The position numbers and the translations under genes are program-made. The notes under the pieces were generated by a model. It had not been told where the DNA came from. It saw only the letters and a list, made by a program, of their open reading frames with translations, and made no database searches. Below are positions 1-64,000 of a stretch of 64,000 nt of DNA, one piece after another (positions within the stretch are counted from its first letter, which is position 1; the number at the start of each line of letters is the position of its first letter). The DNA is from Chloroflexota bacterium (GTDB lineage Bacteria > Chloroflexota > UBA11872 > VXOZ01), in assembly GCA_964291655.2 (NCBI GenBank), contig OZ219802.1, positions 672,001 through 736,000 of the forward strand, read 5' to 3'.

Positions 1-1
1 T

Positions 2-763
2 GACACATTCAACATCTCCACTGCAACTGCCTTTGTCATGGCGGGCGCCGGGCAGCCCGTGGCAAAGCATGGGAACCGTGCCATGACGAGAACGAGCGGC
101 AGCGCGGACGTGTTGGAGGCGCTAGGAGTTAAGATCGATCTTGGCCCTGAAGAAGTAGCGCGCTGTATTGAAGAAGTGGGAATGGGCTTCATGTTCGCGC
201 AACGCTTTCACCCTGCCATGAAATTTGCCGCGCCGCTGCGGCGTGAAATTGGCATCCGCACGATTTTCAACATTCTCGGCCCCCTCACTAATCCTGCCCG
301 AGCCAGCTTTCAAGTGCTTGGAGTCGCCAACGCCAGTCTAGTGGAGGTCATGGCCCGTGTACTTGGCATGCTCGGTGTGCAGCGCGCACTTGTGGTGCAT
401 GGAGAATTGGACGGAGTTGATGAGATTTCCGTCTGCGGTCCTACGTTGGTGTCCGAATGGGACGGCAGCAACGTGAGAAGCTACCGCCTGGAACCGGCGG
501 AATTTGGGCTCAACGCAGCGCCGGTGGGTGAGGTACTGGGCAGATCGGAAGCAATGAACGCCCAATACGTCCGCGACGTGGTGGCCGGCAAGCCGGGCCC
601 GCGCCGCGACGTGGTGGTCATGAATGCCGCCGCCGGTCTTGTCGTAAGTGGTAAAGCGAGTGACTGGAAAGCAGGCGCGGAGCAGGCTGCCGCCGCTATC
701 GACAACGGCCAGGCCGCCGCCAAACTGGAAGCGTTTGCGAGCCTCAGTCAAAGTCTCGCCTGA
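2..763 (+). CDS. trpD: Anthranilate phosphoribosyltransferase (5' end outside window)
   Basis: Frame reads DTFNIST...KHGNRA...SGSADVLEALG...R+FN.LGPL.NP; first gene of trp cluster. Confidence 0.97.
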   Translation, partial: DTFNISTATAFVMAGAGQPVAKHGNRAMTRTSGSADVLEALGVKIDLGPEEVARCIEEVGMGFMFAQRFHPAMKFAAPLRREIGIRTIFNILGPLTNPARASFQVLGVANASLVEVMARVLGMLGVQRALVVHGELDGVDEISVCGPTLVSEWDGSNVRSYRLEPAEFGLNAAPVGEVLGRSEAMNAQYVRDVVAGKPGPRRDVVVMNAAAGLVVSGKASDWKAGAEQAAAAIDNGQAAAKLEAFASLSQSLA

Positions 764-810
764 TACCGAATACGAATGTGGAATCACTAGTAAACAAGGC
801 TCCGCGGTTA

Positions 811-845
811 TCCCCTCTCCCTGATGGAGAGGGTTAGGGTGAGGG
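811..845 (-). repeat. REP-like palindrome family D (CCCTCACCCTAACCCTCTCC-N-GGGAGAGGGG)
   Basis: Related copies at 13434-14738 (split by IS481) and ~38821-38856. Confidence 0.75.
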
Positions 846-895
846 TGAAGCGTCAGAGTAGGTCTGCGGTTGAAAAGGTACTTAGGGCCAGGCAC

Positions 896-1756
896 ATGAT
901 TCTCGATACCATCCTGCAGCACAAAGAACGCGAATTGGCGGAGAGGCAGGCTGCCGTTCCGCTGGCCGCACTGATACAAGAGGCGGAAGCCGCGGCCCCG
1001 CCACGCGATTTCGCGGCTGCGCTGCGCCAAGACGGCATTCGTTTGATCGCCGAGATCAAACGCGCTTCGCCGTCCAAAGGCGTGTTTGCGCCCGGCCTCG
1101 ATCCGGCAGCACTTGCACAGACCTATGAGTCTGGCGGCGCGAGCGCGCTATCCGTTCTCACCGACGAGCGGTTCTTTCAAGGTTCGTTAAGCGATCTCAC
1201 GGCCGCGCGATCTGCCGTGGACATTCCCGCATTGCGCAAGGACTTTACCACGGACGAATACCACATCATAGAAGCCCGTGCCGCGGGCGCCGACGCCGTG
1301 CTGCTCATTGTCAGTGCCCTGCCTCAGCCACGCCTGCGGGCGCTGCTTCTCTGCGCGAAGGAGTGGGGGATGGCCGCCATCGTGGAAGTGCACACGGCGG
1401 AAGAAGCCGAGCAAGCCTTAGCTGTCGGCGCGGCAATCATCGGCATAAACAACCGCAACCTGCACACGTTCGAGACTAATCTGGAAACCACGGCTGAACT
1501 CCGCGCGCTCATTCCCAGCGACCTCATAGTGGTCAGCGAAAGCGGTATCCATACACCCAACGACGTGGCGCAACTGCACGCCTGGAACGTAGACGCCATG
1601 CTCATCGGCGAGGCGTTGGTTACCGCTCCCAACACAGCCGCCAAAGTTGCATCGCTTGTTGAGGCCGCGAGACCACCGCGCGTTACTTCTCCGTCTAGCG
1701 ATTCACCTGCCGTCATTCCGGCGAAAGCCGGAATCCAGAAGAGGCATCGCGTATGA
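896..1756 (+). CDS. trpC: Indole-3-glycerol phosphate synthase
   Basis: IAEIKRASPSKG, SVLTD..FF.G, LRKDF, GINNRNL, SESGI motifs; ATG 896 (MILDTI) preferred over 824, which lies in a repeat. Confidence 0.97.
   Translation: MILDTILQHKERELAERQAAVPLAALIQEAEAAAPPRDFAAALRQDGIRLIAEIKRASPSKGVFAPGLDPAALAQTYESGGASALSVLTDERFFQGSLSDLTAARSAVDIPALRKDFTTDEYHIIEARAAGADAVLLIVSALPQPRLRALLLCAKEWGMAAIVEVHTAEEAEQALAVGAAIIGINNRNLHTFETNLETTAELRALIPSDLIVVSESGIHTPNDVAQLHAWNVDAMLIGEALVTAPNTAAKVASLVEAARPPRVTSPSSDSPAVIPAKAGIQKRHRV
1712..1738. repeat. REP-like palindrome family C (GTCATTCCGGCGAAAGCCGGAATCCAG), inside trpC 3' end
   Basis: Related intergenic copies at 2713-2738 and 33881-33950. Confidence 0.85.
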
Positions 1757-2424
1757 CAACCTCACGAGAGCCTGAAACACTAAGCGATTCGGATAATTCC
1801 CTTTCGCCCAAAGTCAAAATCTGCGGCATCATGGCGCCGGCCGACGCGGAAGCGGCCGCAGCGCACGGCGCGGACTTTCTCGGCTTGAACTTCGTAACGG
1901 GAAGACGCCGGTGCTTAACATTGGACAGGGCACAGGACATTATCCGGTCGCTCGGATCCGCGTGCCCGCCAACTGTAGGTCTCTTTCTCAATGAAGACCC
2001 CACGGTGGTGCGTGACGTTGTCGCCGCAATCGGTCTTCAGTACGTGCAGTTCTGTGGACAGGAGTCCCCGGCCTACTGCGCGGAAGTGGGCGTCCCCTAT
2101 TGGAAGGTTATCAACCTGCACTCGGTCGGGGATTTCGAGCGGATGAATCGATACGCCGACGCCACTGCCTTTCTGTTGGAAGGCGCCGACAACGGGCCGG
2201 GCGGCACCGGCCAAACCTGGGATTGGGGTCTTGCCAGCGCGGCGCCGCGCGACCGCCCCACTCTGATCGCAGGCGGGCTAAACCCTGAAAACGTCGGAGA
2301 AGCCATCGCGCGGGCGCGGCCCTGGGGCGTGGATGTCAGCAGCGGCGTTGAAACCAATGGAGCCAAAGACCCCGACAGGATCGCCGCATTCATCCACCAA
2401 GCAAGAGACGCCTCGTTACCGTGA
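1753..2424 (+). CDS. trpF: Phosphoribosylanthranilate isomerase
   Basis: VKICGI, GGTGQTWDW, AGGLNPENV, VDVSSGVE motifs; ATGA overlap with trpC. Confidence 0.96.
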   Translation: MTTSREPETLSDSDNSLSPKVKICGIMAPADAEAAAAHGADFLGLNFVTGRRRCLTLDRAQDIIRSLGSACPPTVGLFLNEDPTVVRDVVAAIGLQYVQFCGQESPAYCAEVGVPYWKVINLHSVGDFERMNRYADATAFLLEGADNGPGGTGQTWDWGLASAAPRDRPTLIAGGLNPENVGEAIARARPWGVDVSSGVETNGAKDPDRIAAFIHQARDASLP

Positions 2425-2435
2425 GAGGAATCACA

Positions 2436-2645
2436 ATGAAACGGCTTGAAGAGTTGGTTCAGGAGTTGCCCCCGGAGTTGCAGCAGGGAGTCTACGACTT
2501 TGCGCGCTTTCTGCTAGAAACGAAAGCCAAACCGCGCCGCAAGGGCAAGCTCCGTCTCAACTGGGCTGGAGGACTACGTGATTATCGCGACCGCTATACC
2601 TCACTTGATCTCCAGCGTAAAGCGCTCGAATGGCGGGGGGACTGA
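2436..2645 (+). CDS. DUF2281-family putative antitoxin (orphan)
   Basis: LPPELQQ.V.DF..FL...WAG.L.D....YTS..LQ..ALEWR pattern; GAGGA RBS. Confidence 0.75.
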   Translation: MKRLEELVQELPPELQQGVYDFARFLLETKAKPRRKGKLRLNWAGGLRDYRDRYTSLDLQRKALEWRGD

Positions 2646-2712
2646 TGAATTCGACAATGTCATTTGGCAATAAGCGCGCTTGCCAAGGATACGAACAGAA
2701 GAGTACCAGCCC

Positions 2713-2770
2713 GTCATTCCCGCGAAAGCGGGAATCCATCCCCCTGGACTCCAGCGCGAGCCGGAGTCAC
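2713..2770. repeat. REP family C copy with degenerate inverted partner
   Basis: GTCATTCCCGCGAAAGCGGGAATCCA followed by TGGACTCCAGCGCGAGCCGGAGTCAC. Confidence 0.7.
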
Positions 2771-2919
2771 AGAGAGGGCCTACGGGTACCAGTGTGTGCC
2801 GGAATGTCAAATCCCACCTTTCAGTTGAATACACGGTAGAAAAGGGACAAGACTGCTAGCACACAGACACGATAATTCCCAAGTCATCACATAATCCCAG
2901 TCAAGGAGGAAACTCAACT

Positions 2920-3990
<1,071 letters not shown>

Positions 3991-4074
3991 GCGCAGAAGA
4001 TCGAGAACCAGTAAGAGTGCAATGCCCCGACGCGCCTGATGCGCTCGACGGCACTAAACAATAGGAGCGATCAA

Positions 4075-5274
4075 GTGGCAACTTCACCACCACTCACCGT
4101 GCGGGGACAGTTTGGTCCCTACGGGGGCCGTTACGTTCCCGAAACCGTAATACCGGCCTTGGAAGAATTGGAGGAAGCCTACGCCGACATACGTGACGAC
4201 GCTGATTTCCAGCAGGAACTTAATGGCTTGCTGGACCGTTACGTCGGACGCCCCACGCCGATCTACCATGCCGCCCGCTTGAGCGCGGAGATCGGCGGCG
4301 CGCAAATGTATCTAAAGCGCGAGGACCTGGCGCACACGGGCGCCCACAAGATCAACAATGCTCTCGGACAAGCGCTCCTCGCCAAGCGGATCGGGCGGAC
4401 TCGCATTATCGCCGAAACCGGCGCCGGCCAGCATGGCGTCGCCACGGCCGCTGCGTGCGCCATGCTCGGACTCGAGTGCATCGTCTACATGGGCGAGGTT
4501 GACGTGCACCGCCAAACGCTCAACGTCTTCCGCATGAAACTGCTCGGCGCGACCGTCGTGCCGGTCATGTCCGGCAGCCGCACGCTCAAGGACGCCATCA
4601 ATGAGACGATCCGTGACTGGGTCACCAACGTAGAGACCACCCACTACATCATCGGCTCCGTGGTGGGTCCACATCCATATCCCACCATCGTACGCGACTT
4701 GCAGAGCGTCATCGGCAGCGAAGCGCGGGAACAATGCTTGAAACAGTTTGGGCGCTTGCCTGACGTCGTGGTAGCGTGCGTGGGCGGCGGCAGTAACGCC
4801 ATTGGCATATTCCATCCATTCGTTGACGACACTGAGGTGCGTCTGGTTGGTGTGGAAGCCGCCGGGCACGGCATCGAAAGCGGTGAGCACGCGGCGACTC
4901 TGGTGGCGGGTAGCCCAGGCACGCTCCACGGTGCCAAGAGCTACCTGCTGCAGGACGACGAGGGCCAGATCTACGAACCTCATAGCATCTCCGCCGGTCT
5001 GGACTACCCCGGTGTCGGCCCGGAGCATAGTTACCTAAAGGACATTGGCCGGGCAAGCTATGTTGGTGTCACAGATCAACAAGCGTTGGAAGGCTTCCAA
5101 CACCTCTGCCGGGCCGAAGGCATCATTCCCGCGTTGGAACCTGCGCACGCCATGTACCACGCCGCGCAATTGGCGAGTGAACTGCCTAAGGACAACATTG
5201 TCTTGGTCAATCTCTCCGGCCGCGGGGACAAAGACATGACCATCGTCGCCGAAGGACTGGGGGTGGCGCTGTGA
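4075..5274 (+). CDS. trpB: Tryptophan synthase beta chain
   Basis: [50 protein letters not shown]; GTG start after AGGAG. Confidence 0.98.
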
Positions 5275-6074
5275 GTCGCATTAGTGCAGCGTTCGCCCAA
5301 GCGAAGGCAGAGAGTCGAGCCGCGCTCATCACCTACGCTACCGTCGGGTATCCCACACCTTCCCATTCTGCGGACGTCGTGCGCGCGCTGCTTGCCGGCG
5401 GCTCGGATATCGTCGAGCTCGGCATTCCCTTCTCCGATCCCCTTGCCGACGGAGCAACAATCCAACACGCATCGCAAGTCGCTCTCGAACAGGGCACCAC
5501 GCTTCGCATGTCGTTTGACATCGTACGCGAGCTGCGGGCGGAAGGAGTCACAACCCCCCTTGTCTTCATGGGGTACAACAATCCCTTCCTCCATTTCGGT
5601 TTGGAACGCGTTGTGGACGCAGCCGCCGAGATCGGTCTCGACGGCTTCATCGTACCGGACTTGCCGCCGGAAGAAGGACAGGAGTTTGGGGGCCTTGCCC
5701 AGGCGCATGGACTCGACCTCATCCCGCTGCTGGCGCCTACGAGTACGGAATCCCGCATCGCGGCCAACGTCAACGCCGGCAGTGGCTTCGTCTACTGCGT
5801 ATCGCTCACCGGCGTCACCGGTGCCCGCGAGCAACTCTCCGCCACGCTGCCTGACTTTCTCGGCCGCGTGCGCCAGCACACCGACCTGCCGCTGGCCGTG
5901 GGCTTTGGGGTGTCGCGGCCCGAGCACGTTGCCACGATAGCGCAAATCGCCGAGGGTGTGGTAAGCGCGAGCGCCCTGATTAATGTGCTGGACGAGACCC
6001 CCGCAAATCGACGTTTTGCGGCCCTGACGGAACTCGTAAGCGCCATGCGCGAGGCTACTGCCCACACACACTAA
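5271..6074 (+). CDS. trpA: Tryptophan synthase alpha chain
   Basis: [28 protein letters not shown] motifs; GTGA overlap with trpB. Confidence 0.98.
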
Positions 6075-6090
6075 CCGCAAAGGGGCACTC

Positions 6091-6780
6091 ATGGGCGTGC
6101 AATTGTCTCGTGTTGTACCCTGGGGTCGCTCGCTGGCTGAGTATGTGGGCATGTTTGCACTTAGCCAGCAAGACCTGGGAAAGCGCATCCTCGGCTGTGC
6201 GGACGGCCCCGCGAGCTTCAACGCGGAGATGACAGCTCGGGGCCATCAGGTCGTGTCCTGCGATCCCGTTTATGTCTTCAGCACTCAGGAACTGCGGCTG
6301 CGCTTCGACGAAACGTACGCGACGATGATGGCCCAGATGCCTGCGAAGCGCGACAATTTCGTATGGGAGACAATACCGTCTATCGAGGCGCTCGGTGAAA
6401 TGCGGCAGACCGCCATGGGAGTTTTCATCCGCGACTTTGGGTGCAGCCAGCGCGGCAACCGCTATGTCGCCTCTGCGCTCCCCCACCTCGCCTTTGCCGA
6501 CAAGGCCTTCGATCTTGCCCTCTGTTCCAATTTTCTCTTTCTGTACTCCGAGCACTTGAGTGGAGCCTTTCATGTAGCGGCCCTGCGCGAACTCTGCCGC
6601 GTCGCAACTGAAGTCCGCGTCTTTCCTATACTTGATCTGGATGGCCGGGTTTCGCCCCACCTCGCTCTGGCGCTCAATGCCCTCCGCCGCGAAGGTTTCA
6701 ATGCTACGGTGCGGACGGTGCCGTACGAGTTTCTCAAAGGCGCTAACGAGATGCTCGCAATCACACGGACAAGTGAATAG
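6091..6780 (+). CDS. Class I SAM-dependent methyltransferase-like protein
   Basis: ILGCADGPASF motif-I variant, FDLALCSNFLFLY, EVRVFP. Confidence 0.75.
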   Translation: MGVQLSRVVPWGRSLAEYVGMFALSQQDLGKRILGCADGPASFNAEMTARGHQVVSCDPVYVFSTQELRLRFDETYATMMAQMPAKRDNFVWETIPSIEALGEMRQTAMGVFIRDFGCSQRGNRYVASALPHLAFADKAFDLALCSNFLFLYSEHLSGAFHVAALRELCRVATEVRVFPILDLDGRVSPHLALALNALRREGFNATVRTVPYEFLKGANEMLAITRTSE

Positions 6781-6800
6781 CATAGATTTGCAACCTGTGC
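6777..6800. repeat. REP family E, degenerate (GTAGCGCAGGTTTGCAACCTGCG)
   Basis: Other copies at 21617-21639, 35280-35302 and 53083-53105. Confidence 0.55.
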
Positions 6801-6958
6801 CCGCCGGGTGGCCAGTTCCCATCCACAAAGTTTAGGTAACTTAGATTGCATATCACAGAAGATCACTGCTACGCGGCTAAACTCTTGAGCGGTAGTCTTC
6901 AGTAGATCGATTGAGAAGAAATTACATAGGCCCTGCCTAGGGGGATGCAAGATCAACC

Positions 6959-7765
6959 ATGCTGCACGTCGCGTGTTCGACGCTTTGCTTCACACAGTTG
7001 CCGCTTGATGAAGCGCTAAAGCGCATCGCACAACTAGGCTTTCGTTATGTCGATCTGGGTGTGCAGGCCTGGGCGCACGCGAGCGCAACGGAATTGGCGC
7101 AATCCGGTGAAGGCTTTGGCGACACGCTGCAGCGGGGACTGGAGCAAGCCGGCGTGGCACTCAGCGCGATGAATGTGGGTCTCGAGCGGGCTGCCAGCGT
7201 CTCGTTGGAAGAACAGACTGCAGCCGTTGCTGCACTCGCTGCCTCCCACGGTCTCCCAGCAATCTGCATCAATGCGCCTGCAAACGGCACGCCTTTGGGA
7301 ACAGCGATAAAAGAATTGCGACTACTTGCCGCTCTCGCCGACCGTTACGGCGTCACGCTCTGTCTCGAGACGCACATCGGTTGTCTCACCGAACTACCGG
7401 CTGTAGCGGTGCGGGTGGCCGAGTCGGTGCCGAATCTCGGCCTCGCCCTCGACCCCTCGCATTTCTACGCCGGCCCGTGGCAGGGCCGCGACTTCTCAGC
7501 TACGTTTCCCCATACACGCATCGTCCACCTTCGCGACGCGGGCACATCTCCTGACAGAATCCTTGTGCCCCCCGGCGAGGGATGCGTGGACTTTTCCGCA
7601 CTTCTCCGCGGGCTGGTGCAGGTCGGTTACTCGGGACCTCTTGCCGTGGAATACATCGATACCCGGGTCGGGCTTGACGCATTCGCCGAGCATGTTAGCC
7701 ACGTGAAGACGATGGCCACCTTGGCAGAGAGACTGCTCTCGGGACTAGACGCTCCGTTCAGATAG
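6959..7765 (+). CDS. Sugar phosphate isomerase/epimerase (xylose isomerase-like TIM barrel)
   Basis: LETH, LDPSH, VHLRD, G.G.VDF, LAVE metal-ligand pattern. Confidence 0.85.
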   Translation: MLHVACSTLCFTQLPLDEALKRIAQLGFRYVDLGVQAWAHASATELAQSGEGFGDTLQRGLEQAGVALSAMNVGLERAASVSLEEQTAAVAALAASHGLPAICINAPANGTPLGTAIKELRLLAALADRYGVTLCLETHIGCLTELPAVAVRVAESVPNLGLALDPSHFYAGPWQGRDFSATFPHTRIVHLRDAGTSPDRILVPPGEGCVDFSALLRGLVQVGYSGPLAVEYIDTRVGLDAFAEHVSHVKTMATLAERLLSGLDAPFR

Positions 7766-7808
7766 CCGTTGTCCCGATTGATGGCGCCATGACTCCCGTC
7801 CGCGCAAG

Positions 7809-7817
7809 TGCTATACT
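7809..7817 (+). promoter_or_regulatory. Extended -10 promoter element (TGcTATACT)
   Basis: Near-consensus TGn-TATACT about 200 bp upstream of the MFS gene. Confidence 0.5.
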
Positions 7818-7825
7818 CCTATCAA

Positions 7826-7920
7826 CTTGGCATTCAAAGTCCTAAGACGAGAAACAGCTTCTTGCCGAAGATCTCCCCAAGGCTAATTCGGCAGTTCAGC
7901 AATCCGGCTTCGATGCCAAG
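7826..7920 (+). ncRNA. Candidate structured leader or sRNA
   Basis: CTTGGCAT/ATGCCAAG closing stem, GCT/AGC and TGCCGAA/TTCGGCA inner stems; starts just after the predicted TSS. Confidence 0.35.
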
Positions 7921-8018
7921 AGGCCATCGCATCCAACCAGCAGCAAGTCGACATGACTAACACTTCACGTAGTCTCAACTCCTTCGCCGCTCTCCCGCAG
8001 AGCTAGCAATTAAGTCAG

Positions 8019-9308
8019 GTGCCTATGGCAGCCACCGCGACCGCCGCCGCGCCCGAACGTCCCAAGCTTCTCTCCGTTGGAAGCTGGGTGCTCTATGACC
8101 TTGCCAACACGATATTTTCCTTTAATATCGTTTCGCTCTATTTCTCGCTGTGGATCGTCAACGACATGGGCGGGAAGGACAGCGATTACGCACTCGCCAA
8201 TAGCTTCTCCATGTTCGTTGTCTTCCTGGTGGCACCGTTCTTGGGCGCGCTCTCGGACCAGACGCCTCGCAGGATGCCGTTTCTCATTGCGACGACGCTT
8301 GTGTGTTGCCTTGCGACCTTCCTGCTGGGCATCACGGGCATATTCATTGCGCTCCTGATATTCATCGTCGCCAACGTCTTCTATCAATCCGGCCTCATCT
8401 TCTACGACGCGCTGCTCCCGGTCGTTAGCACGCCGGAGAACCGGGGGCGCGTGGGCGGCATTGGTGTCGGTATAGGCTACATGGGATCGTTCATCGGCGT
8501 TATCATGGGCCTCATCGTCTTGGAGAACAATCCCGACGCTAAACCGCTCGTCTTCAAGTTGACTGCGGTACTCTTCCTGATCTTTGCCGTGCCCTGCTTT
8601 CTTTGGGTGCGAGAGCAGCCACGAGTCGGCAGCGTCATACTGGGGAAACAGGCTGCCGGTCGCGCGCTCAAAGATCTCCGCCAGACTCTCACCCGCTTGG
8701 CTGAACTACCGAATCTGCGGCGTTTTCTCATTGGTCGCGTCTTCTATACTGACGCCGCGAATACCTTCATCATTTTCATGGGTATCTACTTGACCAATGA
8801 GGTGGGCTTTAGCGATTCAGAGGTGCAGATAGCCTTGCTGCTAGGCATCCTCGGGGCCACTTTGGGCGGGTTGTCGTGGGGCTTTGTCGTAGATTGGATT
8901 GGCCCAAAGCCTTCCTTGCTGATGGTGATCGGGCTGTGGTCTTTTGTCATCACCCTGACCTTCTCCATACCACTCTTCAGCCTCGCCCCAGTCTTATTCT
9001 GGGCAATTGCGCCGCTCGGGGGATATGCGCTCGGTTCCACGTGGGCGGCCGACCGGCCCCTGATGCTGCGTCTCGCCCCAGCAGAGCACATCGGCCAGTT
9101 TTACGGCCTTTATGCCATGGTGGGACGCTTTGCCGCCATTATCGGGCCGCTCATCTGGGCATTAATCGTCAACGGTCTGGATTGGGGCCGCCCAGTGGCG
9201 GTTGCAGCCTTCCTACCCATGATGGTGATTGCCGCTTGGTTCATCTTCCGTGTGGACGACGCGACGGAACAGACTGCTCCCACAGACAAGACTCCGCAAG
9301 CCGTCTAA
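8019..9308 (+). CDS. MFS transporter, UMF1/Atg22-like family
   Basis: SW.LYD.AN..F, P.LGA.SD, FYDALLP, RGRV.G.G..GY.G, FYGLY...GR; about 12 hydrophobic segments. Confidence 0.9.
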   Translation: MPMAATATAAAPERPKLLSVGSWVLYDLANTIFSFNIVSLYFSLWIVNDMGGKDSDYALANSFSMFVVFLVAPFLGALSDQTPRRMPFLIATTLVCCLATFLLGITGIFIALLIFIVANVFYQSGLIFYDALLPVVSTPENRGRVGGIGVGIGYMGSFIGVIMGLIVLENNPDAKPLVFKLTAVLFLIFAVPCFLWVREQPRVGSVILGKQAAGRALKDLRQTLTRLAELPNLRRFLIGRVFYTDAANTFIIFMGIYLTNEVGFSDSEVQIALLLGILGATLGGLSWGFVVDWIGPKPSLLMVIGLWSFVITLTFSIPLFSLAPVLFWAIAPLGGYALGSTWAADRPLMLRLAPAEHIGQFYGLYAMVGRFAAIIGPLIWALIVNGLDWGRPVAVAAFLPMMVIAAWFIFRVDDATEQTAPTDKTPQAV

Positions 9309-9399
9309 GAAAGATGTGCGAGAAGCTCTTAACCTCACCATCCGTTCGCCCTGAGCCTGTCGAAGGGTGAGCGGACGTCTCTTTCACACACCCTCTAAG
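9305..9399. repeat. Miniature element: REP family F (TCCGTTCGCCCTGAGCCTGTCGAAGGG) within degenerate terminal inverted repeats
   Basis: AAGATGTGCGAGA ... TTTCACACACCCT imperfect inverted ends; related copy at 51500-51561. Confidence 0.55.
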
Positions 9400-9587
9400 C
9401 CATTCTCACCACACTAATGGATCGGCCCGGCCGCAGCGGGCGTATGCGCGCGCTCCCTCAACCAACGCTTGCCGTCCGCGCGGCTGCGCGGCCACACCGA
9501 CTGCTCTGATCACCGGCCTTAATCTCGCGACAACCTTCCTTACATGTTGCTCTAATCTTCCTCGGAGATACTGGATATGAGAAGAAA

Positions 9588-9887
9588 GTGAAGCAGATGA
9601 AAGGAAGGCAATATATGCCCCTCCGTCGCCTCGAGCGCGAGTTAGCAGACAGGCCGGATACGCAGTTTCAAGATCTGCGCGGGTTGCGCGTCTACGACCG
9701 GTGCAACCGCGTATTGGGCAAAGTGCGCGCCGTTGTCGTAGACACGGAGACCAACGAGACGGTCTACGCTGAAATCGCGTCTCCTAGCATTCTGGGTCTG
9801 GGGAACCGGCGCCAGCTGGTACGCCGTGACCGGCTGCACCACAACGCGCGCGGCCTACGTCTCACGCGGCCTACGTCTCAAAGGTAG
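9588..9887 (+). CDS. PRC-barrel domain protein
   Basis: DLRG..VYD.....LGKV..VVVD......Y motif; start may be 9615. Confidence 0.7.
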   Translation: MKQMKGRQYMPLRRLERELADRPDTQFQDLRGLRVYDRCNRVLGKVRAVVVDTETNETVYAEIASPSILGLGNRRQLVRRDRLHHNARGLRLTRPTSQR

Positions 9888-10909
9888 GCGTTGAAGAAGT
9901 CGAAGGCTTTGGCGCCGCTGAACTCGTGCCCGCCGTCGAATTCGTCGAGCCAGAGGCTTTCCGATACCTGCGCCGCCGCGTAGATGGTTTCCAAGTGTGC
10001 ATACGCCTCACGCGCGGCCGCAATCGGAAAGCCTCCGTCTTGTATGCCGGACTCGATGAGGAGCGCCCGCGGCGCTACTAAGCCGCAAACATCGGCCACT
10101 TCCGCATACTTGAGAATGCCGGGTACGAACTGCGATCCGCAAAAATTGCCCTGGGTGAGCGCATATTGCTTGAAGGTCGTCAAATAGCACACCACGTCAG
10201 CCGCTTTCACCCGCTCATCCACTGCCGCAAGGTACATTGCGCGTGTGCCGCCCAGCGAGAGCCCGATGCAACCAAGCCGGTCCGCGTCTACTTCCGGGCG
10301 GCTCGCCAGGTAGTCAAGACCTCGCATGTCGTCCCAGGTATTGAGGGCCATCAAGTTCATGCCAAGGAGAAAGGTCTTGATGCCGTTTACGTTGCAGCCG
10401 TCGCGGTTGCCGTACCGCCGGAAGTCTTCTCGGCGTTCGCCAAAACCACGCGCGTCGGGGCAGAGAGTGATGAATCCGCGCTTGGCGAGTTGTAGGCCGT
10501 AGTCGTAGTTGTAGCGCTTAATCAACTCCGCGCGTTCCTCTTCGCCATTGTCCACGTGTGCTACGGGATCTTTGCCGTACGGCCCCCCATGACCGTGCAA
10601 ACAGATGATGCCCGGTGCGGGTTGGTCCACGCCCTCTGGAATCAAAAGCCACGCCGGGACCTGAACGTCTTCAGCAGAGGTGTACACCACTTTCTCGTAA
10701 CGCACGCCGAACTGCTCGCGCTCTTCGACGACGCGGGCCTCCAACGGCACCTGCTCCGGAAACGGCTCCATGAGGTCAAGCAGCCGCGTCCGCAATTGCT
10801 TCTGCCACACGTACCACTCCTCACGACTCTCGCCGGCAAAGTGCATGAGAGGCGGGTGTTTTTCATAGTACGCCATCACGTACGTATCGAAGTCAAAGAC
10901 ATCGCTCAT
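9878..10909 (-). CDS. Alpha/beta hydrolase (dienelactone hydrolase / Abhydrolase_7-like)
   Basis: HGHGG, PDARGFGER, GLSLGG nucleophile elbow, C-terminal GGHEF. Confidence 0.88.
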   Translation of the reverse strand: MSDVFDFDTYVMAYYEKHPPLMHFAGESREEWYVWQKQLRTRLLDLMEPFPEQVPLEARVVEEREQFGVRYEKVVYTSAEDVQVPAWLLIPEGVDQPAPGIICLHGHGGPYGKDPVAHVDNGEEERAELIKRYNYDYGLQLAKRGFITLCPDARGFGERREDFRRYGNRDGCNVNGIKTFLLGMNLMALNTWDDMRGLDYLASRPEVDADRLGCIGLSLGGTRAMYLAAVDERVKAADVVCYLTTFKQYALTQGNFCGSQFVPGILKYAEVADVCGLVAPRALLIESGIQDGGFPIAAAREAYAHLETIYAAAQVSESLWLDEFDGGHEFSGAKAFDFFNAYL

Positions 10910-11091
10910 GGGAGTGCTCTCTTTCTAAATGAAATTAGTCGCTTAGCAGCTCCGTATTGACCGGAGAAAGAACCGGCATTCAATTCCGTCTCTGCTACGA
11001 AACAGCATGACGGACTCCATCATTTCCGCGCAAGCTCGCCTCCGCACGGCGGCCCGGATTTCACCCCTTTCGCCCGCGCACACTATCCCAA

Positions 11092-11115
11092 GCATGGGAC
11101 AAGCCCCCGCGCTAC
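11092..11115 (-). repeat. REP family B (GTAGCGCGGGGGCTTGTCCCCCGC), degenerate copy
   Basis: Reverse complement matches copies at 11552, 14848, 21541 and 35425. Confidence 0.75.
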
Positions 11116-11174
11116 GTCTGAGATCCTCGCTGCCTCCGGAATGACCCGCAAATTCAAGACTGTCGCGCAAGCCG

Positions 11175-11411
11175 TTAGGTTACTTGTGCTAATTCCACAA
11201 CGTTGAACGGCACCTCGCGGGGATTCTCCGGCCCAACGTAAATCGCGTCCGTTGGGCAATAGATCTCGCACAATAAGCAAGACTGGCAGTCGTCCACGTA
11301 ACGGATGAAGGCTTTCTTCTTGTCATCCATGCGGAGAACGTCGAGAGGACAGACCTTCACGCAAAGGGTGCAGCCAATACACAGGTCTTCGTATACTTTT
11401 TCAATTGCCAC
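11175..11411 (-). CDS. 2x[4Fe-4S] ferredoxin (AsfB/AprB-like)
   Basis: CIGCTLCVKVCP and CQSCLLCEIYCP motifs. Confidence 0.92.
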   Translation of the reverse strand: MAIEKVYEDLCIGCTLCVKVCPLDVLRMDDKKKAFIRYVDDCQSCLLCEIYCPTDAIYVGPENPREVPFNVVELAQVT

Positions 11412-11551
11412 TACTAGATATCTCCACTACGCTCAATATGGGTCCGCGACGCGACCTTAGCCGCATGCCCAGACCCCGCATGCTACAAGTCACCTGGATT
11501 CGGTTAGTATTATCTTACCGCTAGTACGCCTAAACCCCCGTCCAACAAGCC

Positions 11552-11575
11552 GTAGCGCGGGGGCTTGTCCCCCGC
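11552..11575 (+). repeat. REP family B
   Basis: GTAGCGCGGGGGCTTGTCCCCCGC, identical at 14848-14871, 21541-21564 and 35425-35448. Confidence 0.88.
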
Positions 11576-11727
11576 TTCTTGGCAGGTTAGGTTTACACCA
11601 TCTAGGGCAGGGCGCATACCTTGTTATCCAAGATGCGTTTGTCAGCATTCTCAAGTCCACATAGTACCTTTTGCCGCGCCACTCTGGTTAGCAGGCCGCC
11701 CGGGCGACACTATCCACACTCAGAAAA

Positions 11728-13428
11728 CTACATCGCCGCAGGTTCGAGTATACCCAACTTCTGCAGCCGCTCGCGGGGAACTGCAGCATACCGGTAGGTC
11801 GGCTCATTGTCCGCATCCGGCTCTGCGATTATCCACCGCAGCCAGCCATTGTCGTCTCGCTGAGGATAGTCTTCACGGTAGTGCCACCCCCGGCTCTCCG
11901 TCCGCTTGAGCGCTGCCTCGTACATCAACGCCGTCGTCAATGCCGTCGCTTCCACTTCGTAGCACTTCACCAGCTCATGAAAGTCCGGCGCAAACAAGCG
12001 CGGCACCGCCTCCTGCTGCAATTCCCGTACGTGGGCGAACGCCCGCTGCATACGCTCACCGTGCCGAAAGATATTTACTTCCGTTGGCATGGCCTGGGTC
12101 TGCAGGTGACCGTAAACAACATCGGGGAGCAGGCCGTCCTCACGCTCCATGGGTCGCAGCGCCTCCGCCAGGGCATCCTCCGCTTTCGCAGCAGAAATCT
12201 CTTCCCCAGCAACGCCCTGTGCAAACTTCCCCGCGCCCTCACCCGCGGCAAAGCCGCTCGCGTTCGCCCAAGCGAGATTGAGAAACGTGATGCCGCTGGA
12301 TGCACCTACCACGTAGCCGCGTGTGGCCGCATCTCCCGCAACGTACAGACCCGGCACGCGAGTAGCTAGCGATGTATCAGTTATGTGGATTCCCGCAGAG
12401 CCCGATACGGAACCGTTGAATCCCGGATGCCATTGCGTGCGCTCAGCAAAGAGGTCCTGCCCGCTGCGACGGGCGAGTTCCGCGATGTGCTTGAAAGCGT
12501 GCAACCACATTTCTCGATCCGTGCCGGGGACTGCGGAGAGGTCAAGCTGAATCGGCCCGCGCCCAGCCCGAATTTCGGATGCCATACCGCGGGCGATGAC
12601 GTGTATTGCCGGGGGAACCTTATCCGAATACTTGCCGAGAAACGGTTCACCCTCTCCATTCAAGTACTTGCCGCCTATGGCAGCGAGAATGCATTGTCCA
12701 TGGCTATCAAAGCGGGTGTTGGTGGCAATGTAGCCATTGGCAAACTCCATATTCATTAGGGACGCGCCGGCGTCCCATGCGAGCTTATATGCCTCGCCAC
12801 AAAGCATGTCGTGGCCGAAATGCGTCCCTTTCCACGCACAGCCTCCTGCTGCCAGCACCACGGACTTTGCCTGAATCAGACAGAGCCGCTCATCCTGCCG
12901 CCGGATGCCCACCGCGCCGACAACTCGACCGTCCTGTACGAGAAGCTTCACGATTGCGGCATGATCGAGGATTTTCGCCTGCTTGGTGCGCAAGACTTGC
13001 TTGCGCATGAGTTTCATCAACTCGACGCTGTCCAAGCCAAGCCGCCAGACCGTCTCCCGTGAACCTACGTAGATGAGGCGGCGGTGAAGGGATCCGTCTT
13101 CATGGCGGTCAAAAGGGGCACCCCAGCCATCTAATTCCGTAATTCGCTCGTAGTTGGCCTGCACCAACCATTCCACCCACGCCGGATCTATAAGAAGCTC
13201 ACTCTCGCGGCAATGTTCCCGCACAAAGTCTGCGGGATCGTCATCCGGCGTCAGGTAGAGCACCACGCCACCCGCGAAGACGCTACAGCCGGACCCTCCC
13301 ACGAATCCCTTGTCCACCACTAACGCCCGGCTGCCCTGCCGCGTGGCCGCAATCGCAGCCCAGCAACCCGCCAACCCGCCGCCGATTACGAGGACATCGG
13401 TGGTGTAGATGTCATGTGGAACTTCCAT
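11728..13428 (-). CDS. FAD-dependent oxidoreductase of the succinate dehydrogenase/fumarate reductase/APS reductase flavoprotein family (AsfA-like)
   Basis: DVLVIGGGLAG, AKSVVLAAGG, NMEF, PGLYVAGD, RTESRG.HYREDYP; ATG 13428 preferred. Confidence 0.9.
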   Translation of the reverse strand: MEVPHDIYTTDVLVIGGGLAGCWAAIAATRQGSRALVVDKGFVGGSGCSVFAGGVVLYLTPDDDPADFVREHCRESELLIDPAWVEWLVQANYERITELDGWGAPFDRHEDGSLHRRLIYVGSRETVWRLGLDSVELMKLMRKQVLRTKQAKILDHAAIVKLLVQDGRVVGAVGIRRQDERLCLIQAKSVVLAAGGCAWKGTHFGHDMLCGEAYKLAWDAGASLMNMEFANGYIATNTRFDSHGQCILAAIGGKYLNGEGEPFLGKYSDKVPPAIHVIARGMASEIRAGRGPIQLDLSAVPGTDREMWLHAFKHIAELARRSGQDLFAERTQWHPGFNGSVSGSAGIHITDTSLATRVPGLYVAGDAATRGYVVGASSGITFLNLAWANASGFAAGEGAGKFAQGVAGEEISAAKAEDALAEALRPMEREDGLLPDVVYGHLQTQAMPTEVNIFRHGERMQRAFAHVRELQQEAVPRLFAPDFHELVKCYEVEATALTTALMYEAALKRTESRGWHYREDYPQRDDNGWLRWIIAEPDADNEPTYRYAAVPRERLQKLGILEPAAM

Positions 13429-13449
13429 TAAGACCCTCACCCTAGCCCT

Positions 13450-14714
13450 TGTACAGACTGGGCTGATAGGTAACAGGTGTTCGGGTTGATAGGTTACACA
13501 TTTTGTTCTCTGAGGTCTATGGTTTTGATGCGTTGTATTGAGAAGTGCACGTTCCAGATGCCGTCGGTTTGGGCAGGCCTGAGTGCGACCTGTTTGTGGG
13601 TGAAGGCCCTGCCCACACGGAGCCGTCTGCCCTGGAAGGAGATGCGACCGGAGACATCGACGCTGCGCACGTGGTCGTCAGGAGCGTAGTCGAGGGCAGG
13701 CAACGTCTCAGGGAAGGGGCGCGGACTAGGCGTGTATCTGGTGATGGGTGTGTCGAGATCGAGGGCATGATGGGGGCGTTCCAAGTTGTAGAAGTCGCGC
13801 CAGGTGTCGAAGGCGCCCTGGCAGTGCTCCAGGTCGGTGAAGCTGGTTCCTGCCAGCAGTTCGCTCTTGAGCGAGCGGTGGAAGCGTTCCAGCTTGCCGA
13901 GTGTCTGGGGATGATAGGGTCTACTGTGGAGCACGCTGATGCCCAGCTGCATGAGCCAGACGGTGAGGGGCGTAAAAGGCTGGGCACTGTCGTTGCCCCA
14001 GGGGGAGCCGTTATCCATGAGCATGGCCTGGGGCAGGCCGTAGCGCCGAAAGACAGTGGTGAGGCGGTCTTGAACCGTCTCTCCCCGCTCGTTGGCGCAG
14101 GCCTGTAAACCTAGGTTGAAGCGGGAATGATCGTCCAGGAGGGTAAGCGGATGGCAGCGGTTCTGCTGCATGACGAAATGTCCCTTGAAGTCCATCTGCC
14201 ACAGCTCGTTGGGCTGGGGTCGTTCGAAGCGCACATGGGGCGTGTGCTTGGCGCTCTGGGCTGGATCGATGAGCCCATGGCGTTTGAGAATGGCATTGAT
14301 GGTGCTCTTGGCCGGCACGTCGGTATGCCCCTGGTCCTGCAGCATTCTGCGCAGCACATGGGCGCCCTTCGTAGGATGCGCCAGACGCAGCGCGATGATG
14401 CGTTCCTCCATCGCCGGGCGCGTGCGGTGCGGACACGTGTGCGTGCGGTGCGAACGGTCACGCAGGCTCTGCGCTCCCCCCGACGCGTACCGCCGCAACC
14501 ACTTGTAGCCAGTCTTGCGGCTGATGTTGAACCGACCGCACAATTCGCTCATTCTCACCGCGCCACTATTGGCCAGAGCAATAAACTCTTCCCGGGCAGA
14601 CATAAGCGTTTCCACCTTCCACGACATGGTCATCCTCCCGCTGCAAGATTCTCCATGCCTATAGGTGTAACCTATCAACCCGAACAAGCGTTACCCATCA
14701 ACCCGGTCTATACA
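13450..14714 (-). mobile_element. Complete IS481-family element, 1265 bp
   Basis: TGT...ACA ends; 25-bp TIRs (TGTACAGACTGGGCTGATAGGTAAC vs TGTATAGACCGGGTTGATGGGTAAC); inner 22-bp inverted repeat TGTTCGGGTTGATAGGTTACAC; 6-bp target duplication AGCCCT at 13444-13449 and 14715-14720. Confidence 0.96.
13494..14627 (-). CDS. IS481-family DDE transposase
   Basis: N-terminal HTH (ISRKTGYKWLRRY), WQMDFKG, LDDHSRF, MDNG, HPQTLGKLERFH, YNLERPH; GGGAGG RBS. Confidence 0.96.
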   Translation of the reverse strand: MSWKVETLMSAREEFIALANSGAVRMSELCGRFNISRKTGYKWLRRYASGGAQSLRDRSHRTHTCPHRTRPAMEERIIALRLAHPTKGAHVLRRMLQDQGHTDVPAKSTINAILKRHGLIDPAQSAKHTPHVRFERPQPNELWQMDFKGHFVMQQNRCHPLTLLDDHSRFNLGLQACANERGETVQDRLTTVFRRYGLPQAMLMDNGSPWGNDSAQPFTPLTVWLMQLGISVLHSRPYHPQTLGKLERFHRSLKSELLAGTSFTDLEHCQGAFDTWRDFYNLERPHHALDLDTPITRYTPSPRPFPETLPALDYAPDDHVRSVDVSGRISFQGRRLRVGRAFTHKQVALRPAQTDGIWNVHFSIQRIKTIDLREQNV

Positions 14715-14847
14715 AGCCCTCTCCCAGAGGGAGAGGGGACAATCTCAGAGCTTAGTTATCTGCCAGAACCATCCGGAAACGGCAAATCGCGACCGGACTT
14801 GATTGCAATTCGCTTGCCAGAGCCAGCGAATTCTTCATTGACTACTT

Positions 14848-14871
14848 GTAGCGCGGGGGCTTGTCCCCCGC
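14848..14871 (+). repeat. REP family B
   Basis: Exact copy. Confidence 0.88.
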
Positions 14872-14911
14872 TCTTTAGCGCAACAATCAAACACCATCTC
14901 GGGCTAGGCGT

Positions 14912-15775
14912 TTAGCGTTCCTCCTGGTCCCACGAGACGTGTACGCGGAGCGAGCGGATGATCTGGTCCAACGCATAGCCGATGACGCCAATAATGAGAA
15001 TGACGGCCATGAGCTCACCGTAGTTGAAGCGGTCGCGCGTATCCAGAATGTAGTAGCCCAGGCCATCGGAAACGCCCAACATCTCCGCGGGAACCAAGAC
15101 GACCCAGGCGAGACCCACCGCCAAACGGAGCCCGGTAAGCATGTCCGGGACAATCGCAGGCAGGATGACCATGCGCACAAGCTTCCACTCGTTGGCGCCC
15201 AGGGTGCGCGCTGCCCGAATCCAGCGCTGGTCCAGACTGCTCACACCATGAGCCGAATTGATTATCATCGGCCACACCGCAGCAATGGCAATCAGGAAGA
15301 TGACGGGATTGCTCCCTACACCAAACGCGATAATCGCAATCGGCATCCAAGACAACGGCGAAATCATGCGGATGAACTGGAAGGCGAGCGTAGAAGCTCG
15401 TTCGGCCGTCCGGTAGTGGCCGATGATGACGCCAATCGGCACCCCAATTGCGACCGCTAGAGCCAATCCCAACCCAATGCGCTCTAAGCTTGCAACGATG
15501 TGGGAGTAAATGACACCGCTGACAAAGAAGCCCACGAGCTCGCGAAAGGCGTTGCGAGGTTGGAACGCCATCACGATGCCGGAGTCAGTCAGCAGACCGC
15601 CTGTAAGCACCTGCCAAAAGAGCAGGATGACGAGGAAGCCTATGACTGGTAGGCCTATGCGGCGTACTTGCACCCACCAACGGCTGGCAGCCGGCTCCGA
15701 AACGCTCCTCGCCGTCGCGGAGCCGGAGCGCTTTTCGTCGCGAGCGGGTTCGGCCAGCCGTCCTTCCGTGCGCAT
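14912..15775 (-). CDS. ABC transporter permease, TauC/SsuC/NrtB type
   Basis: SL.RI..G, ISPLSWMP, AARTLGA (EAA loop), VPAEMLG...GLGY. Confidence 0.92.
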   Translation of the reverse strand: MRTEGRLAEPARDEKRSGSATARSVSEPAASRWWVQVRRIGLPVIGFLVILLFWQVLTGGLLTDSGIVMAFQPRNAFRELVGFFVSGVIYSHIVASLERIGLGLALAVAIGVPIGVIIGHYRTAERASTLAFQFIRMISPLSWMPIAIIAFGVGSNPVIFLIAIAAVWPMIINSAHGVSSLDQRWIRAARTLGANEWKLVRMVILPAIVPDMLTGLRLAVGLAWVVLVPAEMLGVSDGLGYYILDTRDRFNYGELMAVILIIGVIGYALDQIIRSLRVHVSWDQEER

Positions 15776-15779
15776 GGCC

Positions 15780-17018
15780 TCACTCAATGCCGATGATCTC
15801 CTTGCGCTCGAACGCTTGCTCTTCCGCAATGTTGAACGCGGCAGGGCCGCCGGCGGCGTTATAGGCTTCTCTAACCAGCGTATACTCTACCAAATCTTCC
15901 GCCGCGTGATCGCCTGAGAGATCGCCCAAGAAGCTGGTGTCGCCTTCTACCTTCGTCTGCTTGATTTGATTTACAAGCTCTATGGTATAGGTCGGATACG
16001 GCCACGGCTGGAAGCCAATCCGTGACGCGCCCCACTCCGGATGGTGGATGGCATTCGTGCCCTGCGGGCCATAGGTCTCTAAATCGTACTTGCTCATGGC
16101 ACGTTCGATTACATTGGCGGCCTGCGGCAGGAGTCCACTGCCGTCCTTCGAAAGTAGCTGCGCCGTACCGGGAATGTCCTTGAGCGCCCCAAGCTGAGCT
16201 TTGGCAATGCTGTTCAGCACACGCTGCGCCCACTCTGGGTTCTCATTGATGTATTTCTCGCTCAGCACCGCCACGCAGCACGCATGGTCCTTCCAGATGT
16301 CACCCGTGAAGCGGATAATCTTCCCGTTTGCGAGCAACTCACCGGCAGCGTTGAATGGCTCCGCCACGATATAGCCGTCAATCGATCGGTTACCAAGCGC
16401 AGTCGGCATGTCCGGCGGCGCCATCACGAAGAGATTCACCTGATTGCCGGCGAGCTCTCGATTGCGGTCTTGAATGACGGCCTCTAGGTTATGGTGGCGC
16501 AGTGCCATCTGCAAGACGACATTGTGGATCGAATACCAGAACGGCACGGCAATTTGCTTGCCACCCAAGTCCTTGATGCTATCAATACCGCCCTCTTGAT
16601 GCACGGTCAGCGCCGAGCCATTGATGTGGTCCCAGGCAACCACTTTGACGGGAAAGCCTATGCCGTAGCGCATCCATACCGTCATCGGCATCAGAAAGTG
16701 CGCCACATTCACCTGGTCCGCCATGAACGCTTCGGCAAGCTGCGACCAGCCGCGGAAGAGCGCGGGTTTTTCAGCATTCAAGCCCTCATTGGCAAAGTAG
16801 TCGCCAGCATATCCAAGCGTAAGCGGCGTGGAGTCCGTAATCGGCAAGTAGCCAACTTTTACGGGTATGTCCGCAACCTTTGAGGGGCTCACCGGCCCGC
16901 CACTCGCGCTTTCTTCTTCGTCACCGCCGCAGGCGCCGAGCAGCGGACTGGCAACAGCGCCGAGAGCCACGGCGCCAAGCGTATTCAGGAATTGCGCCCG
17001 CGTAATCTGCTTTGACAT
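15780..17018 (-). CDS. ABC substrate-binding Tat-like lipoprotein, NrtA/CmpA/TauA-like
   Basis: TRAQFL...LLGAC signal; VGYLPITD, NGSALTV, AVPFWYSIHN, YIVAEPF, HACCV. Confidence 0.9.
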   Translation of the reverse strand: MSKQITRAQFLNTLGAVALGAVASPLLGACGGDEEESASGGPVSPSKVADIPVKVGYLPITDSTPLTLGYAGDYFANEGLNAEKPALFRGWSQLAEAFMADQVNVAHFLMPMTVWMRYGIGFPVKVVAWDHINGSALTVHQEGGIDSIKDLGGKQIAVPFWYSIHNVVLQMALRHHNLEAVIQDRNRELAGNQVNLFVMAPPDMPTALGNRSIDGYIVAEPFNAAGELLANGKIIRFTGDIWKDHACCVAVLSEKYINENPEWAQRVLNSIAKAQLGALKDIPGTAQLLSKDGSGLLPQAANVIERAMSKYDLETYGPQGTNAIHHPEWGASRIGFQPWPYPTYTIELVNQIKQTKVEGDTSFLGDLSGDHAAEDLVEYTLVREAYNAAGGPAAFNIAEEQAFERKEIIGIE

Positions 17019-17271
17019 TTTCAGTTCTCCCTTAGAGTGGGTCTGTGTCTATTCTTTATAACAAGAAAACTTCGTACTCTAGATCGCCCCGGTAGCTGCG
17101 GTCAGTGAACTCGCGACCTCCCGAACCAGAATTCCATTAGGTCACCTGCTCCCCAACGGACGTATTCTCCGGTGCATGACCGCAATAGTAGACTTACAAC
17201 AGAGTTCTTGGACAACTCCCTGATAGAGCTTGCGAGTAGGCTGAGGTGTGTACGGCATTATTTGAAAGTCC

Positions 17272-18087
17272 CTAGATGTGATAGTACTGTTCGCGTGTGT
17301 GCGCGAGATTGAACTCGGTAAAGACTTCCTCACGCAAGCGCACGAGCTGCGGGTCAACACGATCGCGCGGGTGAGCAATGGGCACCGGGATGATCCGCCG
17401 CAACTCGCCGGGATGCGCGGACATGATTGCCACACGATCGCCAACATATAACGCTTCGTCAATGTCATGCGTCACGAAAACAGTGGTCACGCGTTGCGCC
17501 TTTACGATGCGCACGATTTCCTCTTGCATTTCCATGCGCGTGAAAGCGTCGAGCGCGCCGAAGGGCTCATCCATAAGCAAGATCTCCACCTGATTGGCGA
17601 GCGCGCGCGCCAATGCGACGCGTTGCGCCATGCCACCGGAGAGCTGCGCCGGCCGCGCCCGTTCGAATCCCTGCAAGCGGGTGAGTGCCACCAGGTCCGC
17701 AACTATCGTCTGCTTGTCGCCCCTGAACCTGCGCGCGTCGAGACCGAAACGAATGTTCTCCTCGACCGTCAACCAAGGAAAGAGCGCATAGTCTTGAAAG
17801 ACCATGCCTCGTGTGTAATGCGGGCCTGCTACCGGTTCGCCCGCTACAGTGACGCTCCCGTGGGAAAGCTGATCTAGTCCCGCAACGATGTTAAGGAGCG
17901 TCGACTTGCCACACCCACTCGGCCCCAACACGCAGAGCAACTCGCCCTCATGCACAGAAAGGCTCACGTCCTGGAATGCCACCGTGTCGCCGTGCCGCGA
18001 GCCGAACACTTTTGAGGCGCCCTCGAGCACGATCCGTGCTTCTGGGGAGGAAACGTCGCCGACGTCTTGCGCTACTAATCTCGCCAC
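17272..18087 (-). CDS. ABC ATPase, TauB/SsuB/NrtD type
   Basis: GPSGCGKS, LSGGM, LLMDEPFGALD, FVTHDIDEA; GTG 18087 or TTG 18114 start. Confidence 0.93.
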   Translation of the reverse strand: MARLVAQDVGDVSSPEARIVLEGASKVFGSRHGDTVAFQDVSLSVHEGELLCVLGPSGCGKSTLLNIVAGLDQLSHGSVTVAGEPVAGPHYTRGMVFQDYALFPWLTVEENIRFGLDARRFRGDKQTIVADLVALTRLQGFERARPAQLSGGMAQRVALARALANQVEILLMDEPFGALDAFTRMEMQEEIVRIVKAQRVTTVFVTHDIDEALYVGDRVAIMSAHPGELRRIIPVPIAHPRDRVDPQLVRLREEVFTEFNLAHTREQYYHI

Positions 18088-18262
18088 TAGAACGCCCTGC
18101 TCTCGCTGCAACAACCACGAATGTACGCGTGCAATCTAAACTTTACTAAGTAACTTTATTTAGATAAGATATTAACTAAGTAGCATAGTGAGAAACCGAT
18201 GTCAAACTACACCGGTTCGTATAGAATGTATGCGGTAGCGTTTCACTTTCCGGAGGCTCTCG

Positions 18263-18619
18263 ATGGCGCAGCAAATTGATAGCGATATTCCCTTTGGCAC
18301 AGTCGACAGTGCGGAAGCCAAACAGATGATCGATAGCGGCGACTATCAGGTAATCGATGTGCGCATGCCCAACCAATTCGCCAAAGCGCACATTCCTGAT
18401 TCCACCTTGGCGCCGTTGCCCGAACTCTTGCAAAAGCCGTGGGAGTTCCTTGCCGAAGATAAGATTATCTTCGTATGCGAAGTCGGCCAGAGTAGCCAGG
18501 TTGCTTGCGAGATCGCCGCCGCCATGGGTTTGGAGGACCTCTACAACCTTGGACCCGGCATCGTTGGCTGGCAGCAAGACGGCTATCCGCTCGAGGAAGG
18601 CCTCCCTCAAGGGGGTTGA
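18263..18619 (+). CDS. Single-domain rhodanese (sulfurtransferase)
   Basis: IDVR...F...HIP, active-site loop CEVGQSS, YNL..GI.GW; GGAGG RBS. Confidence 0.88.
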   Translation: MAQQIDSDIPFGTVDSAEAKQMIDSGDYQVIDVRMPNQFAKAHIPDSTLAPLPELLQKPWEFLAEDKIIFVCEVGQSSQVACEIAAAMGLEDLYNLGPGIVGWQQDGYPLEEGLPQGG

Positions 18620-18766
18620 GCCTCTGTTGTAATTCCTCTGCTTGGGGTGGCAATGCCCATTTGAGAAGTGGTTTGGACCACGGCAAGTCTGCCAAATACG
18701 AATGGATTTTCTGTTGCCGATTCGCTGAATTGGCTGAGTAATGTAGATGTGAGACGAGGTGTACCC

Positions 18767-19006
18767 ATGAGCGGAAACACGCACATATCCAAATGGGGTA
18801 CCAGTCTAGCCATTCGCATTCCTAAGGCAATTGCGCAACAGTGGGGCGTTCGAGAGGGATCTGCAATCGAGATCATCTCGCGTGGCGATCACGTTGTCCT
18901 GCGCAAGGAGACCTATAACCTTACCGAAATGCTGGATCAGGTGACGGACGACAATCTCCACTCCGAACAGAATATCGGCCCGATCCAAGGCAATGAGGAA
19001 TGGTAG
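18767..19006 (+). CDS. mazE: AbrB/MazE antitoxin
   Basis: KWGTSLAIRIP...G..IEI...YNL.EML..VT..NLH.E...G...GNEEW. Confidence 0.9.
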   Translation: MSGNTHISKWGTSLAIRIPKAIAQQWGVREGSAIEIISRGDHVVLRKETYNLTEMLDQVTDDNLHSEQNIGPIQGNEEW

Positions 19007-19380
19007 GTGCTGACTATGTTCCTGCCAGAGGGGAGATTGTCTGGCTGCGCTTCACTCCTCAATCCGGGCGCGAACAGGCCGGTCACCGTCCCGTACTGGT
19101 TCTGAGCCCTGCGACCTACAACGAGAAAACCGGCCTTGCGCTGTCTTGCCCTATTGCGTCAACAGTCAAGGGATATTCCTTTGAAGTCGTTCTTCCCTCC
19201 ACAGGTGGGGTAACCGGCGTCGTGCGCGCCGATCAAGTCAAGAGCCTCAACTGGCGGGCAAGGCGTGCTCGCTTTGCGTGCCGGGCTACGCGGTCCCTGC
19301 CGAGAACGAGCTCAAGTCGTCAGCGAGGTCCTAGGCAAGATCAACGCGCTCTTACAGTAATGAACCCTGCAGGTTCATGA
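19000..19380 (+). pseudogene. mazF: MazF/PemK toxin, frameshifted C-terminus and catalytic Thr substituted
   Basis: YVP.RG.IVW..F.PQ.GREQAGHRP, DQVKSL.WRAR; native-like tail QVVSEVLGKINALLQ* (stop 19358-19360) lies in another frame. Confidence 0.75.
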
Positions 19381-20948
19381 TCCAGCAAATCCCCCTCGCG
19401 GTCATTCTCGGCAGTGGCGCGGCATTGACGTCGCTGGCGCTGCTCATGTTCTGGTGGCTGGCCGAACGTACCGTCTCGGCAGAAACCGCAGTCCACGCGG
19501 GACCGGTATTTCTCCGCCGCATTGCCCGCAACGCGCTCGTACCGTTGCTGGCCATGGTCATTGCGCGCGGCCTTATGTGGGTTTTCGCCGCGTACTACCT
19601 CCGTGTGCTTGGTCTGGAAAACTACGGCTACTATGCCCATGCCGTCAACTTGATCGGCTTTTTCGGCCCGCTCACGGACTTCGGCTTGGGCGTGCTGCTG
19701 ACGCGGGAAATAAGCCGCCGTCCCGATGCTGCCTCGGCATATCTTGTGGTTGTGCAGCGCATCCGTTTGTTGCTCTCAATTGCCGCTATCCCTGTCGTGC
19801 TCCTTATCATGGCAGGCATCTGGTTTGTGGACATCGTGCCGGCAAACACCATCCTGACGGCGGGTCTCCTCGCGGTAGCGCTCATCCCGGCAAACGCCGC
19901 CGGTACGGCCAGTTCTCTCTTTGCCGCCCGCGAGCGCATGGACTACACAGCACTCGTGCAGATCGCTACGGTACTCTTCACGGTGGGTTTGGGCATAGTG
20001 GCAATCGCTCTCGGCTGGGGCTACGTGGGACTAGCCGTAACAGCGCTCATCGCCAACGTCGTCACCGCTTTCGTGCTGCTCCGGGCGCTCCCTCACGAAG
20101 GCACTTCCCGCGCGCCCTGGGACGGGCAACTGGCGCGCGCGCTCATGCTGGCGTCCGTGCCGCTGATGCTCAATGCGTTGCTCAACATCGTTTTCTTCCG
20201 CATCGACATACAGGTGTTGACGATGACACGGGATATTACGGAAGTTGGGTACTACGGCGCGGCGTATAAGTATGTTGAAGCCTTTGCCCTGCTGCCCTCG
20301 GCGCTCGTGTTGGCGCTCTTCCCGGCGCTCTCACGGATCGCCCCCACCGACCGTGCTGCTCTCCAGAGTATCTTTACCAAGGCGCTGCAATTCATGCTCG
20401 TCCTCGCCGTCGGCAGCGCCGTGTGCTTTAGCTGGTACGCCACCTCCTTTGTCTGGGTGATCGGCGGCGACAAGTTCTTGCCCCATGGGGCAACTGCGCT
20501 GGCCATACTCATCTGGTTCCTTCCGCTGAGTTATGTCAATGCGATCACACAGTACGTCCTCATTGCCCTTGACCAACAGAAGTGGATCGCTATCGCCTTT
20601 GCGCTCGCCACCGCTTTCAACCTGGTAACAAACATCATCTTCGTGCCACAGCACGGTTACGCGGCCGCGGCGGTGACGACGGTGCTCTCCGAGCTGGTAC
20701 TCCTGGCGCCCTTCTTCGTCATCGCGCGCCGCAGGGAGATCATGATCCCAATTCTCAGCACTGGATGGCGACCGTTGCTGGCCGGCGTTGGCATGTTTGC
20801 TGTTGCGTGGTTCACGAGTTCTCTCCCTGCACTGCCGAGCATGGGGTTAGCGGGATTCGCTTATCTTGGCCTGGTAATCGCTCTCGGGGCCCTGCCGCGC
20901 GAAGACATTGCACGCTTCTGGAGTGCCCTGCGTGGCGCGCGAACTTAG
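19377..20948 (+). CDS. Wzx/RfbX-family polysaccharide flippase (MATE-like)
   Basis: RVLG...YG.Y, TDFGL, FRID...L....EVGYY.AAYK, FN...N...VP..G..AAA..TV.SE; many TM segments. Confidence 0.88.
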   Translation: MIQQIPLAVILGSGAALTSLALLMFWWLAERTVSAETAVHAGPVFLRRIARNALVPLLAMVIARGLMWVFAAYYLRVLGLENYGYYAHAVNLIGFFGPLTDFGLGVLLTREISRRPDAASAYLVVVQRIRLLLSIAAIPVVLLIMAGIWFVDIVPANTILTAGLLAVALIPANAAGTASSLFAARERMDYTALVQIATVLFTVGLGIVAIALGWGYVGLAVTALIANVVTAFVLLRALPHEGTSRAPWDGQLARALMLASVPLMLNALLNIVFFRIDIQVLTMTRDITEVGYYGAAYKYVEAFALLPSALVLALFPALSRIAPTDRAALQSIFTKALQFMLVLAVGSAVCFSWYATSFVWVIGGDKFLPHGATALAILIWFLPLSYVNAITQYVLIALDQQKWIAIAFALATAFNLVTNIIFVPQHGYAAAAVTTVLSELVLLAPFFVIARRREIMIPILSTGWRPLLAGVGMFAVAWFTSSLPALPSMGLAGFAYLGLVIALGALPREDIARFWSALRGART

Positions 20949-20957
20949 AAGTGTCTC

Positions 20958-21564
20958 GTTCTTACCGACGGTGCAGCGAGTAGGGGCGGTTCGCGAACCG
21001 CCCTTACCTGCCGCAAGGGCATCCACCGCAGTTCCTACCGACGGCGCATTGAGTAGAGGCGGTTCGCGAACCGCCCCTACCTGCCGCAATAGCATCTACC
21101 GCAGCGTGGGGACTTGCCCCCGCATCAGTACGAGAAGCCCTGAATGAATCTCCGCAGTCCTTCCCTACGTGAGTGGAAAATGAGTATCTTGCTTCCTCCG
21201 GCTCTTACGCTCTTGCCCGGCCGCCGTGTCCCGCCTGTGATATGCTCGTAAGACGCACCTCGCTGCATGTATAAGACGCCGTTCTCACAAATAGAGCGCT
21301 CTCGACAGTTGGTCGGAAAAGTCTCGTTCTTACCGACGGTGCAGCGTGTAGGGGCAATTCGCGAACCGTCCCCACCTGCCGCAAGAGCATCCACCGCAGT
21401 TCTTACCCACGGCGCACCGAGTAGAGGCGGTTCGCGAAACGCCCCCACCTGCCGCAAGAGCTTCCACCGCAGTTCTTACCCACGGCGCACCGAGTAGAGG
21501 CGGTTCGCGAACCGCCCCTACCTGCCACAGAATATCCAGCGTAGCGCGGGGGCTTGTCCCCCGC
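20958..21564. repeat. BIME-like mosaic: 2 + 3 copies of a 73-bp unit containing REP family A (GTAGGGGCGGTTCGCGAACCGCCCCTAC), each block capped by REP family B
   Basis: Units start at 20958, 21031, 21326, 21399 and 21472; caps at ~21101-21123 and 21541-21564. Confidence 0.9.
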
Positions 21565-21711
21565 CTGGTCGCACAAGAATAAGGCACAACCTTGAGGTGT
21601 CTCTCAACCAGGTTCACGCAGGTTTCAAACCTGCGTTACCGGAGCAGAGCGGCGCTCAACGCGCGCTGTGTTTCTTGACCGCAGTGGGGGCACGGCCCTG
21701 GAGGAGAATCC

Positions 21712-22527
21712 ATGACGTCCGAGAACGAGAGAGTCCTCGACCACCGCGCGGTTGGCGAACTCTGGGACGAGAATGCCGAAGCCTGGACCACGCTCACCCG
21801 CCTCGGCTACGACAAGTACCGCGACCACATCAACACGCCGGCCTACATGGAGATGCTGCCCAACGTGGTGGGGCTGCAGGGGCTTGACGTCGGCTGCGGC
21901 GAGGGCCACAATACGCGGCTGGTCGCGCAACGCGGCGCGCATCTAACCGCCTTGGATATTTCCGGCCGCTTTGTGGACTACGCCCAGGAGCGAGAGACGG
22001 AAGAGCCATTAGGAATCACCTATCTGCGCGCCAGCGCAGTGGATTTGCCTCTGGCCGACGCCGGCTTCGACTTTGTCATGGCCACTATGAGCATGATGGA
22101 CGTGCCGGACCAGCACCGAGCTGTCCGCGAAGTGGCGCGCGTCTTGAAGCCGGGCGGCTTCTTCCAGTTCTCGATTCTTCACCCTTGCTTCATGACACCC
22201 CGCTTTAAATGGGTGCTCGATGAAGCAGGGCGACGCGTCGCTATGGAGTGCGGTGACTATTTCAAGACGGAGCAAGGCACCATCGAGGAGTGGATATTTG
22301 GGTCTGCCCCTGACGAATTGAAGGAGCGTTACAAGAAATTCCGCATCCCGCGCTTCTTCCACACCTTGAGCACATGGTTGAACATGCTACTCACAGCCGG
22401 ACTCGTCATCGAAGAGAGCGCCGAGCCGTACGCCAGCGACGAGTCCATCGCAATCTATCCCAGCCTCGCCGCCACCCGCGTCATCGCCTGCTCCCTCCAC
22501 CTCCGCTGCCGGAAACCATCACGGTAG
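21712..22527 (+). CDS. Class I SAM-dependent methyltransferase
   Basis: LDVGCGEG, LDIS, FDFV, RVLKPGG.F.FSI.HPCF; GGAGG RBS. Confidence 0.92.
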   Translation: MTSENERVLDHRAVGELWDENAEAWTTLTRLGYDKYRDHINTPAYMEMLPNVVGLQGLDVGCGEGHNTRLVAQRGAHLTALDISGRFVDYAQERETEEPLGITYLRASAVDLPLADAGFDFVMATMSMMDVPDQHRAVREVARVLKPGGFFQFSILHPCFMTPRFKWVLDEAGRRVAMECGDYFKTEQGTIEEWIFGSAPDELKERYKKFRIPRFFHTLSTWLNMLLTAGLVIEESAEPYASDESIAIYPSLAATRVIACSLHLRCRKPSR

Positions 22528-22610
22528 AGGAAAGCGCAGCAGTCGCCAAGGCGCAAAGAAAGGGGAAGCTCTACGTTTCGCAGTGCATAGGACGCGCGCG
22601 CGGTGAAGAC

Positions 22611-22981
22611 CTAGCCGCTTTCAAAGCTCGGCTTGGTGCGCTGGCGCGCTCCAGGGGTGCACGCATACGCCTGCACCACTTCGCCATCCACAATGTGCTC
22701 TGCCACGATGCGGTCCACGGCGGCCTCGTCCACGCCGCCGTACCACGTGCCATCGGGATGCACCACCATCATCGGCCGAGATCGCAGGGATTGAGACAGC
22801 CCGTGCGCGCCGCCATCAATACACGCCTCTTGCCCCACAACCGGCACTCCCTGACCTTCGCCTCGAAATACTCCCACAACGCCGGGTCATTCTTGCATTT
22901 TGCGGCGGGACCAATGACAGAGCAATACTTGGCCGTGGGCAGTGGGAAGAATTGCACGTACCGGCGGTTGGTTTGTTTCAA
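22611..22981 (-). pseudogene. Decayed duplicate of the thioredoxin-like [2Fe-2S] ferredoxin domain of 24525-25361
   Basis: Near-identical PALWEYFEAKVRECRL...RTGCL.PCDLG / MMVVHPDGTWYGGVDEAAVDRIV split across frames; 1-nt deletion near 22775; VLLC motif in a third frame. Confidence 0.85.
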
Positions 22982-23056
22982 GCACCGGTACGTGCTTCAA
23001 CCTTGAACCACTCTCCCCTGTCGCAGTCCCGGTAGGCTACGCACCTTCTTCTTCGT

Positions 23057-24079
23057 CTACTCGGGATAGAAACCGTTCGCCAGCGTTTCAATGGCGTCAA
23101 CGGTGCGAATGCCCGCCTGCGTGGCCGTGAAGAGCACATCCACGAAGTGCTTGTTCTGCACTGCCTTGATGGAGGAAAGCGCCTCGGTGCTCTCCAAGTA
23201 CGCTCTCTTCTCTGCAGCCGTAGACCATCCTGGGGCATCGAGCAGCACGATGACGTCGGGGTCTCGCTCGACCACGGTCTCCCAGTTCACTGACCCGAAG
23301 AGACCTTCAACGTCAGCAAATATGTTGACCCCACCTGCCTCTTCGACTATCGCATTCACAATGCCCGAACCAACCGCGGCGTACGGCGTATCATCACCAC
23401 TGTCATAGATGAAGACTGAAACCTTCGGATCGGCAGGCGCCGTCTTGGCGCGGATGTCCGCTAAGCGGGCCCGCAGCCCGTAGACGTACTCTTCAGCACG
23501 CTCCGTAATCCCAAAGATCTGCCCGATTTTCACAAAGTCCTCGAACACGTCCTCAACGGTCACCTTGCCCTCTTTGCAGTTGGAGGCCGTCATGTACGAC
23601 GCTATGCCGAGATCCAAAAGCGAATCGCGCGGCCCTGCCACATCTTCACGAGTGAAGGCGCTTACAAAGGCAGCGTAAATGAAGTCGGGCTCCGCTCCCA
23701 GAATGACCTCATGTGAAGGATATTTCTCGGCAAGTACCGGAATCTGCTCGTATGCCGCCTGGAGATCAGGGGGCATCGAGTCTCTGAGGAACGCCGTGCC
23801 AACCATGCTGTCTTCCAAACCCAACGCCAGCATCAATTCCGTCGTTTGCTGAGATAGACTAATGGCGCGCTGCGGCGGCTGGTCGTACGTAATGGTAAAG
23901 CCACAGTTTTCGATGGTCACCGGCGTGAAAGCAGTTTCGGCTTCTTGGGCCGGTTCTGCCGGCTCCGCCACCGGTTGCGGTACGGCTACCGTGCCACAAC
24001 CAGCCAGCAAGAGACTACCCGCGCCTGCCACTCCGATGGCGAGAAGGCTACGACGAGTCATGCGCTGAGAATAGATCAT
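23057..24079 (-). CDS. Class III (FecB/BtuF-like) ABC substrate-binding Tat lipoprotein, copy 2
   Basis: TRRSLL...LLLAGC; PVTIENCG, PPQRA, E.ML.LGL...MVGTA, AGG.NIFAD, V.WE.V..R.PDVIV. Confidence 0.9.
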   Translation of the reverse strand: MIYSQRMTRRSLLAIGVAGAGSLLLAGCGTVAVPQPVAEPAEPAQEAETAFTPVTIENCGFTITYDQPPQRAISLSQQTTELMLALGLEDSMVGTAFLRDSMPPDLQAAYEQIPVLAEKYPSHEVILGAEPDFIYAAFVSAFTREDVAGPRDSLLDLGIASYMTASNCKEGKVTVEDVFEDFVKIGQIFGITERAEEYVYGLRARLADIRAKTAPADPKVSVFIYDSGDDTPYAAVGSGIVNAIVEEAGGVNIFADVEGLFGSVNWETVVERDPDVIVLLDAPGWSTAAEKRAYLESTEALSSIKAVQNKHFVDVLFTATQAGIRTVDAIETLANGFYPE

Positions 24080-24132
24080 CTCCAACTTCCTTTCCGATTC
24101 TACACGAGAGCTTCTCACACGCACTCCCATCT

Positions 24133-24186
24133 TTATTGGGAATGCGTTTCATTAACATTAAACAGGGTGTGGGTATGCCTTGTCAA
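24133..24186 (-). promoter_or_regulatory. Sigma70 promoter (TTGACA-18-TTTAAT) followed by a Fur-family-like box
   Basis: -35 at 24186-24181, -10 at 24162-24157; box TTAATGAAACGCATTCCCAATAA at 24155-24133. Confidence 0.6.
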
Positions 24187-24387
24187 GGGCCGCGCCATGC
24201 TAACCGGAGTAGTCCGATTCTTGCCGAGAGTGCAGGCTGCTTATGCGTCCAATGGCGCCAGGTGAGCAGTGCGCCGGTGCCCTTGGCAGCGTGGTCCATT
24301 GGGCCGCAACCTTCGGCGTCCTCGCGATGCATCCCTAGCGCAAGGCCCCGCCATCGGGCGTAGGCAGCAATCAGTCTAAATTACAAT

Positions 24388-24417
24388 AAAAAAGCCCTGT
24401 TCCCTAGAGAACAAGGC
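24388..24417 (-). terminator. Rho-independent terminator after the CbiX-ferredoxin gene
   Basis: GCCTTGTTC-loop-GAACAGGGC followed by T6 on the minus strand. Confidence 0.7.
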
Positions 24418-24524
24418 GTCACTTGGATCATAGAGTCGAGCCGTTTACCGGCGGTTTGCCTCAGCGGTCGTAATCAACCATAGCTTTAGATTTTCGGTTC
24501 ACGGCGTCTGCCCGACGGCGAATA

Positions 24525-25361
24525 CTAGCTGCCTTTCGTCCCCGGCTTGCGCCGAGCCAGCGCGCCGGGAGTGCACGCATACTCCTGCACCACTTCGCCA
24601 TCCACAATGTGCTCAGCCACGATGCGGTCCACCGCGGCCTCGTCCACGCCGCCGTACCACGTGCCGTCGGGATGCACCACCATCATCGGGCCGAGATCGC
24701 AGGGATAGAGACAGCCGGTGCGGACCATCATCACGCGCTGCTTGCCTCGCAACCGGCATTCCCTGACCTTCGCCTCGAAATACTCCCACAGCGCTGGGGC
24801 ATTCTCCAGCGTGCAGCGCGGTCCGCTGCAGAGGAGCACATGATGCCGATGGGAGGGTAAGTGATTCCAGGAGCGCCGCCGCTCCTCTATCGTGGGATCC
24901 TCACGCACATCCGTAAAGGAGCGAGCATCCATGACGGCAGCGCTAAAGGCGTCTGCCAGGTGTGCGCTATCGCCCAATGGCGGTGCGAGCGCGACCTCCA
25001 CGTCAGCATCCGCATGTTCGCGCAGCCAGTCGCGCAGCGCGAGGGGCAGCCACCAGCGCAGCGTGCGGTCCATGGGCACGAGACCCGGCACCACCAGGAG
25101 GCGGCGGGCCCCTGCGGCGAGACTCTGTTCGAGCACGGCCGACAGCGCCGGCTTGCCCTGCTCCAGGAACGCGTAGCGCACAGCGCGAAAGCTACCGGCA
25201 CGGGCCACCGATGCGACCAGCCGTTCCAGTTCCTGGCGCGGGGCCGCGCCATAGCCGCCGCGGCCCACGATAACGACCGTGTCAAACGGTACGCCGTTGG
25301 GCTCCGTTTGGGTCTCAGGGGACAAGACGTCTCCATCTTGTTCGCTGTGGCGGTCTGCCAT
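24525..25361 (-). CDS. CbiX/SirB-fold domain fused to thioredoxin-like [2Fe-2S] ferredoxin
   Basis: N-terminal VVIVGRG...AFLEQGKP.L...LVVP...APPLG; C-terminal CSGPRC...TGCLYPCDLGP..VVHPDG.WY. Confidence 0.82.
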   Translation of the reverse strand: MADRHSEQDGDVLSPETQTEPNGVPFDTVVIVGRGGYGAAPRQELERLVASVARAGSFRAVRYAFLEQGKPALSAVLEQSLAAGARRLLVVPGLVPMDRTLRWWLPLALRDWLREHADADVEVALAPPLGDSAHLADAFSAAVMDARSFTDVREDPTIEERRRSWNHLPSHRHHVLLCSGPRCTLENAPALWEYFEAKVRECRLRGKQRVMMVRTGCLYPCDLGPMMVVHPDGTWYGGVDEAAVDRIVAEHIVDGEVVQEYACTPGALARRKPGTKGS

Positions 25362-25393
25362 GGCGCGCTACCTATACACGTTGCGCAAGGGAC

Positions 25394-26242
25394 CTAATCC
25401 ACACCAACCATCACAGATGCTGCCGGCGCTCCGTTGCTGGATGCCGGCGCCCCATTGGTGGCTGCCGGCGCCGCGGCGTGGGCGGGAAGGTAGACAATAT
25501 GGAGTTTGCCGGTGCGGGGGTGTATCTGCACCTCGGCATCTACACCAAACACGTTGCGAATGAGCTCAGGTTGCAACACCGCCTCCGGCGAGTCTGCCGC
25601 TACGATCCGTCCTGCTGCAATGATGTAGATGCGGTCGCAGTAGGCTGCGGCCAGATTGAGATCGTGCAGCGCCGCGAACGTCGTCACCTGCAAGCCGCGC
25701 ACCAGATCCAGAATCTCAAGCTGATAGCGCACGTCCAGATGGTTCGTGGGCTCGTCCAGCACGAGGAAGCGGGCCTGCTGGGCCAGGGCGCGGGCAATCA
25801 ACACGCGTTGCTTTTCACCGCCGGAGAGCGTGGCGAAGCTGCGTTCGGCAAAGTCCAACATGCCCACCTGCGCCAGCGCGCTTTCCACCAGGGCATGGTC
25901 TTCATCGGTTTCGCGGGAAAACATCTTCTTGTGAGGCGTGCGTCCCATGAGCACCATCTCCCACACCACAAAATCAAACTCCCCGGGAGATTCCTGCAGC
26001 ACTGCCGCCGTGCGTCGGGCCGCCTCGCGCGGGTCGAGCTTCCAAACGTCGTCGCCGTTGAGCGAAATGTAGCCGGCATCCGGCTTGAGCGCGCGATAAA
26101 TCGACCGCAGCAAGCTCGACTTGCCGCTGCCGTTCGGGCCCAGGATACCGACGAATTCACCGGCGCCGACCTCGGCGCCGACCTCTTGCAGTATCGGTTG
26201 CGAGTCTACGCTCCAACTAACATCTTCAACACGGAGGTTCAT
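25394..26242 (-). CDS. Fe-chelate/cobalamin ABC ATPase (FecE/BtuD-like)
   Basis: GPNGSGKS, MGRTPH, LSGGEKQR, LDEPTNHLD, HDLNLAA.YCD. Confidence 0.93.
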   Translation of the reverse strand: MNLRVEDVSWSVDSQPILQEVGAEVGAGEFVGILGPNGSGKSSLLRSIYRALKPDAGYISLNGDDVWKLDPREAARRTAAVLQESPGEFDFVVWEMVLMGRTPHKKMFSRETDEDHALVESALAQVGMLDFAERSFATLSGGEKQRVLIARALAQQARFLVLDEPTNHLDVRYQLEILDLVRGLQVTTFAALHDLNLAAAYCDRIYIIAAGRIVAADSPEAVLQPELIRNVFGVDAEVQIHPRTGKLHIVYLPAHAAAPAATNGAPASSNGAPAASVMVGVD

Positions 26243-27357
26243 GTTCTGCCTCCTCCAAATGCATCTTTGCGTCGCCGCATTAACCATAGAAAGAACGGTC
26301 CGCCGAGAAACGCCGTAATGACGCCAAGGGGCATCTCTTCCGGCTGCACAACCGTGCGTGCGAGCACGTCAACCCAAACCAGAAAGATCGCCCCGGCCAG
26401 CAGGCTCACCGGCAAGACGCGGCGGTGGTCCGTACCGACAAAGAGGCGCACGGTATGGGGCATCATCAGTCCCACAAAGCCAATCGCGCCGGCCAACGCC
26501 ACCATGACGCCGGTCATCATTGCCGCCACCACCATCAGCACCCGCCGGAAACGATTCGTATCCACACCCAGGCTCACGGCCGTTTCCTCACCCGCCACGA
26601 GGGCATTCAACGGTCGCGCCTGCAACACCAAGTAAACGGTACCGATGAGGAGCACCAGCAGCGGCAGCGTGAGATAGCTCCATTTTGCGCCGGCCACACT
26701 CCCCATCAGCCAGAAGAGCACCGAGCGAATGCCCTCAGCCTCGTCGGCGCGAAACACCATGAAGCTCATCGTAGCCGATAAGACATAGGACAACGCAACT
26801 CCTACCAAGATGAGGCGCACGGGCGAGAGTGTGCCCCGGTGCTGCGCCAGCGTGAGTACCACGATGAACGTGAGTACCGCTCCCAGGAAAGCAGCAACCG
26901 ACAGCGCATAGATACCTAAGAACTGGAAAACGCCGAACAGAATCACGAGCACGGCACCCACGGAGGCTCCGGAAGAGACACCCAATATATACGGGTCGGC
27001 CAGCGGATTGCGCACCGTCGCCTGCATGGCAACCCCCACAACCGCGAGCCCTGCGCCGACGACGGCCGCCAGCAACACCCGGGGAAACCGGATCAGCCAC
27101 ACGATGTTTTCGTGGGCGGCCGACCATTCGCCGGAGGCCAGCCCCGTCAGGCGGGAGACGGCAATCTGCCAGACCGTCAACGGTGCGATGGCTACCGGGC
27201 CGATGGTAACTGCGAGTGTGAGTGAAAACAGCAGCGCCACCAGCAAGCCGAGCACCACGACAGGAAAGCGCGCGTCCCACCGCCGACCGGGCGCGCGTTC
27301 TTGTGCCGGGCCCGCCGCAGTCGGCGACCGCGTCGGTCTCTCCGCAACTGTGGCCAT
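26239..27357 (-). CDS. FecCD/BtuC-family ABC permease
   Basis: IRFPRV, Q...RNPLADPYILG.SSGA, GEETA.SLG, IGFVGL..PH, E.P.G..TA..GGPFF. Confidence 0.94.
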   Translation of the reverse strand: MATVAERPTRSPTAAGPAQERAPGRRWDARFPVVVLGLLVALLFSLTLAVTIGPVAIAPLTVWQIAVSRLTGLASGEWSAAHENIVWLIRFPRVLLAAVVGAGLAVVGVAMQATVRNPLADPYILGVSSGASVGAVLVILFGVFQFLGIYALSVAAFLGAVLTFIVVLTLAQHRGTLSPVRLILVGVALSYVLSATMSFMVFRADEAEGIRSVLFWLMGSVAGAKWSYLTLPLLVLLIGTVYLVLQARPLNALVAGEETAVSLGVDTNRFRRVLMVVAAMMTGVMVALAGAIGFVGLMMPHTVRLFVGTDHRRVLPVSLLAGAIFLVWVDVLARTVVQPEEMPLGVITAFLGGPFFLWLMRRRKDAFGGGRT

Positions 27358-27442
27358 TGCTGTTCTCCGTCTATAGTCTGTTCTTCACAAAGCATCTCGA
27401 TGATGCTGCACAGTTATGTAAGGGGGTTGCCGGGTCCCGCCG

Positions 27443-28420
27443 CTATGGAGACCTCCCCCAACCCCTTTTCTTCCCGATCCAAAACACGACACCGGCTACG
27501 GCCAAGATCAAGGCCAAGGCAGGCAGCCCCAACAGCGCTGTATTCCATCCGCTTCTCATTCCGTTGACCTCAACCGGCGAGGAGTCTCCCCTATCGTAAG
27601 CTTCGCGTAGCAGGGTCACCGGGTTCTGCTCCCCAGCACGTTGCGCTGGAACAGTCAGCCACCGGCTTAACGAGTCTCCTTGTTCGCTGGTACGCGCTAC
27701 CGCGACGAATGCGGTAAGGGCCGTTTGCTCGCGGGGACACCGTTTGTCGCCGCCTTCCCCAGCGCCGGCCTCAAGAGCGGCGAGCAATCCATCAGCAAGG
27801 ACGGCGTCAGGCTGTTTCATCACCTCTTCGAACGCTTCCAACGCCGCGCTGACCACTGCCGGTCCCACCAGAATGTTCCCTTGGGCCGAGATGGATGGGC
27901 CACTGACCGCACCGGCCCAGTCAAGGTTCCCGCTCCCGGTGAAGTTTGCCGCTCCGTGAGCCAGCGTGGCGACGCCGTACTGCCTCGTATCCGGAGAGGA
28001 ATCACCCGAGCTAGCTGCAGCAATCGCATCTTGAGGTGAAGCGCCGGCCAGCAAGCTACTCGCAACCCTATCGATCCGCTCGGTGTTTTGCGGATCACCT
28101 TGCGCCTGCGCTGCAATTGCACCATGTCCGGGCAGCAGGCGGGCCAGTTCGATATCACCAAGCGAGGAGTCGATATATACGTGATATATCATTCGCCCCG
28201 CATCATCCCCGGACCCGCCGGCTGTCGCTAACAATCGAGAGTTCTCAGGCACACAGGTGGCCAGCGCAACACCCACTTCGGCAGCTTCTGCGTCGACAGC
28301 AACAATGGACCAGGTGCCTGACGAATATTCATTAGTAGGGGCTATAGTCCCAGCGCCGCAGCCGGTAGTCAACAAGAGCGCGATAGCGACGCGCGCGACC
28401 CGAGCAGGCTTCACAGTCAT
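27443..28420 (-). CDS. DUF1028 (Ntn-hydrolase-like) protein with lipoprotein signal and C-terminal TM anchor
   Basis: TWSIVAVD...GVA, G.GAIA.QA, RQYG, FTG...WAG, QGNIL, AL.AG...GGDKR; LLLTTGC; hydrophobic tail + KKR. Confidence 0.8.
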   Translation of the reverse strand: MTVKPARVARVAIALLLTTGCGAGTIAPTNEYSSGTWSIVAVDAEAAEVGVALATCVPENSRLLATAGGSGDDAGRMIYHVYIDSSLGDIELARLLPGHGAIAAQAQGDPQNTERIDRVASSLLAGASPQDAIAAASSGDSSPDTRQYGVATLAHGAANFTGSGNLDWAGAVSGPSISAQGNILVGPAVVSAALEAFEEVMKQPDAVLADGLLAALEAGAGEGGDKRCPREQTALTAFVAVARTSEQGDSLSRWLTVPAQRAGEQNPVTLLREAYDRGDSSPVEVNGMRSGWNTALLGLPALALILAVAGVVFWIGKKRGWGRSP

Positions 28421-28470
28421 ACCACCTTGTCCTCGGTGTCCTACTCTAATGCAAACACGCCCTAGCCGGC

Positions 28471-29487
28471 TTATGCCGGGTAGAAGCCCTTGAACAACGT
28501 TTCAATGACATCGATACTGCGGGGCCCCGGCTGGGTGGCCGTAAAGGGCACAACGACATAGCGCTGGTCCTGGATAGCCTTGATCGATGCGAGCGCCTCG
28601 GAATTGGCGAGGAACTCGCGCTTCTCGTCCGCTGTAGACCAGGTTGCGTCGTGCAGCACGATGACGTCCGGATTTCGTTCGATAACGGACTCCCAGTTCA
28701 CCGTAGCAAAGTCGCCATCAACGTCCGCGAAGATGTTGATGCCACCGGCCTCTTCCAGCAGGGCATTCACGATGCCTGTACCGGCGGCCGTATACGGCGC
28801 TTCGTTGTCGCTGTCGAAGACGAAAACCGTGACCTTCGGATCCGCCGGTTGTGTCTTCGTGTGGATTTCCGCCAACCGCTCCCGGATGCCGGCTACATAG
28901 GCTTCCGCACGCTCCGACACACCGAAGATTTTGCCAATACTTAAGAAGTCAACAAATACGTCCTCGATGGTGGCCTTGCGTTCCAGGCAATTTGCCTGGG
29001 CAACATATGAGTTTATGTTCAGTTCCAACAAGGCCTCGCGCGGGCCAGCCACCTCATCGCGGAAGGCGCTCACCCAACCGGCGTAGAGGAAGTCTGGTTC
29101 CACTCCCAAGAACACCTCTCGGGAAGGGTATAGTTCCGAGAGCACAGGTATCTGTTGGTAAGCGTCAGCGAGATTGGGCAAGATTGGGTCTTCCAGGTAC
29201 GCCGTGCCGACCATGTGGTCCTGCAACCCCAACGTCAACATCACTTCAGTGGCGTGTTGTGCCATGGCTACGGCGCGTTGCGGCGGCTGTTCGTACGTTA
29301 TGCTCACGCCACAATTCTCAATCGTGACCGGCGCGAACGTCGACTCGGCCTCTTTTTCTGGCATAGCTACTGCGGTCTCTGCCGGCTGCGATGTGCCAAC
29401 GCCGCAGGCGGCTAGGAGCAGGCCGCCGGTTCCCATGGCGCCAAGGGCCAAAATACCGCGGCGAGTCAACTGCTGCTTTCTGTTCAC
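28471..29487 (-). CDS. Class III (FecB/BtuF-like) ABC substrate-binding Tat lipoprotein, copy 1
   Basis: TRRGIL...LLLAAC; close paralogue of 23057-24079; GTG start after GGGAGAGG. Confidence 0.9.
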   Translation of the reverse strand: MNRKQQLTRRGILALGAMGTGGLLLAACGVGTSQPAETAVAMPEKEAESTFAPVTIENCGVSITYEQPPQRAVAMAQHATEVMLTLGLQDHMVGTAYLEDPILPNLADAYQQIPVLSELYPSREVFLGVEPDFLYAGWVSAFRDEVAGPREALLELNINSYVAQANCLERKATIEDVFVDFLSIGKIFGVSERAEAYVAGIRERLAEIHTKTQPADPKVTVFVFDSDNEAPYTAAGTGIVNALLEEAGGINIFADVDGDFATVNWESVIERNPDVIVLHDATWSTADEKREFLANSEALASIKAIQDQRYVVVPFTATQPGPRSIDVIETLFKGFYPA

Positions 29488-29518
29488 TTTTATGCCTCTC
29501 CCAAAGTTAACACTAATC

Positions 29519-29589
29519 ATAACGACAAGCGTTATCAATAAGTTAATGATAACTATAGTCATTAAAGGGAAAGTCTTCCGGCTTGTCAA
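29519..29589 (-). promoter_or_regulatory. Sigma70 promoter (TTGACA-17-TTTAAT) overlapped by tandem Fur-family-like boxes
   Basis: -35 at 29589-29584, -10 at 29566-29561; imperfect palindrome TTAATGATAACTATAGTCATTAA at 29543-29565; second box at 29519-29541. Confidence 0.7.
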
Positions 29590-29843
29590 GGGGGATTGGA
29601 CAAAGCGCAGATTTTTTTGAAAGGAAATTGCCGCCAACTGAAGCCTACAAGTCACAGACTTAGTGGATCTGCGAGCGTCTTCAATGCAAGTGAGGGTCAG
29701 ATTTGCGGGACCAATCTCAAAGAACCGTGTGTTAGTCTAGATAGAGATCGCACCTGCATCCCGGAAGTGCGTTCCAAGCTGCGGCATCTCGCAGCCAGTG
29801 TGCTGCCAATTTGGGCAATGCGCACCCAAAGAGATCCCTTGGG

Positions 29844-30374
29844 CTAGGTGGGATTGCCGGCGGGATACAGGAACGGCACCCAGGACTCGTGAGGCGGTGA
29901 AGGCACGTAGCGGAGATGGGCAAGGTAGCCGTTGAGCCGTGGCTTGCCTGGCCTCGCCAACAGACGCATGCGCGCTTCTTCGGCCGTGCGGCCGCCTTTG
30001 CGGTGGTTGCAGTCCTTACAGGCGGAAACGAGGTTCTCCCAGGTGTGCCCGCCGCCACGGTGGCGAGGCATGACGTGGTCTATCGTGAGTTCCCGTGCTT
30101 GCACCCCGCAGTACTGACACGTATGGCTATCGCGGCGAAAGACCTCCTGGCGGACCAATCGAGGCCCGGTGGGGGGCCGCTTGACTAAGTAATGCAGTTT
30201 GATCACTGAAGGGCGTGTATAGCGGGCTTCGGCTGATATTAAGTCATCCGCGTACTGTTCGACTACTTCCGCCTTGCCGGTGAGCAAGAGCACGAACGCC
30301 CGCCGCACGTTGCAGATATTCAGCGGTCGATAGTCAAGATTCAATACCAGAACACGCTTGTTAATGCTGTTCAT
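29844..30374 (-). CDS. HNH endonuclease (McrA-like, conserved chromosomal type)
   Basis: VLVLN..Y.PL, RD...CQYCG...LTIDHV.PR.RGG...WENLV.AC..CN..KG. Confidence 0.93.
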   Translation of the reverse strand: MNSINKRVLVLNLDYRPLNICNVRRAFVLLLTGKAEVVEQYADDLISAEARYTRPSVIKLHYLVKRPPTGPRLVRQEVFRRDSHTCQYCGVQARELTIDHVMPRHRGGGHTWENLVSACKDCNHRKGGRTAEEARMRLLARPGKPRLNGYLAHLRYVPSPPHESWVPFLYPAGNPT

Positions 30375-30517
30375 TGCGGGCCACACTTACCAGCAACCGG
30401 TCGTGTTCTTGACCATCGTTTTGTTGGCGGTTAAGCTACGGAACATTCACCTCCGGCAATGCTAAAACCTGCCTCTTGCCTGTATTCTAGCTGGAACCAA
30501 ACACGTTCACAATACCG

Positions 30518-30546
30518 TTGACCCTATAGAACCCCCTGAGTATACT
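30518..30546 (+). promoter_or_regulatory. Sigma70 promoter TTGACC-17-TATACT
   Basis: Near-consensus hexamers with optimal spacing upstream of the SWIM gene. Confidence 0.6.
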
Positions 30547-30707
30547 GAGACTCAAGGGCAAGATACTGCGCAGACGCCACGTTTACTTGCAATTTCCTCA
30601 CTTCACCGGCGCAATCTCCCACGCACAGCACGCTTGCCGCAATTCGCTGGTGCCTCATTAAATTCACAGTGTGTGCCGGTCCGGATCACTAGAACAAGGG
30701 GGCTTGA

Positions 30708-30989
30708 ATGTATTCCAGTCTGATTGGCAAAGTGGAGAAAGCTAACCGATATACCGAAGAACGGGATCGTTTTAGCTTTTCAGCTTTCACGGTGCGCGTG
30801 CGTGGTGACAACAACGAACACGAGGTCTCCTTCAAGGACGGGGAGTGGCACTGTGACTGCGACTTCTTCACGATCTATGGACTGTGCAGCCACGGTATGG
30901 CCCTGGAGCGCATCCTCGGTGAAATGGTCTCCGCCAAGATGACGTTTTCCGATATGATCAAGGCTAAGACCGGGACCGCTCTGCCGTAG
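30708..30989 (+). CDS. Small SWIM zinc-finger protein
   Basis: H.V......W.CDCDFF...G.CSH (CxC-x8-CxH). Confidence 0.8.
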   Translation: MYSSLIGKVEKANRYTEERDRFSFSAFTVRVRGDNNEHEVSFKDGEWHCDCDFFTIYGLCSHGMALERILGEMVSAKMTFSDMIKAKTGTALP

Positions 30990-31109
30990 GATTATCGGCC
31001 ACTTCAGACCCCGGACACCCCGTGCCTTCCGTCGTTAAGACCGGTTTTCTTTAGCAAGAATTCCCCCATTTAGAGGTAACCGGGACGCTCAACCCATCTT
31101 GTAATCCGT

Positions 31110-31616
31110 ATGTTCAAGATTGACCCTCAAGACATCGAAATTGTCCGCAGCGCCCAGCGCAGCAAGACCGTTTCCGGTGAATTCAAGCATGGCAAGCTAC
31201 GTGTCCACGTACCCGCACGCCTAAGCAAGGAACAAGAAGAACACTACGTCGCGACAATCATCGAACGGGTTGAACGCCGCGAGACCCAGCAGATGCTCAA
31301 CGACGGCGATCCGCTCCTCAAGCGCGCCGCTGAACTCAATGCGCAGTACTTTGCGGGCAAGCTGGAGATTGTCTCAGTCACCTACGTAACCAACCAAAAC
31401 TCCCGCTTCGGCAGTTGTAGCGTGCGTCGCAAGACCATCCGCCTTTCGCACCATCTCACCGAAGTCCCGGAATGGGTGCGTGACTACGTGCTCATGCATG
31501 AGATGGCCCATCTCGTTGAGCCGGGGCACAACCGGCGCTTCTGGGACATTGTAAATCGCTACCCCCGCACGCAAGAAGCCCGGCGCTATCTGAGGAATTT
31601 CGCCTTCGCTGAATAG
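31110..31616 (+). CDS. YgjP/DUF45-like zinc metallopeptidase-family protein
   Basis: RFGSC, IRLS, DYVLMHEMAHL...H...FW. Confidence 0.88.
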   Translation: MFKIDPQDIEIVRSAQRSKTVSGEFKHGKLRVHVPARLSKEQEEHYVATIIERVERRETQQMLNDGDPLLKRAAELNAQYFAGKLEIVSVTYVTNQNSRFGSCSVRRKTIRLSHHLTEVPEWVRDYVLMHEMAHLVEPGHNRRFWDIVNRYPRTQEARRYLRNFAFAE

Positions 31617-31719
31617 CCTCAGCAGCAATGTGCAGCGCTGCAGCCCTGCGACCTCCGGGACTCTCGTCCGCCCCCGCCGCAATCTTCCCTCTTCGGCAAT
31701 CCTGTGGCATGCTGTATTC

Positions 31720-32235
31720 ATGGCTACCGCAAAGACCAAGAAAGCACGACGGGCGGAGAAAGTCCGCGACCCCAACAACCTGGTGGTGGCGACGAACCGC
31801 CGCGCTTTCCACGACTACCACATCGACGCCACATTCGAGGCCGGCCTTAACCTTCTGGGTACTGAAGTGAAGTCAATCCGCGCTGGCCGTGTCAATTTGG
31901 CTGAAGGCTTTGTGCGCATAATCAATCGCGAGGCGTGGCTTTGGAATGTGCACATTTCACCGTACCAGCGGGGCGGCTATGTCAATCACGAACCGACCCG
32001 GGCCCGCAAGCTCCTGCTCCACAAAGACCAAATCGGCACCTTGTTTCGGCATACCCAAATGAAGGGACAAACGGTCATCCCGATCCGGCTCTACCTGCGC
32101 AACGGTCGGGTCAAGGTAGAGATTGCGGTGGCGCGCGGCAAGAAACTCTACGACAAGCGGCAGGCCTTGGCCGCCAAGGACGCCCAGCGCGAATTGGACC
32201 GCGTGGCGAAGGATTATTCCCCCGGTCGCTTGTAG
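31720..32235 (+). CDS. smpB: SsrA-binding protein
   Basis: NRRA.HDY, EAG..L.GTEVKS.R, NHEP.R.RKLLLHK, RGKKLYDKR. Confidence 0.97.
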   Translation: MATAKTKKARRAEKVRDPNNLVVATNRRAFHDYHIDATFEAGLNLLGTEVKSIRAGRVNLAEGFVRIINREAWLWNVHISPYQRGGYVNHEPTRARKLLLHKDQIGTLFRHTQMKGQTVIPIRLYLRNGRVKVEIAVARGKKLYDKRQALAAKDAQRELDRVAKDYSPGRL

Positions 32236-32604
32236 CGCTCAGCCATGCAAGGGGACCCACTTGCGAAAGCTCCCGCACATGCGCGCAGTCCTTCCGCCAT
32301 TGTTGGCCGTACCCCGCGCTTAGCGTCTTGTCGCGTGTACGTCCTTCGGTCAGGATCTCCCATTTTCAAGAGTCCAGCTTTCGCGTCCGCGCTGGTATAC
32401 TGTACGCACTCACTGTACCTCTCGGCTTGTCATTGACATAGGTGCTACCTATAGCTCTGTAAGCACGCTTGTATCACTCGTGTTGGCCAAAGGCTCACGC
32501 AGGTGGCCGGTCGCAAGGATTGAGCCGATGCTGAGTGGCATAGTGATCGAATTTGCCCTGCTGACCAACAGACAGCGTATGTAAGCGAGAATTGGAGAAC
32601 TGTC

Positions 32605-33771
32605 GTGGATGAAATTCGTATCGGCCTAACCGGACTCGGCGCGCGTGGCCGCCACTGGTTGAAGATGTTGGACAACTTCAACGGCTATCGCGTGACGGCG
32701 ATCTGCGACCCGCTCACTGAGCTGCATGAAATGTCGCTTGAGCCGTTGAAAGAGCCGGAATCGATAGCGGTCTACGACAATTACGAAGACTTTTTGGCCG
32801 ATGACAATGTGGATGCCGTAGCCCTGACGGTCCGCTGCAAGGAGCAGGGCGCGCTGGCGGCGCAGGCGCTGGAAGCCGGCAAGCACGTCAATTCCGAGGT
32901 ACCGGCCGCGCACACGATGGAAGACTGCTGGCGTATTGTGCTGGCAGCCGAGCGCAGCGGCAAGATCTACCAGCTTGGCGAGCAGCGCCGCCACTCCGGC
33001 GAGTTCGCCGCCTGGCGCGAATTGGTGCGAGAGGGGAAGCTGGGCAAGATTACCTTCTGCGAAGGTCAATACATCGGCTACAAGGAACCGGCGCGGTACT
33101 ATCGGTTGCGCGGCTCGGCGCAGCTCGTGCCAATTGACGATGTCGCGAATAACCCCGATGCTGAGCCATCGTGGATCAATCTCATGCCGCCCATTCACTA
33201 CCTACCTCATGAACTTAGCCCCATCCTCATGGTGCTCGACGATCGCGTCACGGAAGTCACCGCCATGAGCACCCGTTCGCCGAGTTACATCCATAGCGAA
33301 ATCCAGCAACCGGACATTCAACTGGCCATCATGAAGACCGCCAAAGACACGCTCATGCGCCTCGCGGTCTCCTACACGCAGCCCACGCCGCCCCGCGACA
33401 ACCACTGGTGCCACATCATGGGAACCAAGGGATCAGTCGAATTAGCGCGCTCACTGAAGGATTCGCCTAAGTTGTGGTTGGCGGACGCCCAAATGCACGA
33501 TCACGCTGAAGTGGATTGGAAACCGCAACGCACCGACGCGCCCGCGGAAGCGCGCGGCAGCGGCCATAGCGACACCGACTATTACATCCACGCTACGTTC
33601 CGCGATGTGGTGCTCCACAACGTGCCCCAAGAGTTCGACGTCTACAAGGCGATGGACACGGCCGCTCCTGCCGTCCTTGCTTCGGAGTCTATCGCGCAGG
33701 GCAGCACGCTCATGCAGGTGCCCGACTTCCGGCCTGGGCCCAACCGGCGCAAAGGCGAGATGCCAAGGTAG
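32605..33771 (+). CDS. Gfo/Idh/MocA-family oxidoreductase
   Basis: IRIGL.GLG.RG, ALEAGKHV.SEVP, PPIHY..H. Confidence 0.9.
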   Translation: MDEIRIGLTGLGARGRHWLKMLDNFNGYRVTAICDPLTELHEMSLEPLKEPESIAVYDNYEDFLADDNVDAVALTVRCKEQGALAAQALEAGKHVNSEVPAAHTMEDCWRIVLAAERSGKIYQLGEQRRHSGEFAAWRELVREGKLGKITFCEGQYIGYKEPARYYRLRGSAQLVPIDDVANNPDAEPSWINLMPPIHYLPHELSPILMVLDDRVTEVTAMSTRSPSYIHSEIQQPDIQLAIMKTAKDTLMRLAVSYTQPTPPRDNHWCHIMGTKGSVELARSLKDSPKLWLADAQMHDHAEVDWKPQRTDAPAEARGSGHSDTDYYIHATFRDVVLHNVPQEFDVYKAMDTAAPAVLASESIAQGSTLMQVPDFRPGPNRRKGEMPR

Positions 33772-33880
33772 AACTACACTCCTAAACTCTACTTGTAATT
33801 GGCCATCCTCGTGAACCGATCATGATCGGACGTCATGGCCATGTGACGGTAACTCTCATGGGTACAGCGCAAAGTACTCC

Positions 33881-33950
33881 GTCATTCCCGTGAAAACGGG
33901 AATCCATCTTCACCGCCCACACCCCGGATTCCGGCTTCCGCCGGAATGAC
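33881..33950. repeat. Inverted pair (REPIN-like) of REP family C
   Basis: GTCATTCCCGTGAAAACGGGAATCC ... GGATTCCGGCTTCCGCCGGAATGAC. Confidence 0.8.
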
Positions 33951-34107
33951 GGTCTCGCAGCCGGCCACCACTCCCGTTCCGGAGTGTGGTCCGGACAAGG
34001 CCGCGGCGACTAACGCTTGTGCGACACTTACGGGAGGGGCATGGGACGCCAAACATATCAAGATTGCCCGAATAGAGACGCTCTTTGAACGAAGGAGCCA
34101 TCCAACG

Positions 34108-35199
34108 ATGAGCAGCAGTCCTCCCGCCTGGGTCACCTACCCTGAAAAAGACTGGACGATCATCACTCCTGCGGGGGCCGGCCTCGATTCCCGGAGGTTT
34201 GAAGCGTGGCTGCGCACCTTGGGCTTTCACGGCGCCAACTTTGGCGGCGAGGACCACTCCGGCAACAAGTGGGGCATGATGCTCACCCGGGGCGGCTACT
34301 GTGTGCATACCTGGGGCGATCCGCACTACCGCTTCCAAACCGCTTCCATGGGCAAGGCCTTCATGTGGGTCCTACTCGGCTTGGCGGTGGAGGACGGTCT
34401 GCTGGACGTCGATGCGCCAATTCATGAGACGTGGACGGGTGAAGGCGAACTCTCTCACCCCCACAAACACCTAAACGAAGGCAATCACAGGAATCTCACC
34501 TGGCGGCACATCATTGGCGAAAAATACGGCCGCACGCATCAGGGCGGCTTTCCCATGGAGATTGGCAGCGCGTATGCCAAGGGACGCGCGGGGCTCAGCC
34601 AAGAGGAGGCCGACAAGGTGTGTCCGGCCTGGGCGCATTGGACAGGTGATCCATTCTACGATCTTTACTCCCACGCCGCGCCCGGCACGCAGGAGCATTA
34701 CAGCAGCGCCGGCTTCTGGCGGATGGGACAAGCGCTGACCCACGTCTGGGACCGCGACCTCAAAGACGTGCTGGACGAGCGGCTCTTCGGCAAAATCGGC
34801 ATCGCGCCGGATAGCTGGGATTGGTACACCGGCGAAACGGTGCAGTCACAGCAGTCATTCTATCCCACAATCCCGGACTCCTACACCTACCTCGATCCGC
34901 CGTATCGCGTCAACGGCCACGTGGTGCGGAGCGGTCCCGGCTGGGCAGTCATGTGCGCCGCCGACATCGCCCGCTTCGGCCACCTGCTCGCCACGCAGGG
35001 GATCTGGCAAGGTGAGCAACTCATCGACCCCCAATGGCTGCGCGGCCACGGCGGCGGCAACCGCAGCGGCGTCAGCGGCGAAAGCACCTACTACACCGCC
35101 CTGGCTCAGGTCACCACCGAAGGCGTCGTTCACGTCCACGCCAGCGCCAAGACCAGCTTCCTGCCAGCAGAAGTGATTGCGGGACCGGTGCAGGTCTAA
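34108..35199 (+). CDS. Beta-lactamase-related serine hydrolase
   Basis: ASMGK (SxxK), PG....YSS, D.ARFG.L....G.W.G.QLI; AAGGAG RBS. Confidence 0.85.
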   Translation: MSSSPPAWVTYPEKDWTIITPAGAGLDSRRFEAWLRTLGFHGANFGGEDHSGNKWGMMLTRGGYCVHTWGDPHYRFQTASMGKAFMWVLLGLAVEDGLLDVDAPIHETWTGEGELSHPHKHLNEGNHRNLTWRHIIGEKYGRTHQGGFPMEIGSAYAKGRAGLSQEEADKVCPAWAHWTGDPFYDLYSHAAPGTQEHYSSAGFWRMGQALTHVWDRDLKDVLDERLFGKIGIAPDSWDWYTGETVQSQQSFYPTIPDSYTYLDPPYRVNGHVVRSGPGWAVMCAADIARFGHLLATQGIWQGEQLIDPQWLRGHGGGNRSGVSGESTYYTALAQVTTEGVVHVHASAKTSFLPAEVIAGPVQV

Positions 35200-35279
35200 G
35201 GCAGCATATGGCTGCCGTGGGGTTGTTCAGACTGCTGGAGACCCCCAAACACATCCATCATTGCCCTCCGCCTCATCCG

Positions 35280-35302
35280 GTAGCGCAGGTTTGCAACCTG
35301 CG
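35280..35302 (+). repeat. REP family E
   Basis: GTAGCGCAGGTTTGCAACCTGCG. Confidence 0.75.
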
Positions 35303-35424
35303 TCCATCTTTCCGACCCAGCAGCTAGAAATCAATTGGCGATGCACACTGTTTGCTGAAACGCTAAGAAACGGGCCTCGGATAGTGCGCGCTTGACGGCT
35401 GACGGTCGCCCCCATCTGCGAACT

Positions 35425-35448
35425 GTAGCGCGGGGGCTTGTCCCCCGC
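35425..35448 (+). repeat. REP family B
   Basis: Exact copy. Confidence 0.88.
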
Positions 35449-35716
35449 CTCTTTGCGCCAAAGAGAAAGCTACTCCGAGCTATGAGCTCTGTAGGGTGGT
35501 TTTGCATCATATGCCCACCCTCTGGGCGAATGCAGCCCACAATAGCGCTCGTTATTTTGGTGCAAGCTGAATGGATGAAGTCAAATTGCTAGAAAACTCG
35601 ATTGGTCTGAACACGCATTTCCGGCGAGAGCTGCGCTTGTAGCCGCAACGTGAAGTCAGGGGCAACAGAGATTTCTCCCTGAGAAGGATCGCTGCTCTCT
35701 AGAATTCTGCGGTCAA

Positions 35717-36073
35717 TTAGCTTTCCAACTCTCTCAGTGCTTCCGGCAGGGTGAACGAACCGTCTTCATTCGGCGGGAAGTCGATAACCTCCAACACGGC
35801 ATCTATATTGAGTGGACCGTAGATGTGCGGGAAGACATTCTCGCTCCCCGACGGGCTTTCGAAGCGTAGCGGCGCAATCAAGCAGTCCGAATCTATGCAG
35901 AGCAGCACCAGGTCTTGCTGACCGCCAAAGAGAAAGTCCGCCACCCTTGTAACCAGGTCAGGTCGGGAGCAGTGGATGAATCCCTGTTTGGCAAGCGATG
36001 GAGCCGTGTAGATGCCTGCCTGCTGTACCGATTCCCAAGCGGTACGCTGCGTAATGTGGAGAATGAGCGCCAT
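35717..36073 (-). CDS. DUF952 family protein
   Basis: ILHI, Y...SL...GFIHCS, LVLL.ID, FPHIYGPLN..AV. Confidence 0.9.
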   Translation of the reverse strand: MALILHITQRTAWESVQQAGIYTAPSLAKQGFIHCSRPDLVTRVADFLFGGQQDLVLLCIDSDCLIAPLRFESPSGSENVFPHIYGPLNIDAVLEVIDFPPNEDGSFTLPEALRELES

Positions 36074-36197
36074 TGTGAGACTCTCTGCCTGCTGTTCGCG
36101 AAACAAGCACGAGTTCTACCTGTCTCGCCCAGTATACAGGCAAGAATAGTGTGGGCACAGGGTGCACGGCAAGTAAGCAAGAAGGTCAATGCAGAGC

Positions 36198-36998
36198 TCA
36201 GTCCAGTTCATTCTCTGTGGATAGAATGAACGCGTCTTGATCCGCCCGGTTACGCAGCCATGAAACCGGCGCATCTTCCGTGAGGATCCCTGCCGTGCCG
36301 CCGTGCGCCGCCAGTTCCGCCGCGAATTGCGCGGCCAATCCCTGACCTACCTGCGTGCCCGTGCTCAAGGCGAAATCTACGGTGACACATTGGTCGATGC
36401 CAAAGTAGTTGATTCCGCTTAGCTCGCGAAACCGATGTCCCATGGGAGCAAACCAGTCGTTGCTTATTTTGCTGTGGTGGCTGTTGCCGCACCAAACGAG
36501 TAGTTTCGTTTCTGTTGATAGCCCATTTAGAGTGTCGACGAGACTTCGCGCCTGCTGCTCTTCGCGCCAGTTAATGCTTTCCGCAGCCACGTCGCTGAGT
36601 GTAGGTCCCTCTTGCTCTTCTTCCCAGACTATACTCTCTGTTTTCTCGAGTTCCGCAGGGTGGGCATCATAATCAGCTTCGTACGGTACCAAAGTCCAGC
36701 CGAGGTCGAGCGCTGCTTGTATGTACCGCCGCATCTCCGGTTGCGCTAAGTAGCCCTCTTCAGATTCGGTCGGTACGCGCCGCGCCTTATTCGCTTCATC
36801 GGCAAATGAGTAAGGCCACAGCGCCTCCATGGCGAGGTGGCGCACGCCGGCTTCATGGGCCGCAGGTAAGATGCGCCGACCAATCTCGCGCGTACGGATG
36901 CACCGCTGAATACCGCTATGGGCCTCATTCATCATCACAACCGTGGACCGCACAAATCCGATTGTGACCAACTCCTCAGGGCTGCGCCAAACAGGCAT
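36198..36998 (-). CDS. Hypothetical protein, EreA/ChaN-like fold suspected
   Basis: VVMMNEAH, LAMEAL, REEQQA, LVWCGNSH spacing of candidate metal ligands. Confidence 0.55.
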   Translation of the reverse strand: MPVWRSPEELVTIGFVRSTVVMMNEAHSGIQRCIRTREIGRRILPAAHEAGVRHLAMEALWPYSFADEANKARRVPTESEEGYLAQPEMRRYIQAALDLGWTLVPYEADYDAHPAELEKTESIVWEEEQEGPTLSDVAAESINWREEQQARSLVDTLNGLSTETKLLVWCGNSHHSKISNDWFAPMGHRFRELSGINYFGIDQCVTVDFALSTGTQVGQGLAAQFAAELAAHGGTAGILTEDAPVSWLRNRADQDAFILSTENELD

Positions 36999-37161
36999 AA
37001 TTCCAATACTCCGGCTCGCTTGGGGCGCAAACTTGCACTTACCAAAAGTCTAACAATTCAATGAAGTGGCTGCGGTCGATTAGGAATAGCGATTGTAACT
37101 GTGGGTATGGGATTGCCTCGCTAGCACATACGCGCGTTTCGCACAGGCCTTTGACCGCAAG

Positions 37162-38718
37162 TCAGAAACGCAAGGGACGACCAGGGGCAGGAAGAACCAC
37201 CTCAATATCGTCGTACTCAAGCCCCTCCTCGAAGAACTGAGGCTTCTCAGTGTGAATTGGAACGAGCTGTTGCGGTCGGATCTGTCGGATTATGTCGATT
37301 AGCTCGGCACCGCTGGCGTGGCCGGAGGCGTGCAGCTTCACGTCTGAGGCTTTGTCCAGACCGTGGGCTTCAATGTTGAAGTGCGTTAGCCAATTGCGCA
37401 GCCGTTGGTGGTCTATTTCCATTTCTTCGTTGAAAGCCTCGCTGCTGGAGTAGATGTACGCTGCCGGCACGTTTTCCAAGCTCGACAACTCATTAATATC
37501 CCAAAAAGAGAAGCAGAGAATATACTGGCTGGGGTTTTCACGAATTTCTTCGGCACTCACCACCATGGCGTGATGTCGCTCAAGAAGCTTTTTCTCCCAC
37601 GTATCTGACTGAGCGCGTGCCTTTTGGTAAAGCGCGAAGTCTGCCTCCGACCCTAGGTCTGGCACCTCGTCGGGAGCCGCACGGTGCATCGCTTCCAACA
37701 GGTACGCATCTTTGTTGAGAATAGCGAGGCGTCTTCCTGTCTCTCGTGCAATCGCGTGGAAGATCAGAAGCCGTTCCACGTTTCGAGGCCCAAAGTCGGC
37801 AAAGACAAGCTTCCCTTCTGCCAGACTCACGAGCTCGGCGGCCCTTTCGTGCACGTCCTGTTCTGTAGTGCCAACAACATCATCGGCGCCGCGTGTACCT
37901 TCGCAGATCAGGACAATCGGCTTGAGCGCCGCCAATGCATCCACTGCGTGCTGGGTCTGGTCACCGCGCCGGCCGTGCAAGCGAATATCTCCGGTATATG
38001 CCACCCATCCAGCGGATGTCTCCACAGCAAACGCTGCCGCGCCATAGATGGAATGGTCGACTGGAAACCACCGCAGCTTGCTGTCCGCGCCAATTGAGTC
38101 GCCGGCTACCTCCACTGGCACAGGCGCCATTTTTCTTCTCGCTTGCGGCATCTCGTTCCAAAACTGCTCTCCATTCAAGGAAAGTTGCCCGTCGAGCAGG
38201 CGCAGCGGACGCTGCCACGCCGGTGCACCGCGAATGGATTGCAGTACGCCGTCTTTGCTCTCGCGCGGAGACGCATAGGTAGTGTCCGCTTCAAAGCCCG
38301 ACCTACCACTGTCCTGAACGGCTTTGGAAATCAGCGCCGTCAGCGCAGTAGTGTAGACAGGAATGTCGAGGCGTAGGAATGATACGGAACCGGTATGGTC
38401 CAGATGCGCATGGCTCAACAGCACGCCGTCCACATGATCCACCGTGCGATAGAGCGGCTTTGACTGCCACAACCCCCAAAAACCTCTGTCCGGCTCCAAG
38501 TCGGGTCGATAGATTCCTTGCAGGGGCGGCAATAGTCCGGTCTGAAAATAATCGTGCAAACCGAAACCCGATCGCGGCTTGAGGAACTCCTCGAAAAATC
38601 GCCCCTGCACCTTGAAAGAGGTGCCAAAGTCAAAGAAGAGGCGGGTTAGGCCATCCTCAAGCAGGATCTTATTGCCACCTATCTCTTCACACCCACCATA
38701 GAAGTACAGTTCAGGCAT
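37162..38718 (-). CDS. Metallo-beta-lactamase / beta-CASP ribonuclease (RNase J-like)
   Basis: GG.EEIGGN, FDFG, SHAHLDH, VDHS, YTGD.R.HG, EGT, HASGHA, PIHTE. Confidence 0.85.
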   Translation of the reverse strand: MPELYFYGGCEEIGGNKILLEDGLTRLFFDFGTSFKVQGRFFEEFLKPRSGFGLHDYFQTGLLPPLQGIYRPDLEPDRGFWGLWQSKPLYRTVDHVDGVLLSHAHLDHTGSVSFLRLDIPVYTTALTALISKAVQDSGRSGFEADTTYASPRESKDGVLQSIRGAPAWQRPLRLLDGQLSLNGEQFWNEMPQARRKMAPVPVEVAGDSIGADSKLRWFPVDHSIYGAAAFAVETSAGWVAYTGDIRLHGRRGDQTQHAVDALAALKPIVLICEGTRGADDVVGTTEQDVHERAAELVSLAEGKLVFADFGPRNVERLLIFHAIARETGRRLAILNKDAYLLEAMHRAAPDEVPDLGSEADFALYQKARAQSDTWEKKLLERHHAMVVSAEEIRENPSQYILCFSFWDINELSSLENVPAAYIYSSSEAFNEEMEIDHQRLRNWLTHFNIEAHGLDKASDVKLHASGHASGAELIDIIRQIRPQQLVPIHTEKPQFFEEGLEYDDIEVVLPAPGRPLRF

Positions 38719-38920
38719 GTGGAAGTCCTGTCAAGTAATTCCTAATCGCCAGTACTGCCAAGTCAATCCCTTTCACCTTTCTGTGAAACGCTAAAGAGAT
38801 TGGTGGGGAACGCGAAGAACACCCCAAACCCGGCCCTCTCCCCCAAGGAGAGGGGGTCTCTTTCGACCGCCCGCTTAGGCTGTCGCCAGCCTTGATTTTG
38901 CAACGGTCTCCAAATGCAAT

Positions 38921-38948
38921 GTAGGGGCGGTTCGCGAACCGCCCCTAC
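38921..38948. repeat. REP family A, solitary perfect copy (REP family D remnant at ~38821-38856)
   Basis: GTAGGGGCGGTTCGCGAACCGCCCCTAC perfect palindrome. Confidence 0.85.
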
Positions 38949-39027
38949 ATCATACTATTCCTATTGTCGTCAAGCCCTATTGGCTGGCAATGCTTGTTAG
39001 CTCCGCCGCTCTAGCCTCCATCCATGT

Positions 39028-41139
39028 CTAGATGAACAACGGCGCCAGTACCAGCGTAATCGTGGAAAAGAGCTTGATAAGCACGTGGAGGGACGGACCC
39101 GCCGTGTCCTTGAGCGGATCGCCAACCGTATCACCGACCACCGCCGCGTGATGGGCCACCGTATTCTTGCCGATCACATTACCGTCGGCATCTTTCAAAT
39201 GGCCTGCCTCGATGAACTTCTTCGCGTTATCCCACGCGCCGCCGCCGTTATTGAGGATGGTCGCCAGGATAATACCGGACATCGTACCCACCATCAGAAA
39301 CGCCGCTTCCGCCTCCCAGCGGAGCACAACGCCGACAGCAATCGGGGCCGCTACCGCGAGCAGGCCGGGCAGGATCATTTCGCGGAGGGCCGAGCGTGTC
39401 GTAATATCCACGCAGCGCGCGTAATCGGGCCGCACGGTGCCTTCCATGATGCCGGGTTCCTCTGCGAACTGGCGCCGGACCTCCTCGATGATATCACTGG
39501 CCGCACGCCCCACGGCGCGGATGGCCAGGGCGCTAAAGAGAAAGACCACCATAGCCCCAATGAATCCACCGATAAAGACCTCGACCTTTACCAAGTCCAC
39601 CTGGATCGCCTCATGGGGCAGGCCCGTCATGTGCCGCACCTCATCGAGAAAAGCCTGGAAGAGCAGGAACGCCGCCAGACCGGCGGAACCGATCGCGTAG
39701 CCCTTGGTGAGGGCCTTGGTCGTGTTGCCTACCGAGTCGAGCTGGTCTGTGATTACACGGGCCTCTTCCGGCGCATCCGACATCTCGGTGATTCCGCCGG
39801 CGTTGTCCGTAATCGGACCGAAGGTATCCATGGAAAGCACGTAGGCCGCGCTCATGAGCATGCCCATGGTCGCTACCGCAGTCGCGTAGATGCCCTTCAC
39901 CGCCGAGCTGACACCCTCCACCTCGGCCAGTGTGCCGAGCCAGAACGAGAGACCCAGCGCCAAGACAATTGCCAGCACCGACGTGGCGGTTGTTTCGAGT
40001 CCAATCGCAAAGCCGCTGATGATATTCGTGGCCGGGCCGGTCTTGGAAGCTTCCGCAATCTCTTTCACCGGACGCCAGCTACCGGACGTGTAGTACTGGG
40101 TAATGTACACAAAAGCCAGACTGGTCAGAATGCCAACGGTGCCTGCCCAGAAGAACATCAGGTCTTCCAGCAGATAGTAGACCGAAACGAACATGAAGAT
40201 GATTGAAAGGACCGTGATGACGTAGTAACCCTTGTTGAGGGCATTCATTGGGTTTGCCGGATTGGCGCCACGGGCCAGCATAACGCCGACAATGGACGCA
40301 ACCAGTCCGAACGCACGCACGATAAGCGGGAAGAGCACCCATGCCAGATTGTTGGTTGCAACCGCCAGGCTCGCGCCCAAAATCATCGCACCGATATTCT
40401 CTGCAGCCGTCGACTCGAAGAGGTCGGCGCCGCGGCCGGCACAGTCGCCGACATTGTCACCCACCAAGTCAGCAATGACCGCCGCATTACGGGGGTCATC
40501 TTCCGGAATGCCCTGCTCAACCTTGCCCACCAAGTCCGCGCCGACGTCGGCGGCCTTCGTATAGATACCACCGCCCAGCTGCGCGAACAGCGCCACAAAG
40601 CTGGCGCCAAAACCAAAGCCGACAATGCTGCTTACAACCGAAAGGGAATTATCCGGCGTGAGGTTATTTCCGCCATAGACCAACAACATCGCGCCGACAC
40701 CGATGAGACTCAGCGCCACCACGAGAAAACCGGATACAGCGCCACCGCGCAGCGAGACCTTCAGTGCCTCTTCCAAGCTCGAACGCGCCGCGTTGGCCGC
40801 GCGTCCGTTGGACTGCACCGCAATATACATGCCGACAAAGCCGGAGATACCCGAACAGATCGCCCCTACCAAGAAGGCCACCGAAGTCTTGATGCCAAGT
40901 TCGACATCAGATGCAAAGTAGCCGATGATAGCGCCAATCACGATCGCCGCCACAATCGCCAGTACTGCGATCGTGCGGTATTGCCGATTGAGGAAGGCGG
41001 TTGCACCTTCGAAAATCGTCTCCGCGATTTCCCGCATCTGCTCGGTACCGCGATCACGCCGCAACACATCGTACGCAAGCCAAATTGCGAAAATCACAGA
41101 AATCAGACAGGCTATGGGGACTGCCCAGACAAGTTCCAC
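39028..41139 (-). CDS. hppA: Membrane-bound H+-translocating pyrophosphatase, K+-independent type
   Basis: GGGIYTKAADVGADLVGKVE..IPEDDPRN, DNVGD, GNTTKA, GDTVGDP.KDTAGP; GTG after GGGAGG. Confidence 0.95.
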   Translation of the reverse strand: MELVWAVPIACLISVIFAIWLAYDVLRRDRGTEQMREIAETIFEGATAFLNRQYRTIAVLAIVAAIVIGAIIGYFASDVELGIKTSVAFLVGAICSGISGFVGMYIAVQSNGRAANAARSSLEEALKVSLRGGAVSGFLVVALSLIGVGAMLLVYGGNNLTPDNSLSVVSSIVGFGFGASFVALFAQLGGGIYTKAADVGADLVGKVEQGIPEDDPRNAAVIADLVGDNVGDCAGRGADLFESTAAENIGAMILGASLAVATNNLAWVLFPLIVRAFGLVASIVGVMLARGANPANPMNALNKGYYVITVLSIIFMFVSVYYLLEDLMFFWAGTVGILTSLAFVYITQYYTSGSWRPVKEIAEASKTGPATNIISGFAIGLETTATSVLAIVLALGLSFWLGTLAEVEGVSSAVKGIYATAVATMGMLMSAAYVLSMDTFGPITDNAGGITEMSDAPEEARVITDQLDSVGNTTKALTKGYAIGSAGLAAFLLFQAFLDEVRHMTGLPHEAIQVDLVKVEVFIGGFIGAMVVFLFSALAIRAVGRAASDIIEEVRRQFAEEPGIMEGTVRPDYARCVDITTRSALREMILPGLLAVAAPIAVGVVLRWEAEAAFLMVGTMSGIILATILNNGGGAWDNAKKFIEAGHLKDADGNVIGKNTVAHHAAVVGDTVGDPLKDTAGPSLHVLIKLFSTITLVLAPLFI

Positions 41140-41140
41140 G

Positions 41141-42223
41141 TTACTGTGTACCTCCCGTCGTTGGCACGACACTCTGCTTCAACACCTCGCTCAAGGCGCT
41201 GAAGAATATTTCCATTTCTTCTTCCGTTCCAATCGTAATGCGCAGGTAACGCTCCAAACCGTGCTGACGGAAGTAACGCACCAACACCTTCTGCGCCCTT
41301 AAGGCTTCATAAACGTCAACCGCCGCATGCTGCGTCGGCTCAACAAAGAGAAAGTTCGCGTCAGAGGGATAGACTTTGCAGGGGAATTCCTGCGCCAACC
41401 TGCGAGCTACGCGTTTGCGGCGGGCGCCGATCTCCGCACAAACTGTCCGCATCCACGCGTAGTCATCCAGCGTTGCTACCGCAATCGCCTGGCTCGGTCG
41501 GCTGACACTGTAAGAGTCTCTGAGCTTCCACATGGGCTCTAGCAGTTCCGGCCGTCCGAAGGCATACCCGACGCGAACTCCCGCGAGCCCGAAAGACTTG
41601 GACATGCTTCGCGACACAATTATGTTGTCATACTGTTGTACCAGGGGCAAGGCAGAGGCCGAGGCAAAGTCAACGTATGCCTCATCCACGACCACCAAGC
41701 CCGCACACTTTTGTGCCAGTCGCTCGATCTGATCGGGTGGCGTAAACGTGCCCGTCGGCGAATTAGGATTCGAGATAGCCGTGAGCGTTGCCTGCAAACC
41801 TGCCAGTTCGTCAATCGGCACCGCAAAGTCGGGTCCCGGTTCTACGGTCTGGATGACGGCATCTTGCATGTGCGCCCAAACTTCATAATACGGATACGTA
41901 GGAAAGGTGTACGCAACGGTCTGCCCCCGGTCTACGTAAGCGCGAAAGATGAGATTGAGGATCTGGTCCGAGCCGTTATCTACATAGATCCACTCGACGT
42001 CAAGCTCGTAAATCTCCGCCAGCTTGTGGCGCAAGTCGCGCGCCAAGGGATCAGGATAGCGTGAAAGAGCCTGATTGGCTTGGCCTTCAAGCGCCGCCAG
42101 TGCCTTGGGCGAGGTGTGTGGGTTCTCATTCGTATTGAGCTTCGTCCACCCGGTTCCCTGGGGCTGCTCCCCGGGAATATAGGGCGACATCTCCTGGACG
42201 GCTTTTCGTGGGGCCGGAATCAC
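41141..42223 (-). CDS. hisC: Histidinol-phosphate aminotransferase
   Basis: Y.PGEQP, KLNTNENP, RYPD, NPNSPTG, DEAYVDF, RSMSKSFGLAG.RVG, LRITIG. Confidence 0.93.
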   Translation of the reverse strand: MIPAPRKAVQEMSPYIPGEQPQGTGWTKLNTNENPHTSPKALAALEGQANQALSRYPDPLARDLRHKLAEIYELDVEWIYVDNGSDQILNLIFRAYVDRGQTVAYTFPTYPYYEVWAHMQDAVIQTVEPGPDFAVPIDELAGLQATLTAISNPNSPTGTFTPPDQIERLAQKCAGLVVVDEAYVDFASASALPLVQQYDNIIVSRSMSKSFGLAGVRVGYAFGRPELLEPMWKLRDSYSVSRPSQAIAVATLDDYAWMRTVCAEIGARRKRVARRLAQEFPCKVYPSDANFLFVEPTQHAAVDVYEALRAQKVLVRYFRQHGLERYLRITIGTEEEMEIFFSALSEVLKQSVVPTTGGTQ

Positions 42224-42583
42224 TGGCAGTATCCCTTCCTGCTCGCGTACCTTACCACCATGTATTCCGCTAGAATCAGCTCTCTGACAACCGAGGCCGC
42301 TTCTAGTTTAGGAGTATCCAAGAATCGGCCATTAGCAATAACGCCGCTATGGTGGCAACTGGGGCATTATAGCGAACATTGTGAATGCTGTCACGTGGAG
42401 AGCACCTAAGACAGAATGCTACTACTGCTAACAGGCATAGACCCATTGTTTGGGCACAAGCCGGCCGGATTCTGCACCGCTTTGACCTTGTGCAGGCAGC
42501 GTGCTGTTGCCGCATACATGTTAGAAAGGCCCCTCACAACAGCGTGTTAGGCTCGTGAATACGCCAGTCGCAACTTAAGCTAC

Positions 42584-42618
42584 GGAGGCGGAGAATCCCA
42601 TGTGGATTCTCCGCCTCC
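42584..42618. terminator. 15-bp-stem hairpin downstream of the SBP gene
   Basis: GGAGGCGGAGAATCC-CATGT-GGATTCTCCGCCTCC. Confidence 0.65.
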
Positions 42619-42640
42619 ATCATATGCACGTACGAACAGA

Positions 42641-43993
42641 CTACTGGATGCAGCCGCCTTCGGCCAGCCAGTTCTCCAACTGTCCCTGGGTGCGATCCAA
42701 AGCTTCAGGCACAGTGAGGCTGCCCTCTACCAACTCTGCCCACGTCTCCGACCAAGCAGCATTGAAATCAGCCTGCTTGAGGATAGTGGGGGTGATGCGG
42801 CTATTTGCAGCCTGCATCAGGTAGACGTCGACATCTTCATAGTCGGTGGTTGTGGCCGGCGTAATGTTCTTGTTGGCCACATAGCGCCCACCGCCCATGG
42901 CTCCGACCTCGTCAACAACGTCGGCGCTGACCGTGTGCTTCAGGAACTCCCAGCCGCCGTCGGGGTTCACGCCGGAACCGCCAAGATACATGGCATTATT
43001 CGCCAATGCGACGGGACGTCCGGCGGGGCCGCTCGGCATCGGCGCCATGCCGATCTCAAAGAGCTGCTCCGGTGTGATGTTGGCTTCAAACGTGCGGACG
43101 TTAAAGGAGCCGGTATTGAACATAGCCTGGGTGCCCTTGATATAGGAGCCGCCCATCACCTTGTGTTTCAGCGCCACGTCCACGTGGAACTGTACCGCGT
43201 CGCGGAAGGAGTCGGTCGTAAAGGTGGGCATTGTGCAGCCCTCATCCCAGAAATCGGCGCCATACGCCCAGGCGTACATGCAGAGGTAGGAAGTGAAACC
43301 AGCATAAAGCTGCACGCCGCCCTGCACGATCTCGTCGCCTTCAACCTTGGTCAGCAGCTTTGCAGCCTCCAGGAGCGCTTCCCAGGTCCACGCGCCATCC
43401 GCTTCCATCTCGGTCGGGTTCTGAAGGCCGGCTTCGGTGAAGAGATTCTTGTTGAACCAGATCTCTTTGCCGTTGCTGAACCAAGCCAAGCCGTAGGTCT
43501 TACCCTGATACCGCTCTTTGGTGGCATCGTAGAAGTCATCAGGTGAAACGTCCCCATCCGCAGCCAGGTAGGGATCGATGTTTGTGATGATCTCAGACTC
43601 GATAAACGGGCCCAACCACGCAAAATAGCCGTAAATGGCGTCAAATGCGATACCGCCCGCTTGCGCCGCACCAGCCTTAGCGGGAAGTTCGCCAAAACTT
43701 GTACCCGTTACGGTGAGTTCCAGGTCCGGATGCTTGGCCTTGTACGTATCGAAAATGCTGCCCCAGGAGTTCTGCCAGATTTCATTCTGGGCCAGGTCGA
43801 CGTGCAAGTAATTGACAACCTTGGCCTCCATGGCCTCGGCTTCTTTGGCAGCCTCTTTCGGCTCCTCTTTCATCTCTTCTTCGGCCGGAGCCTCTTCCAC
43901 CATCTGCGCCTGTCCGCAGGCTGCCAAGAGCAGTCCCGCGCCAGCCAGCGCACTTCCGCCGAGAAATGTCCGGCGGGATAAACCTTTTCGCAT
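42641..43993 (-). CDS. Orphan sugar-type ABC extracellular solute-binding Tat lipoprotein
   Basis: SRRTFL...LLAAC; Y.GK.YGL, NK.LF.EAG, WTW, P.P.GP.G, W.FLK. Confidence 0.88.
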   Translation of the reverse strand: MRKGLSRRTFLGGSALAGAGLLLAACGQAQMVEEAPAEEEMKEEPKEAAKEAEAMEAKVVNYLHVDLAQNEIWQNSWGSIFDTYKAKHPDLELTVTGTSFGELPAKAGAAQAGGIAFDAIYGYFAWLGPFIESEIITNIDPYLAADGDVSPDDFYDATKERYQGKTYGLAWFSNGKEIWFNKNLFTEAGLQNPTEMEADGAWTWEALLEAAKLLTKVEGDEIVQGGVQLYAGFTSYLCMYAWAYGADFWDEGCTMPTFTTDSFRDAVQFHVDVALKHKVMGGSYIKGTQAMFNTGSFNVRTFEANITPEQLFEIGMAPMPSGPAGRPVALANNAMYLGGSGVNPDGGWEFLKHTVSADVVDEVGAMGGGRYVANKNITPATTTDYEDVDVYLMQAANSRITPTILKQADFNAAWSETWAELVEGSLTVPEALDRTQGQLENWLAEGGCIQ

Positions 43994-44250
43994 GCTCGAC
44001 CTCCTATTGCCGCATACGCTTCCCCTGTTGGCTTTTCAACCCTGAAAACAGAGGATCAGTCCCTATCTCATTAGGGCGCTCCACGCTACAAATGCACGAA
44101 TGGGAATCCCCCATCCTTGCTGTGCAAGGATAGTCTAAGCTAATACCGTAGTCAAGTGCCTAAAGAGCGATTTTCACATCTAATGTGCGTACGCAATTGA
44201 GGAGTGAATTCCCAGCAAAGAAGCGCCTTCGACCAGGCACGAAAACCGCT

Positions 44251-44604
44251 CTACCGCTTGCGAGGTTTGTCCAAGTCCCACTCTGCCCGCTGGAATTCTG
44301 CTCGCCGCAACCTGACCCGCCAGAGCCTCACCCAGAAGAGCCCAAGCGGGAGGAGAAGCGCGACTATCGCGGCAGGCGCCATCCAATGGGTGCCGATGAC
44401 GAAGATGAGCGATTCCTCGGCACTAAAGAAGAAGAGAATTGCGCCGCCAATGAAGAGCTTGATGAGAATCAGCGACCAGATAAGGATCCAGCCCGGCACC
44501 GGGCTTTCATCAATGGTTGGCTCGATGAGTTCCCGCGGACGTTCCGTGAGAAGTCGCCACACGTACTTGCCTGCACCACGCTGTCCAGCCAATTGCCGTT
44601 TCAT
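44251..44604 (-). CDS. Small hypothetical membrane protein
   Basis: Two hydrophobic segments with a basic C-terminal tail. Confidence 0.6.
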   Translation of the reverse strand: MKRQLAGQRGAGKYVWRLLTERPRELIEPTIDESPVPGWILIWSLILIKLFIGGAILFFFSAEESLIFVIGTHWMAPAAIVALLLPLGLFWVRLWRVRLRRAEFQRAEWDLDKPRKR

Positions 44605-44781
44605 AGTGTCTGATTATACCGCATTGGATCGCGACAACCAGTGCGTAATGCCTCCCTCGGGGACTATTGATGCGAAGGGCTCTAATTCAGGGGGCAGTTC
44701 GCGAGAAAACTCTTGAAGCGTGCCAGCGCCCATTCCGCCTCAGGGTCTGCTGGTCTATAATTAAAGGTAGCAGGGCTTGTT

Positions 44782-44854
44782 GCGGGAGTAGCTCAGTTGG
44801 CAGAGCGCTAGCCTTCCAAGCTGGATGTCGCGGGTTCGAGTCCCGTCTCCCGCT
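44782..44854 (+). tRNA. tRNA-Gly (TCC)
   Basis: GCGGGAG/CTCCCGC acceptor stem, D-arm GCTC/GAGC, anticodon loop CTTCCAA, T-loop GTTCGAG; CCA not encoded. Confidence 0.97.
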
Positions 44855-44939
44855 CCCTCCGTTACTCGCCATTCTCTTTCTGGCTTGAACTTGCTTTCTT
44901 TTGTTGTCTCGTTGCGTTCCGACGGCTCGCGAGAATGTA

Positions 44940-45084
44940 GCTTGCATAAGGGAACTCTCCGGCTCGTTGCCACGGACCGGCCCCGGCTCAAGAGCCCAAG
45001 GGAATGACAGCCCCGACGCATCGGTGAAGGGTTGGCTGCGAACGGGCACCAGTCAAATGGGGATCGTCACCCCTGCGAATAAGC
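44940..45084. ncRNA. Candidate rod-shaped ncRNA (6S-like?)
   Basis: Nested pairings GCTT/AAGC, GCA/TGC, GGG/CCC, CCCC/GGGG, GCCC/GGGC, CAGCC/GGCTG with internal bubbles; strand undetermined. Confidence 0.35.
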
Positions 45085-45245
45085 AAAGTACCGCATTCCA
45101 ATGAACAAAGGAGGGTCAATGTAAAGCAAAGCGCGCAGGATAGACGTGGTTTATTGCCCCGTTGACGGCTTGTTTTCCGCTCAGCACAACGGGATTCCGT
45201 ACGAATGCACACACCAAACTTTCAATCAAGAGGAGATTGCCTTTT

Positions 45246-45602
45246 ATGCCCAATCCGATCGTGCATTTTGAAATTGTCGGTTCCGATAGCGCCAAGACCC
45301 AACAATTCTACACCGAGCTCTTTGACTGGACCATAGACTCCGATAATCCGATGGACTATGGGGTGGTGAATACGGGGAGTGACCGCGGCATTGGCGGCGG
45401 CATCTTGGGCGTGGAAGAGGAGGATGATCGCACCGGAGTGAAGCTCTACATCGAGGTTGACGATCTGCAGGCCTACCTTGACAAGGCGGAGCAATTGGGT
45501 GGGAAGACCATCCTGCCGCCAACCGTAATCCCCGATATGGTGACTTTCGCGTTGTTTGCCGATCCGGACGGCACCTTGATTGGTCTCGTCAAAGGCGAGT
45601 AG
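45246..45602 (+). CDS. VOC/glyoxalase family protein
   Basis: IVHFEI, FY..LF.W, GGG, YIEV.DL, LGG, FALFADPDG; GAGGAG RBS. Confidence 0.92.
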   Translation: MPNPIVHFEIVGSDSAKTQQFYTELFDWTIDSDNPMDYGVVNTGSDRGIGGGILGVEEEDDRTGVKLYIEVDDLQAYLDKAEQLGGKTILPPTVIPDMVTFALFADPDGTLIGLVKGE

Positions 45603-45628
45603 GTCTCTGGTTTCGTCTCGAGAAATAG

Positions 45629-45662
45629 GAGCGGTGCGGCGGATTTCTCCGCCGCACCGCTC
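45629..45662. terminator. Hairpin between convergent genes
   Basis: Perfect 15-bp stem GAGCGGTGCGGCGGA-TTTC-TCCGCCGCACCGCTC. Confidence 0.7.
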
Positions 45663-45729
45663 TCCTTAATCTTGACCGCGCGATACGGCAATTTGGCGAA
45701 TGCCGCGGCAAGAGAATCCTGCGATTCAA

Positions 45730-46812
45730 CTACTCCCAGCGGAAGAAGCGCCATGAGAGCAGCGCCGAGGCAACCATGAAGAGCAATAAGACACCCATAC
45801 CTTGCAGCATGGTCGCGTACGGCGTGGCATCCACCATAACTTGCCGCAGAATGTCAGCGAGGTAGGTGAGGGGGAGCACAACGGCGACCGGACGCAAGAA
45901 TTCCGGCATGAAGTCCAGCGGAAAGAGCGCGCCGGAAAGGAACATCATGGGAAAGTTCACCATTTGTACGATGGCAATCAGCGCTTCCGCACTGGGCGCC
46001 AACGCACCCAAGAGAAAGCCCAGCGCAATGAACGCCAGCGTGCCGAAAACGACGATGCCGATGATGGCGGGCCACGACCCCACAACCTGAATTCGGAAGA
46101 GCGCCAGCGCGACACCCAGCAAAATACCCGTCTGCACTAATGCAATGGCGAGCCGGACGACAATGTTGCTCAGCAAGACCATCCAACGCGAAACCGGGGT
46201 GGCCTGGAGCCGCCGCAGCAGTCGCTGTTGCCGCTGCTCCACCAAGGTGGTGGCGCCAAAGAGCCCAAGCTGAGCCACCGAGAGGGCCAGGATTCCGGGC
46301 GCGATATAGTCGATGGGCCGGAAGTTCTCCGCCTGCACCGAATGTGTTTCTACGGTCACCAGACTCGGTTGCTGGGTAAACTCCCGTTGTACGCCTTCGA
46401 TCACCTGCTGCAAGATAGTCAACGCGGTACCGGCCGACTGCTGCTGGCTTATGTCCATATGGACGCCGATTGTGGCCACTTCGCGCCGCTGCCAGGCAGC
46501 CGAGAGATCTTCGGGAAGTATCACGACCGCGCGCCGATCGCCTCTGCCGAGCGCAGCCAGCTCAGCTTCTTCCGAACCAATCGTCAAATCGAAGAGCTCA
46601 ATTTCTTCGAGCACCTGCGCGATGGTCTGCCCGGCCGGCCCTTGATCTCGCACCACCAATCCCACCGGCATCGAGGCGCTCTCCGACTCACCGAAAGCGG
46701 AGCCGATAATGACCATCAGCACGATGGGGAATACCAGGGTCCAAAAGAGCGCTACCTTGTCACGGCCGAACTGCAGACCGGTGTAGTACGTGAGCGTCCA
46801 TAGGGCCCTCAT
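45730..46812 (-). CDS. ABC-2 type exporter permease
   Basis: RD...LFW...FP, YIAPGIL, RRL.ATP, P.MFLSG..FP...MP. Confidence 0.9.
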   Translation of the reverse strand: MRALWTLTYYTGLQFGRDKVALFWTLVFPIVLMVIIGSAFGESESASMPVGLVVRDQGPAGQTIAQVLEEIELFDLTIGSEEAELAALGRGDRRAVVILPEDLSAAWQRREVATIGVHMDISQQQSAGTALTILQQVIEGVQREFTQQPSLVTVETHSVQAENFRPIDYIAPGILALSVAQLGLFGATTLVEQRQQRLLRRLQATPVSRWMVLLSNIVVRLAIALVQTGILLGVALALFRIQVVGSWPAIIGIVVFGTLAFIALGFLLGALAPSAEALIAIVQMVNFPMMFLSGALFPLDFMPEFLRPVAVVLPLTYLADILRQVMVDATPYATMLQGMGVLLLFMVASALLSWRFFRWE

Positions 46813-47750
46813 TCGCGGATTTTCCTTCCGGTGAGATGGAGGAATACGTCCTCCAAAGTGCCGCGCTGAATGCGCAAGCTATCCAGACTCAATGCGGACT
46901 CGCCGGATACCTGCAAGAGAGACGCCATAGTCTCACGGATGTTCGTCGTATAGATGGCGGCGGAGCCATGCTTCATGTCGACGTGCGTTACGCCTGACAG
47001 TCCTGCCAGGCTGCTTGCGTCCACGCCATCCATGAGCGCGACTTCAATTGCCCGTTCCGGCACAAATTCGTCCACCAGATCGCGAGGCGTGCCAAGAGCG
47101 AGAATCTTGCCGTGGTCGATGACGGCAACACGCTGGCACAAGACTTCGGCTTCTTCCATATAGTGTGTTGTCAGCAACACGGTCTTGCCCTGATTGCGCA
47201 TCTGCTCCACGATATCCCAGAGGGCGCGGCGGGCCTGGGGGTCAAGACCGGTTGTGGGCTCATCCAGGAAGACTAAGGCCGGATCGTTGATGAGCGTCAG
47301 CGCCAGTGAGAGCCGTTGTTTCTGACCGCCGGAGAGATGCCGGTACTTGGCCTTGCGCCGCTCCTGCAGCCCCACTAAATCGAGGAGTTCGGCAACCGGC
47401 TTGCTATCGCTGTAGAAGCTGGCAAACAGACGGAGAATCTCTTCTACGCTCAGCAGCGGGAAGAGTTCTGTCTGCTGCAATTGGACGCCGATTTGCGCCT
47501 TGACCGCATCGCCCTCTTGCGCCGGGTCGTATCCCGTCACCTGCACGCGGCCGCCGTCGCGCTCGCGCAGTCCGATGAGGATTTCCACCGTCGTAGTCTT
47601 GCCGGCGCCGTTGGGTCCCAGCAAGCCGAAGACCTCACCCGCTTCCACGGCGAAGCTCAACCCATCCACCGCCCGGAGGTCGCCATAGGACTTTTGCAGG
47701 TTTTCTACGACAATCGCAGCCAACAGGTGTCCCTTGCATTCCTTTGCCAA
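46809..47750 (-). CDS. ABC-2 type exporter ATPase
   Basis: GPNGAGKTT, LSGGQKQR, LDEPTTGLDP, LTTHYMEEAE; start may be ~47723. Confidence 0.93.
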   Translation of the reverse strand: MAKECKGHLLAAIVVENLQKSYGDLRAVDGLSFAVEAGEVFGLLGPNGAGKTTTVEILIGLRERDGGRVQVTGYDPAQEGDAVKAQIGVQLQQTELFPLLSVEEILRLFASFYSDSKPVAELLDLVGLQERRKAKYRHLSGGQKQRLSLALTLINDPALVFLDEPTTGLDPQARRALWDIVEQMRNQGKTVLLTTHYMEEAEVLCQRVAVIDHGKILALGTPRDLVDEFVPERAIEVALMDGVDASSLAGLSGVTHVDMKHGSAAIYTTNIRETMASLLQVSGESALSLDSLRIQRGTLEDVFLHLTGRKIRE

Positions 47751-48113
47751 GACACTCCAGGAATCATACCATGCAAGGTTAACATTTACAAATCTCGCTC
47801 AAGAGACATTCAGAACTCCAATTGTTCGCATTGAACATGCTATCATCACAGGTTCACGTTTCACACAATCACGCATGTCTTGTACAAGACGCGAGCATGC
47901 GCCGTGCCGGATACCAAGTACGCAGAACCGGCAGGCGGCGTCAATAATGCTAATGACACCAAAACCCTCGCTAGTCGAAGCGCGAGGCCCCGCGCCATCC
48001 GCTCGGCTTTCAGCGGACACGACCCCGGTCCGAGAATTACATTCCATGCTTGATGGATATATAATCGCCATGGGACGACACACATCAGCATTCAACTCGT
48101 GGGAGGAACACCC

Positions 48114-48989
48114 GTGGTCATAGACGCCCATCATCATCTCGGTCAGGAAAAAGACTACGCCGACAAACTCATCGACACGATGGCCAAGCTCGGCGTAGAC
48201 AAGACGGTACTGCTGGCGACTAGCACCAGTGGGCCGGGCAGCAGCAACGAGGGAATTGAGCAGGCTATCAAGAAACACCCGGACGAACTCGTTGGATTCG
48301 GCTGGGTGGACCCGGCCCTAGACTCCAACGCCGTGGATACGGTGCAGCAGCTCTACGACAGCGGCTTCAGAGGCCTAAAGTTTATCAAGACGCGCAAAGC
48401 CTATGACGACCGCTCCTACATTCCCACCTATCAGAAAGCCGCCGACCTGGAAATGCCCATTCTCTTTCATCAAGGTATCGTCGCCCGGCACGCCAATGAC
48501 ATAGAGAACGACGTTCACTCCGGTCGCATGATGCCGGTGCATCTGGACTACATTGCCCGCCAGGTTCCTGAACTCGTCATGATCGGCGCCCATCTTGGCA
48601 ACCCCTGGTGGTATGAAGGCGGCATGGTACTGCGCTGGAATCCCAACCTTTACATGGACATCACCGGCTCGACGTTGAAAATGCTGGACCCGGAAGACGT
48701 GGGCAAGATCCTGTGGTGGCGCCGCGACAGCCAGTATCGCGATCCCTGGGGACGCGACGCCTGGGAAAAGATCATCTTTGGCACCGACGTGCCGTACTTC
48801 CTCATGGAAGACGTGATGAACGACTACCGCAACTGCATGGACGTGCTCGGCGTACCGCCCGACATCCAGCAGGGCGTATGGGGTAACACCATGGAAAAGA
48901 TCTTGAGCTACGAACTCTCCGAAAAGCACCGCCCGTTTGATGATAGTGGCGGCCACTACCCCCACGCCATACCGCAAGATGACAAGTGA
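48114..48989 (+). CDS. Amidohydrolase_2 family metal-dependent hydrolase
   Basis: IDAHHH, GLK, ILFH.G, GAHLG.P, IFGTD; GGAGG RBS. Confidence 0.88.
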   Translation: MVIDAHHHLGQEKDYADKLIDTMAKLGVDKTVLLATSTSGPGSSNEGIEQAIKKHPDELVGFGWVDPALDSNAVDTVQQLYDSGFRGLKFIKTRKAYDDRSYIPTYQKAADLEMPILFHQGIVARHANDIENDVHSGRMMPVHLDYIARQVPELVMIGAHLGNPWWYEGGMVLRWNPNLYMDITGSTLKMLDPEDVGKILWWRRDSQYRDPWGRDAWEKIIFGTDVPYFLMEDVMNDYRNCMDVLGVPPDIQQGVWGNTMEKILSYELSEKHRPFDDSGGHYPHAIPQDDK

Positions 48990-49046
48990 GTTCTGGGCGG
49001 AGCCACGTCCATTTGCTGAGACTCTCTACGCGGCAAGTAGCGTGCC

Positions 49047-50315
49047 GTGAAAAGAGCCGTATCCTCGTTGGGTTCGCTTTTCTACGTCCCGTCAACCGAG
49101 CGGACCTTCCGCCGCAATCTCCTGGTTCTCTTGAGCTGGGAAGGCATGTGGGGATGCGGCCTTGCGTTCGTGGCGCCGCCGGTCATCAACGCGCTTCTCC
49201 TGCAGCTAACTGATTCGCGCACTCTCGTCGGCTTGGTATACCTCGCTCACGTTGCATCACTGCCGGCCCTGATACCGGCCGCCATGCTGAACCAGAGGCT
49301 CCGGACACGGCGTCAACTCATTGCCGGCTTACACGCCGCCATCGGGCTCTTGTTCGCCCTTATGGGCGTGGTGGTATGGTTCCTTTGGCAGCACCCGATG
49401 GCAGCCATCCTTCTGTTGTTCACACTGCTTGCCCTCACGTGGCTGTCATTTGGCGCCGTGATTGCCCCGGCGTTCGAGCTGTTCAGCATACTCTTCGGCC
49501 GGCACTACGGCACCGTAAGCGGCTGGCAATTCTTCGTGCACCGCATATCCGGCGTAGTCGGCGGACTTATCGCAACCTGGCTACTCGCGGCCTGGGCTTG
49601 GCCCGCGAACTTCACGCTGGCATTCGTCCTCGGCGGCATTGTAATCATTTTGAGCAATCTCATCCTATTGCGCATCGCAGAACCGGTCGCGACGCCGCGT
49701 ACGACGTTCAAGTCTCTGCCCGACTATACACGCGCCCTGGTTGATCAAGTTGCGCGTAACCGAGACTTCACCAGGCTGTTGGTGGTGGCTGCTTTGACCG
49801 GTCTCCTTCAATCCGTACTCAACTTCTACTCCGTCTATGCGTTCGATGCGGTAGCCGTGCCGCTGGCTGCAGCGGGGGTGCTGGCTGCCGTAGGCTTTAT
49901 CGCCAGCGCGTTTGGCGCCCTGATCGGCGGCCCAGTTGGGGACAAAAGGGGCCATCGCGCTCTGCTGCGCATTGCGCTCACAGTCTATTTCGTTTCCCTG
50001 CTTCTACTGCTGCCTGCCTGGCAGCCGGCATTCTACGCGGCCTGGATACTCGGCAACGCTGCCCTCTTTGCCATGATGATCGCGCGCATCAATCTGGCCA
50101 TGGACCTCGCCCCCGCCGGTGACAAAGGGACGTACACAATGGTTGTGTACTTAGTTGCACAGCCAGCCCTCGGCTTCTCCTCCGTGGGGGCGGGAGCGAT
50201 CATCGATCTTGCCGGATACCTGCCCTTCTTTGCGGTAACTCTCGTACTCACGCTGCTGGCTTTCGGCATCACGTTCTCTTTCCAAGACCCACGGCTTGTC
50301 CCCGAATCTCGGTGA
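49047..50315 (+). CDS. MFS transporter
   Basis: About 12 hydrophobic helices, G.VGDK.GHR motif. Confidence 0.8.
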   Translation: MKRAVSSLGSLFYVPSTERTFRRNLLVLLSWEGMWGCGLAFVAPPVINALLLQLTDSRTLVGLVYLAHVASLPALIPAAMLNQRLRTRRQLIAGLHAAIGLLFALMGVVVWFLWQHPMAAILLLFTLLALTWLSFGAVIAPAFELFSILFGRHYGTVSGWQFFVHRISGVVGGLIATWLLAAWAWPANFTLAFVLGGIVIILSNLILLRIAEPVATPRTTFKSLPDYTRALVDQVARNRDFTRLLVVAALTGLLQSVLNFYSVYAFDAVAVPLAAAGVLAAVGFIASAFGALIGGPVGDKRGHRALLRIALTVYFVSLLLLLPAWQPAFYAAWILGNAALFAMMIARINLAMDLAPAGDKGTYTMVVYLVAQPALGFSSVGAGAIIDLAGYLPFFAVTLVLTLLAFGITFSFQDPRLVPESR

Positions 50316-50464
50316 AAGCAATTCGAACGAACTGGTTGGAGCTGGAACACCAGCATTCAAATTCCCCAAGCAAAGTGGCCAAGAGCGAGAAGCAGTATAA
50401 TCTTGAGCGTACTCCGACAAGCGGCACACGCATGCCATACAAAAAAGAGACTGGGAGCATCAGC

Positions 50465-51352
50465 ATGGAAACGCGCAGACTCGGCCAAACCGACATGGAC
50501 GTGAGTTTGCTGGGGTTTGGCGCGGCGCGCATCGCCACCGATACGGGCTCGCCTGCGGAGGCCGAGCGCCTGCTCAACGCGCTCCTCGACAACGGCGTCA
50601 ACTACATCGACACCGCGGAATGCTACGGCGCAAGCGAGGAGACCCTCGGCAAATTCATCAGTCACCGCCGCGATGAGTATTGGCTCACCACCAAGTGCGG
50701 GCACGTCGCAGGCGACATCACCGCGCCGGAGTGGACGGCAGAGGCGGTGACGCAGAGCATCGACCAATCGCTGCGCCGCATGCGAACAGAATATCTTGAC
50801 CTTGTCCACATCCACACCTGCGAGAGTGACGTTCTGCGCCAAGGCGATGTGGTGCGCACCCTGCAGGACGCCCAAGCAGCCGGCAAGACCCGCTACATCG
50901 GCTTTAGCGGCGACAACGAGGTGGCGGTGGAAGCCATCGACATGGGTGTCTTTGCCACTCTGCTGACGTCGTTCAATGTGGTCGACCAGAGTGGGTTGGA
51001 TGAGGTTCTGCCCGCTGCTGAAGCCGCCGGCATGGGCATCATTGCCAAGCGCCCTATCGCCAACGCTGCATTCAACCGGCCTGCCTCGCCGTACAGCTAC
51101 GCCGACGAATACTGGCAGCGCGCGCAGCGCTTCACGCTGCCGGACGGCGCGCCGGCAGACGGCGTGGCGCTGGCGCTGCGCTTCTGCCACTCATTCGACT
51201 ACATCGATACGGCCATCGTCGGCATAGACAGTCTTGACCAACTGCGCAGCAATATCGCGCAGGTCGCGGCCGGGCCTTTACCCTCGTCCGTACTAACGTC
51301 ATTGAGAGAGCAATTCAGAGAACACGGCCAAGACTGGTCACAGCTAATGTAA
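50465..51352 (+). CDS. Aldo/keto reductase
   Basis: R.LG.T...VS.LGFG, IDTAECYG.SE, TKCG, SL.R..T.YLD...IH, GK.RYIG.S. Confidence 0.93.
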   Translation: METRRLGQTDMDVSLLGFGAARIATDTGSPAEAERLLNALLDNGVNYIDTAECYGASEETLGKFISHRRDEYWLTTKCGHVAGDITAPEWTAEAVTQSIDQSLRRMRTEYLDLVHIHTCESDVLRQGDVVRTLQDAQAAGKTRYIGFSGDNEVAVEAIDMGVFATLLTSFNVVDQSGLDEVLPAAEAAGMGIIAKRPIANAAFNRPASPYSYADEYWQRAQRFTLPDGAPADGVALALRFCHSFDYIDTAIVGIDSLDQLRSNIAQVAAGPLPSSVLTSLREQFREHGQDWSQLM

Positions 51353-51499
51353 AAGAATTTCTGCGCCTTCGCGGAGTTTAATTTGCAGTAGTTCCTCAAC
51401 CAAGGCTCATCCGTTGTTAGGCGGCTACCGATCGTGCTGAGGGGGCTTTGCGAAGACCGTGCCGAAGCATGCACGGTGTTGCGAACCGTAATTCCTGCT

Positions 51500-51561
51500 C
51501 CCTTGAGCGGCTCTTCGACAGGCTCAGAGCCTGCCCCGAACTTGATTTAAGAGCGAGCGGA
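51500..51561 (-). repeat. REP family F copy carrying a nested 24-bp insertion
   Basis: Minus strand: TCCGCTCGCTC[TTAAATCAAGTTCGGGGCAGGCTC]TGAGCCTGTCGAAGAG. Confidence 0.5.
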
Positions 51562-51574
51562 TGACAGTGCCCAA

Positions 51575-52888
51575 TCACCCATTTGAATTACTCTCGCGCG
51601 CACCGGCGCCTTGCCTTCTCGATTGAGCACGGCTCGGCAGGCCAAAATACCATAAGAAGATTACAGCGCTAATGCCGGTCAGGACGGCGCTCGCCAAGAA
51701 GAAGCTCTGATAGCCGTAGATGCCTACCAGGTAGCCGCCGGCGAACCCCATGGTGCCCCAGCCAATTCCCGCCACCATATTGGCGACGCCGGCGGCTGTC
51801 TCCCGCCAGCGCGCGGGCACGACTTCCATCGTGTGGCGCAAGCTGCACGGGCGCTGAATGTACGTAAAACTGACCAGCCCGGCGTAGCCTACCGCCGCGC
51901 CGGCCCAATGTGGGATGAGCGCAAATGCCACGGTGCTCAGCGCCATGCCCAGGCTGGCCCACACGATTACCGGTTCAAGACCCCACCGCCGCGCGAGAAA
52001 GGGTGACATGAGTGCAGCAAAGCCGCCCACAAGCTGACCGACCGCGGCCAACATCCCGATCTGCGCCGTGGGCATCGCCAACATCTCATCTAGATAGACG
52101 TTGAAAAACGTGCGCTGGGCTCCCTCAGATGCGATGCGCAGCATGATGACCAATCCCATCATCGTAATGATGAGTACCGGCAGACCCGACGCGGACCTGC
52201 TCGTGCGCACCGGCGGCTCTGAGTCTTGGGCGTGTGACGCAGTCGCGGTAGTCTTGAAAAGCGCTACGACGCCGACGAGCAAGGCGACCGCCGCCACCAG
52301 CAACGCCAACGCGAAAGAGGCCGTGTCGGTGATGGGCAGCAGTCTCGCCAACGTCCCCGGCAGAAAGCCACCGACCAAAGCACCGACAAAAGCCGCGATA
52401 GGGCTCATGCCGACCCGCAGAGAATAAAGGTACATGCGTTCGCGGGGCGTGGTTGACTGCAACATGAACGGATTGCTGTTCACGAAATAGGCGTCGAGAC
52501 CCAGGGACGTGACGGTGAACGTGGCGGCAATCCACGCCACCTGCTGGGAGCCTTCCAGGAATTGCGCGGCGGGGAGCAAGCCCGTGCCCAAGGCGGCGAG
52601 CACGAACCCCACCTGCAACATGCGCCGCGTGCCATAGCGCGCCCCTAGAGCGCCCGCCGGTATGCTGAACACGGCATACGCTACAAAGCCCATGCCGTTG
52701 ACCAACCCGACGACCGTAGGTCCATACCCGAGGCGGAGCAGGTAGAGATTGAGGAGCACGGCATAGATGCCGAAGAAGGCGAACCCGAGGAGCAGCGCGC
52801 TGAGAATGAAGATCCGCACGTTGCGGTTGAAGAGCCGCAACGCCTGGAAATAGCCGGTCACCGCCATCGCGTCTTGGGTCGTCTGCAC
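51575..52888 (-). CDS. MFS transporter
   Basis: LNLYLL.LGY....G, PAG.L..RYG.RR, FFNVYL; about 12 TM; start 52888 or 52867. Confidence 0.85.
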   Translation of the reverse strand: MQTTQDAMAVTGYFQALRLFNRNVRIFILSALLLGFAFFGIYAVLLNLYLLRLGYGPTVVGLVNGMGFVAYAVFSIPAGALGARYGTRRMLQVGFVLAALGTGLLPAAQFLEGSQQVAWIAATFTVTSLGLDAYFVNSNPFMLQSTTPRERMYLYSLRVGMSPIAAFVGALVGGFLPGTLARLLPITDTASFALALLVAAVALLVGVVALFKTTATASHAQDSEPPVRTSRSASGLPVLIITMMGLVIMLRIASEGAQRTFFNVYLDEMLAMPTAQIGMLAAVGQLVGGFAALMSPFLARRWGLEPVIVWASLGMALSTVAFALIPHWAGAAVGYAGLVSFTYIQRPCSLRHTMEVVPARWRETAAGVANMVAGIGWGTMGFAGGYLVGIYGYQSFFLASAVLTGISAVIFLWYFGLPSRAQSRRQGAGARESNSNG

Positions 52889-53082
52889 GGGGCGCTTGCC
52901 TTCTACAAAACGAAATCGCGCCGCGTGGAACGGCGCGCGTGTACTGCTGTAGGCAGAGGGTATCGTACCACGCCCGCAGCACCCCCGCTGTGAGGGCCGC
53001 AGACGACCAGCCACGGCGGGTCAGTCACATACAAACAAGCCGCCGGCAACGCACGGAGAATGGCTTACGAGGACGGCCTCCG

Positions 53083-53105
53083 GTAGCGCAGGATTGTAAC
53101 CTGCG
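53083..53105 (+). repeat. REP family E
   Basis: GTAGCGCAGGATTGTAACCTGCG. Confidence 0.65.
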
Positions 53106-53239
53106 TCCCCCGCCACAAGCCGTAAAGCCAGTATCACAACACTCGAATAAAAGTGGCGAGGAAACCAACCGGCGCGCGGGTAGCCATGCGCAACCGCCGC
53201 GCCCTGCCGGCCGCGTACGGAGAGCACAGGGCCGACCCT

Positions 53240-54010
53240 TTACAGCGACGCCATCACCTTCTTGATGTGGGCCGCCGCATTCGATACGCACTCCACGGTG
53301 TTGCAGTGCTCGATGTGCATGGCGACGTCGAGGCCCCGGTCGAGCATCGCGCGGAAGATCTCGGCATACGGCACCTCGCCCTCACCCACCGGACGTTCTT
53401 CCTTCGCGTCGGCATGGTAGACGGCGTCTTTCACGTGGCCGTTGATGATGCGGTCGGCGTAACGCTCGATAACCAACAGCGGATCGCTGCCGACGACGTA
53501 GTAGTTGGTGGGATCGTAGTTCAGCCAGAAGTTCGGATGGTCGACCAGTTCCATCAGCCGCTCGACCCGCTCCAGCGTGTGCACGAAACACGGCGGATCG
53601 GCCTCCAGCGCAAAGCGAACACCGCGCTCCGCAGACCGCTCGCAGACCGCACGCGTGATGTCCGCGCACGCCTCCCACGTATCGGCCTGGGGCACGCCCG
53701 GCGCCGGCGACATGACGCGGGTGAAGAAGATGTCCACGTCCAACACCTCGCACGCGTCGAGCGCGAAGTCGAGCTGTTCCAGGATCTCTTCCCGGAGAGT
53801 CGGGTCGCAAAGGCCCATTGCGCCACCCATGGATGTCACTTCTACACCCAATTCGGCGCACGCCTCGTTCAGTTCATCGCAGTCCGCCAACGACGCAAAC
53901 TCCGTCCGCGCCACCTCAATGGCAGGCAACTCCAAGTCTGCCGCAAGCTGCGCCTTCTGTCGGAACGAAAGCCCCCGCAACCCCGGCGTGCGGTATCCAA
54001 AGCGAATCAT
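53240..54010 (-). CDS. Sugar phosphate isomerase/epimerase
   Basis: FALE, NYDP.N, HVKD, GEGEV, IEH. Confidence 0.87.
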   Translation of the reverse strand: MIRFGYRTPGLRGLSFRQKAQLAADLELPAIEVARTEFASLADCDELNEACAELGVEVTSMGGAMGLCDPTLREEILEQLDFALDACEVLDVDIFFTRVMSPAPGVPQADTWEACADITRAVCERSAERGVRFALEADPPCFVHTLERVERLMELVDHPNFWLNYDPTNYYVVGSDPLLVIERYADRIINGHVKDAVYHADAKEERPVGEGEVPYAEIFRAMLDRGLDVAMHIEHCNTVECVSNAAAHIKKVMASL

Positions 54011-54112
54011 TGAATTCCTTTCACTTGCATCTACACAGTTGAAAAAGAGCGGGAAATGTGTAAATTCGCCACGCGACAATCGACTCCACCATGCACGATC
54101 ACTTCAGCAATC

Positions 54113-56467
54113 CTATGGCGCACTATCAGAAAATCCCGGCTGACTTAGTGCATACACGTACCCACTTTCCGCGTTCACGTAGACCACACCTTCTATTTCG
54201 ACTGGCGCAGAAGCCGCACCTCTTCCCACTGAATAGTGCCACTGCACTTTGCCGCTCAAGGCATCCAGCGCGTACACGAAGCCATCTGACGATGTCACAT
54301 ATGCCACGCCTCCCCGTACAGTTGGGGAATGTGTTACCGTACCGTCCGTGAGAAAGCACCAGCGCGGTTCCCCAGTGACGGCATCCAAAGCATGCACGAG
54401 CGCATCATCAGCGCCAAGATAGACCAAGCCGTCAGCTATCGTCGGAGAAGACACCACGATGGGGATCGAGGGCCAATGTGCCAGGCCCCCTGCAGATCGC
54501 CCACTCGCGCTGTTGTCGCCCGGCGCGCATGCAGACCGCCAGCGCAGATTTCCGGTCTCGGCCTCTAGAGCATAAATGGAGACCTCGCTTATGCCCCAGC
54601 CTGCTATCAGCGCCGAGCCGACGTACACACTGTCACCAGACGCCGCCGGAGCAGCGTACATGATGTCCTCCATCTGGTAACTCCAGCGCAATTCTCCACT
54701 CGCGGCGTCCAAAGCAAAAATGCGGCCGTCGCCAGCGCCAAAGTACACGGAATTCCCGCTCAGCGCGGGAGCGGCATACACTTGGGACTCCTGAAAGTAA
54801 CCTGCGTCGTAGTGCCAGATTGACTCCCCAGTCGCGACGTCCAACGCGTAGAGATTCGCTTTGGCGCCTTCATCCCAGTTAATTGAGGAAACATAGACCA
54901 ATTCGTTGTCCACAGCGGGGACCGACACGGCGCCACCAACGTCATGGCGCCACAAGACTTCGCCGGTTAGTGCCTCAAGCGCATACACATGGCCATCGTC
55001 TGAGCCAATGTAGACGACGCCGTTTACCGCTTCTTGCAGGACGCGGACATTTCCATCCGCCTTGAAGCGCCAGAATGCCTCCCCGGTCGCAGGATCCAGC
55101 GCGTACGCAATGCCTTGGGGCGAACCAAGATAAAGCAAGCGAGAGTTTTCCGGCGGCGTGGCAGACAATTCGTTACCGGTCTTAAAACGCCAGCGCTCCT
55201 CCCCGGTAACAGCCTCCAGTGCAAAGACTAAGGAATCTCCTGGATCGAAAAGACTCACCGAGGTGAAATAGACCGCGCCAGCAACCACCGTCGGAGCATC
55301 AAGTACATACTCATCTACCCGGACTTGCCATAATGCCTTACCTGTCGAGACGTCTATAGCATGTACGAAAGCACTCCCATCCTCATAATCCACGCTTGTT
55401 CCCATGTAGACGACACCTTCTGTCAGCGAAAACCTTCTAACCGTGCCGCCCGTCCGGTTGCGCCACAGCAGCTCTCCGGTTTTCGCATTCAGCGCGTCCA
55501 CCGACGCCTCGCCTTCATCTTTCGATTCCACAAAAACTAGGCCGTCAAGGAACGCTGGAGGGCTCGAGTGGGATTCACCAGTACGATGCCGCCAGCGCGC
55601 TTCACCGGTGGCTGGGTCAAGACTGTAAAGAACTCCGCCGAACGATGCCACATATAGACTGTAGTCTCCCACAGCCAGAGAAGTGAATAGACCTTCGGCC
55701 ATCCTTAAGCTCCAGCGACGCTGCCCGGTGTCTGCGTCTAGGGCTGTCACGTGATCGTAGAGAGAGTTAACGAATATCAAGTCGTTTGCCACCTGCGGTG
55801 CAAATATCCTTCCAGCAAAGTTGTACCGCCATATCAAACTACCTGTGCGAGAGTCCAGCGCGTCTACAAAATGATCATCTGAGCCATCATACGACGTGAC
55901 ATAGAGGTAGACCTTCCCATCGTCAACTAGCGGAGAGTTTCCTCTATAGCCGTCAGCCTGGTAGCGCCACTGCAATTCCCCGGTCGCAGCATTCAAGGCG
56001 TACACGTGGCCGTCAGCAGAGCCTGCGTAAACGACGCCATCCACCACTCTCAAAGCAGCTCCAGCGGAGCCGCCTGTCTGATAGACCCAGCGCAATTCCC
56101 CGGTTGTGGCATCCAATGCGTACAGGTGATGATCCCAGGAGCCAAAGTAGACCAGTCCCTCACGCGCTACCGGAGATGCAATTGGTCCACGCGCGCGGAA
56201 GCGCCAGAGCACCTCGCCCCTAGCTATGTCCAGCGCATAGAAGTAGCCATCGCGGGCGCCGAAGTAGGCTACGCCATTGCTTATTGTCGGTGACGCCGTT
56301 GCCCCACCACCCATCTGATGGAACCAGAGCAGTTCCCCAGTTTCCCATGGTCTTGGAAAGGGCGTCGGCGCGACGGGCGCAGGTCCAAGACTTGCGCAAG
56401 AACTCAATATTGCTACAGCAGCGGCCAATGCCAGCAGCACTACAGCCCAGATTGCAGGCTTACGCAT
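54113..56467 (-). CDS. PQQ-like beta-propeller repeat lipoprotein (BamB/AfsK-like repeats)
   Basis: ILSSC lipobox; about 15 repeats of P....G.VY.GS.D..YALDA.TG...W. Confidence 0.9.
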   Translation of the reverse strand: MRKPAIWAVVLLALAAAVAILSSCASLGPAPVAPTPFPRPWETGELLWFHQMGGGATASPTISNGVAYFGARDGYFYALDIARGEVLWRFRARGPIASPVAREGLVYFGSWDHHLYALDATTGELRWVYQTGGSAGAALRVVDGVVYAGSADGHVYALNAATGELQWRYQADGYRGNSPLVDDGKVYLYVTSYDGSDDHFVDALDSRTGSLIWRYNFAGRIFAPQVANDLIFVNSLYDHVTALDADTGQRRWSLRMAEGLFTSLAVGDYSLYVASFGGVLYSLDPATGEARWRHRTGESHSSPPAFLDGLVFVESKDEGEASVDALNAKTGELLWRNRTGGTVRRFSLTEGVVYMGTSVDYEDGSAFVHAIDVSTGKALWQVRVDEYVLDAPTVVAGAVYFTSVSLFDPGDSLVFALEAVTGEERWRFKTGNELSATPPENSRLLYLGSPQGIAYALDPATGEAFWRFKADGNVRVLQEAVNGVVYIGSDDGHVYALEALTGEVLWRHDVGGAVSVPAVDNELVYVSSINWDEGAKANLYALDVATGESIWHYDAGYFQESQVYAAPALSGNSVYFGAGDGRIFALDAASGELRWSYQMEDIMYAAPAASGDSVYVGSALIAGWGISEVSIYALEAETGNLRWRSACAPGDNSASGRSAGGLAHWPSIPIVVSSPTIADGLVYLGADDALVHALDAVTGEPRWCFLTDGTVTHSPTVRGGVAYVTSSDGFVYALDALSGKVQWHYSVGRGAASAPVEIEGVVYVNAESGYVYALSQPGFSDSAP

Positions 56468-56551
56468 AGAATCCACTCCCAACTATCTCTACATCGCCGC
56501 GAAAGTTGACTCTATTCGTCAGAAGTACCGATAGCTTTCGTATTGAACTCC

Positions 56552-57391
56552 CTAGTCGTCATCTCTCGGCGCTACTGCTTGAGGGCCCCAGTTGCCGTAG
56601 ACCTCGATGGTCTGGTTTTCCAGCTTGGGGCGCACGCTGCGCACCATGATGCCGGGGCGGCCCATGGCCTGGCCGCTCACCTGGAGGTTGCGGGGGTTGC
56701 GGTAGCCGAAGCGCACCACGCGCCGCCAGCGGGGCTGCTCGTTGAGGGCAGAGCCGTGGATGGTCCAGATGCTGAAGAGCACTACGTCGCCCGGGTCCGC
56801 CGGCACGGAAACGGCGTCTTGCAGGCGGTACACGTTCTGATCGAGGTGTGGCGAGCCCTCGCGGCTGTGCTCCAGCGGCCCCAGCTTGTGGCTGCCTTCC
56901 AGGAACTTCAAGCAGCCGCTGGTCTCGTCGGCGCCGTCCACGTGCACGATTGCGTCGAGGTAGCGGCCGTCCTGGTGGGGATAGAATGGGAAGTCCTGGT
57001 GCATGGGAAACGGCGTGCCGGTGTCCGGGCCTTTGGCGTGGAGCGTGCTGTGGTGGAATTCCAGGTCCGGCCCGATGATGTCGGCGATGGACTGCACCAA
57101 CCGCTCCTGCACGAACGCCCGCGCCCAGGCCTCGCTGTAGCTCTGCAGCTCGTGGATGGTCACCAAGAGGCTCTTGTCATCCGCGTCCTTTTCCATCAAT
57201 TGCTTGCGCCACGGGCCGCTCCAGCCTTTGCCGTGGGTGGCAAAGTACTGGATGATGTGGTCGAGCTCCTCGCTGAGCGCCCCGACTTCGTCCGGACTGA
57301 AGACCTGCTTCAGCCGCAGGTAGCCGTGTTCGTTAAAGAATTCCACGTCGTCAACGGAAAGTTTTCCTGATTCTGCAACGGCAACACTCAT
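56552..57391 (-). CDS. Phytanoyl-CoA dioxygenase (PhyH) family Fe/2OG dioxygenase
   Basis: F.E.GY, HQD, GCL....GSH, GDV..F....IHGS..N....R. Confidence 0.92.
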   Translation of the reverse strand: MSVAVAESGKLSVDDVEFFNEHGYLRLKQVFSPDEVGALSEELDHIIQYFATHGKGWSGPWRKQLMEKDADDKSLLVTIHELQSYSEAWARAFVQERLVQSIADIIGPDLEFHHSTLHAKGPDTGTPFPMHQDFPFYPHQDGRYLDAIVHVDGADETSGCLKFLEGSHKLGPLEHSREGSPHLDQNVYRLQDAVSVPADPGDVVLFSIWTIHGSALNEQPRWRRVVRFGYRNPRNLQVSGQAMGRPGIMVRSVRPKLENQTIEVYGNWGPQAVAPRDDD

Positions 57392-57870
57392 CACTTCAGA
57401 CTCCCCTCGGTTAGACTGATTTGAATACGAAAGGAACGAATCGCGTCTGTCGAAACGTGCTAGTTGTTATGCTGCTGCGGCGCCAATCTCTTGTCAAGGC
57501 GCGCAAGCATTCAATCACAAATTGCGTGGGCAATACACAACTCGAATTGTACCTGCAGGCCAACAATTGACAAATAAGCGCAGCCGCTTCAATATAGAGC
57601 GCGAGAAGCGCAAATCCACATCCGGCCTGCCTTCCGTGCAACCGGTGTCGCCTCTGCGCTGCTCCCTGATAGGGGCCGGCTTTCCGGCACATGTGGAGAG
57701 CGTTCAGTTCTGTCTTCTATCGCAGTGCCAGGTTGGCAAAGAAGACATTCCTGCCACCAGGCGGGGCGCAAGTTCCCGCTTTTCGGTCGCACGTCGTTTT
57801 CTATGTTCTCGTGGAGCAATCGCAGCGCGACATTAACGGTTCCCGGAGTTAGGACGAAGAAGGATCTGCC

Positions 57871-58455
57871 ATGCTTGCCGACCGCATGTTCCGTGCCGCC
57901 ATGCTCGATCCGCTGGTGTTCGACGAGATCAAAGAAGACCGCAATGCAATGACCCAAGCAGTGCAGGTCGTTATCATCGTTGGTGTTATCGGCGTCATCA
58001 GCAGTCTCGTGCAGTTGCTCAATACCCCGGCGGAGTCTGGGGTAGAGGTTAGTGTTTCCACCAACATAGCGACATCTGTTGCCACTGCAGTCCTTGGCTG
58101 GCTGCTGTGGGCGTTCCTTGCCTACCTGCTGGGAACCGGTGTCTTTGGCGGCACAGCCAGCTACCTGCAAATGCTCCGCGCGATCGGTTTTGCCCAATCG
58201 CCGTCGGTCATTTCCATACTCTCCGTGCCATTGGTCTTCATTCCAACTGCCGGGGCAGTCCTGGGCGGACTCTTGGGTCTTGCGGCGGCACTTTGGGTCC
58301 TCATAGTAGACGTCATCGCAACGCGGCAGACCCTGGGGATTAGTACCGGCAAGGCAACGATCATTACGGTTATCATTGCAGTCGCCATGATCGTAATATT
58401 CTTAGCCGTATCGTTTGCGCTCTTTCCCGAGAACTTCCAAATCGATAACGTGTGA
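57871..58455 (+). CDS. YIP1-family membrane protein, copy 1
   Basis: RM.RAA.LD...F.E...D..A..QA..VV, LR.IGFAQSP, A.RQ.L. Confidence 0.8.
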   Translation: MLADRMFRAAMLDPLVFDEIKEDRNAMTQAVQVVIIVGVIGVISSLVQLLNTPAESGVEVSVSTNIATSVATAVLGWLLWAFLAYLLGTGVFGGTASYLQMLRAIGFAQSPSVISILSVPLVFIPTAGAVLGGLLGLAAALWVLIVDVIATRQTLGISTGKATIITVIIAVAMIVIFLAVSFALFPENFQIDNV

Positions 58456-58706
58456 AGGAACTTGCGTAGCGCTCAATTGACGACAATGGGCGGCGCGCGA
58501 CCGGCGAAGGTTGCAGCCAGGAGACTCTTGCACGGCATTGTTCCATGACCGGGGAGGAAATCGGCTAGGATTCAATAATTCGCATACCAAGCTTGCAGGT
58601 TCTAATGCAATATGCTAGAATTTGGCAATAACTGGAGTTTTGATTTCCAGTTCTGGGTGGTGGAGCAGTCATATTCGTCCGAGAAGCACAAAGAAAGGAA
58701 GAAGCC

Positions 58707-59264
58707 ATGCTCGTTAACCGCATGATTCGAGCTGCTATGCTCGATCCTCGGCTGTATGAGGAGGTGGAGCACGACCGTAACGCTACCAGTCAAGCTGTGC
58801 AAGTGGTACTCATCGTCGCTCTTGCCAGCGGTATCGGTGGCGCGTTATGGAAACTCCTAACCTTGAATCCAATCGATGCCGTATCGGGCCTCGTGGGCGG
58901 CATTCTTGTCGCAGTACTCGGCTGGCTGACCTGGGCGCTCGTTACCTACATCATTGGCGCCAAATTGCTTGGCGGCACGGCCACATACGGGGAGATGCTG
59001 CGCACGCTCGGCTTTGCCCAGTCGCCAAACGTGCTCCTAGTCTTCATGGGCGTGCTGGGAGCAATCCCCTTGATCGGCGGCCTGCTGCGGCTCGCCCTGC
59101 TTATCTGGGTGCTCCTCGCCGGCCTCATCGCTATCCGTCAGGCGCTCGACGTGGGAACCGGCAAGGCTATCCTAACGGCAATCATCGGTTGGGTTGTGAT
59201 GACAATCATAGTCGCCATAGTAGCTTCTGTGTTTGGCATCGGCGTTCCAGCTCCAACAGCGTAG
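58707..59264 (+). CDS. YIP1-family membrane protein, copy 2
   Basis: Tandem paralogue with the same motifs. Confidence 0.8.
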   Translation: MLVNRMIRAAMLDPRLYEEVEHDRNATSQAVQVVLIVALASGIGGALWKLLTLNPIDAVSGLVGGILVAVLGWLTWALVTYIIGAKLLGGTATYGEMLRTLGFAQSPNVLLVFMGVLGAIPLIGGLLRLALLIWVLLAGLIAIRQALDVGTGKAILTAIIGWVVMTIIVAIVASVFGIGVPAPTA

Positions 59265-59410
59265 CAGTTTGGCGGCGTCTTCATAGTCTCAGAGTCGTGA
59301 CTGGCTAGATGCGGTAAAGCGTAGAGCCTGGCTGTTTCGGGCCAATTCCCTGAGTAATTTACACTTGAGCCGGATACAGCAATAGAATCTGTGGGTAGTC
59401 GCTAGAGTCA

Positions 59411-59803
59411 ATGAGTTCTCTTCCGTTCCATTTCCCTGAAGTCTATGAGGGGTTTGCGGAAGCCGAAGGCCTCTTGGTCCTCACTTCCAATGCCATAGTG
59501 CTCGAGTATCAGATTAAGGACGTCTTTACCGGCGCTTTCAAATCAGATTTAAAGAAGGTCGTTCTGCCCTTCGAGCAGATTGATGACGTAGAGTTCCGGA
59601 CAAACTTCCTGAGAACAGACATCGCTATCCAGATGAATAGTATGGAGCTCGTGGAGGATGTTCCCAACGCCAAACAGGGCAGAGTCCGGTTGAAGATTCC
59701 TCGTAAGTACCGCAGGGAAGCGGCTGCCCTCGCTCACGAAATTTCCATCACCGTATCTGATCGCAAGATTGAAAAGCTCGAACGTAATTTAGGCGGCGAG
59801 TGA
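59411..59803 (+). CDS. Hypothetical protein (beta-rich, possibly PH-like)
   Basis: Uninterrupted 130-aa ORF with globular composition; fills the gap between flanking genes. Confidence 0.65.
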   Translation: MSSLPFHFPEVYEGFAEAEGLLVLTSNAIVLEYQIKDVFTGAFKSDLKKVVLPFEQIDDVEFRTNFLRTDIAIQMNSMELVEDVPNAKQGRVRLKIPRKYRREAAALAHEISITVSDRKIEKLERNLGGE

Positions 59804-59890
59804 CCGTAAGACTGCTCCGATAGCCCCGTCTGCACGGCTCGGTACATAGGCTGTGAGTGGGATTCCAAAGCGATCACTTGCAGATTCAGC

Positions 59891-60670
59891 CTATAGACCG
59901 ATGATGTGGTAGCCCGCGTCCACGTGGATGGTCTCGCCCGTCACGCCGGACGAGAGTGAGGAGGCCAGGTAGAGAGCGGTATCACCCACTTCCGCTTGGG
60001 TGATGTTGCGGCGCAGAGGCGTACGCTCCGGCAGATCGAGCAGGAAGTTGCGCCCGCCGGGTATGCCTGCCAAAGAGAGGGTGCGCATGGCGCCGGCGGA
60101 GATGGCGTTTACCCGAATGTTATGGGGTCCGAGATTCTCGGCCAGGTAGCGCATGTTGGCATCCAGCGTGGCCTTGGCCGGGCCCATGAGCTTATAGCCC
60201 GCCACCACGCGTTCACCGCCCAGATACGTCAAAGCCATAATGCTGCCGCCTCCGGCCTTCTGCATGAGCGGCAGTGCCGCCCGCGAAAGCGTAATCAATG
60301 AGTGTGCGCTGATTTCTATCGCCTGCAGAAAACCGTCCCGCGACGTATCCACAAACTCTTTCGCGAATTCTTCCCGATTGGCGAATGCGAGGCTATGCAC
60401 CAAGATGTCCACCTTGCCGAACTCTTGCTCCACAAGGGAAAACAGTGATTCAACCTCTTCAGGATGCGTCACGTCGCAGGGCGCCACCAACGGGTTGTCA
60501 AGTGTAGCGGCGAGGTCCTGCACGCGCGTGGCCAAACGTTCCACCTGGTAATTCAAGGCAATGCGCGCCCCGGCGCCGGCCAGCGCCTGCACGATGGCCC
60601 AGGCCGCGCTCTCCTTATTGGCTACTCCCATGACAAGTGCATGCTTGCCGCGCAAGTCTATCGTGTACAT
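59891..60670 (-). CDS. fabI: Enoyl-ACP reductase (NADH)
   Basis: GK..LV.GVAN..S.AW, CDV, LVHSLAFA, TYLG, Y..MG.AKA.L, VNAISAG..RTL, TGE.IHVD.G. Confidence 0.95.
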   Translation of the reverse strand: MYTIDLRGKHALVMGVANKESAAWAIVQALAGAGARIALNYQVERLATRVQDLAATLDNPLVAPCDVTHPEEVESLFSLVEQEFGKVDILVHSLAFANREEFAKEFVDTSRDGFLQAIEISAHSLITLSRAALPLMQKAGGGSIMALTYLGGERVVAGYKLMGPAKATLDANMRYLAENLGPHNIRVNAISAGAMRTLSLAGIPGGRNFLLDLPERTPLRRNITQAEVGDTALYLASSLSSGVTGETIHVDAGYHIIGL

Positions 60671-60938
60671 TCCATTACTCCCTAAAGTGAAGCTCTCATT
60701 GCCATCTGCTCGATTCCAAGGCCGCCTCACAGTTCATCTGCGAACAATACCTAATCGCCTTGGCCGACCTTGCCTCTTTCACTATTAACTAATCATCGGC
60801 CGGACTTTATGATACCGCAATGCAGCCCTCGGTACGCGGGATACGCTATGCCACCGACCGCTACCTGGCCTTTGTGTTGACAGAGTGGCAGAGCCGCTTC
60901 GACAATGAAGTGAAGTGGTCGCAAGAAAGGATGAGAGC

Positions 60939-61226
60939 ATGGATACGGAGAATTGGCTGCCTGCCGTCGAAGAGGTGCTTGACACTGCCACGCAGTGGCT
61001 GCGGAGCATTGGACCGGCGGAGTTGGATCAAGTTCCCGACTGGGGCATTTGGGTCATCCTCGCGATTGGCGTCCTGGTGGTCTTCTCGATCATCTCGCAC
61101 ATAGTAAGCGCCCTGCTGCGACCGATCGTGAGACTAGTGCAGATACTCGCCTTTCTCGCCATAGCCGCCGCCGCGGGAGTATATATCCTGCGGGAACTTG
61201 GCTACGTGAACATTGGGATTGGCTAA
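60939..61226 (+). CDS. Small hypothetical membrane protein
   Basis: Two hydrophobic helices; RBS-like GGATGAG. Confidence 0.6.
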   Translation: MDTENWLPAVEEVLDTATQWLRSIGPAELDQVPDWGIWVILAIGVLVVFSIISHIVSALLRPIVRLVQILAFLAIAAAAGVYILRELGYVNIGIG

Positions 61227-61457
61227 CCAAATCTGGAAAGTGCAGTCTGCAGCCACGTCATAAGCCTTGTACTTGATAGATCCGTAGTGAGCGCCTGTAC
61301 AGCCGCTCTAGGGCAGCGGAGACTTGATGCTCCCGTAGCGGCTCTTTAGACTGCGCGCTGTCCAGCACGAGTGCCAGGATAATCTGATGGCGCACAGGTC
61401 TTTTCCACCGGTGAACTGCAAGCAGAACACAATCATCGTGAGCGATGGGAGAAAAGC

Positions 61458-63179
61458 ATGACCACGGAAACGCAATGGGAAGCACACGTGCAAGCAGCCA
61501 CGGCGCCCTCCGGCATGGTGGCGGCGAAACACCGCCTCGCCGCTCAAGCCGGTTTGGAAGTGCTGCAAGCCGGTGGGAACGCCGTAGATGCCGCAGTCGC
61601 GACGGCCTTCGCCGCCGGCGTGGTGGAGCCGCCCATGAGCGGCGTCGGTGGTGGCGGCTATATGTCCATCTTCCTTAAGGAATCACAACAACGGGTGGTC
61701 GTGGCTTTCCCCATGCAAGCGCCTCAGGCAGCATCCCCGGACATGTGGGAGTTGGTAGAGGGCTACGATAACGAGCTGTTTGGCTGGCGATTGGTCAAGG
61801 ACAATGCCAACATCTACGGCTATTCGTCGATTGCCATACCGGGTATGGTGGCCGGCATGGCGGCAGCGCTGGAGGAATTCGGCACAATCGGGCTGGATAG
61901 TGCCGTAGCACCGGCTATTCGTCTGGCTGAAGAGGGCTTTGCGCTATCGTGGTTCGAGACCATGTGGCAAGCGCAAGACCTTGCCCTGCTCAACCGGTTT
62001 CCCGCCACTGCGGACACCTTCCTTAGCAACGGCTATCCGCATCGGCTGCCGTTTCTTACAGAACCGGGAGCAGCGGGCATGCTGCGTCAGCCGGAACTAG
62101 GCGCTACGCTGCGCGCCCTTGCAGAGGACGGCCCTTCGGTGCTCTACGGCGGACGGGTTGGGGAACAGATTGCCCGTCACGTTCAGGAAAACGGTGGGAT
62201 CCTCTCCGTCGAAGACTTTGCCCAGTATGAGGCTACAGTCCATGCGCAGTCAGTCCTGGGCACGTACCGCGATGCAAACGTCATCGGAATGCGGGGCGGC
62301 ACGGGCGCGCCCACCGTGATGGAGATTCTCAACATCCTGGATAACTTCGACGTCCGAGCATTAGGCCACAACTCAGCCGACTACCTGCACGCATTCATTG
62401 AAGCTTCCGGCCAGGCGTTTGCCGACCGTTTTGCCTACATGGCCGATCCGACGCGTGTGCCGGTTCCCCTGGACGGCCTCCTCTCCAAGGAATACGCCGC
62501 CGCCATGGCCCGGACGATCGATCGCCAAAAAGCGCATGCGGAGCGCACGCATGGCGATCCGTGGCAGTATCAGTCCGGCAGCGGAGCTGCGGATTCAAGC
62601 CCGCTGCCCAGTTCGTCTGCAGAATCGACTACGCATCTCGCCGCTATGGACGGCGCGGGGAATGCCGTGGCACTCACGCAGACGCTGCTCTCTGCGTGGG
62701 GTTCGCGGGTGGTCGTGCCGGGCGCCGGCGTACTCATGAATAACGGCATGATGTGGTACAACCCGGAGCCGGGCACGAGCAACTCGACGGAAGGCGGTAA
62801 GAAGCCGCTCAACAACATGTGCCCGATCGTCCTCGAGCGTGACGGCCAGGCACTCGCAGCATTGGGCGCGTCCGGCGGGCGGCGCATTATCAACACGGTT
62901 GCTCAGCTTGCCATCAATTTAGTTGACTTCGATCTGGACATTCAAGGCGCGATCAACGCCCCGCGCATGGATTGCAGCACCTTGAATCCGATTGTGAGCA
63001 TTCGCATAGACCCTGCCGTCTGCGCGGAACTCAGGCGACGGGGCCACAACATCATCGTGGCGGAGGAAGCATTCCTGCCGCGTTACTTTGCGAGCCCAGT
63101 CGCGATTCAGCGGCAAGACGGGTCACTGATCGGCGCTGCCGACCCGTATTACCCAACCTCGGCAGCAATGGGATATTAG
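61458..63179 (+). CDS. ggt: Gamma-glutamyltransferase family Ntn hydrolase
   Basis: GGNAVDAAVA, EP..SG.GGG, PGMVAG, FADR..Y.AD, STTH nucleophile, NNGM, GASGG..I, APR. Confidence 0.92.
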   Translation: MTTETQWEAHVQAATAPSGMVAAKHRLAAQAGLEVLQAGGNAVDAAVATAFAAGVVEPPMSGVGGGGYMSIFLKESQQRVVVAFPMQAPQAASPDMWELVEGYDNELFGWRLVKDNANIYGYSSIAIPGMVAGMAAALEEFGTIGLDSAVAPAIRLAEEGFALSWFETMWQAQDLALLNRFPATADTFLSNGYPHRLPFLTEPGAAGMLRQPELGATLRALAEDGPSVLYGGRVGEQIARHVQENGGILSVEDFAQYEATVHAQSVLGTYRDANVIGMRGGTGAPTVMEILNILDNFDVRALGHNSADYLHAFIEASGQAFADRFAYMADPTRVPVPLDGLLSKEYAAAMARTIDRQKAHAERTHGDPWQYQSGSGAADSSPLPSSSAESTTHLAAMDGAGNAVALTQTLLSAWGSRVVVPGAGVLMNNGMMWYNPEPGTSNSTEGGKKPLNNMCPIVLERDGQALAALGASGGRRIINTVAQLAINLVDFDLDIQGAINAPRMDCSTLNPIVSIRIDPAVCAELRRRGHNIIVAEEAFLPRYFASPVAIQRQDGSLIGAADPYYPTSAAMGY

Positions 63180-63203
63180 AGGGGGATAGAACCTCAAACG
63201 TCC

Positions 63204-63896
63204 TTACGCCTGAGCGCGGTCATAGAGAAACCGGTTGCGCAAGCGGGCAGAGAGCGCTAGTGGAGAACCGCGGTCTTGGCGCAGTCCGGCGGTGAGACGG
63301 CGAAATACAAGGATGAGAGAAAGCGCCGCAAACGTCAGTACCGTGGCGGGTGAATCACCAAGCGCCACGGCCGCGAAGGGTAGGATTACAATCGAGATCA
63401 TCATGAAGAGGGGCACGGTGCGACTGTCCTTGCTCTCTTTACCTAGGACTGCGGCCGTAGCCTGCTGCTTGCGGCGACCCATGACTACATGTGCCGCAAG
63501 ACCGGCGCCAGCCGGCATAACGGCCCAGAAGAAGGTCATTGGCGATAGAGCTATCACGACGCCAGCCACCACTGAGATACCCCGCCCTCCGTGGAAGCGG
63601 AGAAAGATGGGCCAGCATTGCCCGGCCACTGCCGCAATTGCCGCCAGCCCAATCACGCTGTCATTGAGATCGAGCGCTCGCGCCACAAGCACTGGCGCCA
63701 CGCCTTTGCCAATATCCAGAACCGCGCCGAGAATACCCGTGAACGGCCCCACTGTGCGCCACAAATTGGTGCCACCAACATTACGGCTGCCTTCATCCCG
63801 CAAGTCGACGCCGGCAACGCGCCCCAATAGATAGACAAACGGAACTGCTCCCAGTAAGTAGGCAGCAAGCATAAGACCGATAACTTGAATTGCCAT
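63204..63896 (-). CDS. plsY: Glycerol-3-phosphate acyltransferase PlsY family
   Basis: YLLG.VP, DLR..GS.NVG.TN, DI.KG, G..WPIFL.F.GG.G. Confidence 0.85.
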   Translation of the reverse strand: MAIQVIGLMLAAYLLGAVPFVYLLGRVAGVDLRDEGSRNVGGTNLWRTVGPFTGILGAVLDIGKGVAPVLVARALDLNDSVIGLAAIAAVAGQCWPIFLRFHGGRGISVVAGVVIALSPMTFFWAVMPAGAGLAAHVVMGRRKQQATAAVLGKESKDSRTVPLFMMISIVILPFAAVALGDSPATVLTFAALSLILVFRRLTAGLRQDRGSPLALSARLRNRFLYDRAQA

Positions 63897-64000
63897 AGTC
63901 TACTTCTCTAACCCCCACACTCCGTCGCCGGCTTCACGCGCGGTCTGTGCCAGAGATTACCACGCTAGCGATATCTTGCCCACATAGGCTGCTTTCCTGC

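Follow-up and report, generated by a model that had tools for sequence, protein, structure and literature searches.

A FecCD-type importer paired with a CbiX-fold/[2Fe-2S] fusion protein in a Chloroflexota bacterium: a candidate corrinoid uptake system

What does an ABC importer carry when its gene cluster also encodes a half-chelatase fused to a ferredoxin? This question is raised by a 64-kb window (the whole stretch of DNA analysed, 64,000 nucleotides) from a Chloroflexota bacterium. Genes for a class III substrate-binding protein (SBP1), a DUF1028 protein, a FecCD permease, an ABC ATPase and a CbiX-fold/[2Fe-2S] fusion protein (FUS) follow one another on the minus strand, and a second binding protein (SBP2) lies behind a promoter of its own (Table 1). 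A preliminary description had read the locus as a metal-chelate uptake and reductive-release system; the gene order that it gave was borne out by open reading frames and Pfam matches, and the terminator that it placed after FUS corresponds to a hairpin and T run resembling an intrinsic terminator. Our best explanation, to which we give a probability of about one half on sequence comparisons, is that these genes specify a Btu-like importer of the ABC class that takes up a cobalt tetrapyrrole, namely a corrinoid (cobalamin, other cobamides or cobinamide), and that FUS would handle or reduce this cargo.

Table 1. Features of the importer locus, numbered from the first nucleotide of the window
Feature	Position	Strand	Basis
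SBP1 promoter	29520..29589	-	read from sequence
SBP1, class III (Peripla_BP_2) substrate-binding lipoprotein	28471..29487	-	Pfam Peripla_BP_2 75.5 bits
DUF1028 (Ntn-hydrolase superfamily) lipoprotein with C-terminal membrane anchor	27443..28420	-	Pfam 105.4 bits
FecCD-family ABC permease	26239..27357	-	Pfam 328.5 bits
ABC ATPase, FecE/BtuD type	25394..26287	-	Pfam ABC_tran 109.3 bits
FUS, CbiX-fold/[2Fe-2S] fusion	24525..25361	-	Pfam CbiX 42.8 + 2Fe-2S_thioredx 30.0 bits
Intrinsic-terminator-like hairpin and T run, 3' of FUS	24394..24417	-	
SBP2 promoter	24134..24186	-	read from sequence; conservation in relatives; motif match
SBP2, paralogous class III substrate-binding lipoprotein	23057..24079	-	Pfam 85.7 bits
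Perfect 11-bp inverted repeat GCACGTACCGG / CCGGTACGTGC	22954..22995	-	read from sequence
FUS ferredoxin-domain pseudogene remnant	22611..22893	-	alignment with FUS 3' end

Binding proteins, promoters and peripheral elements

The longest reading frame of SBP1 spans 28471-29655, and alignment with relatives makes the GTG at 29487 its probable start; the leader carries a twin-arginine-like TRRGIL and the lipobox LLLAACG. SBP2 (reading frame 23057-24130, probable start 24079) is 60% identical to SBP1 over 344 amino acids. The solved chains nearest to SBP1, 4mlz and 4n01, are unnamed and unannotated binding proteins. Among the 11 closest relatives (L001-L011), the SBP2 cassette is absent from L001, L002 and L004, present once in L003, L005, L007 and L009, and present twice in L006, L008, L010 and L011; the riboswitch-controlled operon of L049 also has two SBPs. 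An 11-bp inverted repeat (GCACGTACCGG / CCGGTACGTGC) lies 3' of SBP2 at the cassette junction, and homology with the SBP2-bearing relatives stops at 22917-22931.

Two similar promoters had been described, and both are present and conserved in L001-L011. TTGACA (29589-29584) and TTTAAT (29566-29561) precede SBP1 with a 17-nt spacer, and the same hexamers precede SBP2 at 24186-24181 and 24162-24157, the spacers of the two being 17-18 nt. The SBP1 hexamers are kept in every relative wherever upstream sequence is present, L010 being cut so that only its -10 can be seen. TAATGA-N9-TCATTA inverted repeats occur in the SBP1 promoter at 29544-29564 (perfect) and 29520-29540, with the motif at the same position in 10 of the 11 relatives. 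A similar repeat 3' of the SBP2 -10 (24134-24154) overlaps a leader inverted repeat, CGCATTCC...GGAGTGCG, which is conserved, as judged by pair counts. Allowing up to two mismatches, the window holds four matches to this motif, three of them in the two promoters, against 0.68 expected, and none of 100 shuffles reached four. The classical Fur 7-1-7 consensus has two matches in the window at three mismatches, a number equalled in 9 of 100 shuffles. Of the Fur-family-like boxes proposed for both promoters, a common inverted repeat therefore stands, but the classical Fur box is not enriched.

At its N terminus the DUF1028 protein has a lipobox (LLLTTGCG), and at its C terminus a hydrophobic segment followed by a basic tail; its subfamily keeps the two features, as expected of the anchored protein first described, and the motif TWSIVAVD is invariant in this subfamily. 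It had also been cast as an extracellular hydrolase that trims the chelate, a role that the comparisons do not support. DUF1028 occurs in none of the 68 homologous FUS-bearing loci, and we rejected it as a component of the system on that ground. No counterpart was found in L001-L011 with tblastn, nor with blastn in L001-L004, L007 and L011, the six of these relatives compared in this way, in all of which the SBP1 stop codon directly adjoins the start of the permease gene. GC content by codon position is 0.66/0.56/0.62 in DUF1028 versus 0.62-0.74/0.42-0.49/0.66-0.77 in its neighbours. The gene is a lineage-specific insertion that separates SBP1 from the permease, a local accident of this genome.

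The decayed ferredoxin copy reported behind SBP2 is real: it aligns with the 3' end of the FUS gene (242 matches, 38 mismatches, 4 gap columns; 85%), and its +1, +3 and -1 indels leave no open frame across it. We rejected the proposal that the ferredoxin was duplicated together with the SBP, which had been taken as a sign of functional coupling. The remnant pairs with 24525-24805 as one arm of a direct repeat around the SBP2 cassette. It is 88-90% identical to FUS of L001 and L002, versus 85% to the window's own FUS, and is collinear with the arrangement of FUS 3' end plus methyltransferase in L001, L002 and L004, relatives that have no SBP2. Compared with L001-L011 it is confined to the window, and the SBP paralogues (60% amino acid identity) are far older than the remnant (85% nucleotide identity). 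We conclude that it is a recombination scar, a local accident of this genome that lies outside the system.

FUS and its partners across genomes

FUS joins a CbiX-fold domain, a non-catalytic half-chelatase, to a thioredoxin-like [2Fe-2S] ferredoxin, both domains scoring above their Pfam cut-offs; because it has no signal peptide, it is predicted to be cytoplasmic. Cys178, Cys183, Cys217 and Cys221 are invariant in 25 sequences. The AlphaFold model (mean pLDDT 78) matches 1m2d (TM 0.82 on target) and CfbA 6m28 (TM 0.73) in Foldseek. Both catalytic histidines of CbiX are gone, with Arg34 and a Thr at the CbiX/CfbA histidine positions. In eight family representatives a PCuAC metallochaperone domain is fused to FUS. 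A literature search found no published characterisation of this protein.

We compared 68 FUS loci from Chloroflexota and Alpha-, Beta- and Gammaproteobacteria. Fifty of them have a FecCD permease gene no more than 2.5 kb from FUS (45 on the strand of FUS), and 57 have one within 10 kb, in support of the earlier reading of the locus as an importer with a cytoplasmic ligand-binding/[2Fe-2S] partner. The pairing of FUS with FecCD-type importers is conserved; in L051 and L052 FUS comes after a TauT/Ssu-type importer instead. Other neighbours include a cation-efflux gene adjoining FUS in L056, a CsoR/RcnR-type repressor near it in L033, and luciferase-like oxidoreductase genes next to either FUS or the transporter in L035, L044, L056 and L063.

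Cobalamin riboswitches accompany many of these loci. Rfam identified RF00174 in 11 of the 48 loci scanned, and a B12-box regular expression was positive in 25 of 68; all seven regex-positive loci scanned by both methods were confirmed, and the regex missed four weaker Rfam matches. Together, at least 29 of the 68 loci carry the element; 24 have it upstream of FUS and on the FUS strand, 9 of these within 400 nt. Neither method saw one in the other 39, several of which are short contigs. Riboswitch loci fall on either side of the deepest split in the FUS tree (11 of 17 Dehalococcoidia and 17 of 33 proteobacterial rows). In proteobacteria, a TonB-dependent receptor and a FecCD system occur together under the riboswitch. 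In 9 of the 17 Dehalococcoidia-clade loci, a CbiE-type methylase and CobN are followed by FUS, SBP, permease and ATPase, with a ChlID-type gene downstream in eight, the ninth (L028) being cut short. CobN of L016 scores 1279 on TIGR02257 (cut-off 822) and 805 on TIGR02442 (cut-off 779), and its CbiE scores 121 (cut-off 93). Additionally, six of the nine have a second, separate FecCD importer under its own riboswitch. The riboswitches and the cobaltochelatase cluster count against the original framing of FUS as an iron-system replacement for FhuF, for which such a context had been named beforehand as a refutation. Regulation by B12 elements is described as the accepted criterion that separates BtuFCD from its iron and haem homologues (PMC2667541).

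The window itself yielded no riboswitch. Rfam found none in the nine of L001-L011 scanned, L009 and L010 were regex-negative, and L012-L014 were likewise negative. Because the window and its whole clade lack the element, the link between the window and B12 is drawn through homology only. Sigma-70-type promoters with the common TAATGA-N9-TCATTA operator stand in for the riboswitch in this clade, and a putative protein repressor is therefore expected. Searches of the 64-kb window found no B12 genes, no CobN near the locus, no siderophore biosynthesis genes and, with Pfam, no FhuF or SIP domains.

Among NCBIfam models, SBP1 scores best on TIGR03868 (249.8 bits, cut-off 392.4; 250-255 for the two SBPs), the permease on TIGR03869 (324.1, cut-off 437) and the ATPase on TIGR03873 (302.6, cut-off 372). 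No window transporter protein reaches a BtuF, BtuC or BtuD equivalog cut-off: the permease scores 273.7 on BtuC (PRK09535, cut-off 461), the ATPase 269.7 on the corrinoid transporter ATPase (PRK09536, cut-off 537), and SBP1 and SBP2 36 and 45 bits on BtuF (cut-off 234), below their 126-128 bits on the siderophore model EitA. The permease shares 59-68% identity with its counterparts in Chloroflexota loci L012-L030, among which riboswitches are confined to the Dehalococcoidia subset. In L016 and L066 the transporters under riboswitch control match TIGR03868 and TIGR03869, the same models as the window, and BtuC is the next-best model for the L016 permease, as it is for ours.

Candidate cargoes

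We favour cobalt corrinoids over iron because the FUS family elsewhere stands under B12 riboswitches. The two lipoproteins would capture related ligands outside the cell, and the permease and ATPase would import them. FUS, probably dimeric like the small CbiX and CfbA, would take the cargo into a chelatase-fold cleft that has no metal-inserting histidines, and its [2Fe-2S] cluster could reduce the cobalt from Co(III) to Co(II) or Co(I); alternatively, FUS might deliver its cargo for adenosylation or remodelling. We infer both the ligand in the window's clade and all of these biochemical steps. That an imported metal chelate is handled reductively, as first proposed, is possible, and the metal is more likely to be cobalt in a corrin.

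Having lost the riboswitch, the window's clade might instead have re-purposed the system for ferric-siderophore or haem uptake, with a Fur-family or other iron repressor and with FUS as a ferric-chelate reductase replacing FhuF/ViuB. We consider this rather unlikely. The lack of a riboswitch fits such a change, as does the conserved AT-rich palindrome that overlaps the stretch just downstream of both -10 elements and whose arms occur within the Fur consensus; however, its 6-9-6 spacing differs from 7-1-7, and the classical box is not enriched. Siderophore systems commonly have several SBPs per permease, and the EitA scores point the same way, yet FUS retains every residue invariant among its B12-regulon relatives and the permease is close to a set that includes riboswitch-controlled Dehalococcoidia. 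Although some TonB receptors in FUS loci score best on siderophore-receptor models, the example from L044 (221 bits on TIGR01783) is governed by a B12 riboswitch. The window's lack of FhuF/SIP domains and siderophore genes also counts against iron.

The cargo could also be a non-corrin cobalt complex that FUS reduces or strips, delivering cobalt to a CobN-type chelatase, which would preserve the mechanism first proposed with cobalt replacing iron. A role with free metal or a cobalt chelate would account for the PCuAC fusions, and for the transporter beside CobN, no less well than a corrinoid role. ChlID-type genes downstream also fit this reading, and the second riboswitched importer in six of the nine loci could be the true BtuFCD. 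The efflux gene of L056, the repressor of L033 and SBPs closer to siderophore binders than to BtuF agree with this. We nevertheless judge it unlikely: the chelatase-fold domain has lost its metal-binding histidines, the proteobacterial arrangement of TonB receptor and FecCD system under a riboswitch is the classical layout for cobalamin uptake, no CobN lies near the window locus, and we know of no FecCD-type importer for cobalt chelates. Import of F420-0, a deazaflavin precursor, is what the top NCBIfam matches of SBP, permease and ATPase propose as hypothetical equivalogs, and luciferase-like genes adjoin FUS or the transporter in four loci, but this is very improbable, as all scores are sub-cut-off (250-255 versus 392, 324 versus 437, 303 versus 372), relatives matching the same models are under cobalamin riboswitches and not F420-linked control, and the name is itself a hypothesis from gene neighbourhoods.

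Comparison with known systems

All three transporter parts score higher on the putative F420-0 transporter family (TIGR03868/TIGR03869/TIGR03873) than on any other named family, although every window score is below its cut-off; this is an actinobacterial family whose ligand is hypothesised only. FhuF and SIP/ViuB resemble FUS in concept, as small cytoplasmic redox proteins encoded next to a chelate importer, and FhuF, too, has a [2Fe-2S] cluster (PMC8068687). They are unrelated to FUS in sequence and fold, with no such domain among the Pfam matches, whereas the FUS cluster fold is thioredoxin-like and its genomic context is the B12 regulon.

BtuFCD and BtuB-BtuFCD share with this system a class III SBP, a FecCD-type permease and an ABC ATPase. 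FUS-bearing homologues have RF00174 upstream, the proteobacterial ones add a TonB-dependent receptor, and BtuC is the second-best model for the window permease. Unlike BtuFCD, the window falls below all Btu equivalog cut-offs and its clade has no riboswitch; this system also has up to three SBP genes per permease and a conserved extra gene, FUS, which to our knowledge E. coli Btu does not have. No cyanobacterial protein was among the 120 matches listed in the FUS profile search. In Anabaena sp. PCC 7120, the ferredoxin-like alr4030 follows the receptor gene and precedes btuFCD in an uptake operon controlled by a cobalamin riboswitch, alr4027-btuB2-alr4030-btuF-btuC-btuD (PMC10878165). It is likened to FUS by description and operon position alone, and its authors, in their account of the operon, leave its function open (PMC10878165).

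The class II chelatases CbiX(S) and CfbA have the same fold as FUS, and the long forms CbiX(L) and SirB likewise join a chelatase-fold domain to an Fe-S domain. Proteins of 400 amino acids with two CbiX repeats and a ferredoxin share the GRG motif of their second repeat with FUS; they resemble the Atlas cluster 'cobalt chelatase thioredoxin', a cluster described as mainly archaeal. Unlike the chelatases, FUS has a single repeat with Arg34 and a Thr in place of the catalytic metal-binding histidines, and consists of the non-catalytic half and a ferredoxin, encoded beside transporters.

The window operon and its local additions

ORF listing and family scans confirmed the minus-strand gene string laid out in the preliminary description, which was largely right about the genes of the locus (Table). 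A class III substrate-binding protein (SBP), a FecCD permease and an ABC ATPase are encoded together, with PF01497, PF01032 and PF00005 each scoring above the Pfam cut-off, and the string includes FUS, a fusion of a CbiX-fold domain and a [2Fe-2S] ferredoxin domain. The GTG proposed as the SBP1 start has the ribosome site GGGAGAGG and lines up with an ATG in relatives. Both SBP1 and its paralogue SBP2 carry a twin-arginine-like leader and a lipobox. The window has a GC content of ~59%, and the rest of it is housekeeping (the trp operon, TrpRS, SmpB and an H+-pyrophosphatase) plus one IS481-type transposase. Its relatives are Chloroflexota MAGs.

Features of the window operon and of neighbouring genes
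Feature	Position	Strand	Remarks
SBP1	28471-29487	-	longest ORF extends to 29655; probable start GTG 29487
DUF1028	27443-28420	-	ORF listing and family scan
FecCD permease	26239-27357	-	ORF listing and family scan
ABC ATPase	25394-26287	-	ORF listing and family scan
FUS	24525-25361	-	278 aa; CbiX domain and thioredoxin-like [2Fe-2S] ferredoxin domain
Terminator-like hairpin	24417-24394	-	
SBP2	23057-24079	-	60% identity to SBP1 over 344 aa
Ferredoxin remnant	22611-22893		
HNH endonuclease gene	29844-30386	-	stand-alone
IS481-type transposase	13494-14687	-	rve, HTH_32 and LZ_Tnp_IS481 domains
NMT1/BPD/ABC importer	14912-18114		TauT-type
MazE-like antitoxin ORF	18668-19006	+	
126-aa ORF	19000-19380	+	

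Some of the neighbouring genes deserve mention in their own right. The HNH endonuclease gene just upstream of SBP1, whose HNH domain reaches a sub-threshold 75 bits against the IscB model, is 87-96% identical in 10 of the 11 closest relatives (L001-L011; L010 is cut), a conservation equal to or above that of the transporter operon proteins. The transposase adjoins the TauT-type importer. Two overlapping plus-strand ORFs may form a toxin-antitoxin pair, the only match behind it being that to MazE.

The DUF1028 gene is an insertion into the operon, because window positions 28462-27373 have no blastn counterpart in six relatives (L001-L004, L007 and L011), where SBP1 ends directly at the start of the permease gene. 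None of the 68 homologous FUS-bearing loci (L001-L068) contains a DUF1028 gene, and the extracellular hydrolase that had been proposed as a pathway step is therefore not supported. The protein itself is a clear family member (PF06267, 105.4 against a cut-off of 26.2). Its lipobox, its C-terminal hydrophobic anchor and an invariant TWSIVAVD motif, in which Thr36 holds the putative Ntn nucleophile position, are all conserved in its subfamily, which is large (269 matches, the best at 95% identity); the sole solved relative is 2imh. The codon-position GC of the gene is somewhat atypical. Two further matches, a DUF1028 at 79% identity and a FUS at 87%, each come from a contig 8499 bp long, possibly the same one, a hint that some unsampled relatives may have the gene within the operon too.

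Downstream of SBP2, the ferredoxin-coding segment of FUS recurs as a remnant that aligns with the 3' end of the FUS gene at 242 matches, 38 mismatches and 4 gap columns, every frame being broken by indels of +1, +3 and -1. From 22893 to 21698 the window is collinear with the FUS 3' end and methyltransferase arrangement of L001, L002 and L004, all of which are without SBP2, and from 24440 to 22917 it is collinear with the intergenic region and SBP2 of L003, L007 and L011. Together, these collinearities place a direct repeat of the ferredoxin-coding segment on either side of the SBP2 cassette, which is the footprint of its gain, or an intermediate of its loss, by recombination. The remnant is 85-90% identical to all candidate sources and fits insertion and a deletion intermediate alike; it is present in no relative, and relatives have 0, 1 or 2 copies of the cassette. 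What had been described as a ferredoxin domain duplicated together with the SBP is thus better read as a recombination scar than as a duplicated module.

The CbiX-fold/[2Fe-2S] protein and its family

FUS scores 42.8 on the Pfam CbiX model (cut-off 22) and 30.0 on PF01257, the thioredoxin-like [2Fe-2S] ferredoxin (cut-off 24.8). Its AlphaFold model (pLDDT 78) matched the Aquifex thioredoxin-like ferredoxin 1m2d (TM 0.82 on target) and CfbA/CbiX(S) 6m28 (E 4e-6, TM 0.73 on target) in Foldseek. We collected 38 homologues, close to distant. Four cysteines (C178, C183, C217 and C221), invariant in 25 of 25 aligned sequences, are the predicted cluster ligands. Although FUS has the alpha/beta fold of the class II chelatases CbiX, SirB and CfbA, it has neither of their catalytic metal-binding histidines, of which one lies in the HGS motif and the second after strand 3. 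The FUS motif VGRGG aligns with VGHGS of CfbA, placing Arg34 at the catalytic histidine position, and in an alignment with 3lyh a threonine takes the place of the second CbiX histidine. Arg34 is at least 90% conserved in the 25-sequence alignment and invariant in a 10-sequence alignment. In relatives of 400 aa that have two CbiX repeats and a ferredoxin domain, the first repeat has the histidines and the second the GRG motif, so FUS corresponds to the non-catalytic CbiX half plus the ferredoxin.

The family is large and generically named. Searching 1.84 billion representatives with a profile yielded 8651 matches at E <=1e-3, 2429 at 1e-10 and 122 at 1e-30, under source names such as '(2Fe-2S) ferredoxin domain-containing protein', 'NADH:ubiquinone oxidoreductase' and 'ferredoxin'; the ESM Atlas labels the nearest cluster 'Thioredoxin-like [2Fe-2S] ferredoxin/CbiX domain-containing protein'. 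A full-text literature search found no published characterisation of the CbiX and thioredoxin-like-ferredoxin fusion. Among 13 longer representatives scanned with Pfam, from 150 listed, 8 have an additional PCuAC metallochaperone domain, giving three-domain proteins of CbiX-like, [2Fe-2S] and copper-chaperone-type parts (P0179, P0180, P0188, P0196, P0205, P0206, P0208 and P0222). This domain combination hints that the family may handle metals. The L011 homologue of FUS (10001-10788) is split into two matching segments at 10300, a pattern suggestive of a frameshift.

Neighbours and riboswitches of the homologous loci

The 68 loci come from one scan of GTDB species genomes. Using a tblastn criterion of at least 80 bits, we found a FecCD permease within 2.5 kb of FUS in 50 of them (45 on the same strand, 5 on the opposite one) and within 10 kb in 57; 6 of the 11 remaining loci are short or cut contigs. 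Neighbours were further identified by a Pfam scan of 125 proteins from 11 loci, the ORFs of high-GC loci having been chosen beforehand with a codon-position GC filter. Proteobacterial loci show strings of TonB receptor, SBP, permease, ATPase and FUS. Luciferase-like oxidoreductases adjoin in L035, L044 and L056, and by tblastn in L063. FUS follows a TauT/Ssu-type importer in L051; at the matching place in L052, seen by tblastn only, an ABC ATPase alone was found.

In 9 of the 17 loci of the Dehalococcoidia clade (L015-L018, L020-L022, L025 and L028), a CbiE-type methylase, CobN and DUF7676 precede FUS, SBP, permease and ATPase. Eight of the nine also have a gene for a ChlID-type cobaltochelatase subunit downstream, L028 being cut short, and in L016 CobN, TIGR02442 and CbiE score above their NCBIfam cut-offs. 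A second FecCD importer, ~40% identical, on the opposite strand and with its own cobalamin riboswitch, stands beside this cluster at about 500-4200 in L015, L018, L021, L022, L025 and L028.

Cobalamin riboswitches are common in the family. At the Rfam gathering threshold, 48 loci were scanned; 11 of these have one (L015, L016, L021, L032, L035, L041, L044, L045, L048, L049 and L066) and the other 37 do not. A B12-box regular expression, applied to all 68, was positive in 25; Rfam confirmed each of the seven regex-positive loci scanned by both methods and added four weaker matches that the regex missed, so that at least 29 of the 68 loci are positive by one method or the other. Of these, 24 have the riboswitch upstream of FUS and on its strand (9 of them within 400 nt), 4 have it just downstream of FUS and ahead of the transporter genes, and 1 has it on the opposite strand only. 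The preliminary description had named homologous loci in cob/cbi operons under B12 riboswitches as the finding that would count against it, and these riboswitch-bearing and CobN-linked loci are such cases.

Bosea-type loci have one riboswitch before nrdA-nrdB-FUS and another before the TonB receptor, SBP and permease genes. In L031, L032 and L042 (about 5450-10750), FUS is the last gene of this riboswitch-controlled class I ribonucleotide reductase operon, an order shown by Pfam in L032. After nrdA-nrdB, FUS takes the place that in E. coli belongs to the [2Fe-2S] ferredoxin YfaE.

Promoter control and candidate substrates

The window has no riboswitch at the Rfam gathering threshold, and between 22400 and 30000 no riboswitch family, degenerate ones included, matched at E <=5; the sole match, MEG3_2 at E 4.3, is put down to chance. 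No riboswitch was found in L001-L011 (nine by Rfam, two by regex only) or in L012-L014. In a FUS tree of 64 rows, from which L011, L055, L057, L067 and L068 were left out (best segment <180 aa), the window clade, L012-L014 and the Dehalococcoidia clade form one Chloroflexota group (SH-aLRT 100), and riboswitch-bearing loci fall on either side of the midpoint root.

The SBP1 and SBP2 promoters each consist of a TTGACA and a TTTAAT hexamer 17-18 nt apart, both conserved in the 11 closest relatives. Each also carries an inverted repeat, TAATGA-N9-TCATTA. With up to two mismatches, this repeat has 4 matches in the window against 0.68 expected, a number reached in 0 of 100 shuffles; 3 of the 4 fall in these two promoters. 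Ten of 11 relatives have it at the SBP1 promoter, and it also marks the SBP2 promoters of L006, L007 and L010, against a background of 16 matches in 966 kb of the other loci. Because it is enriched, shared by both promoters and found again in relatives, the common operator is real. The classical Fur box is a 7-1-7 consensus, TGATAATnATTATCA. Searched with this consensus, the window showed no enrichment (best match, with 3 mismatches, at 29547-29561; 9 of 100 shuffles did equally well). The earlier proposal of Fur-family-like boxes therefore holds as to a palindrome shared by both promoters, of 6-9-6 form, and its assignment to Fur is unproven. A further conserved inverted repeat, CGCATTCC-N12-GGAGTGCG, lies in the SBP2 leader (window about 24100-24150, minus strand) and between tandem SBP2 copies in L006, L008, L010 and L011, where no -35/-10 is visible. 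With 8 predicted pairs and a compensatory change in only 1, it may be either an RNA hairpin or a DNA operator.

The simplest reading is that the window system would belong to the B12 regulon and that its clade exchanged the riboswitch for a protein-controlled promoter. Compared with the remaining Chloroflexota loci (L012-L030), the window shows identities of 59-68% for the permease, 55-62% for the ATPase and 40-54% for the SBP, and the riboswitch-controlled transporters of L016 and L066 match the same NCBIfam models. We put the probability that corrinoids are imported, with FUS acting as their receiver or reductase, at about one half. A substrate change could have accompanied the loss of the riboswitch, and re-purposing of the window clade for iron or haem is the next explanation in rank, though an unlikely one. 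The three-step iron-chelate pathway first proposed finds no support, given that its hydrolase is an insertion, its duplication a scar and the family part of the B12 regulon. Solved relatives of the SBPs point to no ligand, since the closest chains (4mlz, 4n01, 4ljs and 5cr9) bear generic names only. Import of a cobalt chelate that feeds CobN would suit the nine CobN-linked loci; within the 64-kb window we saw no B12 genes, and this account, ranked third, is also improbable. F420-0 import is very improbable, with the SBPs at 249.8 and 255.0 on TIGR03868 (cut-off 392.4) and scores of 324.1 on TIGR03869 (437.35) and 302.6 on TIGR03873 (372.4), all below the cut-offs for the 'putative F420-0 ABC transporter'. 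What is left of the probability, a small share, we assign to no explanation.

Returning to corrinoid import, a fuller proposal can be offered tentatively, as a joint reading that we consider rather doubtful as a whole. FUS would be a widespread, uncharacterised B12-regulon accessory, a [2Fe-2S] receiver-reductase for corrinoids or cobalt chelates that docks to Btu-type importers, also serves CobN in SAR202-type Dehalococcoidia and takes the part played in other systems by flavodoxin, CobR, PduS or CblC; in the sponge-type Chloroflexota window clade, control would have passed from the riboswitch to a protein repressor, and SBP cassettes could be swapped to suit different corrinoids. More durable is the finding that Btu-like importers form a conserved pair with an uncharacterised protein that joins a CbiX fold without its histidines to a [2Fe-2S] domain. 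To our knowledge, the processing of corrinoids after BtuCD (reduction, decyanation and hand-over to adenosyltransferase) is poorly known beyond a few model systems. FUS is a concrete, testable candidate for this processing because 50 of the 68 loci, from two phyla, pair it with a FecCD permease, at least 29 place it under B12 riboswitches, and it joins a histidine-stripped tetrapyrrole-chelatase fold to a redox cluster. Culturable carriers include Bosea, Chelatococcus asaccharovorans, Polaromonas and Variovorax. For the window itself the result is smaller: it contains an ordinary uptake operon of this type, modified locally by an insertion and a recombination scar and bearing a putative repressor site.

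Among known systems, the FhuF and SIP (ViuB) reductases differ from the locus in that neither an FhuF-type C-terminal Cys-motif domain nor a SIP FAD-binding domain was found among its nine scanned proteins (Pfam, E <=0.01). In Anabaena, the ferredoxin-like gene alr4030 lies within a riboswitch-controlled btuB2-btuFCD operon, and its function is left open by the authors where they describe it (PMC10878165); it was the one lead that the literature gave, and its resemblance to FUS is one of description, as a ferredoxin-like gene beside an importer. According to another paper, sequence alone cannot separate BtuFCD from iron and haem homologues, and B12-element regulation has served to identify it (PMC2667541). 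PMC3621897 contributed nothing specific. The window shares with BtuFCD the gene set of class III SBP, FecCD-family permease and ABC ATPase, but its proteins score below the cut-offs of BtuF (PRK03379; SBP1 36.1 and SBP2 44.6 against 234), BtuC (PRK09535; permease 273.7 against 461) and BtuD (PRK03695; ATPase 113.6 against 281). Whereas the window and its clade are without cobalamin riboswitch control, at least 29 of the 68 homologous loci share this feature with BtuFCD.
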